Assembly: GCA_964019425.1 (NCBI GenBank)
Contig: OZ025803.1
Span: forward strand, 186,001 to 250,000
DNA: 64,000 nucleotides
Source: Flectonema sp. DT1601
Lineage: Eukaryota
Direction: 5' to 3'
In this document: positions 1-64,000 of the stretch, in pieces
How positions within the stretch are numbered: position 1 is the stretch's first letter
How the letters are laid out: each line of letters starts with the position of its first letter
Position numbers and translations under genes: made by a program
The notes under the pieces: model-generated
Seen by the model: only the letters and a program-made list of their open reading frames with translations
What the model was told of the DNA's origin: nothing
Database searches by the model: none

Positions 1-460
1 CTGGAGACAAGAAGAGGAATGAACCAACGACAGCAACAACAGCAACATCAAAAGGTCTAAGTAACACTAAGAGTATTAATTAACCTGTTTTGGTGAGTGT
101 GCAAGCACACTGAGTGAGGTTCCTTCCCCTTTCCCCCTTCAAGATATAATTCTAGTCCCCTGCATTAACGGTCAATACAACCCGATTTCAGCCTCGCAGT
201 GAGGTTGCTTCATCGAGTTCTCTCCTGTAGTTCGAATTCACTTGCAGTCTTGCTAATATTGGTAATCAGGCTACATCCTGCAAAGACACACTTACGGTTT
301 CTCGTTTTTCATTTGCTTTCTTTTTTCTATTTCTCCCACAACTAACAAGAACTATTTCAAGAAGAAAAAGAATAATATAGTTGGGAACATGTAGACACAC
401 ATTCTGCTTAAGTGTCCTTCATAATAATTTTTGTATTGCAAGTCAGTGAGAGAATCGACG

Positions 461-491
<31 letters not shown>

Positions 492-1065
492 CTTCTTTCT
501 TTCTGAAAATTTTTTTTTTATTACGAAAGTCACCTTCAATGTTAAAAAAGAAGGCAGTTGACCCTTTCCTCTCAAATGAAAAAAAAAAAAAGAAAAAGAA
601 ATAGTCAGTATCGCTGTGGTATAACTAATTGTAGAGCCCATGACGAACTTCACACCCACGAAGATACTCAGATCCTTATAATTAATTATTATACTAAAGC
701 AATCTGGTTAATGAAATTATTTTTCGAAAGTGCTACTGTATTTGTGGAGGAGTTGCTGTTGTCCTTATCTCATCATTTGAGAGGAAAAAAAAGAGGGATT
801 TTCCCCACACCCAACCGTTTTTCTGCTTTTATTCTAATTGTTACTTTTCTTCATTCACAATTCGTGTTGTCGTTATGGATACGCATTATGATTTACTCTG
901 AATGATATCTTTGTTGTAGGTTATAATTAATGTTCTATATTGACTCTTGGTGATAGATTCCCACTGGAGCTTCACGAATTGCAGTGGACGTTGAGCGTTT
1001 TCTTCTCACAATTAGTTTGTAATTAGTTTTTAATATTAAATTACACCACTCAGCACGACAACAAG

Positions 1066-3130
1066 ATGTTCAGCAATAAGCTGTTAGTACTACTCGCTGC
1101 GGGTAGTGCTGTAGCAGATTGGAACGCATATGAGAAAGAGGTAATCACCCATCATTCGATGGGTCCACCATTTATTCAGGACTGGTGGCAGGGAGGAATT
1201 CCTTATTGGGACTTTGGTGGAGACTCAGTAGTGACGGACAATTACGTGAGACTGACCCCTGATAAGCAGTCCAGAGACGGATGGCTTTGGAACGACGAGC
1301 AGAATGACATCCCTCAATGGGAAGCAACAATGGGATTTCGAATTCACGGAGTCAGGTCACCAGGTGCTGACGGTATCGCATTTTGGTACGTTGCTAACCC
1401 TGTGAAGACGGTAGGGTCTCTTTGGGGATCTCCTTCCAACTTTAACGGAATTGCCCTCATCTTTGACACATACGACAACGATAACAAACAAGACAACCCG
1501 AGTGTCACATTAATTTGGGTATACAATAATATTTTCTTTTTAAAACTAACAATCGGTGATTGTTGAGAACCACTTCACCCAAAACAAGGAAAACAAAAAA
1601 TACCAACAAACAGAATGACGGCAAGGCCAAGCGCTGGAACACCGACGAAGATTTACTCAGCGACGGGCTCGTTAGATGTGTTTATCAATTTAGAAATACC
1701 AACAGGAAAGATGTATGGAAGTTAACTATTTATTATCACGGTTAAGAATAATTAACAAACGTTAACAATAACAACACAATAAATACACAGGTCGTATACG
1801 CCAGGATCCAATACAGAAATAAAGTTGTTGAGGTTTGGATGAAGACAGGACAGACTGGTGCTGAGACGTACTGCGGATCATCAAGGGAATTGGAGCTTCC
1901 AACCGGATGGTACTTCGGTGTGACGGCAACTACTGGTCACCTCGCTGACAACCAAGACATCCATTCTTTTGTTATCACTCCAGCTGCTGGCGTTCACTTA
2001 CAGGAAGAAGGTCCTGACCAGAGCCATCCTGTTCACGATCCAAAGCAAGCTGCTGAACACAAAGAATATTGGAGAGCTAGAACACCTGAAGAGAAGGCTG
2101 CTGACGAAGAAAAAAAGAAGCAGGAAGAAGAAAAGGAGAAACAAGAGGTATGATTTATATTTCTTTTGAATTTGTTACTGTGAGTACCGACTCGACTTGT
2201 GAATATAGAGCAGGATTTTCTTTGAACACTACTTAACTATAATTATTGCAGGAGTACGCCAGACTTCAGGCTGCGAGAAAGGCTGAAGAGGATAAGAGAA
2301 AGCAAGAAGAAGAACAGAGGAAAAAGCTCATGAACGAGCAGCAGGCTAATGTGAGAGCTCAGCAGAAGGCAGCACAAGATTCCGCCGAGCAGCAGGCGGA
2401 GAAGGCGAGGCAGCAGCAGCGTCAGCAGGGCGGTCAACAGCAACAACCTCAGGGCGGTCAACAAGCAACCAACCAGCAACAGCCTCAGGGAGGTCAACAG
2501 GCAGTACCTGAACCACAGCAGGCAGTACCTCAACAGGCACCTCAACAGGCAGTACCTCAGCAGGCACAGGGAGGTCAGCAGGCTCAGGGAGGTCAGCAAC
2601 AGCAGGGTGGATACCAACAGGGAGGTCAACAGGGTGGTTACCAGCAGTATCCACAGGGAGGTCAACAACAGGGAGGTCAACAACAGGGAGGTCAACAGCA
2701 GGGAGGACAGCAGCAGGGAGGTCAACAGCAGGGAGGTCAACAAGGAGGAGGATACCAACAGGGAACTGGTTACCAACAGGGATACCAGCAGGGACAACAG
2801 GGAGGTTACCAACAAACGGGAGGTCAGCAGCAGGGAGGACAACAACAGGGAGGTCAGCAGGGGGGTTACCAACAACCGGGAGGTCAGCAGGGAGGACAAC
2901 AAACGGGAGGTCAGCAGCAGGGAGGACAGCAACAGGGACAAGGAGGTTATCAACAACCACAAGGAGGCTACCAGCAGGGTGGGTACCAACAGGGAGGTCA
3001 ACAACAGGGAGGTCAACAGCAGGGAGGAGGATACCAACAAGGAGGTTACCAACAGGGAGGATACCAGCCTGTTCCTCAATACCAACAAAATGCTCAGCAG
3101 CAGGATCAGCAAAGAGGAGGCCAGCAGTAG
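1066..3130 (+). CDS. L-type (legume-like) lectin, VIP36/ERGIC-53 family, with Q/G/Y-rich C-terminal tail; 4 exons (1066-1518, 1614-1712, 1791-2147, 2252-3130), ~595 aa
   Basis: Signal peptide; motifs WDFGG..VRLTPD..GWLWN, GADGIAFWY, FDTYDN, GVTATTGHLADNQDI. Three phase-0 GT-AG introns join four ORF-track fragments in frame. Confidence 0.9.
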
Positions 3131-3656
3131 GCTTCTTTTAACTCGAATGTGACTACAGAATGACACCAAACTTCTGGAGATCTAATTACTGCTCTCGGCG
3201 TTAAGATATCTAACCGTTTAAACGGGTTACCGAAACCCAACTAACCAAAGAAGACTCATTGACTAACTAAAAAAGAGATTCCACGAGAAGGAAAGAAAAA
3301 AGAAGAAAGAAAAAGGAAGGAAAAAAAAAAAAAAAACGACCCACGGAGCCTTTATCCCATCCGCTCCCAATCTCTTGTATGGTATTCTTCTTTTTTAAGA
3401 CAGTGTGCTCCATACCTGTAGCACTTTAGTAGGCTACCAGTGTGTTGATGACAAAAGAAAACTTTTCTGAACGAGCGTTTGCGAAGTCTCTGCTTGAGTG
3501 CGTTTCACAATATAACTTTTCCAGCAGGAGTCATGTTTTCTACGGGTACACTTATAATGTAAGTAGTGTTGTGAATCTTTAAATTATTGAAAGAGAAGTC
3601 TATTACTATTTACTACAGAGTACACAGATCAAAAAAAAAAAAAAAAAAAAAGGAAA

Positions 3657-5408
3657 ATGACGGATTCGGGAATAGGTGAGGGCAGTACTGCCTTCACCAG
3701 GTTAAAAGAGAAGGGTGATAAACCTCCATCATCTCCACCACCAGCACATCAAGATCCGAGTACCGCGACAGGTGACTGTCGGATAAAAGAATTAGAAAAG
3801 CTGGTTAAGAAGTTACAAAGTGAGAATGAAAAGTTAAAGAAAGACAACAAATCGATGGTGACAACTTTTATGAATCAGCAGAAGTCTGAAACACCGCGAA
3901 GTAAGACCCAGTACCATATGTCAAACAATGTTGTTGTGATTGGTAGCAGGTCTGGAAAGGCTTCTCGTGTTCCTCTTTTAAAGTTATTGGCAGACAGCCA
4001 GAACAGGATTGATATGAGAGAGGCTGACACTCCTACTTGTGGTGCCATCAATGCTCAAAAATCACCGAGACTGGGAGCTGTTGCTGATAACATTTCAAAC
4101 ACTTCACCAGTATCAAAGCCTGTTGCGAAAAAAGCAGCTCCTCCAAGCCCGGGATCGTCAGCTAGCGAAGGCAGTGACAGTGAACCATCAGAACCTTCCA
4201 CTCCATCCGACGACGGAAAACCGAAAAAAAGAAGACCTCCAGCACTCGGAAAGGGAGTTCTAAATATGGGAGGTAATGGAATTGTTAGTCAACAAACTCT
4301 GAAAGTTTTTCAAGAGCAGTGGGGTGGTGGACACAGTCCCGCAGTTAGTAATGTTGGTGACTCTGTTTTAGACTATTTGAATAACAGTTTCGCTCACAGT
4401 GGTATGCAGCACTCTACTAGAGCTGGTACCCAAGACGCGTTCGGTAGACATATCATCGCTCTTTGTAATGAGGCAACCTTGTTGTTGAAAAAAGAACCCT
4501 TGCAATTACCTTTAAAATCTCCCATATACGTTTTTGGTGATATCCACGGAAATTTTAAAGACTTACACTACTTTATGAATGAATTAGTGCTATTTAGAGA
4601 TCCTAAGTACACTCCTCATAATTTCCTATTTCTGGGTGATTACGTTGATAGAGGACCTCACAGTGTTGAGTGTGTCGCGTTATTATTAGCTTTAAAAGTA
4701 GTCAGTCCAGGGACTATCAATCTCATTAGAGGAAATCATGAAGACCGTATGGTCAATGGAGATATAAAAACCTACGGTGCTGGATCACTAAAGTCACAAT
4801 GTCATGCGTTATTTGGTTCAATTTTGGGTGAAAACGTGTGGCTGTCAATCAATCAAACATTCAAGTGGTTACCACTAACAGCTACAATCGATGATTCTAT
4901 TTTCTGTACTCATGGAGGTATCCCGAGATATATTGGTGGACCTGATCACAGAATGATGGCATTGCAAGATACGTACAACTTTCCAAGATTTGAAACTTTT
5001 TTTGAAGCAGGTCCAGGTGAACCAGAAAAGATCCAACTGTGTAGACGTATAGCTGCTGACTGCTGTTGGTCAGATCCATGGGAAGGTGAAGACGGTGAAT
5101 TAAATCAGTTCGGTTTTGGTGAGAATCCTCGTGGGAAGGGTATCGTTGTATTCGGAAGTCAAGCAGTCGATGATTTCCTTAAAACGAATAATCTCCAATA
5201 CATCTTTAGGGCTCATCAAGAGAAATCTGACGGACTCAAAGTAAGTAAAAACGCTCGTGTCGTCACCATCTTCTCTACTTCTGACTACATAGGTCATCAG
5301 AACGGAGCCGGAGTCGTTTTCGTTGACCCTGTTGGTACTATTCGTCTCATCATCAAAGAACCAAAGGAAGATCTCCTTCCGCAGTCCTTCAGACCGATTC
5401 CGCAGTAA
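3657..5408 (+). CDS. Ser/Thr protein phosphatase (PPP/calcineurin-like) with N-terminal coiled-coil and low-complexity extension
   Basis: GDIHG, GDYVDRG, RGNHE, HGG, WSDP, RAHQ and TIFS motifs in a 583-aa ORF. Confidence 0.93.
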   Translation: MTDSGIGEGSTAFTRLKEKGDKPPSSPPPAHQDPSTATGDCRIKELEKLVKKLQSENEKLKKDNKSMVTTFMNQQKSETPRSKTQYHMSNNVVVIGSRSGKASRVPLLKLLADSQNRIDMREADTPTCGAINAQKSPRLGAVADNISNTSPVSKPVAKKAAPPSPGSSASEGSDSEPSEPSTPSDDGKPKKRRPPALGKGVLNMGGNGIVSQQTLKVFQEQWGGGHSPAVSNVGDSVLDYLNNSFAHSGMQHSTRAGTQDAFGRHIIALCNEATLLLKKEPLQLPLKSPIYVFGDIHGNFKDLHYFMNELVLFRDPKYTPHNFLFLGDYVDRGPHSVECVALLLALKVVSPGTINLIRGNHEDRMVNGDIKTYGAGSLKSQCHALFGSILGENVWLSINQTFKWLPLTATIDDSIFCTHGGIPRYIGGPDHRMMALQDTYNFPRFETFFEAGPGEPEKIQLCRRIAADCCWSDPWEGEDGELNQFGFGENPRGKGIVVFGSQAVDDFLKTNNLQYIFRAHQEKSDGLKVSKNARVVTIFSTSDYIGHQNGAGVVFVDPVGTIRLIIKEPKEDLLPQSFRPIPQ

Positions 5409-6768
5409 AACTAATATTGGCGAACATCTACATTTTGTGTAGTTTAGTTTTGTTGGAATGGTTAATTTTGTTTTTTTTTGTTCTTTCGTATTTGTGAATT
5501 TTTTTTTTTTCTTTTGAAAAAAATGACGTCTTTTCTTTATTTTTTTGTTTTCTTATTGATTGATCCTTGACAAAAATGTGGTTTCTTCCCGGCATTAAAA
5601 AAAACAAAAAAAAAAGAAAAAAAAAAAAAAAAAAAAGAAAAGAAAAACGAAGTATATTTGACAGCGCACGTTGATTTACCACAACACTCGATTCGTAGTT
5701 GTCCAACACGTTGAAAAGAAAAAAAAAATAAAAATAAAAAAAGTAATAGCAAACCCATGGTCTAATCCTCTGTCATGGTTTTTCCTTGGGAAAGACGAGA
5801 CGTACCGTGATCTTCGGGCAGGACTTGTGTGACTTATACTAAATAGTTTTTGCAATCTAATTCCTTGTGAGATTTTAAACAGCTTTTTATTCACTTCTTG
5901 TTTTTCACGTACCTCACCCGTCTTCTAAAATAGCCGCTGTACGGGCTGACTTGTAGGGGTGAAACTAGGCGTGCGATATTAATATTAAAAACTTGATAAG
6001 TCGTCTTTTATCCTGCCCTGCCCTTTCCTCCATTTCCCCCCCCTCCACATTGCATCTTGTGTTGTAGTGTAATATAAAGTGCGATTCCTGCTTGGTCGAC
6101 ACCAGTATTTCTTGTTTTTTTTTTTATTTAAAAAAAAGCATGGGAAAAAACCCGATACAGCAAGCTGCTTGGGGAATAATTGCCCCTTGTGGCTTTGTTT
6201 TCTTTTATACCGAAACACGTTTTTGAATGATATTTACGTTCTTACTCTGAAGATTTGCGAGCAAAGAATTGGATGTATTATCATACGAACGAATTGTTTA
6301 CTCTTTTAACGTCGGGGGTTCGTACACGAAAAAAAAAACTTTGTTTACTTGTAGGCATTTCTTTTTATATATTTTTTTTTTTTTTTTTTTTTTTTTTGCG
6401 ACTTATCTTTTTCTTGGTTAAATATTTTACATTTTTTTTTTTATTTTTTTATTTTTTTCTTGTTTCTCCCCTCCAGTTTTTTCTTATTACTGGTATCGTG
6501 TCTTTCGCAGGGTTCGTTGGAGGAAAAAAAAGTTCTTTTTGGTGAACAACTGGTGAGTTTAAAGTTATACATTTCCCCCCCTTTCCCTCCTACTCCTTCT
6601 ACGTTTATCTTAATTCCTCTCGTACCAGGTTAGAAGACATATTCAGTTAACGAGATGCGATGCATAAATTAGTATTCTGTTTCACTTTAATTCAATTCCT
6701 TCTCGTATTAGTTTTACCCTCTCTTATAGAACAGGGGGACATAAAACTAAAATAAGAAAAACAATACC

Positions 6769-7270
6769 ATGAGAGAGAGCAAGTTTAGAACGATGACCCC
6801 AATCGGGGCATCAACTGCAGCACGGCCTCACCGAGATAAAGAGGCTGAGGGTATTAATTTAGTAAGAATGTCTGTATTAGTGATCGTGACTCTTATTCTG
6901 TACGGAGCATTTCACTTTTTGGCTCGTGTAGGACCAACGCCTAGTCGGGTATGTATTGAATTGTTATTTACGTTAAAAATGATTTTATCTTAAAAAAATA
7001 CCAAACCGAACCAACCAAACATCACAGGAGGAAGCATTCCCATCAGAAACTACCCCAATCCCTACCCTGAAGCTTGCGGTAACGGAGGATGTGAAACCTG
7101 TTAATACCACATTACTTCCGAAACAGAAAGTTCCGTCTGTCGATATGTCTGCGTCAGCATCCGGTGATAGCAACTCTATGGAGACTCTGAAAACAACAAA
7201 AGAAGAGAGCAGTACCGATTCTAAAGACCCTGTCAAGGAAATGGAAGATAGCGAAATAAGTGCCAACTAA
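6769..7270 (+). CDS. Small single-TM protein with S/T/P/E-rich C-terminus; exons 6769-6948 and 7028-7270, ~140 aa
   Basis: Hydrophobic segment MSVLVIVTLILYGAFHFL; GTATGT donor at 6949 and ACATCACAG acceptor at 7027 give an in-frame continuation to TAA. Confidence 0.65.
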
Positions 7271-7912
7271 ATAAATAAAAAAAAATAAAATGATGGCAGT
7301 GATTCTTATGACTCGCAAATGAATTCATCTCTGAGGAGTCGACTAACTGAAGTCCGCATCGACGATGTTTATTATACACAACCCGTGCATGAGTTTAATT
7401 ATTTTGACATTGCTGTCTTTTTTTCGAACGCAACTACACCGTACTCCTATTTGGGTTTGTGTAAGGCTGTTTTATTGATTGAGGGAGGCGGTAATTATCA
7501 TAAACCTGATTACTTCAGAACTCTGTTTTGTTTGGATGTGAGAGCTGCGCATGAATTCAATTTATGTTTTTTTATATCTGCAACCTCATTTATAACGGGA
7601 GAAGAAAACAAACAAAAAAAAAAAGAAAAAAATCCAATGAAAAAAAAACCTTCTGTTCAACGTCAACGTTCACAAGGTAGTCGAAGCGAACCTCTACACG
7701 CACAGCTTTTAGCATCTTATATGAAATTGCCTAACCACCCCCCCTTTTTTTGTTTTTGTTTTTTTTGTTGTGTTTTCTGAAAATTTTATATTTTTATAAC
7801 AGCAGCCATGAGAAGTGACCCTCTGCCCCTCTCTCTTGGGTCAAGTTTAAGCTGATTGCGAGCACATTAAACACCTTCAATTACTACCAACACAGCTGAC
7901 ACCAGCATTTCA

Positions 7913-8309
7913 ATGACAGGGGTAAAAGCAACCGTCCGACTAACTGACATGAAACATGAGATGCAACAGGACGCTATAGACTGTGCTGCTCACGTATGTC
8001 TTCCTGTCGCATTGCGTTCTTGTTATGTTTGTTAGAGTTGTTAAAATAATATTATAATTTCAGGCACTTCAGAACTTTAAAGAACAAAAGGGAATAGCAC
8101 AATACATAAAGAAGGAATTCGATGCTAAGTATAACAGCAAATGGCACGTAGTAGTTGGACGTGAATTCGGATCATACGTAACGCATGAGGTGAAAGATTT
8201 TACGTACTTTTTTATTGATGAGTTGGCCTTTCTTGTGTGGAGGACTCAAGTAGAAGATGACATACGATATGTCAAAGTTTCAGAGACAAGTATGAGTAGT
8301 GAACAATAA
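7913..8309 (+). CDS. Dynein light chain LC8-type; exons 7913-7993 and 8064-8309, 108 aa (absent from ORF track)
   Basis: Spliced translation contains DMKHEMQQDAIDCAAHAL..IAQYIKKEFDAKYNSKWHVVVGREFGSYVTHE, the LC8 signature. Confidence 0.93.
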
Positions 8310-8695
8310 CATCATCCAATCGGAAGGTAGCTTTCGAAGTATCTCCTGCAGCGCGCTGTCGATCTGCACTCAGTTTGAAAAAGACTGCATAACGTAACCT
8401 CACGTGACTCGACATTGTTGAGTGAGCATCGTTGAGAAGTACACACGGCGGGTCTCACCGCACTATCTATCTCATCTTTTCGCTTCGGCGTACCTGTGAA
8501 TATTATTATTGTAACGAATGTTTATTCGTGTTTCTTATTTATTTTAAAAAAAAAATACTTTTGTCTTCACCCCACAGATAACGTATTCAAGTCGTTTAGT
8601 TCCCTGCTACTACCGTATTTGAAATCGTCTTGTGAGGAGGAGCCCACACGAGTATTTTATTTTCACGAATTAATATTCCCCCAGTATATAATAAC

Positions 8696-9739
8696 ATGTC
8701 GTGGATATTCTTTAGAACAGAGCAGAACGCTAACGACTGCAGGAAAACTCTCCTTCGAGAGAATAAAAAAATGAGAGAATTCAATGCCAGAATAATGAAG
8801 GAAGCGAGGGGATCCCGTTCTGCTATAATAGAAATGGAGCGAAAGGTTGATATGTATCAGAGAGAGGCTGAGAAATATAAAATTGAATCAGCAGTATTAA
8901 AAGATGAAGTAGTGGCTTTAAAGAACGATATTTCATTATTAAAAAGTGAGGTAAGATCACTCAAAACGAGCAACTCATCGACAGGGGACCTATCAAAAAA
9001 CAGTGATGCGCAACACTTGCTGATTGAGTTACAAGAAAAGTCGAGTTGGGATTGTATTTCTCGAATGGCGCAGCTACTTAGACCCTTAGAAATTCCATCA
9101 GGTTTTGTTCCTGCGACGTTTACTCCGATTTCAACAGTAGTAGCACCCCTGCCACCAACAAATAAATTATACACAGTCATAATTGATCTTGACGAGACTC
9201 AAGTTCACTTTAGTATGGAACAATATCCCACAAAAAAAGCTGAATTGAGATTTCGAGGAGGTATCGAAATAGCATTACAAAGGTTTAGTTATTTGAAAGA
9301 TGTGGTGGAGTTTGGATTGTGGACAGCAGGTGTTCCCAGATATGCCACGTCGGTACGTGAGCTACTTACAATGTTAGTGAAGGAGAATGAAGTTTTTAAT
9401 TGGACGATTGCGAGAGATTCCAGTTGGTCGTCATCTGGTTATAAAAAAGACATCAGAGCTTTGAACAGGGACCCTGACAGAGTGCTTCTTATAGACAACG
9501 CTCGAAAAGTAATTGTTCAAAAAGAAAGTTCACTAGTGGTGACTAACTTCTACTCTAATGTAAAGGGGGCAGTTGATCAAACTTTTCACATCATCGCAAC
9601 ACTTGTTGACGACTTGGTAGACTCTGGACAGACAGTCCCAAATTTTCTCTCAAGAAAAGCAGATGAAGGATGGGTTCACTACCACTCAGGATACTACTAC
9701 GTTCCTAACTCATTAAGTTCTGATATTCACAGAAGATGA
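8696..9739 (+). CDS. FCP1/SCP (NIF, HAD-type) phosphatase-domain protein with N-terminal coiled coil
   Basis: TVIIDLDET, WTAG..YA, KDIRALNRDPDRVLLIDN motifs. Confidence 0.85.
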   Translation: MSWIFFRTEQNANDCRKTLLRENKKMREFNARIMKEARGSRSAIIEMERKVDMYQREAEKYKIESAVLKDEVVALKNDISLLKSEVRSLKTSNSSTGDLSKNSDAQHLLIELQEKSSWDCISRMAQLLRPLEIPSGFVPATFTPISTVVAPLPPTNKLYTVIIDLDETQVHFSMEQYPTKKAELRFRGGIEIALQRFSYLKDVVEFGLWTAGVPRYATSVRELLTMLVKENEVFNWTIARDSSWSSSGYKKDIRALNRDPDRVLLIDNARKVIVQKESSLVVTNFYSNVKGAVDQTFHIIATLVDDLVDSGQTVPNFLSRKADEGWVHYHSGYYYVPNSLSSDIHRR

Positions 9740-9887
9740 CATAGGCTGACCTTTGAGTTATCTCTGTTGCTTAGATTCTTTCCTTAGTTATTATTTACTT
9801 TTTTTCATTACTTTTTAGTAGTGGAATAGTAAAATACGAATTTTATGTTGTGCCGACTTATGGCTGTCTTCACTGCGTTGATTAATT

Positions 9888-9924
<37 letters not shown>

Positions 9925-10446
9925 ACGTCCGTTTTTCTTTCTTGTTGGACTAGATTGTCTCTGCATAAAAGAATTAGTGGATTTTTTTATTATTTATGAT
10001 GATAGGAGGTGTACAGCAGCTGTACAACAACTAAAAAGGGGTTTTAAGTTTTAACTCTTTTTCTATTAAGCAATATGATTTTAGGTACTGTAAAAATGAA
10101 TAAAGTACTGATACCCTTTCTTTAGCTTGTGGGATTGTCACGGACTTACAGTTCGTACGCGACGACATGATTAATGTGTTTTAATTGTTATTCAATGCAA
10201 ACAACCCTATTTTGGGTATTCTTACCAACGTATTTATATATATCTGTTATTCCCTCTTTGAAATTAAAAAAAAATATCAAAAACAAGCATCCCTTCGCTT
10301 GCTTTTGAGTATTTTAGGATATTTTTTTGCAAGTGTGTTTTATATGTACTGACATTATATTGTTTTTTTGTTTCTGTAAAAAAGTTACTTATGATGAAGG
10401 TTTATTGACTAATAACCTTTTTTTTTTTTTTTTTTTTCCTTTTTTT

Positions 10447-13400
10447 TGAGTAAAAAAAGAATAAACCTTATTTTTAATACCAGCGTTGTCGAATGTCTCA
10501 AAACAGTGACATCACTGTGTGTTCGATCTGAGCTTCCTCTGCGGGGAAATAGTTGCATGGCGACACGAACCTTGTCTAAAGAAATGAATTGAACATAGTA
10601 CAGGAATACCACCAGAAAGATGCTTTAGTCTGTATGAGTAAAACAAGAATAAGTTATATTTTTTAATACCAGCGTTGTCGAATGTCTCAAAACAGTGACA
10701 TCACTGTGTGTTCGATCTGAGCTTCCTCTGCAGGGAAATAGTTGCATGGCGACACGAACCTTGTCTAAAGAAATGAATTGAACATAGTACAGGAATACCA
10801 CCAGAAAGATGCTTTAGTCTGTATGAGTAAAACAAGAATAAGTTATATTTTTTAATACCAGCGTTGTCGAATGTCTCAAAACAGTGACATCACTGTGTGT
10901 TCGATCTGAGCTTCCTCTGCGGGGAAATAGTTGCATGGCGACACGAACCTTGTCTAAAGAAATGAATTGAACATAGTACAGGAATACCACCAGAAAGATG
11001 CTTTAGTCTGTATGAGTAAAACAAGAATAAGTTATATTTTTTAATACCAGCGTTGTCGAATGTCTCAAAACAGTGACATCACTGTGTGTTCGATCTGAGC
11101 TTCCTCTGCAGGGAAATAGTTGCATGGCGACACGAACCTTGTCTAAAGAAATGAATTGAACATAGTACAGGAATACCACCAGAAAGATGCTTTAGTCTGT
11201 ATGAGTAAAACAAGAATAAGTTATATTTTTTAATACCAGCGTTGTCGAATGTCTCAAAACAGTGACATCACTGTGTGTTCGATCTGAGCTTCCTCTGCGG
11301 GGAAATAGTTGCATGGCGACACGAACCTTGTCTAAAGAAATGAATTGAACATAGTACAGGAATACCACCAGAAAGATGCTTTAGTCTGTATGAGTAAAAC
11401 AAGAATAAGTTATATTTTTTAATACCAGCGTTGTCGAATGTCTCAAAACAGTGACATCACTGTGTGTTCGATCTGAGCTTCCTCTGCGGGGAAATAGTTG
11501 CATGGCGACACGAACCTTGTCTAAAGAAATGAATTGAACATAGTACAGGAATACCACCAGAAAGATGCTTTAGTCTGTATGAGTAAAACAAGAATAAGTT
11601 ATATTTTTTAATACCAGCGTTGTCGAATGTCTCAAAACAGTGACATCACTGTGTGTTCGATCTGAGCTTCCTCTGCAGGGAAATAGTTGCATGGCGACAC
11701 GAACCTTGTCTAAAGAAATGAATTGAACATAGTACAGGAATACCACCAGAAAGATGCTTTAGTCTGTATGAGTAAAACAAGAATAAGTTATATTTTTTAA
11801 TACCAGCGTTGTCGAATGTCTCAAAACAGTGACATCACTGTGTGTTCGATCTGAGCTTCCTCTGCAGGGAAATAGTTGCATGGCGACACGAACCTTGTCT
11901 AAAGAAATGAATTGAACATAGTACAGGAATACCACCAGAAAGATGCTTTCGTCTGTATGAGTAAAACAAGAATAAGTTATATTTTTTAATACCAGCGTTG
12001 TCGAATGTCTCAAAACAGTGACATCACTGTGTGTTCGATCTGAGCTTCCTCTGCGGGGAAATAGTTGCATGGCGACACGAACCTTGTCTAAAGAAATGAA
12101 TTGAACATAGTACAGGAATACCACCAGAAAGATGCTTTAGTCTGTATGAGTAAAACAAGAATAAGTTATATTTTTTAATACCAGCGTTGTCGAATGTCTC
12201 AAAACAGTGACATCACTGTGTGTTCGATCTGAGCTTCCTCTGCAGGGAAATAGTTGCATGGCGACACGAACCTTGTCTAAAGAAATGAATTGAACATAGT
12301 ACAGGAATACCACCAGAAAGATGCTTTAGTCTGTATGAGTAAAACAAGAATAAGTTATATTTTTTAATACCAGCGTTGTCGAATGTCTCAAAACAGTGAC
12401 ATCACTGTGTGTTCGATCTGAGCTTCCTCTGCGGGGAAATAGTTGCATGGCGACACGAACCTTGTCTAAAGAAATGAATTGAACATAGTACAGGAATACC
12501 ACCAGAAAGATGCTTTAGTCTGTATGAGTAAAACAAGAATAAGTTATATTTTTTAATACCAGCGTTGTCGAATGTCTCAAAACAGTGACATCACTGTGTG
12601 TTCGATCTGAGCTTCCTCTGCGGGGAAATAGTTGCATGGCGACACGAACCTTGTCTAAAGAAATGAATTGAACATAGTACAGGAATACCACCAGAAAGAT
12701 GCTTTAGTCTGTATGAGTAAAACAAGAATAAGTTATATTTTTTAATACCAGCGTTGTCGAATGTCTCAAAACAGTGACATCACTGTGTGTTCGATCTGAG
12801 CTTCCTCTGCAGGGAAATAGTTGCATGGCGACACGAACCTTGTCTAAAGAAATGAATTGAACATAGTACAGGAATACCACCAGAAAGATGCTTTAGTCTG
12901 TATGAGTAAAACAAGAATAAGTTATATTTTTTAATACCAGCGTTGTCGAATGTCTCAAAACAGTGACATCACTGTGTGTTCGATCTGAGCTTCCTCTGCA
13001 GGGAAATAGTTGCATGGCGACACGAACCTTGTCTAAAGAAATGAATTGAACATAGTACAGGAATACCACCAGAAAGATGCTTTAGTCTGTATGAGTAAAA
13101 CAAGAATAAGTTATATTTTTTAATACCAGCGTTGTCAATGTCTCAAAACAGTGACATCACTGTGTGTTCGATCTGCTATGGGGATGAACTCCCTCTAATA
13201 ACGGATATTTGCAGCTGCAGGGGAACAGTTGCATGGCGACACGAACCTTGTCTAAAGAAATGAATTGAACATAGTACAGGAATACCACCAGAAAGATGCT
13301 TTAGTCTGTATGAGTAAAACAAGAATAAGTTATATTTTTTAATACCAGCGTTGTCGAATGTCTCAAAACAGTGACATCACTGTGTGTTCGATCTGAGCTT

Positions 13401-13499
13401 CCTCTGCAGAGAAATAGTTGCATGGCGACACGAACCTTGTCTAAAGAAATGAATTGAACATAGTACAGGAATACCACCAGAAAGATGCTTTAGTCTGTA
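10447..13499 (+). repeat. Tandem array of 16 units (15 x 189 bp, one 219-bp variant at ~13122) derived from the upstream region and 5' coding sequence of the adjacent RING-CH gene
   Basis: AATACCAGCGTTGTC recurs at 10476, 10665, 10854 ... 12933, 13122, 13341, then at 13530 ahead of the intact gene. Units are nearly identical and have no unique spacers. Confidence 0.97.
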
Positions 13500-13545
13500 T
13501 GAGTAAAACAAGAATAAGTTATATTTTTTAATACCAGCGTTGTCA

Positions 13546-14142
13546 ATGTCTCAAAACAGTGACATCACTGTGTGTTCGATCTGCTATGGAGATGAACTCC
13601 CTCTAATAACGGATATTTGCAGCTGCAGGGGAACAGTTGCATGGCGACACGAACCTTGTCTAAAGAAATGGATTGAACATAGTACGAGTAAAGGAATACC
13701 ACCAGAAGATGCTTTAGTCTGTTCCCTGTGCAAGATGCCTTACAAACATTATTTTGAGGAATATAAATTAACGAAAACGATAATTATTAAAATCGTGTTT
13801 CAATTTACTTTTGGACTATTTCTAATTATATTATCGAGGGCTTTGGTTGATATCCTCATTGGAAAGTTACCACATCTCCTAATGCCATTAATCGACTGTG
13901 TCGTTAAGATTACCAGTGATAATCATTTCCAATACGAAGACCTGTCTCTTTCAATTACAAAATGCTTTGAACAATCTTCAGCAGTCATCGCGGAGGCGAT
14001 GGGAATCCTGATAGCTCAATGCATCTTTTTTTTATTCTTATTTTACAATGGTTGTACGTACATAATGAAATCTTGGTACACAGTTCGAGGATCCAACGAT
14101 TCAACTGTTTCGCTGCTAAGGTTCAGAATTAATGAAAAGTGA
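13546..14142 (+). CDS. RING-CH (RINGv, MARCH-like) E3 ubiquitin ligase with two TM segments
   Basis: CSIC..CSC..HEPC..W..CSLC (C4HC3) followed by two hydrophobic helices; ATG at 13546. Confidence 0.85.
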   Translation: MSQNSDITVCSICYGDELPLITDICSCRGTVAWRHEPCLKKWIEHSTSKGIPPEDALVCSLCKMPYKHYFEEYKLTKTIIIKIVFQFTFGLFLIILSRALVDILIGKLPHLLMPLIDCVVKITSDNHFQYEDLSLSITKCFEQSSAVIAEAMGILIAQCIFFLFLFYNGCTYIMKSWYTVRGSNDSTVSLLRFRINEK

Positions 14143-14337
14143 TGAACCTCACTTTCTTATAACAATTGAATTCCATTTGGGTGAGGGTTATTTTTCTTTT
14201 TTTAATTCCAATAAAACGATAACATAAAACTTTTTAAGATCCATTAAAGTATTATTTACCTTTACTAAACTGATGGAATGTTGGAAGTTGCATTGAAATC
14301 ACATAACTTCAACTCATATCAGGGGAAAAATAACTTA

Positions 14338-16026
14338 ATGAAAACATTACCAACCTACGTGTCCCTGTTTCTATCTGCGACTGCTGTCGCTATTGCGACT
14401 AATCCTCAGGTGACAACAAGCGGTGGAGTTGTTGAGGGAAATGCCCTTCCGGGAGCGAATGAGTTCCTGGGTATGAAGTTTGCAGATGCTGAAAGATACG
14501 AAAGACCTGTTGACTTTACGGGAAAGTATCCTCAACAGCCATTAATTGCAAAGGATTTTCAATTAGCGTGCATGCAAGTTGGCAACAGTGCCAACGAAAC
14601 CTACGGATCTGAAGATTGTCTTTTCATGAACGTTTGGCAGCCTTCTGATGCCAAACCTGGTGATAAACTCCCAGTTTTGGTATTCATTTATGGAGGTTCC
14701 AACATGTTTGGTGAAGCAGAGGCTTACAATGGATCAGCTATGCCAGTTCGTCACAATGTTGTTTACGCTTCTTTAGCTTATCGAACTGGTCCTATTGGAT
14801 GGATGGCATTCGAAGAGGACTTCACATCTGGTAAGACTACTGGTAATTATGGACAGTTAGATCAGCAATCGGCTCTTCGTTGGGTTCAACGTGAAATTCA
14901 TAATTTTGGTGGAGATCCAGATAAAGTATCAATTCATGGTCAGTCATCAGGTGCTGCATGTACTGCCCTTCACCTGGTCATGCCGGAATCTAAAAACTTA
15001 CTCAGAGGACTGATCTCTGAATCTGGAGGACTTAGTGCCAACACAAACATCAACGGCTCCATTCAACATAGTCACAAGATAGCTTCTGATATTGGCTGTT
15101 CATCTTCTTCTTCTTTAAAGAAATGTCTCCAACAGACATCGCCAATCAACTTAACAAAGTACACTTACAAATTCGGTTGGGGACCTGTTGTTGATTCTGT
15201 TACGATACCTGACGTACCAATAAAGTTAGTAATGGAAGGAAAGGTTAATAATATTTCCGTGATAATGGGAGCTCAAACAAACGATACGATGAGAGAACTT
15301 ATGAAACTTTACACAAAACACGATGGGACAATTCGTCCTATTTCTTCAATTGAGTTTAGGATACTAGCAGGTGAAGCAGCTCCTCGTCAATTTCACGAAA
15401 GACTATTCGATTTGTACACTCCAACGACGACAGCATCAGTGACAAACGTTCAGCTTCTGGGTAGCGTGACAAGCGATAAGTCATTGTGTGCTAGCAGAAG
15501 AACCTGCAATGAAATAAATAAACAACTTGGAAAGGTATTTATGTACCGCTTCAACTACTTCTACCAAAGTAATCCTCAGTGTACTGCAGAACCAAACTAT
15601 CATCCTTCATTCCTGGGAGCTATTCATGAAGATGAAGTCACGTTTGTAATGGGACAGCCGATATTTATGTTTCAAGGATCTTGTTGTGGTAAGTGGGGTG
15701 CTAAACTTCAGAGAGAACCATGTCCACAACTCCCACAATGTACGAATTGTTTTAACACTTCACTAGGAACAGGATATCACGCTTACTTCAATGACAAAGA
15801 ATGGGATTTCTCTCAGACAGTAGGAGGCTACTGGGCTCAATTTGCTCGCACTGGTAGTCCGAACATGAACGATAAGATTACATGGCCTGTGTTCTCTACT
15901 GATGAAGAGCTAACTCATAATATTGTACTTGACGCTGATCTCACTGGAGGATCTGTCATTGAGAGCACTCTTTATAATAATGATCAAATTTGCAAATTTT
16001 GGGACGACGTTTCAAACAACAACTAA
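14338..16026 (+). CDS. Secreted type-B carboxylesterase (cholinesterase-like alpha/beta hydrolase)
   Basis: Signal peptide from Met at 14338; SEDCLFMNVW, FIYGGS, NYGQLDQ, FGGDP, GQSSG nucleophile, AIHEDE. Confidence 0.92.
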   Translation: MKTLPTYVSLFLSATAVAIATNPQVTTSGGVVEGNALPGANEFLGMKFADAERYERPVDFTGKYPQQPLIAKDFQLACMQVGNSANETYGSEDCLFMNVWQPSDAKPGDKLPVLVFIYGGSNMFGEAEAYNGSAMPVRHNVVYASLAYRTGPIGWMAFEEDFTSGKTTGNYGQLDQQSALRWVQREIHNFGGDPDKVSIHGQSSGAACTALHLVMPESKNLLRGLISESGGLSANTNINGSIQHSHKIASDIGCSSSSSLKKCLQQTSPINLTKYTYKFGWGPVVDSVTIPDVPIKLVMEGKVNNISVIMGAQTNDTMRELMKLYTKHDGTIRPISSIEFRILAGEAAPRQFHERLFDLYTPTTTASVTNVQLLGSVTSDKSLCASRRTCNEINKQLGKVFMYRFNYFYQSNPQCTAEPNYHPSFLGAIHEDEVTFVMGQPIFMFQGSCCGKWGAKLQREPCPQLPQCTNCFNTSLGTGYHAYFNDKEWDFSQTVGGYWAQFARTGSPNMNDKITWPVFSTDEELTHNIVLDADLTGGSVIESTLYNNDQICKFWDDVSNNN

Positions 16027-16413
16027 TATTCGGTAACAGTTGTAGTGTTTTCACCCCCTTTTCCCCCTTCCCTTGTTCGCTCAATTAATCTTACGAGTCT
16101 ATCCTTTTATGGATTCTCTGTATTGAATGGGTCTCTCTTCGTCACAGATATCTTCTCGTTGTTATTAGTGTAGGGTCATAAAAACTGTCGTGGAATCGAC
16201 CGTGACGGTACTCTGCAACTCATCTCATGGTTTTTTTTTCTTTTTTTTTTCTTTTTTGATTAATTATTTTTGATTTCTTTCATTCACAGGATCTATACTA
16301 ATATGCGTCCTCGAAGTTGTCGAGAATTAGTTTCTGGATTTGTTCTGTTGACCTGATGAGAACCCACATTGAGACATTAATATTATTATTCCCTTCTACT
16401 AGGTGACTCTCTC

Positions 16414-17493
16414 ATGCCGCTTGAACTTAATTTCAAGCAACCCTCATATGCTGCATCGCTTGAGAAAGTTGTATACAAGGACGGTGTAACCGCTGCTGAC
16501 TTCAGTGCTTTTGAGACATTGCAAAAGAATGTGATTCCTGGATGTACGTGTACTGTTGATGGTGATTTGAATTTATTATTTTATACGATATTCGGTGATG
16601 GCAGTAATTTCATGAAAGATTGGAGAAAGGCGAGGGAAGATTTTAATTTTAATATCGCGGCGTGGGCGATGGCTGATGAAAAATGTTGTGGCACGAGAAT
16701 GTTCAAGTGCACTACAAACGTTACTGAAACCATATTTAAAAAACAAACTCCATTTAACGAACGAGAAAGATTCACTTGTTGGTCTACCGGAAATGCTAAC
16801 TTCTTAAGAGTTCATTTCTCGTCGATGACTCCGCAAGTGACCTCCGGGAAAAGTTTTCGAATCGAATCTTGCATTGAAGGAAAAGAAGAGGGAGGAATCA
16901 TAACACTGAAAGTTTACCGTCATATTCATTTCATGGCCAGTGTAGTTATGGAAAGTATAATAAAGAAAGTTGCGGCTTCTGAATTGCAAATCAGCTACAC
17001 CAAATTTATAAACTTAGCGAAGACTCAAATGAAAAAGGCTTTTAAAGGGAAAAAGGGTCAGACGTCACCAACTCAACAAGCAGCTGTTGAAGTTGAAGAA
17101 GCAGAAGACTCAAATAAGAGTGAAACAGGTGAGGATCAAGGAGTCGTAATAGCTGCTGGTGTCGGTGGTCTTGTTGTTGTCATGTTGATGTTGGTTTTCT
17201 TTACTCGATCGAGAAAGTCATCACCAAGTTCTCCTTATGACGTGTTGTTAGATCCAAAACTAGCATCATCATTTGGACTCCAAGGTCTCGACGATCTCAA
17301 ACACGCGCTTCTCAGTGAACTCGGCCACGGTCATATCCCAATTGAGATTAGCACCTCTCGTATTGTTCAGATCCTTCTCAGAGAAGGAGAACAAGTCCAA
17401 TCACTTGCTAGTGAAGCAGAGCTGTACGTCACAATGTGTCTGTTGCTTACTTTTGCTTCTGTTGGTATTTTGTTATATGCATCTCTAAAGTAA
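16414..17493 (+). CDS. VASt (StART-like lipid-binding) domain protein with C-terminal TM segments
   Basis: LFYTIFGDGSNF..W..RMFK..SSMTPQVTSGKSFRIE resembles the VASt pattern; two hydrophobic segments follow. Confidence 0.7.
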   Translation: MPLELNFKQPSYAASLEKVVYKDGVTAADFSAFETLQKNVIPGCTCTVDGDLNLLFYTIFGDGSNFMKDWRKAREDFNFNIAAWAMADEKCCGTRMFKCTTNVTETIFKKQTPFNERERFTCWSTGNANFLRVHFSSMTPQVTSGKSFRIESCIEGKEEGGIITLKVYRHIHFMASVVMESIIKKVAASELQISYTKFINLAKTQMKKAFKGKKGQTSPTQQAAVEVEEAEDSNKSETGEDQGVVIAAGVGGLVVVMLMLVFFTRSRKSSPSSPYDVLLDPKLASSFGLQGLDDLKHALLSELGHGHIPIEISTSRIVQILLREGEQVQSLASEAELYVTMCLLLTFASVGILLYASLK

Positions 17494-17698
17494 TCACCTG
17501 CTTGATATATTCTTATTGTCTTGAAATGATCAGGAAAATGTTCTGTCTCATTACACAGTATCCTTCTTCCTAATAAATTGATACTCGATTAACGACAAGG
17601 TTGCAAGAAACACTCTAGGGAGAAAAAAAAAAAAAAAAAAAAAAAAGAGAGAGGGATATGACATGCTGTGACTATATTTATATTTATTATTTCGTATA

Positions 17699-19360
17699 TT
17701 AGTCATTCCAAAAATAACCGGCCGCGAAAACCAGTTTTGCTTCGAGCAGCCATTGGTCAAAAATGCATCCATTTTCGAGATTTTTTATGAGGTGGAAAGG
17801 TTCGGCCCCAATCTCTGATTTTACGCGGTGGGATTATTTTTTTTTCACTTTTTTTACTGACCGTTAGAACCCGACAGGTGCGTTATGGGTACTAAGAGAA
17901 TGTCACTGTCGGCATGGAAAAGTTAATCCTGTTGCTGCATTTAATTTTTTTCTGGAAAAAAAAGGGAAATGCATCAGAGATTGGCATTTTTTCTCGTAAC
18001 TACACTTATTATTCCCTTCAGCACCAGCTTAAACTTCTCTCAATGAAGTGTCACACGTGCCACGAGATGCCAGCTGAGTGCTCCTCAGACAACTACAACT
18101 GCACCTCGCACACTAACGCGAAAAGACGGAATCCGAAGTTCAACAAGCTTCTTGAGCCACTTCGCGGTAGTCTTGAAATCCCGGCGTATGCTCCTCTGCG
18201 CTCAATCTGCAACGCTTGCTACTAGCGAGCAAAAAGGCTGACTAGTGATCCGCATTACGCATCCGTCAGTATCCCTGCAGAGCCGATCAATCCGGAACCG
18301 CTCTCAGATATTTTTGAACGCGTGAAAGAATCAGTTCCTGCTGTCCGTTCTCAGTTTTTGAGACTCTGTCTCACGCTAGGCTACACTGATAGCCAGATTA
18401 ATGCCCATGTCAGGGATTCTTCAATGCGTAAGCAGCTACAGAGGCTGGAACAGCACGATCCCTCCCAATCAGTAAAGCAGCGCAGCCAAGACAGAGATAT
18501 CTGGAACTTCTGGATTTCCAATGCACGCCCTGAGTCAAACCGCGTGGTCCTCAGCAAAGACTACATAACCGGCGAGACAAGTAAAGAGACAGTCCTCTAT
18601 GTAAGAGAACCATACCTTGCCTTGTGGAGTGCCTTCTGCAGAACTCACACAGCTATCTCATATCCTCAGTTTTGTGACAAAAGGCCTGCTCATGTCAAAT
18701 CTTGTCCGAATAACCCTCGATGCCGTTGCAGGTGGCACATGCAAATTGCACTTATCCTTCCTGCTTATATAAGACTTGTGGGCCTGAGAAGATTTCAGCT
18801 AACCCGCTTGAGTGACCACCTACCACTCATACTATGTCGAGACCCGTCTTACAACTGCTTCTTTGGCCACTGAATCTAGTTCTAGTTCCAGTTTCAGATC
18901 GCTGCGTTCAACTAGTTCTATTATCGGTTCATTGCCGGTAGGAAAACGAAGAAAGCCAGCAGTAAAAGTTGCCAAAAGAGCTAAGCCTAATCAAAAATAA
19001 AAATAGGCTAAGTGTAGTGTAAGATGTACAAGGTACTGTTTTGCTTCGAGCAGCCTTTGTAACTGTTTCAGAGTAAAACATCCGACCAGGTACGGCCGGA
19101 TATAGAACCATATACCGATCTTTCATTTTAGCACCCGGGGCAGCCGATTAGACATCAACAGTTCCATTATTCAAAATTTTCACCACACAAAAATGTCACA
19201 ATTTTTTTGAATTTTAGCTGCATTTTTTTGAATCGCAGCGGGAATGAAATCAGCGGTGCAAAAGCGATTAAAATGGGTATTCGGTTTTAAGTTTTACTCC
19301 CTATTTTCACCTATGAAATACTGGAACCCTAAAATGGACGGTTATTTTTGGAATGACTAA
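17699..19360 (+). mobile_element. Non-autonomous TIR DNA transposon (~1.66 kb) carrying a broken transposase-like ORF
   Basis: Perfect 22-bp TIR TTAGTCATTCCAAAAATAACCG (17699-17720 / 19339-19360), flanked on both sides by TATA. Confidence 0.88.
18043..19000 (+). pseudogene. Transposase-like pseudogene; N-terminal Cys/His region resembles Sola2-type transposases, catalytic domain apparently deleted
   Basis: One frame 18043-18873 with a single premature TAG at 18223; motif LW..F...H..IS...F...RP.HV......CRCRWH; basic NLS-like tail KRRKPAVKVAKRAK in another frame. Confidence 0.6.
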
Positions 19361-19568
19361 TATATATTAGAAAGGGGGAAAAATAAAATAAAAAAATAAA
19401 ATAAAGGGACAGAGTTCATTTACTTTATTTATATATTATGGAACTTATTCGGTTTCCTCTTCTTGTGTTTTATAGATGACGTTTATCGTCTGTTTTTATT
19501 AGAAATTTAAAAAAAATGTTGTTGTTTAATTATTTCTTATTTAGTTAAATATAAAATGCGTTGGTGTG

Positions 19569-22500
19569 ATGACAACAGTGTCAGAAGTTTCAGTTGTCGC
19601 AGCCATCTCAACTATTTGTACTCTCAATTTCGATGACCTAATTGACAATAGTGACATACCTTTATCAATCCCACTGACAGCTCGTGCTAAATTATTAAGT
19701 TGCGGAGAATCTCATGTGTGTATTGGTCCAGTTAGGGAGAATTGCTTCGTTCTTCAAAGCGAATCCAAAGGAGAAATTTTAATAAATGAATCTCGAAAAG
19801 AGGTATTTGTTGGAGGAAAACCAAATTTAATATCATATCTACGTCAGAATTGCACCTACAAGATTGTGATTTTTATAAAGTCACACAATACTACTATTCA
19901 TATCAGAACTCCTCCTGTTATTGAAATCCATCGACTGTTACAAGTCGGTAGGCAGATCGCACAAATAACATTCACGAGGCCGATTGAAACTATTGCAACT
20001 CACACTCAGCTTCCAGCTGCAATAAACAGACAAGAAATTGCCAAGCGAGCAAGAGATCTTGTTCAACAAAAAAAAAACTCCGATTCCGAATTAGAGTTGC
20101 AAGCAACTACCATTCCAGACACAAATTCAGACATCGAAATGCCAGTCATTGGTCACGTTATAGGAAGCAGGATGGCAGCAGCTGCATGCTTCATGTATAA
20201 GAATCAAGCACAAGTAAACGCAAACGCTCATTCACCCAATCGAAGGGGTGATCTCATTATCGGAAAACCACCGCGAGACTTACATCCAACTGTTAAAGCT
20301 GCAAGCGATTGGAAAATAATGAATTCATGCAATGACCCTACTCGTATTCTGGTTGATAAACTGTGTGGGGTTCATTCGGTAGCCGTCCCGCAGATTGAAA
20401 ATTCAACTTCGGTACCGCAGTCGGATGTTGTGAAAGAAGTTCTTCCCGTTTTGAAAAAAAGACTTCCGAAGCTGGAGGCAGTCTGTCAGCAACCGTCAAA
20501 CTCTGTATCAGTAATTACTGGCTCTCAGTCGCAGTATGCTACGGATCTTTATGAGGTGTTTTTTGAGTCTATGTCAACCCGAAAAAAGATATTTGTTCAC
20601 TCGACTAATTGTTCTGTGTTATGCTCAGGACTCGAACCCGCGACCTACTACGCAACAAGAGTTCGAAGTAGGTGTGAAGTCACTCGAGTATTTAGTCCGT
20701 GGTCAGAACGAAGAGTATTCACAACATCTGCAGGAATTGTATTTTCTGTGAGTGAAGTACTTCATAACAGCGTCTTGTTGGAGTGGCGAGTAGGTGAGAT
20801 ACCAGAATCTACTGAAGGTAACAGCAAGGCAATCCTTGACCAAGAACTCACATCACATTCATCAGACAATAGCTGCAGCATCGCTATTGTTATCTCACCT
20901 GCTGATGAGGATCAACTCAAGTCGGAAAATACTTTTCGATTTACTACAATTGGTCTCTCAAATGATGAGCTGAAATCCAGCCATCGATTTACTGAATTAT
21001 TACAAAACACAAAATATAATGGGGTGTTGACATGTACTCCTGATGAACTATTTCATGGTGTTAGTGAGTACAAAGTTGAATTTTGCACTCCACTGAAGCC
21101 GAGGCTTCGAAAAAAGAAACAAAACACCGGTGGTGGTATTGAGAACTCAGCAGCCGCCCTCGCTGCGATTCAAAGCAAGGAGGGCGGACTTGGGTCTAGA
21201 AATGTGAGGTACGATCGAAGTTTGCCATCTCATTTTCGAAAAAAGCAGGAAAGACTACAACCTCTATTCAGTTCCCTTCCAGCTACCCCAACTGAAGTAC
21301 CTCCTGTTGAGACATTGGAAACTCCAACATTCGATGCGAGTGTCGTTCAGCCAGTTGTTTCATCTCCGTTAACGTTACCGACAAAACAGTCTCCTCATAT
21401 TTCCCCTACTAAGAAAACAGATTATACATCGTTGATACTTCAGCAGAGTGAAAGTGGAAGTCCATCTGCTCCAATTGACCCTTCAGAAGAAGACAATCAA
21501 TCACAAAGACATAGTCTAAGTAGTAGTGTTAGTGACACAGACAGTTCGACAGAGAGTGAGCCTATGAGGGTGGTACTGAATCCTGTCACGAAGGTGTTTT
21601 TGATTTCTGCTGAGGAACACGCTCTGACATTCGGATGGAGAGGAGACATCCCTGGGACTTCATCAACTAATTATAGAATTAGAATATTTACGATGGCTAC
21701 TGGTAAAACTATTCTACCTTGGGGATTCTGTCATGAGAATCCAAACAAAAGAGTAACAATGAAATCAATTGACGAATATCCATCAGTCCTACCAGGACAA
21801 GACGTAGACGACCCGAGAAGAACATTCGAATCGACTCTCAGTTCTTCAGTATCACAGTACAGAATACCTGAACTTCGACCTAATGCTAAATATGGAGTAA
21901 AAATGTGTTGTTACGATCCTATTGGCAATCACTGGCTTCCCTGGTCTCCCGCAGAAATTCTACAGACGCTAAAAGTTGCTGAGTTGTCAATTACGCAGGT
22001 GTGTTATCTTTTTTATTAATAAGCCTGTCTGTGACTCCTTTGTGTTGGATCTTCTTCATATAAAAGTAACTAAACAGATACGTTATAATAGTGTATCCCT
22101 GAAGCCATCGACTCAGGGTGAAGGAAGGACTGAACTTCGGATTGCGATTTATGACGGAGGGACTGCTCAGAATTTGAGATCTCATTTCGAACCAAATGCC
22201 GAACCATGCGTTGAAGATTTATCTGGTAATTGTCGCTACGTATTCGAAGCAAGACATCAACAAGAGAATGGATGGGGGTCTTGGAGTAATAAAGTTCAAC
22301 TCGCATATCGTTGTGTCCCTATCGAACTCAGTCCATACGGAGAAGATAATATTGAGATCTCCTGGTCACAGAAAGACTTAGCACAAGCACCTGTTGGAAT
22401 CACGACGAAGTATTTTATTGTTATAAAAGCTCTCTCGGCTAAGAAGGTTGAGGACATAGAATTAGATCATCTACCAACAAAGGGACGTCATCGTCTTACT

Positions 22501-25500
22501 GGTTTACAACAGGATCGATATAGGATTACATTCTTACAGGTTTTAGAAATTACTGACGAGGCCAGTTGGGCTTCGATTTCGAAGTACTTTTGGATTGAAA
22601 AGTATGCAGCGATTGCTCTGATAAAACAATTCGATGTTTTAATATCAAAAATTGGTGAAGATTCCATAACATTGTTTGCTGTTCAGTCTTCAGACAAACA
22701 TCGAATACCGAAACCATACACCTTAGAGTCCTCAACTCTTGAACAGGAAAGACAATTTCTTCAAGTTATCGAAAAAGTTCGTTCACAAGGTGAAGTCGAT
22801 TCCATGGCGAAGGACATTCTAAAATTCGAAATAGCAATCACACGACTAGACAACGGTCAGCAGCAGACGAGACAATTTCAACCAACTGCCCAGTTGGGTG
22901 GAATTGTTTGTGGGTTTGTACCTGACAAACCATACTCTCTCAGACTTCGACCACAATTACAAGCAGGCTCTTCACAATATTGGGGAGCCTGGTCATCCCT
23001 AACAAGGTTTACAACTCTTAGTAAGCTACACTTAGAAGCTGATGTGGTTGGTGAGGATTTTGTTCACATCAGATGGTCGAGAACCGTTCCTTTCAAGACT
23101 GCTAGTGAAGTCCTCGAACACCAGGCAATTCAAAAGCTACTCGACCTCGGAACAATCGGTCTCGACGAAGAACAAAAACGCCAGCATGAAATCGATATTG
23201 AAAGCGAACGCGACATTTGGAAGTTCAGAAAAGATGAGCGCGACAAACGTCGCGCACGAAGACGCAAACGACGACGAGAGAAGTACCCTCACGAGAAGGA
23301 TCCTCCGGTCGATAAAATTATAAAACCGACTTCAGCTGGCGATAAAGCAGATGCCTGGACAGCTGTAATGCAGGAATTGGCATCTGCTGAAAATCGAGAA
23401 CGGATTAGAGCCAATCACCGAAAACAAAAAGCTCAAAAAGTACTCATTCAACAAGAATTCACTGACTCTCAGTTAGAGGCGAGAGAACAGTACATTCTTA
23501 AGAAACAACAGCTTCAGAGAAGTAAGACGGGTCCTGAAGCACTTCTTGATGTGGTCTTGACTGCTGATGAAGAAGCTCGATTTTCAATTCCACCAAATGA
23601 AGTAATCTCATCTGACAGTACTGATGATGCTGATGATCATCCTTATCTTCAATTCCTTTATAAGACTAACACAGATTACGAAGTTTGGATTAGAGTTGAA
23701 GGTGAGAAAGATCCGATATTAAGAAGAGTTACTTGGGATGAGGACCAGTTCTTAGTCCAAGGCCTAACTTCAGGAATCCGTCACGCAATAAAAGTACGAC
23801 AAGAAGCTCTAGCAACAGGATGGTCATTATGGAGTAATCACATAATGATACAAACACTTGCTGACATTAGAGTTAAGATTCATGAAGTTGGTGAAGAGTA
23901 TGTTAACTTATCCTGTTCACGTGCACCAGTTGAAGTTGGTGATGAAGGAGCCTGTGAAGACACTCAAGTGATTACTTTACAAGATGATGTAGGATCTGTT
24001 ACTGGTTATCAAGTTAGAATCACATTCCGTTCAAGTAGAGGATACACCACAACTCAACAAGGATTTCAAGTTATTAGAGATATCTCTCTTGATAAATTCC
24101 ACGACATATTTCTGGTTGGAGGATTACAAACTGATTCGCTGTACAGCATTTGTGTTCGTGTTAAGGTAATGTTATTATCCTTTCTTATTCTTCAAGACTG
24201 ATATTAAAAATCATAAAAAAAAACAAAACAAAACAGGTTCGAAACGAGTACTGGGGACAATGGTCAGAACTGGTGTCATTCAGAACTGCCAGACCAATCG
24301 GACTAACGATAACATCAGTGAGTGAGTCGTCGATAGAAATATCATGGATGAGACCTCCCTTAGATACGGTAGAGCCTCGTCAACCAATACTAGCTCTTAA
24401 TAGTGAAGGAGAGTATGAGGCAGTCTATCAAACTCAAATAGCTGTCTGTCACGCGATACTCTACTGGACAATTACAATTCAGGGAATGCTTCCTAATTCT
24501 GACATGACGAGTGATGATAAATGGGTTACTGGAAATCAGATAATCGAAGAACCCTTCCAAAAGAGTTCCAAAGAGATAACAAGACTACAACCTGATTCTG
24601 TTTATAGATTAACGGTACGATCTATTGACAGTGTTGGTATTATAAGTCCATATTCACCTCCTTATTATGTCGTCACAAAACCAAGTGTTACGTCAAAAAT
24701 CATCATTCTGGGTGAGCATTTCGGAGTCTTAAAAAGTGAGCGAGCTGTCCGTTGCACAGAAGTAGCGAATCTAAAAATAGTCGCAGAAAGATTCCTGAAA
24801 CTCACAGAGCAGAGATTGGCAGCTCAGCAGCCGACTGAGGGAAAGAAATCAAAGAAGATTGGAAAGAAAGTCAGACACCAGAAACAAGAATCGTCATCAG
24901 CTTCGATACCCACCTTGACAGATTCAAAAAATAAGTCTCCAGAAGAACTTTTATACGAAGAGGGAGCATCCGTCCTAATTGAAGATGGTAAGGATTTAGG
25001 TTTTGAGGTTCGTGTGATTCCATCAGAAGTTTGGGAAGAATCACAAAAGAAACCAATTATTGGAGAGAAGTGTCGATTCACTATCATCCCACCTGAAGCG
25101 TCAAACAAAATAGCAATCACGAGAACTGACTCTACGGATGTTAGAATCCTTCAAAACCTTGAACCTGGTATGTACATAATTAATGTTCTGATAGAAATCA
25201 CTTCAAGTCAATCCATACAAACAAAAACCAGGTTCAACATATGCCTGTGTCAGTCGAGCACTGCACCAGTGGTCATCCAAACAAAAATCATCAAAGCAAG
25301 ACTCTTCTGAGCATGCTGAATGGGGAGCCTGGTGTGAACCTGCTTTTATTGAAACACTTCCAGCACTCGAAGTTATATTAGTCAATGTTTATGAATACAG
25401 CATTGAATTTACTATTTCTAAGGGAAATCATTGTCCTACATCTCTTTATAATTTTACTGGAACTACTAGTTTTCTGTATCAGTGTGCGATAAATGAGAAT

Positions 25501-28452
25501 ACATCACTTGAACCGTTGTGCTTGAAATCAGATGGCCCGACCTCCTTCAAGATCGTTGGACTTGAAAGAGACAAACAATACAATGTTACGATGAGAAATA
25601 AAATATACGACGTAAATGCTGGAATCAATGGAACAGTTTGTTTCGACAGCTGGCACTCAATATTTCATTTTAGAACACTTCCTAGAAGACCTTGTATGCC
25701 TGTTTTGTATGAGGCGAGACCGTTACCCACTGGAGGGTTAGTGGTTGGTTTTTTCTGGAGAACAGAACGTGATGCTGACTGTATAAGTGGGTTAGAGTTA
25801 AAGAGTACGGATGTGTCTATTTATAAACAAGGTGTATCTATGGCAATGCTCAGAGCTCGCTTTATAGAACTTTATGGAGTTGCTTACACTACGACAGAGA
25901 TATCTCCATCTGGTATATGGGATGTTGATGGCGATGAGGAAGACGACGACGACATTCGACCGTCTCGCGGATTCAAACAGCAGACTTCTCAAATAGATTT
26001 AGCATCTGGTAATTCTATAGCCGATACGTTAAGGATTTATTTAACATTTTCTGCTGATGCACTTCGAAAATTAATAGCCCAATCTCAAGGTAGACATCAT
26101 GACTTGCCAACTGGAATTCCCCCAACCGAATTAGCTTTACGATTATCACATATAATTATGTGTAATAAGTCTAATCAAAGTCACTACAGTGTTGTGAATT
26201 ATAAATTACTTCGAGGTCTTCATAGGAGTTATGTCAGACCTTTTCCTATTGTGACTCACAAGTTACAAAGAATACCTGACGTCAGTCCTTCAAGTTCACG
26301 GGCTGAGCAGTTGCTTCAAAACCTTCCTGGGAGTAGTTTTGTTCCTTTACTTAGAAAGATGAAAAGTGATTTGTGTTACTTGTCCGATACTCCTGAAGTA
26401 CAACCTGACGGTATTGATCCTAGTGGTTTAGATATGCCATCAGTTACTAATCTCTGTACTGTCATCATTTATGAAAACGTATCTGGCATGACGTTTGAAG
26501 GGTCCGTAGAATCACTTTTCGGCCCTCCACTGAAAGTCAGAACCCCTCCACCCGAAAAAACAACATCCACAACACAAACCCTAACCAAAGCAGAAGACTA
26601 CCTGAAAGGTTTATTATCTTGCGATAGTTCAGCTTACTTGGTTCAGGCGGCTTCGATTATCTCTTTAGACAACGGGGATAGCAACGCCTGGCATGTCGTG
26701 GGAGAAGTCGTAGGAGCAGGTTTCATACGAGTCATTCTAGAAAAAGGAAGGCTTTCCGACTACACTTTTCGACTCCGTGGCAGATCTGAATGTGCTGACA
26801 AACTTTTTAATTTCTACTCAAATAGATTGAAGGAAAGGAAATTATGGTCGTCATACTCTGTTGCTGTTTCTTGGAAGGAGAAACAACCTCCAAAAGTTTG
26901 TACCAACTTGCAATCGTCACATATAACTCACAGCAGTGCTATAATTAAATGGGTTCCTCCAGAGAATCGATCTTGTCATAATCAATTGACTTACTCAATC
27001 TTTATAATGAGAGTTGGTGATGATTCTAAATGGGTGGAGACTGTGAGAGTGTTAACACCAATCTGTCACTTAACCAACCTCGCAATAAGATCTACTTATA
27101 AAGTCGCAGTGCGAACATGTAGTACGTTTGGTTCTTCGTCTTTAAGTAAAGTTATTAGATTTTGTACTTCAATTCGAGCTGTTGAAAATAAATTATTAAA
27201 ACTCTCTCAGCTTGAATCACTTAAACAAGTGACGTGGTATTCTGGAGACTGGAAATGGCCTTATCCATCTCCCACAGAATCCGATTATGTCTCTCCTTTT
27301 AGCTCATCTTGTTTCCATCTTCCTGTAAACATGGAAGTAGGTTCTGCCACTAAGAGAAAGTTATACAGTCAACAGTTGAATTCAACACATAAAACACCTG
27401 CGTGTCTGGTTGTGCCTGATAATAAAGATGTTCTGCCGCCTGTTTGTATTCCTAAAGAAGGTCACTCGAATACGTCACTTGATGGAGGAATGATTTCAAT
27501 CGATAAATTAGAACATAAGAATACAATATCTCAATCAGGTTTAAAACAAAGTTTCTTAACAGAATCAAATCAAATTAAACTTCGCAAGCAGAGCTTCAGA
27601 AGAGCTCGTCGACGAAGACGTGGATCACTCTTAGAGACGGAAAGACGACGGAAATTCAAAATAGACGAACTCGAGGAACTTGAGGACCTCTCAGATGATA
27701 GAGACCTCCATTCATACAATCCACCAGAAGCTGATATTGTACTTATTAGTTGTTTAAAAATTCAAAGTCCCGTTCCGCCTTCACCGATTTCAGAGGCGTC
27801 TGGTTTACCAAAACAGATTGAGCCTGAGTTGAGTCCCAGAAAGTGCGTTGTCTTTAACATTGAAAACAAAGACAGTGAACTTCACATTCAAAAACAAGAA
27901 AGCAACGCCAGCAGCAGCGGTTTTGCTGACTCACAACTCTTTGTTGTTGAAAGCGAGTTGGAATCTTTAAACCTCGTACAAACTGAGGCCGATGATCTGT
28001 TTGCGGAGAGTGTGAAAAAGCTTCAAGTATCGAAATTGAGTTCAAAAAATGTCGTTGACACGGAATCGAACAGCGGGGGTTTACAAGGTGCACTAACTCT
28101 GAGTGCACTGTATCAAGTCACACCAGCAGCAACTGCAATACCTTCGACATGGGATGTTCAAGGAGATGATGTAAAAGATGTATCCCCTCAAGACTATCTA
28201 CCTCATGATGTTGTTAGTAACATTCCTGAGAAGGTTCGTAGAGTTCGTCCGCGTCCACCTCCAAAGTCTCTGATCACAACGTCGTTTCGAAGACGAGGTC
28301 GAGTGACATTCCATACTCGCAGAACTATTTTAAATACAAAAACGATTCCAAAGAATTGGTTCGTGTCTTCAGAAGTTGAAGATATCCTTGAAGGTCCCAT
28401 AAGCACACTTCCTCTTTATAATGCTTTTTCGGAGGAGATAAATCCTGCGTGA
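19569..28452 (+). CDS. Giant multi-fibronectin type III domain protein; exons 19569-21998, 22078-24165, 24237-25167, 25232-28452, ~2,889 aa
   Basis: Repeated FN3 signatures (GLEPATYYATRVR..SPWS, LRPNAKYGVKM..PWS, WGAWS, LQPDSVYRLTVRS, LTNLAIRSTYKVAVR). Three GT-AG introns join four long ORFs with matching phases. Confidence 0.88.
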
Positions 28453-28835
28453 TCAAAGCTAATGATTGGTTTATTTTAGTTCACTATAATCTCAATAACC
28501 CTCCATTTTTGGTGTCTCGTTAATTATTTACACTTCAAAATATTTTGATGTACTTTTGTGACCTCCCCCTCCTCGGTCCTTTATTATTAAAGAAGAAGAA
28601 GTCTGTTAAAAAGGAATTATTTTATTTTACAGTGGGGGGGGGGGGTGGGAGGGGTGGGGGGGGGGAACTTTGATACGATACGAAAAGATTTATCTGGGAA
28701 GAATACTGCAGGTCTGGGGGTACTCTCTGTGTGACAAAAGTGTGATTTTTTTTGTATTTCCATTTGAATAATAATAATAAAACTCATATTACCTTTTTAA
28801 AAGTATGAATCCATTATGGTTATAAATAGTTGAGG

Positions 28836-30896
28836 ATGACTAAACCACAAGATCTTGCGATCGATCAGCGTCAGAATGGATATCCACCTTTTACATCTGT
28901 TTTTGGAGGAAAGAGTGAACATCGGTGTTGGTATTCTTTAGGAGACCGATCAGAAATGGAAGCAAAAGAAACCGGGAGCGACTTAGCAACCAAAGCAGAA
29001 AAGCGTATCCTGGGAGCGCTATGGCCAAGTGGTGCGTACACTAATAGAGAACAGATGCTGATTTCAAGGGAAGAAACGAGAGTTCAATTTACATGTGTCT
29101 GGTGTAAAGACACACTCTCAATTCATTTAACGAGACCAAGACCTGAAGTTGTTTATATTCCTCAAATACGAGTTGAAACTATTGATACTGAGAGGATTCT
29201 TTCAATGTACAGTAAACTATCTCAAATTCTTACTTTATTAGAAACTAGTCCCGATTCTAGTCCTCAGATTTCAAAGGAAACTCATCCAGAACTTTGCAAA
29301 AGTAGAGATAAATATTTTGTCGCTCCTGTCAACATATTACAAGCAGTCGGATTCGAACGTGGTGATGGAATATACAAAGTTCCTCAAAATGCTTCTCCGA
29401 TTTTTCCAGGAGATATGAGAAAAGCTTTAGAATCAGAGATAGAAGCCCTTACAACAACTGGTGGTGACTGTGATTTATCAACTGCTTGGCTTCCATGGGA
29501 AACCGGAGCGTTAACTTCTCGAATCTATCATTATGTTGACAGGGTTAAAGTTCACTTGGAAACATTAATTCAACAATTCGAAGTATCAGGTCCGAGTGTG
29601 GAATTATTATTTGAGGCTAAGAAGACTTGGTCATGGACGGCATCGTACTGGTACTTTGAGTACTATTCAATAATTAGAAGTGATTATCGTTTACGTGCGA
29701 ATCTACTGCTGAATTCTGCTTCTGGATTGGTTTGTCACGTTCATAAACAGTTGTCTCACTGCACTGATTTGTCTCTTTGCTTTGGATATCGAAGAAAAGA
29801 AGCATTTCCTCCATCTCTAATTAGAGTTCATGGATTCGTTACGTCATTTATTCAAGCATTATGGTGTTGTAGTGAGACTTACAGGAGTGCAGTGTTGGCC
29901 GTCCAAGTTTCCGATGCGGAGAAGGATTCTGAATTTCTGTGGTTTTGTAAACTTCAAAGACTGCTGGCCCACATGACTTTTGGAAAGTACAACAGCTACG
30001 ATGCAAAGTTCGTCTTAGAAATGTGCGAATGCCGGATCACATCATCAAAGAATACCAATCCATTGTTTTCACAAGGACTCACACCACACTCGTTGTTATC
30101 TCTGCTGACTACATCAGTTAGTCAGATTACTGGGCTTGCTGTTGTTTCGTGTATTGCTCTCCAGTTGGATCCCCTCCCTCAAAGTCTCAAGCTACTCTTC
30201 CCTTCCGCAATGGTTGAGGTGCTCTCTCTTGAGGATCTCATGGAACTTCGTGAGTCGGCTGTTTTTCACATCGCATTGAAGCCTTCTCAGTGTCCGCTGG
30301 CTGAGTTGGATAATTTTAGTCGAATTCAACTCCAGTTCGATTGCGAGCTGATGAGTGACATGAAGGGGATTTTCTCGGAGATCCAAAGTCGGAAAAGTGA
30401 TGCTACCGAATATCAGAAGTTGGTGGAGAGTTTGGAAGGCGGATGGGACAAACTGAAGTGTAAGGGTGATGAGGTGAAGGTGGTTTGCGCAGAGTTGCTG
30501 CGTTGCGGTGAAGAACGAGAGCGTGAGCTAAACATGCTCAAAGAGAAGTATGACAACATGTTAACAACAATTAGTAATTCAATACTCAATGGAGAAGATC
30601 CAACACATGGTTTATCATCAATCTCGTGGTTACTTCCTGATGGGTCTGCTTATTGTATGTCACGTGATCCCTGTCCTCCACATGTTTGGTATCACTCGGC
30701 TTCAGATAAAGAGAACATTCAATCTTATGATGTAATCTCAAAACTTTCATCATTCCCAACGGGAACGGAGATGCATTTATTTTATGAAGCAATTGTTTTT
30801 GATACCACTTCTGAAGGAAGTCAACAACAACATCATTGTTGGGCTTCTATCGTAAGTGAAAGTGAATCTGCCGACCAACAATGTGTGATCCCTTAA
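28836..30896 (+). CDS. Protein with a PUB-like segment and a degenerate USP (peptidase C19)-like domain
   Basis: Long ORF; ILQAVGFE (PUB-like); FVTSFIQALW..YRSAVL..LQRLLAHM resembles the USP region after the Cys box; coiled-coil insert. Domain calls are by eye. Confidence 0.55.
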   Translation: MTKPQDLAIDQRQNGYPPFTSVFGGKSEHRCWYSLGDRSEMEAKETGSDLATKAEKRILGALWPSGAYTNREQMLISREETRVQFTCVWCKDTLSIHLTRPRPEVVYIPQIRVETIDTERILSMYSKLSQILTLLETSPDSSPQISKETHPELCKSRDKYFVAPVNILQAVGFERGDGIYKVPQNASPIFPGDMRKALESEIEALTTTGGDCDLSTAWLPWETGALTSRIYHYVDRVKVHLETLIQQFEVSGPSVELLFEAKKTWSWTASYWYFEYYSIIRSDYRLRANLLLNSASGLVCHVHKQLSHCTDLSLCFGYRRKEAFPPSLIRVHGFVTSFIQALWCCSETYRSAVLAVQVSDAEKDSEFLWFCKLQRLLAHMTFGKYNSYDAKFVLEMCECRITSSKNTNPLFSQGLTPHSLLSLLTTSVSQITGLAVVSCIALQLDPLPQSLKLLFPSAMVEVLSLEDLMELRESAVFHIALKPSQCPLAELDNFSRIQLQFDCELMSDMKGIFSEIQSRKSDATEYQKLVESLEGGWDKLKCKGDEVKVVCAELLRCGEERERELNMLKEKYDNMLTTISNSILNGEDPTHGLSSISWLLPDGSAYCMSRDPCPPHVWYHSASDKENIQSYDVISKLSSFPTGTEMHLFYEAIVFDTTSEGSQQQHHCWASIVSESESADQQCVIP

Positions 30897-31299
30897 TACG
30901 GTGAGTAAGAATTACTGTAATTCTCTCTTACTTATGTTTATTTTATTTTGTCTCATAGGCTACATTGCTGAGTGTACCGTCAACCTTTTATCGGTATGTG
31001 TTTAAATATTATTTGTTTTATTCCCTGTTTGCCTTTCTACTAAAAGCGTCATATCAGAAGTTGTTAAGAAAAGTGGATTCTTAACTCGCTTTAAGCGTGA
31101 ATCGCGATATACAGCTGCAGGAGCTTTCCTTGTAGAATTGTTTCTCTATATGTTACATTTAAATTCTCAAACAAACAACAGACACGACGGCAGCAATGAG
31201 CAACAATTTGCATGAGGAGTTGTTTTATACCAGTGTGTGGTTGTGATTTTCTTATTTATTTATTTTCCATTTCTTAAATTCGACAGCACACCACTCAAT

Positions 31300-34200
31300 A
31301 TGATTATTCATTGGTTTTTAACAACAGTGATATGTATCGTGTGTTTGTTAACTGTAGTGTTTGTTGTTTCTATTCCGTTGGGAGTGGCGATGCCTGATGA
31401 TGGAAGTGGCTGTGTTATGACTCGAATGTGGCCAAATTGGATCACCGAAAACGAATCATCGCCATACCGTTTAATGAGATACTCTGATGGTGAAGATCGT
31501 TCAAGTACTGATCCTTATATGAGAATACCGATAGTATTTGTTCCAGGTAATGGTGGATCGTATAAACAAGGACGAAGTATTGGTCACGTCATGTCTGAAG
31601 ACCCTAACGGAATTTACACTTTATACGCTGTGGACTACATTGGTGAGCTATCAGCATTGTCTGGAGAAATATTTAGTAAACAACAAAAATATTTACACGA
31701 AGAAGTAGTTAAGACTATCAGGCGACTACATAGACTGAAACCCACCACTAAGATTGGATGCATTGCTCACTCGATGGGAGGAATTGTTGCTTCCACCGAT
31801 GTCACTAATTGGAGTTTTGTCATCGCACTGGCAACGCCATTTGCTCATCCTCCGATACTGGACGACTTATTGTTTGAAGCTGCGTATGATTCATTAAATA
31901 AGAAACCAGACATACCAATAGTCAGCGTGTCATCTGGTATTCGTGATTTCATGGTTCCAGCTTCTCAGTCTAAACACGATCTGTTTGTATCCACATACGT
32001 GAGAGTCAGTGATATCGATGCGAGGGTTGAGTGTGATCACCTATCGATACTTTGGTGTAATCAAGTTGTTATGTTTATAGTAAAGACACTTCTTCCATCG
32101 GAGGGGAAATACCGAAATGAAATTCCTGAAAAGAAACTATTGAAAACCAGTCGAGAGAAAACAAAATGCGCGGAGTTCGTTGAGTCGGACTCCTCATCCG
32201 AAAAGTCTGTTGTTTTGTTATCAACTTCTACTGTTAGTAGTAAAGAATCAAAACAGATTGAATCTGTTAGGTATTTCAAGCAAATATCTTCACGAGTAGC
32301 TGTCTCTGCGTTTGATGCATCGTGTGCGAACATATCAACGTCAGTCTGTTTTCCAGAAGGTTCTTCTTGTTGTGATGATATCACGATACCTTCTTACGAT
32401 GTATTATTCTCTCCTACACTTAGTGTGAATATCAATTTCCCACCAGGACGTAGTTGTGGTCTCTTATCTCAACATAGCTTGCCATGGTTCCTGCGGGGGC
32501 TCGTGTTCAGAGCTTCCCATTCAAGTCGAAGTTGTGAAAAAGGATCAAATTCATATTTCATTAAAAATGGAAATAAAATATCAAAACGAGGAGTTATTCT
32601 TGCACCGGATAATAATTATTTCTGGATAACTGAAATAATTAAAGACACGTCATGTGACTCAACTATTACTTTATCACCTCAATGGGCTGCTTCAAGTTGG
32701 GTTCAATTTACATCCAACGGAGGTGTCGCATCTCTTGTTTTGACTGTCTCGGTGCTTTCTCTACAATTAGGAAACATATTTCATTTAATTTCCTTACTGT
32801 CGCTTTGTATCTTACTGTCCCCTGTGATGGTTCTTGTTGGGATGTCGGTCAAAAAGATTTTTCGGCTTCTAACTTGTATCGGAATGGCTTTACTGCCAGC
32901 TTCTAGTGCATCAAAACAACGTGTGTGGTTCGTGCCAGGTATGTATTTATTTATTTAAAACTATTTACAACATGTTACTGAGGAGATCATCAAGTAATGT
33001 CGCGCATGTCAATTCAGAAAACTGGGGAAAATAATAACTTGATTGTCATTTAGGGACGATCATTTTTTTTTTTCACAATAAAAAAAAAAATAAAAAACAA
33101 AAATGAACCACCTTCTTCCTTAGAAGGAATAAAAAGCCTTCGTTATAAATAGTGAACTGGTTGTTTTAATATAAAGAAATGTTAGTCTCAGTGGGGGGTA
33201 CACAACTAACAAATGGAATTCACACGAGTTACTTCAATTGGTGAGCTGACTGCGTCTGTGCAGTCAGCTGGAGCTGTCGCTGTCGCTGTGGATGTCGGAG
33301 GGACAAACACACGAGTCGCATTGAAAGACGTCAACAGCAACATCACAGCAGCAGTTTTCAAAGAAAAAATCAACTCAAAAGTTGATCTTCTTAACATGCT
33401 TTCTTCTATCGGTGTTGCCCTGAACGGCAAGAAGGTTGTTGGTGCTTCTTTAGCTGGACCAGGACCCCGCAATGCAATGGGAACACAATTGGGTCCATTT
33501 TCTAACTATCGGGGAGACTCAGTAAATGATAAGATTATTCACAAGAAGGAATTACCTTCCACTCTGTTTCCTCAAAACAGCACCACATTACTTAACGACT
33601 TAGAGGCTGCAGCGTATGGTATCGCATCAGTGAGTAAATCTGATCAACTGGCGTCTAATTTCACAATGATGTGGGGTCCAAATGACGCAAAGAAAATGTA
33701 CCTCGAGAGGGGACCGTACTTAATCATAGCTGCCGGCACTGGTTGTGGAACAGGTCTCGTTTACTTAGGTTCTAATGGGAATATTGAAGTCATGCCGTTG
33801 GAATTTGGACATGTTAGTGTTGTCACAGAATCTGCTGAGGAGGAATGGCTCTCATATATGAAACCAATTCTTAAAAGAGGTGATAAGCCTCCTGAGTATG
33901 ACGATGTGGTTACTGGTAGAGGTTTATTGTGGGCCTACAATTTCTACAAACAGAAATCAACATCTGTTTCTGTTCCAGAATTAACTGATCCTGCAGAGGT
34001 TGCGATGAGGTCACATAAAGGATGTCCAGTTGCTGGTCAGGCGATGAAGACTCACTACAAGCTTCTTATGAATTTAGCATCGAATCTAACGATGGGATTC
34101 GTCTTGGGTGGTGTTGTTGTTGCTGGTGATAATGCTATGCACAATGAGCCATTCTTATCGTCCCCAGAAAATATAAAATTCCTCAAACAATCATACCTTT

Positions 34201-35345
34201 CACACACAACTGAGCGCATGGGTTTCCAGTCTCGCGCTAATGTTATCCGCCAGTCTGGTTCTCTTTCTCTCAATCTGTTGGGGGCTTTCTTTAAAGCTGT
34301 TCCTGTTAACCCTTCAAGTAAGTTGTGATATTTATATTCTACTAATGATTATTATTAGGGGTCAAAGTCCAGCAACCAACCAGTTGTTGTTTTGTGCCCC
34401 ACCCGTGAATTGACAACCTACCGAAAAGCTGCGTCGGGGTCAGGTGACTGTTTCGGGTCCGGTTGTTTTTTACAACCCCTCGAGAACATGTTCTAACTTC
34501 AGTAGAGGCTTACTTCTAACAGAAAATTTGTGCGTTCGCAAAAAAAAAAAAAAAAGAAAAGTGGGAAAAAAAAAAAAAAAAAAAAATTGTGCGTATGTCG
34601 GTTATCTGAGCTGCAGTTTCTGACCACTGTGTTGTTTTCCTCGAAAGTCGTTTTTTAAAAAAAAAAAGAGAATTGTTTACGTTCTATTCTCCATTAATTC
34701 CCCGAAAAAGAGGTACCTACGAGTATTATTGTTGTGGCGAATATGTTACCTTCAACATCTAAAATATTACCATTCTTATGTAAACTGGGTATGGATGGTA
34801 TCTGTTTTTCCTTCTTAACAGGTGGATTTGGGTTCCCCCTTCACAACATTTTTTTTTTGGGAGACAAGCAAGATGTTCAAAAAATTCCTTTTTTTAGTTT
34901 TTTCTTTTTTAAAAAAATTATATCAATTTCTGACAAAATATAAAACACAGCGATACTTGCTATAGCGACTCCTTTCATGGGACCTTTCGCATCTGCTGTT
35001 GGATGGTTACTGGCAATCTTGTTTAGATGCGATCCTAACTTAGTAGAAATACTCTTACTAAATGTTGTGGTCACAAGCGTTCCATTCGCTGCAGGGACAC
35101 ACATCCGATCTGTACGGGGTTGCTTTGGTGATACTGTTATTCTTTTGGCTCTTTCACGTAGTTTATATTCGAAGTCATTACCGTTGAGTTCGATACCTGA
35201 TTGGATATATTACAGTTCTGCGGTAGCCATGATGACTATGCTGTTCAGAGGATCACCAACAACGTCGATAACAATTCTGGGACTCACCACGTTGATAACG
35301 ACTGAAATTAATATCCGAAGTCGAGTTAAAACTCACAGCAACTAA
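31300..35345 (+). CDS. PGAP1: GPI inositol-deacylase, PGAP1/Bst1-like; exons 31300-32938 and 34951-35345, ~677 aa, with a 2,012-nt intron
   Basis: C.MT.MWP, FVPGNGGSYKQGRS, AHSMGG lipase motif, RDFMVP, DHLSILWCNQ. Donor G|GTATGT and acceptor AAAACACAG|CG are both phase 1. Exon 2 is hydrophobic and ends KTHSN. Confidence 0.82.
33213..34328 (+). CDS. Glucokinase (bacterial/trypanosomatid type) with C-terminal PTS1 (SKL); intronless, inside the PGAP1 intron
   Basis: AVDVGGTNTR, LLNDLEAAAYG, AAGTGCG, PLEFGH, VTGRGL; ends SSKL. Confidence 0.9.
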   Translation: MEFTRVTSIGELTASVQSAGAVAVAVDVGGTNTRVALKDVNSNITAAVFKEKINSKVDLLNMLSSIGVALNGKKVVGASLAGPGPRNAMGTQLGPFSNYRGDSVNDKIIHKKELPSTLFPQNSTTLLNDLEAAAYGIASVSKSDQLASNFTMMWGPNDAKKMYLERGPYLIIAAGTGCGTGLVYLGSNGNIEVMPLEFGHVSVVTESAEEEWLSYMKPILKRGDKPPEYDDVVTGRGLLWAYNFYKQKSTSVSVPELTDPAEVAMRSHKGCPVAGQAMKTHYKLLMNLASNLTMGFVLGGVVVAGDNAMHNEPFLSSPENIKFLKQSYLSHTTERMGFQSRANVIRQSGSLSLNLLGAFFKAVPVNPSSKL

Positions 35346-35478
35346 CCCCGTTGTTCCCTCTCTGTGTGAGAGTTATAAATTATTATGGGGCGAGCTTTCT
35401 TGACGAGTGGTGTAAAACATATTAACTCAAAGTAGACTTTATTTACAATTCTTAAAAACAGTACGCAATATGAAATGA

Positions 35479-36381
35479 ATGGGTAGACTGAGATCACCTC
35501 TCTTAATACAAATAGATGGGAGAGATGAGAAGGGGCACAGGCGAAAATCACGTCGAACATCACTCGCAGGTGTGCCAAGGGAGTTGTGGACATACATAAC
35601 TGATTACTGTGAGGTAGAAGATCTACTTCGGATGGTTAGAGTGAATAGACAGATGGCGAGAACTGGTATGCAGATACTGTGTGATCAATATCCTCATGTA
35701 GCACCGGCATTACCGTGTAGTTTAAAAATAATGAGGGGAGGTGTTCGATGGCAAGTCCGTATATGTCTTACAGCCATAGTAATAAAAAGAGAAGACCTCA
35801 CACATAATATAACAGGTGGGATCTCATGGGTAGGAAAAATACTTGATTGGGTTGAAGGTATGGCCATGGCTGGTCATGTATCACCTGCTCGAGGTGCTTG
35901 GGCACCAATTCTATCAACAGCATCTCTTGATCTCAGCTCTCTTATGAGTGATGTTATACCAAACTTACCCCCTTGTTCACAAATAGAGCAGTCTACTTCT
36001 TCTCGTCATCGTTCAACTATGTCTCTTCTTGGTCCATTCTCACCCAGTAAACACAATAATAATCAAATTGAACCTTGTGAACGTCAGATCGTTCTCGACC
36101 CGAGAAAAACATCATTCATGAAGTATGTGTTCCTTGTGAGTTTGTTTATTGTTGTAAGAGAAGAAAGGAAATTTGAAAGAAAATAACAAGAAAAAAAACA
36201 AAACAGGATGAGAAACATGCTCGATCTTTGCGATGAAATAATATCTGAGGACATCTCAATGAATGATCTCGTGATTTCGTATAGTTCTAAAGCTTACGAT
36301 AATAACACGTTGACTGACTCATCACTTCTTAATACTGATATCAGTTTATCTGCAACGGAGACAACATCAGTGAAGGCATGA
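35479..36381 (+). CDS. F-box protein; exons 35479-36122 and 36207-36381
   Basis: LAGVPRELWTYITDYCEVEDLLRMVRVNRQM F-box pattern; phase-2 GTATGT..AAAACAG intron. Confidence 0.72.
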
Positions 36382-36864
36382 ACTTACTAATATTGTTTTT
36401 TTTTTTTTTTTTTTCCCCCCCCCCTTTTTTTCTGTCCACTTCACGTTGATCTTACCATGTTCGATACTTCTTTGCAAAAAAAAAAAAAAAAAATTCATCA
36501 TCACTGCGAGAATTAATAAAAAAGAAACCTGATCTGATCCCATGCTGTAGTCACTATTACTAATTATATTTCTGTTTTATATCTTCCAACGGGAGTTGTC
36601 CTTACGGACGTTACTCTTTTTTTTTTTTTTGGGGGCAATATGATTCCCTTTCCCTTTCGACGGCCTCCACCAAAGAAACTTGGCAAAGACCTGCAGTATC
36701 CTTCTCGGATCGTATTAAGCCCCCTTTTGACAGCATGCATGGGGTTTGTAATGTCAACAGTTGGGTCGTTTTTTTTACATGGCAAACTCAGGCCAAACCC
36801 TGTTTTTTAGTTTTAGCCATTTTTGAAGTTGCTTTATATTTAATTACAGTATCAGGTTATCTCC

Positions 36865-36905
<41 letters not shown>

Positions 36906-37861
36906 AAAATCACGTGGGTTAAGGTTTTTTTTGATTAAGTTAAAGCCGAAGTCGTGGAAGCAATGCTTTACTGACGTATTCCATCTGCCCTACTTTTTTT
37001 TTCTCTCTCTCTTTTATTTTTTAAAACCATTAAGCTCCATAGCTACTGCATGGAAGTTGAAAAAAAAAAACAACAGCAGAGTTAATCTAGTAGTGTAGTG
37101 AATGTTCGTCTTAATTAAGGGAGACGCATCTGTGTATTTCTCCTTTCGTCCTAATTCTCATAGGTTAAAAAGGAGGATGATATGTGATGACACTACACAC
37201 GAGTTAAATTAACTTAATCGCTGTAATGATGATAGTTTTCTTATGTATTTTTTTTTTTTAAATGTGTCCCAAAAAAAAAAAAAAGAAATCAGAGGTACTT
37301 TAACAACAACAACAACGAAAAACTTTTTTTTTTTTTTTTTGCATTAACTGTTATTTTTAATTTTTTTGACGCGGTTACAAATCTCATACTGGTATTCAGT
37401 TAGCTTTTAGTTAAAACAAAAAAAAAAAAAACACCCTTCTCTTCAAGCCGAGATTGGCAAACGCCCATTCTTTACCCAATACACTGTTATCATTAACAAC
37501 GTAATTTATGTTTTTTTTTTTTTTTTTTTTTTATATCTTCAAAAAAAAAAAAATAAAAAAGGAAACCAGAAGAATGAATATATAGAGAGAGGAGGTATCC
37601 GCCGAAGTCCAAAGTCACATAATTTTTTGTTCTTTTTTTTCTTTCTTTTTCTTTTTTTTAGCTGATGATTGGAGTTTTCGCGTTATGATGTTTTATATTC
37701 ATCTTTTTATATAAATAATAATTTTTAATTTACTCCCCAACAGTAATATAAGGAAAACCTCTCTTGTGATTCTGAAAATGTTACATTTATCGTTTTTTTT
37801 TTATTTATTTATATTGTTGTAATGCAAATAGAGTATAGTTAATAGTTCAACAACACAACTA

Positions 37862-38128
37862 ATGTACGGATACGACCACTACACATTGCATCCTTACCGG
37901 CAGTCTCAGACTGATGTTGCGAGAGCTGAAGCTTTGGGACAGTGGGAGAAAAATCGAACTCAGGAAAGAACTTCTGTAATGGTTAACGCTGAAGTCAGTG
38001 CAATTTGTTCTCAAGCTGTTGATGAAAGACGTGATGTGATACTGAACACGGATTTCAGTCCGAGGAGAGTATTTGAAGAGCATATCGCTGCGAGACCCTC
38101 CGTTATGCCCCGAGCGTCATCGTACTGA
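37862..38128 (+). CDS. Small hypothetical protein, 88 aa
   Basis: Compact ORF with protein-like composition inside a very AT-rich intergenic region; no recognised domain. Confidence 0.55.
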   Translation: MYGYDHYTLHPYRQSQTDVARAEALGQWEKNRTQERTSVMVNAEVSAICSQAVDERRDVILNTDFSPRRVFEEHIAARPSVMPRASSY

Positions 38129-38303
38129 GTTATATCTAACCCTACACTTCATGTTACCACTTTATAACCAGATGTCGGTCTTTTTTCCTACCCACACATG
38201 ATAGCTTTGAGGCGTGTTCTTTGGCTTGCTTACTGAAAAAAGCATATTATAAAGAGGTGTAAATCTTTTGTGTGTTTGCGAAATTAATTATCTATTTTCT
38301 TGC

Positions 38304-38334
<31 letters not shown>

Positions 38335-38686
38335 ACGGCTTTGATAAATTAAAGGAAAGAAAAAAAAAAAAACCGAACGCCTCATTTTTTTTGTTCGTAG
38401 GCAATAACGAGCCTATAAAGGATCTATTACGTTATGTCTACAGAAGAAGGGGGAAAAAAAAAAAAAAAAAAAAAAATACGTTTTATCTCAAACTTGTTTC
38501 TGTAATGTAATTGTTTTTCTCATAAAAAAAAAAAAAAAAAAAAGAAACTGTTTTTACCAAAACCTGATTATATCAACCAATTCATTCTCCAAGGTAACCC
38601 AATGTATGATGTAAGTAATTCTTAGTAAGAGGGTCTTCTGAATGAATCGACTAACTAATTTTAAACCAGACAGACATCTAATTAAC

Positions 38687-41443
38687 ATGTCGCTCAAGAG
38701 AGAGCCTGACAGCGATCCCGCCGTCAAACAGGAAAAGAAAGAGCGGAAAGTTGGATTCGGAGATGTGAAGGTTAAGATTGAAGACCCGTCAACTACCCAG
38801 CAGTATGTCCAACAGGAAACATCTAAAGGTGTTGCGATGAAAGGAGTGGAATGGGGACCAGGAAAAGGAGAGGGTACATTTGAGAAGAGAGACGCACTGG
38901 TAACTGCTTTCTCAAGAGTCGCATCAAACGAGTGGGACACAGACGCTTGGCAGATGATATTAAGTGAGATTCGTGGACGTGACTACGCTGAAGTTGAAGA
39001 CATCTACGAACGTATTGCAAAGTCTTATCCAACTTCATCTGAAGCCCTCTGCGACAGAGCTGCAGCCATGGAAGCTGATTACCGCTACGGAGCAGAGGAG
39101 AAACGAGCACAAATCGATAAGTTCTTTATGTTAGTCATGACGTTACCGATGCAACACGCGGAGGTTTGGAGGACGTACACCGAATACGTTCAACGGAAAA
39201 ACGACTTTGGGCAGACTCAAAAAGCATACGCATTCTCTTTATCCCGTCTTGGTGATGATTACGAGGCTCACAAAATCTGGCGTGAGAGCGTTGCTTTCTT
39301 AGTTAAAAGAGGAGGTGAGTTTGGGATCCAAAATGACGTCCGTCGATCATACCACACTCGACTAGCAATCCCGACAGTTGGACTCGATGATATTTGGAGA
39401 GACTACGTTGCATGGGAGAAGACTGTTGGTCCATTCAAAGTACCTGAACAACTGCAAGCTGACTATGATAGGGCTTTATTCCATTACAAAGCTTTGACAC
39501 CAATTTTAAAAGAATTACAAACTAGAATGTTATCACGACCTTTAGAAGTTATTGTAAATAATGAGTCCTTGGTGACTCCTTCATCACCAATTACGAAGTA
39601 TGGAAGACCTGTAAAACAAGACTTTGAACAGGCAGCGTTGTGGTACCACGTGATTATGATTGAGTTTGGAAATCCTCTAGCGTTAGAGGCCAAAGCTTTA
39701 TCAAAACGTATTCAAGCGGTGATTACTAAAGCATTGGTACCGATGTTTAGAATTCCTTTGTTTTGGTATCTGTTAGCAAAACATCATTTCGATGTTAACG
39801 AACTCGATCTTTGCAACGTTGCATTCAGTAATGGCATTACCCAATGTCCAACATCACTCCTCCTAAGATTCGCATACAGTGATATGTTAAGACACTTGCA
39901 AGCAAAACATTCCTTGAAGACTCCCGTAACAAAATCTGGAGACAAGACGAAAATTCAAATAATATGGCAATCTGAAGGACAATATATCAGTGCTGGTGAT
40001 GATGAAAAGCAAGTGAAAGGAAGGTTCGAACGTTTAGAATCCTCAACACTCGCCATGGCGTTATTTTCTGACACAGTTGATAGATGGAAGAACAGTCATG
40101 GTGCAACTTCTTCTCAAAAAGCTCTTATTTGGGCTTTTTATATGAGATTTTTAAAATCAGCAGTCAGAGCTGATGGCTCAACTGAGAGATATAGACAAGT
40201 CTACAGTGAGGCAGTTCGAGACCCTTGTACTTTAACTGGAGAATTCTACAGTGCCGTGTGCAAGTTAGAAAGGAACATCCCTGTTGCACAAAACCCGTCT
40301 GATTCGTCTTCTGTCGAGCCGAGGAAGATTATCGCTGAAGGCTTCAGAAGACAAAAGGAAGAAGGTGAAATAAACCCATCATTCGTTGCAAAGTACGCAG
40401 ATTCACTTTGGGACATCGGAGACGACCACACCCTGCGAGTGTTATATTCAAATCTATTTCAAGAGAAGTCATGGATGAAACATTGCGACAGGAACTCTGT
40501 TTTCGAACTATTTAATCGATTTATTGATTTCGAATTCTGGAAGGGTGACCTCAAGACCCTTCACGCTGCCGAAGATGCTCGCGATGAGGAAATTGGTAAA
40601 TTAAAGTGTGGAACTCCAATGAGAAAACTTCTTTCACGTTACACATTCCAAAGTCTTTCTCCAGTGACAGAGGAGGAGTTGTTAGCTATTGAGGAGTTTG
40701 AGTTCGTTTATTTTAAGATTTTGAAAAATTCGGAGGGTGCCAACGAGGCAGGTACTGGGTCTGAAGATGTGCTCCGCCCCCACCTGTCAGCCAGGGACTT
40801 GGGTGTGAATCCGATTGAAGAAAATATTGCTCCTCACGGAAACCCTTTCAGACAGAGGGGAAGAAGGCTGTATGTTCCGGAAATTAGAACGAAATTCGTT
40901 TCTTTTGTAATCCCACCAAACAGAAGCAAGTGGTTGCCAACTGATGACCAAACCAGCGATAACAGCAAGCTACCAATGCCAGCTTCAGCTCTCGGAACTT
41001 GGCATCCTTCCAAAGCACCCCAATCAGAGATAGTTGGTGGAGGTGGTCGTAGGAAGAGTATCGCTGCTGATCTTGACACGTCTCTAATGCCCAGCACAGT
41101 TGCCCATCTCGCTCGAATCCTTCCAAGAAATACTTTTGAAGGAAGTAAGCCTAGAATTGATAAAATAATTCAATATTTTAAAGCTGCAAATTTCGACACC
41201 CTCGACCAGGGTCGTATCCCTCCTGAGAAGCTGCAGGAGGCTGCAAAGCTGCTGACGTCAAAAGGAATTGACATCTCTAATATAATACTTCCTGAGGTAA
41301 AGGATGAAGCTCGTTCAAAGATTACGAAACTTCGAATGGAAGCGAAGTCAAGTGGTGATGCCAGGGCTGTTAGAGTAGTTGAGAAATTACAATTGGCGTT
41401 GGCGATGATCGCAAACCACGCGAGACTACAACAGAATGACTAA
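38687..41443 (+). CDS. HAT-repeat protein, CstF-77/Suf/RNA14-like (mRNA 3'-end processing)
   Basis: WDTDAW..YERIAKSYPTS, VRRSYHTRLAIP..LDDIWRDYVAWE, W..I..E.GNPL, FIDFEFWKGDL; start taken at MSLKREP. Confidence 0.78.
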   Translation: MSLKREPDSDPAVKQEKKERKVGFGDVKVKIEDPSTTQQYVQQETSKGVAMKGVEWGPGKGEGTFEKRDALVTAFSRVASNEWDTDAWQMILSEIRGRDYAEVEDIYERIAKSYPTSSEALCDRAAAMEADYRYGAEEKRAQIDKFFMLVMTLPMQHAEVWRTYTEYVQRKNDFGQTQKAYAFSLSRLGDDYEAHKIWRESVAFLVKRGGEFGIQNDVRRSYHTRLAIPTVGLDDIWRDYVAWEKTVGPFKVPEQLQADYDRALFHYKALTPILKELQTRMLSRPLEVIVNNESLVTPSSPITKYGRPVKQDFEQAALWYHVIMIEFGNPLALEAKALSKRIQAVITKALVPMFRIPLFWYLLAKHHFDVNELDLCNVAFSNGITQCPTSLLLRFAYSDMLRHLQAKHSLKTPVTKSGDKTKIQIIWQSEGQYISAGDDEKQVKGRFERLESSTLAMALFSDTVDRWKNSHGATSSQKALIWAFYMRFLKSAVRADGSTERYRQVYSEAVRDPCTLTGEFYSAVCKLERNIPVAQNPSDSSSVEPRKIIAEGFRRQKEEGEINPSFVAKYADSLWDIGDDHTLRVLYSNLFQEKSWMKHCDRNSVFELFNRFIDFEFWKGDLKTLHAAEDARDEEIGKLKCGTPMRKLLSRYTFQSLSPVTEEELLAIEEFEFVYFKILKNSEGANEAGTGSEDVLRPHLSARDLGVNPIEENIAPHGNPFRQRGRRLYVPEIRTKFVSFVIPPNRSKWLPTDDQTSDNSKLPMPASALGTWHPSKAPQSEIVGGGGRRKSIAADLDTSLMPSTVAHLARILPRNTFEGSKPRIDKIIQYFKAANFDTLDQGRIPPEKLQEAAKLLTSKGIDISNIILPEVKDEARSKITKLRMEAKSSGDARAVRVVEKLQLALAMIANHARLQQND

Positions 41444-41887
41444 TATAAGTAAGATGACTGCTCACAAGTTAAAATATATATTCTGGAGATCATCACGCAA
41501 TACAAGTGTTACTGTGTGATCATCTTCTAGTCAAGCTTTCGGCTACAACCACAACCTACTACAGAACACACTAATACGTCTTTCAAAGACGGGCATGTGG
41601 TTTTCTTTCTTTGCATCTCTGTTTCGTAATTGAAGTGCGAGAGTCTAATAGTTTTTTAAAGAGCTCAGCGGATGTGATGTAACGCTGTGAAGTACTGATT
41701 GGTAATTACTCGACAAGAGTGTCGGACCCTGCCCTTCCCCTTTTCGGGGTTTCGCCCCGCATATCAGCCGGCCAGTGTTTTGGTATTTTATATTTATTAG
41801 TTTCGGAAGATGGAGTGATGGGTAATAAATATTTTTTGTATTATTTTATTTTCCCCCTGAAAAGAGTTATTCACATCGCGTATCAAA

Positions 41888-43115
41888 ATGGCAAAGGTTC
41901 TCCCCTTTGTGGTCGGGTCAGGAAAGACTGCGGCTGCTGACGTTATCGGTAAGGTTTTGTCTGCCGTAGGTGTATCGTTGAACCAGGTTTCGGTTGGCGC
42001 AGGATTAGAGGCAGCCAAGGGAAATGGTGGTGTTGCGCTCTCCGGTGGATTGACTAAGTGTGATCTGAGAACTTTAGGAGCACATAGTTCAGTCATGGAC
42101 ACCTCAGTATCAGCGGCGATCAACCCTGACGCTACTTTCAGAGATGCTGCTTTCACTGTCATTAGATCCAGAACATCAAACGTTAAGGGATCTGCTATCC
42201 CTCCTTCTGAGAGACTCGACAAGTTTCTAAAGGTTGGTATTAACCTCACTGAAGAGAAAGCCTCCATCACAGCTGACGCTCAGCAGACTGCCGCCGTCGC
42301 CTGCGCCGTCGCCAAGGAGAAGGGTTACACTAAAGTTGTTGTCCTCCAGAAGCAGCAGACTGCCCTCAAAGAGCTTAACGACACCTTCACCTCGGCCGTA
42401 AAGGAAGTTGTTAACGACGTATGTTATTTATGTATTTACATTCATGCCATTTGTCTAAATTAGAGTATTGGGGATTAATGCTACAAATATAGAGGACTAG
42501 AAAAAGAATAGTTTCAGTTGTGTAATTACTGAAATCCGACGATCATATTAATTAGGAGTCCAGTCGTCTTTTTGAAATAGAATTTAAAAAAAAAAAAAAC
42601 GACCAAACAGAATGGACTTTCAGTAGAGATCCAGAGCAGTCAGGAAGTTTCAAACAACGCGATTATGTTCTCAAAGGCTTTGGGAGTTGTTATCACTCCA
42701 GACTACGAGGCATCTGATGTGTTCTGTGGAGTTTCTACTGGTGTTTCTGGAGGAGTTGGCATGGCTACCGTATACCACTCTGCCGCTGACGCAACCTTTT
42801 TTGGTTCCCCAAACCAGTGTGAGACTACTCCAGCGTCATTCACTCCATACACCAACCCAACTGGTCTGATTTTGGGTGCTGCCGCCGCGTTGAACAAGAT
42901 GGGAATGACTGCTGAGTCTAAAAAATTATCTGCTGCCGTTCAGAAGACCTACGCTTCCGGAAAGTCACTTCCATCGGATGTTAAAGGAGTATGTGAATTA
43001 TTATAATCATAAAAAATACACTTCGTGTTTGTGTCAATGTTTCCTTTTAAAAAAACACAAACAGGGAAACGCAGACGCTGCCGCCTTTGCCGCCGCTGTT
43101 GCCTCCGTTGTCTAA
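41888..43115 (+). CDS. Divergent isocitrate/isopropylmalate dehydrogenase-fold protein (IDH3-like); exons 41888-42418, 42611-42988, 43065-43115, ~319 aa
   Basis: C-terminus NPTGLILGAAAALNKMG..AAVQKTYASGKSLPSDVKGGNA matches the IDH3/IPMDH pattern; two phase-0 GTATGT..AAACAG introns. Confidence 0.75.
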
Positions 43116-43925
43116 GTGGAACTAAGCAGTTCTTAATAGTTGGGGAACACTTGTCAAATAGTTCAGTAGCTTTGACATGTTCGTTCCTTTTCATTTTATT
43201 TTTTGTTTCTTTATTTTTCTAGTGTTGTTGCCCTTCCTTCGAATTTTTTTCTTGCTGTCGGTACTTTCTTCTTTTTGTGTGGAGTGGTATAGGGTCCGGT
43301 TTTCGGTGCCCTCGGGATGCTGCCGAACAAAATCAAAAAAAAAAAAAAAAAAGGCTGGAAAAAAGAGGAGAGGAAGATCTTTTTTTTCGGGAAAAAAAAA
43401 AAAAAAAAAAAAGAACGAAACAAATAAAATAAAAAAAAGTGGGGGGAACTCGTTGTTGTTAGGGGGACTAAAAAGAATTTATTTAAAAAAAAAAAAACAA
43501 GAAAACAAAAAAAATACAACAAATAAATAAATTTCTTATCACAGGAAAACGTCCCCTTGGGCCATACCGACAGCAGCAGCTCTTGTAGCTAATCAGGTTT
43601 TTTTTTTCTTATTTTCTTTTTTGTTTTCATTTTTTCTTTTCATTAACCCTTTGCTAATTCAAAGGGGGGTAGGGCAAGGGCTATCTATAGTCGTTTTTAG
43701 CAGCATTCTTTACACAACTCACTACCAGCAATTACTGTTAGCTATCTTTACAGGGACACATATGCCAGCCCATCCTGAGAAATTGTGAGTCAGGAATCTG
43801 CGTATTCTACAGCCTTGGGTAGACAGCAGAACAATTTGTTTTAAATCAATGCAATGCCGTGAACGTTCTGTCACTTTACTGCTGACCGTTTTTTTTTCCC
43901 CTTTTTTATGTTTTCTTCCTTCAGC

Positions 43926-43957
<32 letters not shown>

Positions 43958-43986
43958 TGAAAAAAAAGTAAAAAAAACAAAACAAA

Positions 43987-44718
43987 ATGTCTGATAAAGA
44001 GATTAATGATATCACAATAGTGGAAGACAAACCCGACGATGATATGTCGAAGGCCGAAACCGATGAAATTATTGCTGAGCCTCGTCCATGTGAACACAAT
44101 GATTGGGATGATGTGAGAACCAGAAAGGGTTATAAAGTTCTAAGATGTGTTGTATGTCAAGAGAAATGGAAATTACCATCACCTGGTGTGATGAGGTGTA
44201 TGGAATACCTTCATAACTGTTGTACATCTGAACATTGTGAAAAGTTACACGTCAGGAGAAAGAAGTCTTCCATTGAAGAACGTTATTATAAGTTTGGTGA
44301 CAAAGTCTTAGTAGGTGTTCATCAAGAAGATATTCGCTCTAATGCTAAAAGTTTGTTACCAACATCAGAGTTACCCACCAAGAAGAAAACCACATTAGAT
44401 ACATCAGATCAACAGTCTGTAGCAGCGACCATTTCATCAAGTTGCAGCACTAGTGGGTTATCAGCAGTGTCAAGTAGTGATAGTGTTATTAACCCCTATA
44501 TGTCGTGTTTTGCTCCTAAACGTGCTGCTACAAGTCGCGGCGGAAGCCAAGGAGTTTGCGGATGGACTCCTTCTTATGAGGACGCTGCTGATAAATGCAA
44601 CAGCCTTCCAGCTCGCGCGCTCATCCCCCAAGATATGTACGATTTTATGCGGCCAAGTGACGATAGTTCTGAAACAACATCCACAACTGGGATTGGATTT
44701 CTGGTCGGTTACTGGTGA
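43987..44718 (+). CDS. Zinc-finger-like protein (CxH..CxxC module plus CCCH-like module)
   Basis: PCEHNDWDDVRTRKG..LRCVVCQEKW followed by CMEY..CC....CEKLH. Confidence 0.7.
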   Translation: MSDKEINDITIVEDKPDDDMSKAETDEIIAEPRPCEHNDWDDVRTRKGYKVLRCVVCQEKWKLPSPGVMRCMEYLHNCCTSEHCEKLHVRRKKSSIEERYYKFGDKVLVGVHQEDIRSNAKSLLPTSELPTKKKTTLDTSDQQSVAATISSSCSTSGLSAVSSSDSVINPYMSCFAPKRAATSRGGSQGVCGWTPSYEDAADKCNSLPARALIPQDMYDFMRPSDDSSETTSTTGIGFLVGYW

Positions 44719-44730
44719 ATACATTTCGAT

Positions 44731-44770
<40 letters not shown>

Positions 44771-45053
44771 CTTCTTTCATACCGCACAGTCTTAAGGAAA
44801 TAAAATTACCATATCACTATTGTCGAAGAACTATCCACTTATTATGTAAATAAATGCTTTACCTGTTTCGTAGTGAAAAATCTGACACTGTTAGCCTCAT
44901 TAACGTATCTGGTTTATTTATTACGACATCAGGAATAGGCAATGCTTATTCTTCCAGTGAAAAACATACGATGAAAAATTATCAATAGAAATAGCTGTGT
45001 TATATTTTGAAAAAAAAAGAAAAAAGCATCCCTTCCCGAAAGTTTTTTGCAAT

Positions 45054-45087
<34 letters not shown>

Positions 45088-47365
45088 AAATTCCCCCGCT
45101 CCCTGACGTTTTTTTCTTCCAGTAATCAGCGTGAGACATTTGCTCACTGCAGCCGTATTCAGACTTCTGGTTTTTAAGAAGTTTGAGTTTGAGTCTTTCC
45201 TCCCCCTTCTCTTTTTCCTTTGTTGTTATTGTTAAGTTCTGTTTCTTCCTTTTCCCGGTGCCCTTCAATAAAGAGGGATAGTAGTAGTAATGGCGTAAGA
45301 GAAAATGATAGCTCTGTGTTTTTTTTTCTTTTTTTTTTTTTCTTTCTTTTTTTTGTTCCTTTCCCCCCTCAACCTTCTGCCCATAGTAATTGTATCTGTA
45401 ACAGACAATCATTGTGCTGTTATGTGATATATAATATAGATGTTTCTTCTTTTAACGAGAAGAAAAAAAAAGAACGAACGATCATTTATAGAATTAAGAC
45501 TACAAGGCTGTGATCATGCCTCTTTGAGTGATACAGTTAAGGAACCGTGGTTCTAGACATCGATTACTCGCCCTTTGAGAAGTTATTCACAGTTGCGGTA
45601 GTTCATTTGTCCTTATTTTTTCATTTTTTTTTTTTTTTTTTTTTTATTATGAGCAGAAACTTCAGTATATCTTGGTGACCCTATTCTCTGTTTCCAGGGT
45701 GTGTCATATTCTTTTCCTTTGTTAAGTTGGATTTATGATTGGGGGAAAAAAAAAGAACTGTAATCAGTGTAATCTCATTTAGCTTTCACAGTCACGCGGA
45801 CGTGATGTAGTTTCATACGCAAACTAGACGGTGTTTATCTTGTGTCAGCGAATAGTCCACTGTTGTGGAAAAAGAAAAAAAGAATTCGACAACAACCGGG
45901 TTTTCGGTTTATTTGGGAACGATTTATTTTCTGAGTTGAGCATTCACTCCATGCTGTCACATTTTTTTTTTTTCCCCTTCCCCCAACTCGTCAAACTTGT
46001 CTTTTTTAGGAAGAAGAAGTGTCTAATGTTGCTATTCCTCCCTCCAACAAAATATCAATTTACGTTTTCCTAAACTGTTTTTTTTTTTTTTTTTCTTTGG
46101 CAAAAAATTAAGGCTACTATGTGGTTAATTCTGGTATCCCGACATACAATTTTACATCTCCGTTCTGTTTCTTAAAACAAGCTTCTATTTTTTTTTTTTT
46201 TTTTTTTTGACACTTGCGAACAATAACGGACAATTATTATTATTATTATTATTATTATGATTATTATTTTTTATTTTTTTTTGTTTGGGTTACCTTTTCT
46301 TGTTAGAAAATCTTTTTGTTGAAACAAAAAAAAAAACAACAACAACAACAACAACAACAACATCAACGTCAAACAGAAGTAGCAGCAGCATTATTCACCT
46401 CTGATCCAATCAGGGAATATGAATGTTGAGTTCTTGGAGAAGCCTTCACAGCTGTGTTATATATGAAAGAGTCCTATAGACCCATTGGTCATGTTCTCCT
46501 CTTCTCTGAGAATGAGAATTTCACAGAATGTCCTTCCCCTGGATTCTCGACTAGTAATAATGATATAGAGTTTTTTTTATATTTTAATAAAAGAAACAAA
46601 AGTAACTACACTCCAGTCCTGCAAACTGGAGTGCTTCAGTCTGAATAATTGATTGACTTACTTCTACACCATACTGATGAGAGAGAATAGAGGTAAGAGG
46701 TATATGGATTACTCTCGAAACCTAATAGTTACTTTAAAAGGCTAAGTTAAGCATCACCATAGTCACTGTATCCTTAACAGATGTTAAACCATCGCTATGT
46801 TAATGCGATACAAAACAGTTGTATTTTACAAATTCAAACATTTAATTCCCCTGGATTAAATATCTCAGAAGGAATCTCGATAAAACTGCGGAGCTTGTTT
46901 CTTAGTCTTCAGGTGTTTGTCTCTTGTCACCCTCAGATGTGCGGCATCTCAGAAGAATAAACAAAAATATAAATTTTTTTGTCATTTTTTGTCATTTTTT
47001 TTTTTTACTCCCTTTTTTTCTTTTCCCCCCTCCTTTCTTTACTTAGTTATTTGTCACCCCAAGTTTGTTTGTTTTTTTTGGCAAGTTAGTCTGCATCAAA
47101 GATTTTCATATTGCTCTGATATTGGTTTTTACATCATTTGTAAAGTGTTTTTACCAAAAGTGATATCCCTGTCGGGATATGGTTACATAAAGCGTTCAAC
47201 TGATGTATTGGTATCTTCATCGTCCCTTTTTTTTTTTTTTTGTTCTCACAGGTTGGTTAGTCACTCCCAGGATATAGAGCGTGTTTTTATTGCTTTTGTG
47301 TTATTCTTCCTATCATCACCTTTTCTCAGATTTAAGAAAAAAAAAAAAAAAAACCACACCAAAAA

Positions 47366-47651
47366 ATGCATTTAATGATGTACATGGACCCTAAGTCTGG
47401 GGACAGGTTTGTTTGTTTTTCTTGTTATGCGCTTGGTTTAGAAAAGAAAATGTAAAAAATAAAAAAAAAATAAAAAAACACACATCTAAAACAGAGTTTA
47501 CACTTTGAAGAAAGTTGATCCTTTTGGTAATCCATCCCAGTCTGCTCACCCAGCGAGATTCTCACCTGATGACCAGTACTCCCGTGAGCGTGTCACCATC
47601 AAGCAGAAGCACAAGGTACTTATGACTGACACTCCACAGAGAGAACTGTAG
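47366..47651 (+). CDS. NOP10: H/ACA snoRNP subunit NOP10; exons 47366-47406 and 47495-47651, 65 aa (absent from ORF track)
   Basis: Spliced product [50 protein letters not shown] carries the [11 protein letters not shown] signature. Confidence 0.96.
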
Positions 47652-48840
47652 TTCAATTGATCAGCTGTGTTGTGTTTTTTTTCTTTCTTTTCTTTTCCCC
47701 CTTAGCATTGTAATGATAATAAGCTTTTTTTTAATTTTTTTTTTAATTTTTTTGAAGGACGATAGTGTAGTAGTGTATCACTCATTGGGAAGGAAGAAAT
47801 GGGAAAACAAAAATAACGACTTGCACTGCCTGACGGAATAAATACATCGGTAGTAGCCGTGGTGAGAAAATTTATAACATCAAGTTGCGTGCCCTCTGCT
47901 TTCCTTCCCTTCTCATGTTTTTTTTTCTCCCGCATTTTTATCTTTTCATCTTCATCAGTCCTGCAATGAATTTCTTTTTTTTTTTTTTTTTTTTCATTCA
48001 TCTGAAGTGAGAGTTTCGTTCTCTTATGTCGGGGAAAATGAAAAAAAAAAAAAAAAAAAAAGCCATAGTGTCCTCATCACTGCAAGAGGGGGTTACATCG
48101 CCTCCCTTTTTATATTTATTGGCAAACTCTCTTGTCTTTTGTTTCAAAAAAAAAAAAAAAAAAATCTTACGTATTCAGCGGGAAGCTTCATTCAAGATTA
48201 TTTTTTACGATAATTTCGTGATTTTTTTTTTCTCTCTCTTTATTTTTGTTACAGGCACACCATGAAATACACACGGAGAGACTCAGAATTCACGGGCAGT
48301 TATTGAAGGATTCTGCGTCACTATGCTGGCTTTTTAGGATACCTGTGTAAAGTAAAAAAATTACTAATTATTATTCTGCTGACTAGTCATTCATAATCAT
48401 TCCCTTCACACACAGGACGAGATTGAGTGTTTTTTTATACTTTAGGTACACTATCAAATATATACACAGATACACACTTTGATAAATTATTTTCTTACAA
48501 AAAAACAGTTTTATCGAACTCAAGAGTTGGTTGGAAACAAAAAAAAAAATGTCCATCCACAGTCACAATCACTTTCATGCCACTCCTCGTAGATTTCGTT
48601 GTGATTCTGGCGACTTATCAGAGAGAGTGAGAGACGTGTTTCCGTTGGAAGTATTTTTAGAAATATTCCACGATAGGAATCATCATTCAGCGTCTGTGTC
48701 TCCTCCTGTGATTCGGAGAGAAGTATTTATTGGAAATGAACTAATCCCCAGTCACATACCTACTGATGAGTGGTTTTATCTAGATAGGCAAATTACACTG
48801 TCTCGGGGACTATGGGATGCTTTATAAGCTTCACGATTGA

Positions 48841-48990
48841 TGTGATGTGATGTGATGTGATGTGATGTGATGTGATGTGATGTGATGTGATGTGATGTGA
48901 TGTGATGTGATGTGATGTGATGTGATGTGATGTGATGTGATGTGATGTGATGTGATGTGATGTGATGTGATGTGATGTGATGTGATGTGA
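48841..48990. repeat. (TGTGA)30 microsatellite followed by a poly-T tract
   Basis: Perfect pentanucleotide run. Confidence 0.98.
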
Positions 48991-48991
48991 T

Positions 48992-49027
<36 letters not shown>

Positions 49028-49358
49028 TTTACACCGCCCTAAACGAAAATTCGTTATTTATTATTACAACCATCTCTCAGGGACGTGGAGTAGAATTATT
49101 TATTGTAGATTGTTTTTTTACGACGGGAAAAAAAAAAGAAAACTATTCAGATAAGCCTTGCGTTTCGTTGAACGCAGACAGAATCCTGTCCCACAGAGAT
49201 CATAGGAAATATCGGCTTTCAATCTGAATGGTTTCCTCTCCGAAAAGAAAATCCATCGCTTAACCATCTTGTCTTTTTGTTATCTTTTTGTAGCTTCTCT
49301 GGGAAGATTATTTCATTGTCGCTTGTAGGTAATTATTGAATTGAAACAAAGAGAAACC

Positions 49359-50862
49359 ATGTTGAATGATCCGCTTGCGTTGTCATACCCATCGATGGTT
49401 GTGACCACTCCAGAGTTACAAAATGATATCGAAGTGGAGGGTGTTTCAAAGAGCCAACAAGCTGAAGAGATGGCCGCAGAACTAATGCAGTCTGTACACA
49501 TGGAACCTGACTTAGACATAACAGAACTTGCTGTTGATACTACCACAGCTGAAGAACCACAAGAAGTTAGAGAACAGTACGGTCCAGAAGATAGTGAGGA
49601 AAGTTGTGAACAAGAAGACGACGACACAAAAAGAGTAATGGAACTCGCTAGCAGGGCCGCATCCGTACCTGCAGTACCCGTTGCAGACAGTGATAAATAT
49701 ATTGGACTCGTAGCTGAGAGAAAGATCATCTCTCTTGAAAATAAATTAATGCAGGTTGAAAGTGAGCTCCGCCAGGCTCTAAAGGATCTGGCCCGATACA
49801 AACCAAAACTCGGATCTCCTCGCAGAACTGGAACATCAGTTTCTACACAAACAAGTACCATAGCAAATCAATTTGTTGATTCAAAGTCGAAGAAAACGTT
49901 AAGTCAGAGAGCACAGGCTCAGGGATCACCACTGCTTCCATCTGCTGACTACAACACTTATAAGAAGTTTGTAAGAGGAATTTGTTATAGATTTCTACCT
50001 GGTGCTGACTACCAAGATGTTCTACAGAAGTGGTTCGGTAGGGAGTCAGATGCTGTTCGTCACTTCCAAGCGACATATCTGCTGACTCCAACTATGGTAT
50101 CAGACTTGTGTAAACATGTATCTCCGGTAATATCAAGGCGTTCAACATCTGCTTCACCATCTATGTCTCGACCTGCAACCTCCACAACAAGACGCCGGTC
50201 GAGCGTTCCTCGTTCTGTACAAAGAGAGGAGTCACCATCTCGTAAGAAGGTTGCTAAGAGAGCCAAAGATCCAACCCGAGACTTTCCAAAGTTAAAAGTT
50301 TCCTCTGGAGCTACCGTTATCATTTCAGGAGCCCCATCTCAATCAAACAGAGGATTATATTTAGGAAAGGACGACAGAGGTCTGGCCTGCGTTAGAATGT
50401 TTGGCTTTAGAGATGTCAGTAGAATCCACCCGAAGGATATAAAGGTTGAGAAGAGTAAAACTAGAAAAGGTATTCACCCTGATGTATACAACCTTAGTAA
50501 TAAGATTCCAGTTGTACCTGGTGATGAAGTCCTCGTAACGAATGATGAATATAATGGAAATCACGGACTTGTTCTAAAGGTTGATGGTGATTACTTTCAT
50601 GTAGAGGTAGAAGTTCCTCGGATTGCTCCAAACAAATCAATGGGAAATACCAAACGATGGGGGTCTGTTGATAATGTAGACTCGCCTTCTAGTCAAACTC
50701 CACGTTCTGAACTAATTGAGAGTTACGTAACAGCAGATCAAGTGCAAGTGTCTCGGTATGGTTTTATTTTTGATCTTACTAGTAGATAGATGCATAATAA
50801 TAAAAATGAAAACTCCAAACAGCTACATGGCCAATGGTCAGGAACCACGTGATCTTGACTAG
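49359..50862 (+). CDS. Hypothetical protein with acidic N-terminus, coiled coil and two KOW/SH3-like motifs; exons 49359-50755 and 50823-50862
   Basis: PGDEVLVTNDEYNGNHGLVLKVDG and SGATVIISG..RGLYLG; phase-2 GTATGG..AAACAG intron. Confidence 0.7.
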
Positions 50863-52626
50863 GATTGCAATCACTGGCAACTGTAGTCACTGCAACACAA
50901 CCGACGCGATCTGAATTAGTATTTTCGGATTATAATTCTCAAGATGTGTTCATATGTTATAACACATCTCAGGCTATTATTTATGACTGAACAAACAAGG
51001 TTTTCCCTTAGTGGGTGTTTCTTCATCTACCGCCTTATCAAGCTATTTTAAAATAGCCAGTCTGGCTATGGAGTTTCGTGGGCTGTTTTTTTTTTGTTTT
51101 ATTTCACCCTCCCACCCTCTGCATTCTTTTTTTCTTTTTCCAATGTGTTTTTTTTCTGCACTGATCCACAGTCACACTATAGTGCTGCAAGCATCTTGGT
51201 GATGAAATAATTATTTCTAAGCTTAAAAAGCGGTTAGTTGTTATAGATAATTAAAAAGAGAAAAAAAAAAAATTATTATTTCAACAACAAAAAAAAAAAA
51301 AAAAAAAAATATTCTGAATGACATTTCTAAACAAGGAATCATCAGGAGAAAAAAAAAAAAAAAAAACACGTTGTGATTTAAGGTTCTGATTTGGTTAAAG
51401 CGATTACTTTTCCCCCTCCTGCCATCCCCAGCTTTTTATTTATTTATGGAAACACACAACTGCGTATTCGATCAGCACATGAAACCAAACGATGTTTCGT
51501 CGAGATTCCATGGAAATCGATAATATTAACGTGAGTACCTTAAGTTCTTATCTAGGTCGCCATCGTTTTCTAAGTCGCTTTTCTCCAAACTTTTCGGACC
51601 TGTGCGTGTGTTTTTTTTTTTTTTTTTTTTAAATTTGCCTTTTTTGTGACTGAGTTGTTTTGAATTTAAGAGGCTTCTGTGTGTTTGAGTCTTTTTCCCT
51701 TCCTCTCTTTGTGGTCGAGATAGATAATTATGTGGTACTGCCTACTTTGTTCACGTTGTGAGCATCAGGTAGTATGCGTCATAGTGTCCTTTTGTGGAGT
51801 TTGTTTCTTCTTCTGTCTTTCTTTTTCTTGTTTTTTTTGCTTGCTTCCAAAAACACGCGACGGGGTAGCTTTAGCTACTGCGTTTGGACAGTTAAGTTTT
51901 TTTCTCTTCTTTTTTTTGTCTTTTCTCCCCCAAAATTTTTTATTTTATTTTTATTTTTGCGAGAGACCGAAAAAGATATTGGTGAAATCTTTTCTTTTAT
52001 TATATTTTGTGAAAAGGACAAAAAAAACCTTCATCTATAATAATGGGAATCAAGTGCCACTTGAAGGAGTTGCATGCAAGCCTATCATTGTCTCTAGGTG
52101 GTCCAGAGATCAAAAGGCGGTTGATAATTCCTTAGTCTTTGTGTTTTGATTTTCCACAGATGGGGCAACCATCTATGTTTGTGAAAAACTAAGAACCACC
52201 GTACACACGTCCTTTCCGACTCTCACTACCATATGTTATGAATTGTGTGACACGTATTTTTGCTGTGTACGGGCATTTTTTTTTCCTTCTTTCTTTTCCT
52301 TCTTTCTCTTTTTTTTCTTCGAAGAAAAGAAGAGTTTTTTCTTCTTTTTGCGACGCATTATCGAAAAATTCATTTTTTTTTTTATTTATTTTGTTTTTTT
52401 AAAAAAATATTTATTTTTGAGTCTTGTGCGACATGTACGGGATCTTTTTTTTTCTTTTTTTTTTTCCCATTTCAACAAGTGTTTCTTGCCCGCATTCTCA
52501 GCGAATACGTACCTAATAATAGTTATTGTAATTATTTCTATTTAACAGCTGAGAGGGATGTCTAGAATAACTACTACCTTGTAAAATATTTAAAAACTCA
52601 TCTCAGACAACACAGAGTTATACACA

Positions 52627-53823
52627 ATGAATACACTGTTGATAGCTTCAGCAGCTTTATGCAGTAGCACTCTTCCTCGTGGAGGTGGTATCTGTGAAAC
52701 TATTAAAGATTGCAATGGTGCTGGCATGTGCATAAGCAAAAAATGTGTTTGTGATGATGCTTGGACAGGTTTGCAATGTGGTGATATAAATTTTGGAAAA
52801 GCCTACCGATGTGGAGAAGGAGGAGCATGTCTCCAGGATAATAACCTTGGCATTTATTCAACGTGGGGAGGAGGTGTTGTCGTAGGAGAAGATAAGAAAT
52901 TTCACATGTTCGCAGCAGGTTTCAGGAATAATTGTCCTCTGAGCAGCTGGCTAACAAACAGTGTCGTCGTTCACTTGACTTCTGACACTCCTCATGGCCC
53001 GTACACTGCTCATGACTTAGCTATCAATTCGAAGGGTAATAATACAGAGTTATGGGATGCTATTACAGACCACAACCCGGCACCGTTGAAAATAGCTCCG
53101 AGATTGTATACAATTTTCTACATGGGATCTAATTCACATATTGATGGGATAAAAAATTGCAACTCGACATCGGATTCTCGAGTTTCAGTTTCTGGAGGAA
53201 TCTCATGTCCGAATTCTGATCCTTTACAAAACCTTCCCGTTTGTAATCAGAAAATTGGAATCAGATACGCAACAACTCCATATGGTCCTTGGAAATCCTT
53301 TTCATCATACATCCTTGGACCTGGTCCTGCTGGAGAGTTTGATGATTTGTTTGTAACAAACCCGTCTGCTTTTAAGATGAAGAATGGAACAGTTGTCCTC
53401 TTATACAAAGGACGTAGTAGAGAAAAATCAAGTTTAATGCTGACTGGTGTTGCTGTAGCTTCATCATGGAATTCAACGTTTACGAGATATAATCCAACAC
53501 ATCCAATATCTGTTGCTACAACGTGTGAGGATGCGGGTGTTTATTTCAGTGAGAAGATGCAATTGTTCAGACTTGTGTTTCACTGTGCGTGTAACTATCA
53601 ATATGCATGGTCAACTGATGGTCTTCATTGGCAAGTCACGACTCCACAAAAACCATGGTGCACTGTTGCTTTCAATAACGGAACAGAGACTTTCTCACGA
53701 CGTGAACGTCCCCAATGGTTTGTTGATCCAGAAAAGGGATACCCAACTCACCTCTTTACGGGTGTTATGCCAACTGACAGCCACAACAAGCAGAGTTGGA
53801 CTTTTGTTCAGGAACTCGCATAG
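52627..53823 (+). CDS. Secreted EGF-like plus five-bladed beta-propeller glycoside hydrolase (GH43-like)
   Basis: Signal peptide; CNGAGMC..CVCDDAWTGLQC; WGG..FHMFAA, HNP, TNPS, CED, RRERPQ. Confidence 0.78.
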   Translation: MNTLLIASAALCSSTLPRGGGICETIKDCNGAGMCISKKCVCDDAWTGLQCGDINFGKAYRCGEGGACLQDNNLGIYSTWGGGVVVGEDKKFHMFAAGFRNNCPLSSWLTNSVVVHLTSDTPHGPYTAHDLAINSKGNNTELWDAITDHNPAPLKIAPRLYTIFYMGSNSHIDGIKNCNSTSDSRVSVSGGISCPNSDPLQNLPVCNQKIGIRYATTPYGPWKSFSSYILGPGPAGEFDDLFVTNPSAFKMKNGTVVLLYKGRSREKSSLMLTGVAVASSWNSTFTRYNPTHPISVATTCEDAGVYFSEKMQLFRLVFHCACNYQYAWSTDGLHWQVTTPQKPWCTVAFNNGTETFSRRERPQWFVDPEKGYPTHLFTGVMPTDSHNKQSWTFVQELA

Positions 53824-54449
53824 GAGTCTCTCTGATTAGTTACTGTGCGTATCTCACGTGTGCTCTCAGTGTTTGTTATTTAAGCAAAGAGTCTCTATTA
53901 ACAAGTCGCAACAACAAGTGGTTTTTTTAAGGATAATTGTTTTTTTCTGAAAAAAAAGTATTGTACGAATTAGTCGTATCGTTATTTACGAGCGTTGTTG
54001 TTATTGTTTTTTTCTTTCTTTTCTTTTCTTTCAGAATCGGGTGTGGGAGTACAATGCTGTTGCCCACTAACATGACCATGCACTGATGAATTTCTTTGTC
54101 TTGGTATTCTATTTGGGTGTCAATTTAAAAAAAAAAAAAACACGATGGTTGCCTGTTTTTTTCTTTCAGTTTTTGTTACAGAGGCCTTGCTATTAGTCGT
54201 CAACCTCAACTAACGTTGTTCCCTTTTTTTTTTTATTTTTTGTATATTTCTTTTTAAGGATGAAACGATGAATTCTATTTCACCTTTGACATGTCGATAT
54301 TGATATCAACATTTGCCACAATCGTTCTGACACGTTATTTGATAACTTCATATTTACTTCTTGTTTTCAAACAATCACTGTGGAGTGATGGTGAAGTGAA
54401 GTGTATACTTTATTATCATGTTCTATCTTCCAGAGAAACTTTAACCCAA

Positions 54450-56135
54450 ATGGGATACTTGGATCGCTGCATCACAAAATATGTCCTTCTCCCGAGCGAT
54501 AGCGTTCTTCAGAGAAAGCGGAAGAAAACTGTAACATATGTCTGTGTGGGGTTAATGCTTTTGACTTTTGTGACATTTTGGTCTACTGATTATTTAATGA
54601 AAGGGATCACTGTTTTCTCAGCGATGCTAAATATAGTTTTGTTGGGAAGAACTGTTGTATTGAAGAAGGACGTTACTGACAACATTTTACTTAGCTTTTC
54701 TATAACATGCGCTGTGTTAATATGTTTGACCGATTTATATGCTGTGGCTACAGGATTAGTACCTGCGTGGCCTTCATTCATATTATTCTTGGACTTACAA
54801 CTTGTGTGTGAAACAGACCGTAGGTCATCAACCATCTTAGTCAGTGTTGCTCTGATTTACTTATTGTTTGTTGCTCTTGAGTCACATTTCCGTTTTGGAG
54901 CACTCGAATACCCGTTATCCCCATCTCGCGAGGATCGAACTTGGATGGTCCAATGCAGTAACCCACCTTGTAGTCTCCCTCTTACCGTCTGTGCTTCAGC
55001 CTTTCTTTTTCAAGCAACAGTTTTTTATCTTGATTATATAATTACCCGAAAATTCGCTGAGACTGTCCGTGCAGAGAAGAAGTCGATGGTCAGTTGCATA
55101 ACAGCTGCCCAGAAAATCGCTTCTTCCTTGGCGGCATTCGATTTGGCTTCTGCTGAGCAGTCTCTTTCACAATCTGATATCCCGGTGGACTTACGGGAAG
55201 CATTGACAACGTTACTTACAAACCTGGATAATTATAAATCGTACTTACCTAGAAGCTGTCTTCCTTGCACCGATGAAATCGGACAATCAACGATGTCGAC
55301 AATTGAGGCAAGCGTTATAACCAGGGAGATTCAGAAAAAGAAAATCACTTTGTTGGAATCGAACCTGGGAGGAGGGAGCTTGCTCTTGTGTGAAAACGCT
55401 TTGCGATACGCGAATTGCGTCGCTGATTATATTTCGGCGTTGAATGACGTGGCCAACACGAATCGAGGAATAATAGAAAAGTTTCATGGCGACTGCGTTC
55501 TGGCTAGCTTTGGTGCCTCCCGTTACAACACGTTGCACTCAATCTCAGCCTGTGAAGCTGCGAGCAAGTTTTCATCTGTTCTGACTGAAGGGTTCTGGAG
55601 AGAATATGGACTGCGCTCATACATTGGTATTTCCTGCGGAGTAGCTCACTGTGGAGACCTCGGATGTTCCTACCTTCTTAGTTACAGCATAATAGGATCA
55701 ATAATAAAATGGGTTAGAGTTGTTAGGAAACACTCTCAGGCTTTAGGTGTTTCAATATTAGTTGATAACAGAATCATGAATGAAGTTAAATGTACCATAC
55801 CTCTCAGAATAGTCGATCTGCTAACCGATAGTATTGGTGCTGTTAAGTTATTGTATGAGTTAGACTTTCCTTCTCAATCCTATTCTCGAAGTAAAGAATC
55901 TGTTGGTAACGAAGAGTGGATGTATCAACTAGCGGCAATGCGTGCTGATCGTTGGGATGCCTACAACACAGCAGCTACAAGTTATCTCACCCAGTCATTA
56001 AATGATACTAAACTGACTGATTTTCGCTTACTGTTGGACAGATTACATCCCAATGACGTTCCAGTCTATTCAAAACTACTCAGCGTGATGGAAGACAATA
56101 GAACACCACCCCTACCTTTGGTTATTAGAAGGTAG
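54450..56135 (+). CDS. Multi-TM class III adenylate/guanylate cyclase-like protein
   Basis: About six N-terminal hydrophobic segments; YKSYLP, EKFHGDCVLASFG, IGISCG..CGDLG, EEWMY; start taken at MGYLDR. Confidence 0.8.
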   Translation: MGYLDRCITKYVLLPSDSVLQRKRKKTVTYVCVGLMLLTFVTFWSTDYLMKGITVFSAMLNIVLLGRTVVLKKDVTDNILLSFSITCAVLICLTDLYAVATGLVPAWPSFILFLDLQLVCETDRRSSTILVSVALIYLLFVALESHFRFGALEYPLSPSREDRTWMVQCSNPPCSLPLTVCASAFLFQATVFYLDYIITRKFAETVRAEKKSMVSCITAAQKIASSLAAFDLASAEQSLSQSDIPVDLREALTTLLTNLDNYKSYLPRSCLPCTDEIGQSTMSTIEASVITREIQKKKITLLESNLGGGSLLLCENALRYANCVADYISALNDVANTNRGIIEKFHGDCVLASFGASRYNTLHSISACEAASKFSSVLTEGFWREYGLRSYIGISCGVAHCGDLGCSYLLSYSIIGSIIKWVRVVRKHSQALGVSILVDNRIMNEVKCTIPLRIVDLLTDSIGAVKLLYELDFPSQSYSRSKESVGNEEWMYQLAAMRADRWDAYNTAATSYLTQSLNDTKLTDFRLLLDRLHPNDVPVYSKLLSVMEDNRTPPLPLVIRR

Positions 56136-56327
56136 TTTGTTGTTTTATCTGAGGTAGTTTTCACTACAATATTTTCAGTCTTCGTAAAATGTTTACACTA
56201 TCTCTTCTGTTTTGATTACATTGTTCTCGAGTGTTGGAAAAAAAGGAATCATATTTTTTTTTACCCCCGTTATACCAGACCTATCACAAAAAAAAAAAAA
56301 AAAAAAAAAAAAACACAAATCAATAAC

Positions 56328-57758
56328 ATGTTTCGAAGTGTGCGATTCTGCCTCCAAGCCGAGGCAATGCACAAACCTGAAGTGATGGTGAAAGACAGAA
56401 TGAAAGTTGGATGGGTGGGTCTTGGTAATATGGGTATGGGTATGGCGTGGAAGATAATAAAAGAACCCACAAACACTGTTCACTTGTGGACTAGATCAGA
56501 ACGTAAACTAGAAGGATACAGTAAATACATGGAAGAACAGATGAACAGATGGGTATTTAGAAGACCATTGCTAATTGATATCCCTCGATTTTCTGATATC
56601 ATATTCGTCTCTTTAGCAAATATCAGAGCAACAAGAGAAGTGTTGTTAGAAAGAGATGATGCTATACTTTATAACTGTAAACCTGGTACAGTAATAGTTA
56701 ATCATAGTACTGTTGATCCTGAGACATGCGCGGAGTTGGCGCAGATAGCAGCCGCACGTGATCTCTTGTACCTTGACGCTCCTATTTCTGGTTCTCCCGA
56801 GTTGTCCCAGAGCGGGAATCTAACAGTAATGGTCGGAGGTGATGAGATCGGCTTTCGCAAAGCCTCAAAACTAATGTCCAGATACGCAAGCAATATTCAG
56901 TACATGGGACCTGCTGGTGCTGGAACTCGAACAAAAGTCTTAGTTGAAGCTGTTGGAGCTGCTCAGAATGTTTTATCAGCGGAGTGTGCACTTCTCGCGA
57001 AGTCTCTTGGGCTGAATGATTTCGATACACTTTCTAATGTTATTGACGGGACTTTATCAGGTTCAAATATGTTAAAAAGGAATCTCCCATTCATGTCACA
57101 TCAATTTCAAGCCACTGACAAAGTGTTTACCGGAACTAAAATATCCAGTCAGGTTAAGAATCTACGAATTATGGAGAGAGCAGTTCCATCTGAACTACGT
57201 CCTATGCTACCATTGATATCGAGATCGCAGGACATAACTGTGGCGACGGGTGATGCTGGTGGACACGATGCGGATATTTCTTCTGTTTTACATTTCTTAA
57301 ATCCAACCAATCCGAATACAGAAATCAATTGGAAGACTTCAATACACTCTGAGGAAGATAATCAGGATACCAAATCAGATAACTCAGCGAAGTTCAACTG
57401 GAGTGACGTTACTGAGTTCGATTCCCCACAAAACTCTGGTCCGACTTCATCTGTAGAAGTTCCTACAATCTCAAGAGATAAGCTTGAGTCGTTATATTCT
57501 AAGGCTCGTCCTTCTGCTGCTGATTCAACAGGTCAGGGTCGGGCTCAAGTAGTTCGCTCAGCCATCAATTCAATGAGTAACCCACTAGGAAAACAACATC
57601 ATTCAGTACAAGCAACAATGGATAAATTCTCTAACGTTGGTAAGTTATTTGATAGTAGTATGGGAAAGGCAACTTTCCACGGAGTTCCATTCCACCAGCG
57701 TGCTCAGAGCCTCATCGATCCAACAAAGGGAAAGACGTTAGATGTAAAGGCAGCGTAG
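56328..57758 (+). CDS. Beta-hydroxyacid dehydrogenase (3-hydroxyisobutyrate dehydrogenase/6PGD family), possible mitochondrial presequence, C-terminal extension
   Basis: VGWVGLGNMGMGMA, NHSTVDP, YLDAPISG, GNLTVMVGG, GAGTRTK. Confidence 0.88.
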   Translation: MFRSVRFCLQAEAMHKPEVMVKDRMKVGWVGLGNMGMGMAWKIIKEPTNTVHLWTRSERKLEGYSKYMEEQMNRWVFRRPLLIDIPRFSDIIFVSLANIRATREVLLERDDAILYNCKPGTVIVNHSTVDPETCAELAQIAAARDLLYLDAPISGSPELSQSGNLTVMVGGDEIGFRKASKLMSRYASNIQYMGPAGAGTRTKVLVEAVGAAQNVLSAECALLAKSLGLNDFDTLSNVIDGTLSGSNMLKRNLPFMSHQFQATDKVFTGTKISSQVKNLRIMERAVPSELRPMLPLISRSQDITVATGDAGGHDADISSVLHFLNPTNPNTEINWKTSIHSEEDNQDTKSDNSAKFNWSDVTEFDSPQNSGPTSSVEVPTISRDKLESLYSKARPSAADSTGQGRAQVVRSAINSMSNPLGKQHHSVQATMDKFSNVGKLFDSSMGKATFHGVPFHQRAQSLIDPTKGKTLDVKAA

Positions 57759-58121
57759 GACAGCAACGATGCCAAACTTGAAGACTTTCTAATAATAAAA
57801 TGTACCAGTACTCACTGCCTATTCACTCGATACTGAGATCGTTTTTTAATCAAAGAGTATGACTGGTACTTGGGTGTCTCAGCTGTGATACTGATGACCT
57901 AAATCTTGTTATCAATTATTCGATATATTTAGTTCGAACCTTAAACAGACTTTTTAAAATAATTTAAAATTCTATTTTTATGAAAAAAAAAAACAACAGC
58001 ACATGGTAGAGATGATCCTTTTACGTTATGGTACCTCAGCGTGAACTCTCGTGAAATATCTTTAATTAGGGGGGTTTTTTATTTAATTTTTATATCAGTC
58101 CCTTCCCCCCGCACACACATA

Positions 58122-58988
58122 ATGTCCTCAGCAATTATTCGAACTACAGCTCTGCTTGCAGTGGCCAGTCAAGTCAGTGGAAGAGAGTGCAATGAATTTT
58201 GGAAAGTGATGGGAACTTGTGTCGAAGGGACTGGCATGATTTCCTGCAGCGATGATTGCAAAGCGAGAGCTATTGAAGCAAGAAGCAATAGAGAGATGGG
58301 GGTTGATTGCGAAAATCTACCACTTTGTGGTTATCAAACTGGGTTATTGCAATCTTGTAACGTAGGAGTCAACGGTTGTGCTCCAAAGAATGACAGGTTC
58401 CCTTGGCACCGACCATCAGCTGCTCTCTCTGTTCAAACAACTCTCAAATGTCCTGATGGCGGAGGGAGTACTGAAATTAATTTACCTTGTCTTGGAGCAG
58501 ATCAACCAATAATATATTTCAGTGTTGACATTCATGATACTTCTGGTTATGAATATGAGGTGTACTCAACTGATGGTTCCCCAACTGGTCTTATGGAAGT
58601 CTTCAATATTAACGATGTTCAAAATGATGAGATAATGGATTGCTTTGCTTCTGATACTATCGATACTGCGACATGTCAGAATGCTAAGATTTCGAGGGGA
58701 TATCAATTGCCTAAATCAGTGACCTTTGATCCAAAAATTACTATTCGATTTGGGTTCAAAGCCTGTTCTGCACCGGAACCGGCTGCCAGCTGTCGTAACG
58801 TACTGGTCTTTAGAACCGCTCCAAAAAAGACTGTTACTAAGGGTGACCCTCCAAAACACGGTTGTATCTCTGCTGTTGTTCAAGTCCCTCAGCCATCACT
58901 ATCACCGATCTGTATTGATTCTGCTGCTGCAGGTGTTGCTCTCTCTCTGTCGTCGATGTTATTTTTTATTATTCTCTCGATGTTGTAA
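58122..58988 (+). CDS. Cys-rich secreted/surface protein, probable GPI anchor
   Basis: N-terminal signal peptide, many Cys, C-terminal DSAAAG followed by a terminal hydrophobic tail. Confidence 0.7.
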   Translation: MSSAIIRTTALLAVASQVSGRECNEFWKVMGTCVEGTGMISCSDDCKARAIEARSNREMGVDCENLPLCGYQTGLLQSCNVGVNGCAPKNDRFPWHRPSAALSVQTTLKCPDGGGSTEINLPCLGADQPIIYFSVDIHDTSGYEYEVYSTDGSPTGLMEVFNINDVQNDEIMDCFASDTIDTATCQNAKISRGYQLPKSVTFDPKITIRFGFKACSAPEPAASCRNVLVFRTAPKKTVTKGDPPKHGCISAVVQVPQPSLSPICIDSAAAGVALSLSSMLFFIILSML

Positions 58989-59269
58989 TTCCAATTACCT
59001 TTGGTGATAAGTCTTTGAGATGTTCTCATTGAAGGGAATTGTTTTATATAAAAGTAACTACTAACAGTCGTGAGTCGTCCGTTTTTCTTTTTTTTTCCTC
59101 CTCAGTTTTTTTTTTTTACTTCATTCCTTTTCAACAAATTCATGCGAGTAAAAACAACCCGATGGGGATGTGAGTGAAATGATGTTCTTGACATAATTAT
59201 TAATTGTGCCTGAATACTGTTTTTTAAAATCGAATAGGTGCAGTAGACGTGCGTTCTCCTGTTGAATTA

Positions 59270-59309
<40 letters not shown>

Positions 59310-60405
59310 GGTTCCTTCCAGCAGCATCTGTTGCAGTGATCCTCAAAGACCAATTTCGAAACTTGGCAATCGAGCAGCTACATCCCTTCCCCTCTCTATG
59401 TTTCAGTGACATCGACGCACAAAATACGAATTAAAAAAAAGGTGCGAGAGATGTGGTTCGCACAATACTGATTCGTAGCAAACCACACATTTACAGAATA
59501 GAATAATGCTGTGCAATAAAAGTGAGTATTTATTTTATTTTATTTTATTTGGTGTGGAAAGGAACAAAAAAAAAAAAAAAAAAAAGCACCTAACACTACC
59601 TTTGGATAAAAAACGCTCTTCATACTTTAATTTGAGGGTACGATTGCAGCGAATTTTTTCGTTGTTTTGTTTGTGCATCCACACTCACCAACCCACCCCT
59701 TTCTTACACTTGTTTTTTACGGGTGAGCCATATGTCTGATTGTAAAGTCACCAGGCAAATTTAAAAAAAAAAAAAAAAAAAATAGCAGCGGGTCGCGTTC
59801 TTCCAACTGACACCAGGCATACAGCTAACCAGCCTGTCTGTTGTGGAGGAGATGCATTTCTCTAAGGCTAGTAAGGTTCACCTTGTTGTCCCCACGTTTA
59901 TTTCCCCTCATCCGTTTTGTTGTTTTCTCATCGAAAATATGTTTCTCTTAATACGACTGCGATCACAAGATGTGATTTTAGCGTTTATATTAATCAGTAT
60001 TATTTATGTTTCTCCCCCCTCTCCTTTTTTTTTTCCCTCCCTTCACACTCCCCTATGTTGTCCTCACCAGTTCTCAAATGAGGGGAAAACAGATAAGACA
60101 GAAATTGCTGTGACGGAAATGCGTCATTTCCTTGGATGCAGTACGTGTAACAAGTTAAAAGGTAAAAACAAAAATAGTCGGCCCCGTTGTGGTAAAAATG
60201 ATAACCATAACCAAAGGCTGCAAATCAACCAAAACTACCTGTCACGACACGCCAGGGGATGTTGCTAGTGTAACAGCGTTTTGATACAGATTTGTAATTT
60301 AAAGGGGAACCAAAAAAAAAAAGTAAAAACAGAAAAAAAAAAAAAACAAAAAAAACACTTCTCGTAAGGTGCTTGATAAAAAAAAAAAAAAGAAATCTTT
60401 TTACT

Positions 60406-60436
<31 letters not shown>

Positions 60437-60782
60437 CCATCGCGAAGACATGTTTTATGAGCGAAAGGGAATTGCAGCCGCATAACGTTAACACCCTTTT
60501 ACTTTATATGCTTGTTTTCGGTTGCGCACAAAACAAACTTTTTTTTTTCCCCTCCTTATAGATCTTTCTGTGTTTCGATGCCTTGCAGCAACAAAAAAAA
60601 AAGAAAGAAGGAAAAGCTATGAGAAAAGAATAATAGAAAATAATCGAGCACCCCGTCCTGCATTGTTTTTTTTTTTTTTTTTTTTTGGTTTCTAATACTC
60701 CGTATCTGTAATATAATAACATTCACACCAGACATTAAACATATCATTATGACAGGATAAACTGAGACTGTTCACTACATTT

Positions 60783-61595
60783 ATGCCATCCTTATTATTA
60801 TTCTCATTAGGTACCCTCTTTAAGCACATGGACACAACGGTTGAAGTATTAAAAAAGATTCACAATGGAGGGTACATAGAAGATAACTTATTACAAGAAG
60901 TCGATGATATATTAAAAGCTGCCTTCGAAATGGAATCGCTGACAATAGAAGCCGCCAGTGCTAAGGTTGAATCGGAAAACGATTCAGAAATATTCCTCGT
61001 AGCTCTTGCTTGTAGGGCTGACAATGAAAAAGATGAGAAAGACTTAGTGCGAATGGCATTGGGTGCAGCTGCTGAACAGAATTTAATTACTGCACAGGTA
61101 CTGTTTGGAATGAAATACGTCAGAGAAGAAGACAGTGCGCAAGCAGCTTTGTTATACCTTGATTTAGCCAGTTTACGTCATCCCGATGCGATGCTGGTCA
61201 TCTCAAATGTCCTCAGTGAGGGAATGCCTTTTATAAAAAAAGATCTTTATCAAAGTCATCGTTGGTTAGTAGCAGCCTCTGAATGTAATCATCCGGAAGC
61301 CTGTTTCACTCTCGCTCTTATGTATGAGCTTGGTTCACCTCCTTGTGAAAAACAATATACTGCTGCTCTTTCTTTATATCGAAAAGCCGCTTCCCTAGGT
61401 CACATCGATGCTCAACTCAACATAGCGAAGTTATATTTATTGGGACAGGAACTCGCTGATCCGACAGCAGCGACTGAGAAGGCAGTCGATTGGTTGACGA
61501 CTGCCTCGAGGAATGGATCTTTCGAAGCGAGACACTTACTTAATAGAATGCCACTCAAATCAGGAATCCAGCAACATACTATCTGCTCTAAATAG
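60783..61595 (+). CDS. Sel1-like repeat protein (start may be the later Met at 60828)
   Basis: HPEACFTLALMYELG, YRKAASLGHIDAQLNIAKLYLLG, WLTTASRNG. Confidence 0.85.
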   Translation: MPSLLLFSLGTLFKHMDTTVEVLKKIHNGGYIEDNLLQEVDDILKAAFEMESLTIEAASAKVESENDSEIFLVALACRADNEKDEKDLVRMALGAAAEQNLITAQVLFGMKYVREEDSAQAALLYLDLASLRHPDAMLVISNVLSEGMPFIKKDLYQSHRWLVAASECNHPEACFTLALMYELGSPPCEKQYTAALSLYRKAASLGHIDAQLNIAKLYLLGQELADPTAATEKAVDWLTTASRNGSFEARHLLNRMPLKSGIQQHTICSK

Positions 61596-62052
61596 ATTCT
61601 ATCTGACTTGCTTCTTTTTATATTTTGATATTCTGTTTTATTACAAAAACTCAAATTCAATCAGACTCTGTCGCCGTTCAACTTTCTAATATTTCTGATT
61701 ACGCATCCATTTTGTTATTTTTTTTTAAATTTTCTTCTTTTGTAAGAGTATTCTTTTATGAAATAAAAGAAAAAGAACAAAGAAGAAGATACTAACTGAA
61801 GACGTCAACGGTGATTACGACAATAGTTTGGTTTTGTAACAAAAAAAAAAAATAGATATTTGCTTCCAGCAGACAGCTGTGATGGGAGTGAAACTGTTTG
61901 TGGTTGCAGACCGAAGTTACTCAAGAACCTTACCGTTCCGTAGTCGTGATATTCAATTTGGTGTCCGACAGGCTTTGCAAACAGCTGAAACGGGGTTCGT
62001 GCTTTACCATCTGCCGTGGTGATCAATCCAGCAGCTGCTCTTTTTGTAATTA

Positions 62053-63792
62053 CCGTAATTATAAATATCATGGTGTATAAAAAGTCTCCAAATCAGCAAA
62101 AAATGGCCAAATCCACCATCTTTATTATATCCAAAGTTTTTTTAGTACAATCATTCACAGAAAACACTTAGCAAAATTCGGATTCCAGAAGAAAAAAAAA
62201 CTTTTTTTTTTGACCTTTTGCTTTTGACTTTGGTACTAAATTATCGACATTTTGAACTGGTTAAAGTTCTACAGGCTGGTCTTGTGTACCAACCTGGTGG
62301 GGGATTGATAACTATGCTTCCAGATACATATCAGGACAACATATCCACAAATAACGTTATTGGTAGCTGGTTGCACACCAGTCTTAATGAATGATGTCAA
62401 AATTCCTAAAAGCAGCAAGTAGTAGTCTAGACGAGGCCAACTACAACTAAGGAGTTCTTCTCCAATCGTTGTAATACACCGAGGTATGAGGTGCGGTATT
62501 AAGAAACATGAACTCATGTTCACAACTACAGACTTCAGGAGCTCGGGTGGATTTGCAGGATTGACAATACCTGCTTTTATAAAACCAGCCGTGATAGTAT
62601 TTTTCGTAATACTATCAAGGGCTGTCACTATCCACCCAATTTGCGACTTCGTTTTTGTGAGACCATTTTGACATGGGTTCGGATTCAGGAGATCCCTTTG
62701 GACCCTTCCCTTTCGCAGCGCGCTTTAAAGTTTCTATCAGCTTTTTGCTTTGATTTTTTCAACTTTTCCTCCCGCTTGCGCATCTGCTCTGTCATCCACT
62801 CACCAAGAAAGCTTGATGCTTCTTTGAAGTTGGCCATGACAGTTAGATCCAGCGGCCGGAGATGAGAAGTCCATCCGCCTTGCACCAGTATAACCGTGAT
62901 ATTGGCTTCTTCAAATCGACGAAGGACTTCTTCAGTTATCTGCCCCCTAAACTGGGCATATACTGCGAGGCCAGGGTGATCCGATTGGAGTGTTTTTTAG
63001 TTAGTTTAGATCCGATTGGAGCGTTTCTTAATAAAGTATGGGATTATTGCTCCAGAAACCTTGACCGAGCTGATAGGAGTTCTGCTTCAGGCTTTCGCAG
63101 TGGTTCCAAGACGGTATCCAACCCTTCCGTTCCAGGAACTTGTAAGTCCATGTTGCTTGTAGGGAACCGGAATCCACGCGTTCCGGCGTATCACCTGTGC
63201 TTGAAACCAGAGAAGAGAAGCAAACACAGAGCCACCATAGGCACGGATATTCTCAATTAAATCGAGCACCCGCTTCCTCATCAGTGGTTAAGATGGTTGG
63301 TCTCCCAGATTTCACCTGCCCTTCTAGTGGTTCTCCCTTTGTCTTCCTCTTTTGTTCCTCAACCAAGAGCTTCATTGCCCTGCCTGCACTGTTGATCTCT
63401 TCTTATGGTCCGTGTTGAAGTATGCAATCGCCCTTGACACATTGGTGGCAGAGTTCACCATCTCACCAACGTTAAGCAACTCCCCCCTTGACCACCTCTC
63501 ATAGCAGCGAGACGTTTGTGCTCTTTTACCCGCTCCTCTTTCTTTATCAAACCTAGCTCCACCTTGCTTACCGACGTCTTCAGGGGTTCAAAAGGATCCC
63601 GTTTTTTCAAAAAATTCCGCATAGTGTGAAAAATTTCATCCCCAAAAACTACCATTTTACAGTCAAAATGTGTACTTTCATACTTTTTTATAAAAATCCA
63701 CCAAGTTTTTTTTCCGAGAATCCACCATCTTTTTTATATCCAAAGTTGTTATACTCCAAATTTTTTATACACCGTGATATTTATAATTACAG
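62053..63792 (-). mobile_element. Degenerate pogo-like (Tc1/mariner superfamily) DNA transposon, 1.74 kb
   Basis: 31-bp TIRs (62053-62083 / 63762-63792, 2 mismatches) flanked by TA; minus-strand fragments GWTSHLRPLDLTVMANFK and ITKNTITAGFIKAGI typical of pogo DDE_1 transposases. Confidence 0.88.
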
Positions 63793-64000
63793 TATTACAA
63801 TCTGACAATCTAATTTGTTACGAAATCACTCCGTGGGTTTAAAAGTCGATTATCTTTTTATTTTATTTTTCAAACAATTCTGTTCCGTTTAGCCATCCTC
63901 TGGATTAGCTCAGTCGGTGACGTCCTCTCTAGATTTTGTTTTTGTTTCGTCGTCAGTTACTTTCCTGTTGCTGCCTGGAATATGGCTGTCAAACCTTTTT

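Follow-up and report, generated by a model that had tools for sequence, protein, structure and literature searches.

The marine diplonemid protist Flectonema sp. DT1601 has an entire glucokinase gene between two same-strand pieces of the gene for PGAP1, an enzyme that trims GPI anchors, and one long RNA is therefore likely to be cut into either message. We interpret the locus as a two-exon PGAP1 gene with the glucokinase gene nested in its intron, both expressed from one polycistronic precursor that would be processed in two mutually exclusive ways, and give this reading a probability of roughly 0.6; the nested layout, whatever the mechanism, we regard as highly probable. The features are listed below in coordinates of the window, the whole 64,000-nucleotide stretch of DNA that was analysed.

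31285-31286, plus strand: candidate PGAP1 spliced-leader acceptor AG, preceded by a U-rich tract and 13 nt upstream of the ATG (predicted, from sequence only).
31300-32938, plus strand: PGAP1/Bst1 exon 1, 546 codons plus 1 nt, with an N-terminal membrane helix, the lipase domain and the first C-terminal membrane helices.
32939-34950, plus strand: predicted GT-AG intron, phase 1, 2,012 nt, holding the glucokinase gene (from site scores and an orthologue profile).
32956-32958, plus strand: stop of the unspliced frame, which would give a truncated 552-aa PGAP1.
33179-33181, plus strand: upstream ATG, out of frame, opening a 21-codon frame that overlaps the glucokinase start.
33184-33191, plus strand: candidate glucokinase spliced-leader acceptors, AG ending at 33185 or 33191 (predicted).
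33213-34328, plus strand: intronless glucokinase, 371 aa, ending in SKL, a peroxisomal/glycosomal PTS1 (from Pfam, PDB and orthologues).
34318-34323, plus strand: GTAAGT within the Ser-Lys-Leu codons, which could act as a weak phase-1 donor reading into the frame of exon 2 (score 5.3).
34789-34794, plus strand: another strong site of donor type within the intron, lying 162 nt ahead of the acceptor (score 11.4).
34951-35345, plus strand: predicted PGAP1 exon 2, encoding the last 130 residues with about five predicted helices and ending in KTHSN.
35460-35481, plus strand: start of the next gene, with a candidate leader acceptor AG ending at 35461 and an ATG at 35479, 133 nt past the PGAP1 stop (predicted).

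The glucokinase coding frame (33213-34328, stop codon 34326-34328) is complete and lies wholly between donor and acceptor (32939-34950) on the host strand, with about 250 nt of intron before it and 620 nt after it. Joining exon 1 to exon 2 gives a frame open over 677 aa with KTHSN as its final residues. On recheck, the donor, stops, TAA, glucokinase, acceptor, phase 1, length of 2,012 nt and KTHSN terminus described in an earlier note on this DNA are all where that note placed them. Apart from a transposase fragment, every named gene of the 64-kb window is on the plus strand. The intron ends carry only A/T runs, and neither a target-site duplication nor long end-pairing was found there; an Rfam scan of 30800-36500 returned a single match at chance level. 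A DEAD-box-like peptide 3' of the glucokinase stop was rejected, as it matches neither Pfam nor PDB.

Exon 1 matches the PGAP1 family (Pfam PF07819, 107 bits against a cut-off of 24.3, E 1.6e-30) and the structures 8k9q, 8k9t and 8k9r (E 8e-10 to 7e-9), groups within the diplonemid clade in a tree, and carries the catalytic Ser and His motifs H157-S158-M159-G160 and D246-H247, which are invariant in all eight sequences compared. By this homology the product is a member of the PGAP1/Bst1 GPI inositol-deacylase family, with its activity predicted; relative to ordinary PGAP1/Bst1 (PDB 8K9Q/R/T) it is short (677 aa predicted; 646 in Lacrimia) and its middle region is reduced. The glucokinase matches Pfam PF02685 (79.5 bits against a cut-off of 22.1, E 3e-22) and 12 PDB entries, the eight best at E 1e-29 or better, and is 76% identical to that of Flectonema neradi over 100% of its length. 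It is full length against 10 diplonemid orthologues, and all 11 diplonemid glucokinases are 359-395 aa long and end in PTS1-like tripeptides. By these matches the guest is a kinetoplastid/diplonemid-type glucokinase with a C-terminal PTS1 (SKL), a class already known from the available part of PMC9512073. Judged by Pfam, PDB matches and motifs, both window proteins are thus ordinary members of their families. When the 11 diplonemid glucokinases were used as queries in a metagenome scan, 80 of 332 loci were retained, the best of which reached 35% full-length or 41% partial; the synteny comparison drew on none of them.

Splice sites were scored with matrices trained on eight other introns of the window. 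The donor CCAG/GTATGT at 32939 ranks first of 3,818 GT sites in the window, and the acceptor AAAACACAG at 34950 ranks 45th of 4,001 AG sites; of the 104 AGs in the interval it is the best-scoring CAG, and two AAGs in poly(A) runs outscore it. Both sites fit the U2-type GT-AG pattern of diplonemids, a G/GTATG donor and an A-rich CAG acceptor (PMC12621601); the same paper includes an intron-containing Namystynia gene labelled 'GK', a label that may or may not mean glucokinase. The earlier observation that other introns span 64-192 nt holds for 10 of the 11 candidate introns elsewhere in the window but not for one of 360 nt (57640-57999). Cis acceptors of the window are A-rich and AGs ahead of start codons U-rich: the glucokinase leader candidates have A-T values of 0.0-0.15, under all 10 cis sites (0.3-0.8), and acceptor 34950, at 0.3, is at the low edge of the cis range, a contrast that is partly circular because the cis sites were chosen with an A-rich filter.

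The orphan exon 34951-35345 has no Pfam family above cut-off. Its codon-model score of 0.216 is within the coding range (mean 0.28, minimum 0.064, 180 windows) and exceeds all 238 non-coding windows (maximum 0.047). A profile built only from the PGAP1 C-termini of Lacrimia and Diplonema papillatum placed 34944-35342 at the top of 701 six-frame segments, with E 0.085 as calculated within the window and a score reached by 1 and 3 of 1000 shuffles. With the orthologue profile, 34950 gives the best join among 395 acceptors, its score being attained by 9 of 1000 shuffled tails, and the joined exon is colinear with orthologue C-termini across most of its length, with 131 residues past the junction column against 128 and 128 in the two orthologues. 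Global alignment with the D. papillatum tail gave Z 3.5, and none of 2000 shuffles reached that score. BLASTP against Lacrimia was not significant (E 1.6), nor were local or global scores against the Lacrimia and Namystynia tails, and free alignment of the separate PGAP1 pieces put exon 2 in the wrong place. Alignment to orthologue C-termini, which had been proposed as a test, thus supports the predicted exon by rank and colinearity, with the pairwise tests weak; the homology to PGAP1 tails is, on these comparisons, weak but position-specific.

The KxHxx signal for COPI retrieval has K at -5 and H at -3. KTHSN fits this pattern, but the pattern is absent from all 170 PGAP1 homologues of at least 640 aa, and 53 of these, Lacrimia and Namystynia included, have K at -3, which makes the retrieval argument advanced earlier a weak one. 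A model of Lacrimia PGAP1 has ten long helices by manual count, six of them from residue 506 onward; its residues 1-639 align to PGAP1 8k9t with Z 29.5 and rmsd 5.7 over 463 positions, and the helices past the junction have pLDDT of about 47-63. Fungal PGAP1 has 10 TM helices, with TMH6/7 in a lipid cavity (PMC10761859, in the part available). A single-sequence model of exon 2 has five helices at pLDDT 47 and no Foldseek match at E 0.001, a result that is uninformative. On the Lacrimia model, exon 1 alone would miss about five of ten predicted membrane helices, in agreement with the earlier view that its membrane region is incomplete.

The pairing is also hinted at in two relatives. In Lacrimia, the glucokinase (TRINITY_DN3065_c1_g2_i1) and the full 646-aa PGAP1 (TRINITY_DN3065_c1_g2_i3) are isoforms of one Trinity gene, which indicates shared sequence or bridging reads and does not show nesting. 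In a second diplonemid, PGAP1 frame P0007 ends with G-M-Y where the alignment also puts the end of the window's exon 1 frame, a tripeptide that points to a possible donor, and P0007 and the glucokinase P0055 are each on a contig of 1,549,909 nt, equal sizes indicating that they are probably on one contig. Linkage is absent from two of the four informative relatives: in D. papillatum the two genes occupy separate contigs of 604,025 and 252,052 nt, and in Namystynia they fall into different Trinity clusters. The comparison with relatives, a check named in the earlier note, gives linkage in Lacrimia RNA, probable linkage on one contig in the second diplonemid and none in the other two, and the pairing appears to persist in no fewer than two genera, and perhaps in three. 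A homologue search with a five-sequence PGAP1 alignment yielded no further diplonemid, but it failed to recover three of the five sequences in that alignment, and finding no Flectonema or D. japonicum PGAP1 is therefore uninformative. Taken with the exon 2 orthologue match and the missing helices, linkage in relatives supports the same-strand nesting originally proposed.

D. papillatum has co-oriented gene clusters, the spliced leader on essentially all mRNAs, and a median 3' UTR of about 800 nt (PMC10161547); a single precursor for both mRNAs would fit this and the all-plus-strand window. We suggest that two reactions compete on this RNA, removal of the 2,012-nt intron by cis-splicing and addition of the spliced leader within that intron. 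Under the first route, donor 32939 would skip the glucokinase and pair with the A-rich acceptor at 34950 to give a 677-aa ER enzyme, the glucokinase being lost with the lariat. Under the second, the spliced leader would be added at about 33191 to give the glucokinase mRNA, leaving over an exon-1-only PGAP1 RNA; the upstream ATG at 33179 would favour leader addition downstream of 33181. The 3' end of this mRNA could be formed in two ways. It may lie past exon 2, which would then serve as part of a 3' UTR of about 1.1 kb and share the PGAP1 poly(A) site, a variant that we slightly favour, if tentatively; the pair would then be overlapping and not strictly nested at the transcript level. Alternatively, and more doubtfully, the mRNA may end inside the intron, with an SL-exon 2 RNA as by-product. 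The route through exon 2 did not figure in the earlier note. The splice itself, the common precursor, the sites of leader addition, the 3' ends and the exclusivity of the two routes are all putative. Competition between trans- and cis-splicing has, by analogy, a trypanosomatid precedent: introns of PAP1, DBP2B and RBP20 give SL-exon 2 and intra-intronic trans-splicing isoforms (PMC11613528, in part), and in this same phylum the leader can thus be added at the 3' site of an intron or inside it, replacing cis-splicing. The trans-spliced alternative there is a host fragment (SL-exon 2), and the available part of that account mentions no nested gene, whereas at this locus the alternative product would be an entire enzyme unrelated to the host.

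The best-surviving alternative, which we consider unlikely, also has a nested gene, with the glucokinase transcribed separately from a promoter of its own within the intron's first 270 nt. Own promoters are usual for animal parallel nested genes, parallel nested genes occur in ctenophore, human and fly (PMC8527503, in part), the 274 nt before the glucokinase ATG are AT-rich (GC 0.29), and diplonemid co-transcription is itself only deduced from gene order and SL use (PMC10161547). The locus, however, belongs to one long co-oriented plus-strand cluster with genes 84-133 nt apart, and read-through PGAP1 precursors would meet the leader acceptor anyway.

It is improbable that PGAP1 ends in exon 1, as 552 aa or with a short nearby tail, and that 34951-35345 is a separate small membrane-protein gene or the second half of a PGAP1 that is split and made in separate pieces. 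Such a gene could start at ATG 34977, or at ATG 34743 with a 162-nt intron from 34789, a strong donor of matching phase (phase 1, as is that at 34318) that would give an intron of normal size; the weak pairwise homology of exon 2 and the SL-exon 2 RNAs of trypanosomatids (PMC11613528, in part) are in keeping with it. The frame upstream of 34789 is not coding-like, however, and an extra exon 34711-34788 was rejected because the profile score falls from 3.4 to 1.0 when it is included. Short tails were likewise rejected, as AGs in 32960-33212 add at most 23 residues with no cis score above 7.2. PGAP1 is a single chain in both Lacrimia and D. papillatum, and the best donor of the window would stand idle.

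Both mRNAs could instead come from the same molecule, with the excised lariat yielding the glucokinase through leader addition and polyadenylation, as the earlier note had also suggested. This would avoid the trade-off, and the intron has room on both sides of the frame. We judge it very improbable and find no support for it at the locus: the literature searched offered no precedent, the route alone gives no overlap between the mature Lacrimia mRNAs, and it would presumably cap output of a glycolytic enzyme at that of PGAP1.

Fusions as the main products are extremely improbable. The TAA at 33207-33209, in frame with ATG 33213, does block fusion to the glucokinase start, as claimed before, but not splicing to in-frame AGs inside the glucokinase frame such as 33348 (cis score 9.6); that join would cost the glucokinase its first 46 residues and with them the conserved D-x-G-G-T-N stretch. 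Donor 34318, joined in frame to exon 2, would give an open 499-aa frame in which a membrane anchor replaces the PTS1. In its favour, Ser-Lys-Leu codons read GTAAGT by chance in only about 4% of cases (0.21 x 0.40 x 0.46); against it, the site scores only 5.3. The uniform lengths and PTS1-like ends of the 11 diplonemid glucokinases and the similarity of exon 2 to PGAP1 tails speak against both joins. It is highly improbable that the SKL-codon donor adds a third product, a membrane-anchored glucokinase without a peroxisomal signal. An assembly artefact that inserted the glucokinase into PGAP1 is more improbable still, since the locus contains no N, its flanking repeats are just A/T runs, and linkage recurs independently in Lacrimia RNA and on the contig of the second diplonemid.

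At the cholinergic locus, VAChT lies within the first intron of ChAT, and there and in nematode alternative operons one transcription unit gives two proteins by alternative processing, with products that share a 5' exon and a pathway. The arrangement proposed here, of two exclusive products from one precursor, differs in that it requires no common 5' exon and pairs unrelated enzymes; whatever the two mRNAs might have in common would lie at the 3' end. Parallel nested intronic genes occur in the SL-trans-splicing ctenophore Hormiphora californensis (PMC8527503). The sponge Aphrocallistes (PMC10282587) and the dinoflagellate Amphidinium carterae (PMC12584245) also have nested genes; the available parts of these accounts describe neither genome-wide polycistronic transcription nor a resolved processing route. 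As in Hormiphora, where many nests are parallel and mRNAs carry a spliced leader, a whole coding frame is in the host intron, and with parallel nested genes common in animals the novelty first claimed was overrated. Unlike these animal and dinoflagellate nests, ours is found in a euglenozoan, within a dense cluster of genes on one strand, and most introns there measure 64-192 nt. Nested genes are largely absent from annotated protist genomes according to the part of the Hormiphora study available (PMC8527503), and our literature search found no euglenozoan nested gene. GT-AG introns of D. papillatum can be long and carry reading frames that are transposable elements (PMC10161547); the present intron is likewise long and carries a frame, although its guest is a single conserved housekeeping enzyme with a PTS1.

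Gene callers cut the host short at such loci, and the genome-derived PGAP1 records P0001 and P0007 are both exon-1-only. A broader view, which we think rather unlikely, is that the locus is a conserved, condition-regulated RNA switch in a diplonemid branch between an ER GPI-remodelling enzyme and a glycosomal glucokinase, that it is read through a two-letter acceptor code in which A-rich may mean cis-splicing and U-rich the spliced leader, and that such nests are widespread and unannotated. Diplonemids have numerous cis-introns and also resolve co-transcribed genes by leader trans-splicing, which raises the question of how one spliceosome chooses between cis and trans acceptors. At this locus a single RNA would be subject to that choice and its two products would be easy to measure; with the pairing apparently kept in at least two genera, the acceptor question becomes directly testable in a cultured species.

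The PGAP1 (GPI inositol-deacylase) and glucokinase genes lie on the same strand, and a re-check of the sequence bore out all of the locus coordinates in the earlier note:

31300–32938, + strand, PGAP1 exon 1 (sequence check)
32939–34950, + strand, predicted PGAP1 intron, 2,012 nt, phase 1 (sequence check, splice-site scores)
33213–34328, + strand, glucokinase frame, with a TAA at 33207 (sequence check)
34359–34493, + strand, 45-codon open stretch just past the glucokinase stop, not coding-like
34951–35345, + strand, PGAP1 exon 2 (sequence check, codon model, orthologue profiles)

The joined exons form a frame of 677 aa. We put the probability that glucokinase is truly nested within PGAP1 at close to nine in ten, as judged from sequence signals and orthologues. 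Splice-site matrices were trained on eight other introns in the window (leave-one-out scores 2.8–9.8 for donors and 7.2–19.1 for acceptors). With these, the donor at 32939 scores 11.8 and ranks first of 3,818 GTs in the window; the acceptor at 34950 scores 11.9 and ranks 45th of 4,001 AGs in the window and as the top CAG among the 104 AGs of the interval. Introns of Lacrimia, D. japonicum and Rhynchopus are described as having a G/GTATG donor and an A-containing CAG acceptor (PMC12621601), and both PGAP1 sites match these. AGs upstream of glucokinase would yield PGAP1 tails of only 5–23 residues. Exon 2 is coding-like, with a codon-model score of 0.216 (coding reference 0.28 ± 0.10, 180 windows; non-coding −0.30 ± 0.14, maximum 0.047, 238 windows). 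The 64–192 nt range given earlier for other introns holds for 10 of 11 other candidates and fails for one of 360 nt.

A profile searched against 1.84 billion representatives recovered the PGAP1s P0095 of D. papillatum (779 aa), P0096 of Lacrimia (646 aa) and P0098 of Namystynia (853 aa). Together with the window protein and P0007, a further diplonemid PGAP1 frame, they form a single clade (support 0.93) in a tree of 191 catalytic domains. Past the junction, the joined-protein alignment has 131 residues in the window, 128 each in Lacrimia and D. papillatum, and 277 in Namystynia. On C-terminal profiles built solely on Lacrimia and D. papillatum PGAP1 (last 140 or 200 residues), exon 2 comes top of 701 six-frame segments (E 0.085 and 0.1); 1 and 3 of 1000 shuffles match its score. 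By plain summed local score it is 8th of 278 segments, with mostly longer frames ahead. Against the D. papillatum tail its global Z is 3.5 (0/2000 shuffles) and its local Z 2.1 (95/2000); there was no significant alignment to the Lacrimia or Namystynia tail alone (BLASTP against Lacrimia, E 1.6). When the joined protein was aligned to orthologues, the join at 34950 was the best of 395 possible acceptors up to 40000 and the alignment was colinear, with a score of 3.4 bits on the orthologue profile that 9 of 1000 shuffled tails reached; free alignment of the separate pieces set exon 2 at another position. By these sequence comparisons, homology of exon 2 to PGAP1 C-termini is real but faint. The argument from a KxHxx ER-retrieval motif gets no support from conservation: none of 170 long PGAP1 homologues has it, and 53 have K at −3, including Lacrimia and Namystynia.

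The Lacrimia PGAP1 model (97-sequence alignment, mean pLDDT 67) has ten long helices, one N-terminal and nine C-terminal. Its residues 1–639 superpose on fungal PGAP1 over 463 residues with Z 29.5 and rmsd 5.7, against Z 19.2 for the next fold. The window junction corresponds to about residue 514, within the fifth helix by our count, so that exon 1 alone would be without helices 6–10. In fungal PGAP1, TMH7 is central and the lipid cavity is lined by TMH6/7 (PMC10761859). The middle region (residues 313–426, where model confidence is low) is shorter in the glucokinase-linked PGAP1s (P0096, P0007 and the window) than in D. papillatum and Namystynia.

The window glucokinase is closest to that of Flectonema neradi (76% identity, full length), followed by Lacrimia, D. 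japonicum and other diplonemids (43–51%). In Lacrimia, glucokinase is TRINITY_DN3065_c1_g2_i1 (EukProt P023172/3) and PGAP1 is TRINITY_DN3065_c1_g2_i3 (P023174); for two unrelated proteins to be listed as isoforms of a single assembled gene, their transcripts must share sequence or be bridged by reads. Glucokinase is the.p1, or longest, frame of i1, so i1 likely lacks all of exon 1. The shared gene is most simply explained if the glucokinase mRNA runs beyond exon 2, and unprocessed precursors would explain it too. P0007 (516 aa) ends 28 residues past a G-M-Y in the column where the window's unspliced PGAP1 frame has G-M-Y, as would be expected from a G|GTATGT donor. P0007 and the glucokinase P0055 each lie on a contig of 1,549,909 nt. 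PGAP1 and glucokinase are on separate contigs in D. papillatum (604,025 and 252,052 nt) and in separate Trinity clusters in Namystynia (DN30002 and DN47300). Two of four informative relatives thus show a link between the genes, and the nest is likely a feature of one diplonemid branch; it is probably present in Lacrimia and in one further diplonemid as well.

D. papillatum has one-strand gene clusters, a leader on essentially all mRNAs and a median 3′ UTR near 800 nt (PMC10161547). In the window, the model of the upstream gene ends 84 nt ahead of the PGAP1 start codon, and 133 nt separate exon 2 from the ATG that follows. A precursor through the locus would be cis-spliced to give PGAP1, or would receive the leader ahead of glucokinase, whose mRNA may end within the 622-nt A/T-rich intron remainder or past exon 2. 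In trypanosomes, polyadenylation is coupled to the leader site that follows. Comparison systems include the cholinergic locus and the alternative operons of nematodes. Candidate leader AGs ending at 33185 or 33191 are favoured because an out-of-frame ATG lies at 33179, upstream of the glucokinase start. The 20 bases ahead of ten cis acceptors are 67% A, and those ahead of the nearest YAG upstream of start codons (18/19) are 45% T; this A–T difference (p 3e-5) is partly circular, as the cis sites were chosen with an A-rich filter. In the same partly circular contrast, the glucokinase candidates cluster with the U-rich start-codon group. Window-wide, and with the same circularity, cis acceptors are A/C-rich with hardly any U tract and AGs ahead of start codons are U-rich. 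Leader addition at or within cis-introns is documented in trypanosomatids (PMC11613528). We lean towards competition between cis- and trans-splicing on one precursor as the best mechanism.

Orthologues give no support to three other joins. A candidate GTAAGT donor at 34318–34323 (+ strand, score 5.3), in the final Ser-Lys-Leu codons of glucokinase, is in frame with PGAP1 exon 2 and would swap the PTS1 (peroxisomal/glycosomal signal) for membrane helices (499 aa). Donor 32939 could be joined to the glucokinase frame at 33348, which scores 9.6 as an acceptor, with loss of the first 46 glucokinase residues. At 34789 a donor-like site reaches a score of 11.4, but the frame ahead of it is not coding-like.

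The window (39% GC, zero N) carries all of its family-named frames on the plus strand, except for one transposase fragment:

~10630–13500, + strand, tandem array, period ~189 nt, one marker motif present 16 times, reaching the start of a RINGv gene
19545–28452, + strand, four successive fibronectin type III frames, at least two joins via short introns, possibly one protein of ~3,000 aa
28836–31215, + strand, gene upstream of PGAP1, no Pfam family; model introns 30852–30958 and 30994–31181 give 694 aa
57640–57999, + strand, candidate phase-1 intron of 360 nt between a 3-hydroxyisobutyrate-dehydrogenase-like frame and a 334-aa frame of no named family (766 aa when joined)
62685–62996, − strand, DDE_1 transposase fragment, E 0.003, below cut-off, the sole minus-strand family match

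The 34359–34493 stretch contains a peptide resembling DEAD-box helicase motif Ia; it has no Pfam or PDB match and no further helicase motif nearby, and is possibly a pseudogene scrap. The 189-nt array is reminiscent of the genes bounded by repeats in D. papillatum (PMC10161547).

Nested genes number 2,357 in the trans-splicing ctenophore Hormiphora, many of them parallel, and are said to be largely absent from protist annotations (PMC8527503); they also occur in a glass sponge (PMC10282587) and in 25% of Amphidinium genes (PMC12584245). Our search of the open-access literature listed no nested-gene report in Euglenozoa. The word "nested" is not used about genes in PMC12621601, PMC11613528 or preprint 10.64898/2026.07.29.740908, and is absent from seven supplements of the D. 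papillatum genome study (PMC10161547). That study's own text uses the word once, outside the passages covered here, and its main supplement, Additional file 1 (introns, polycistronic units), may bear on this. The cases seen in PMC1657053 and PMC3156134 are on opposite strands only. Kinetoplastids and diplonemids in general have a PTS1 glucokinase (PMC9512073). The enzymes are ordinary and the gene layout is known, but in this setting the layout forces a processing choice, and one that is directly testable.
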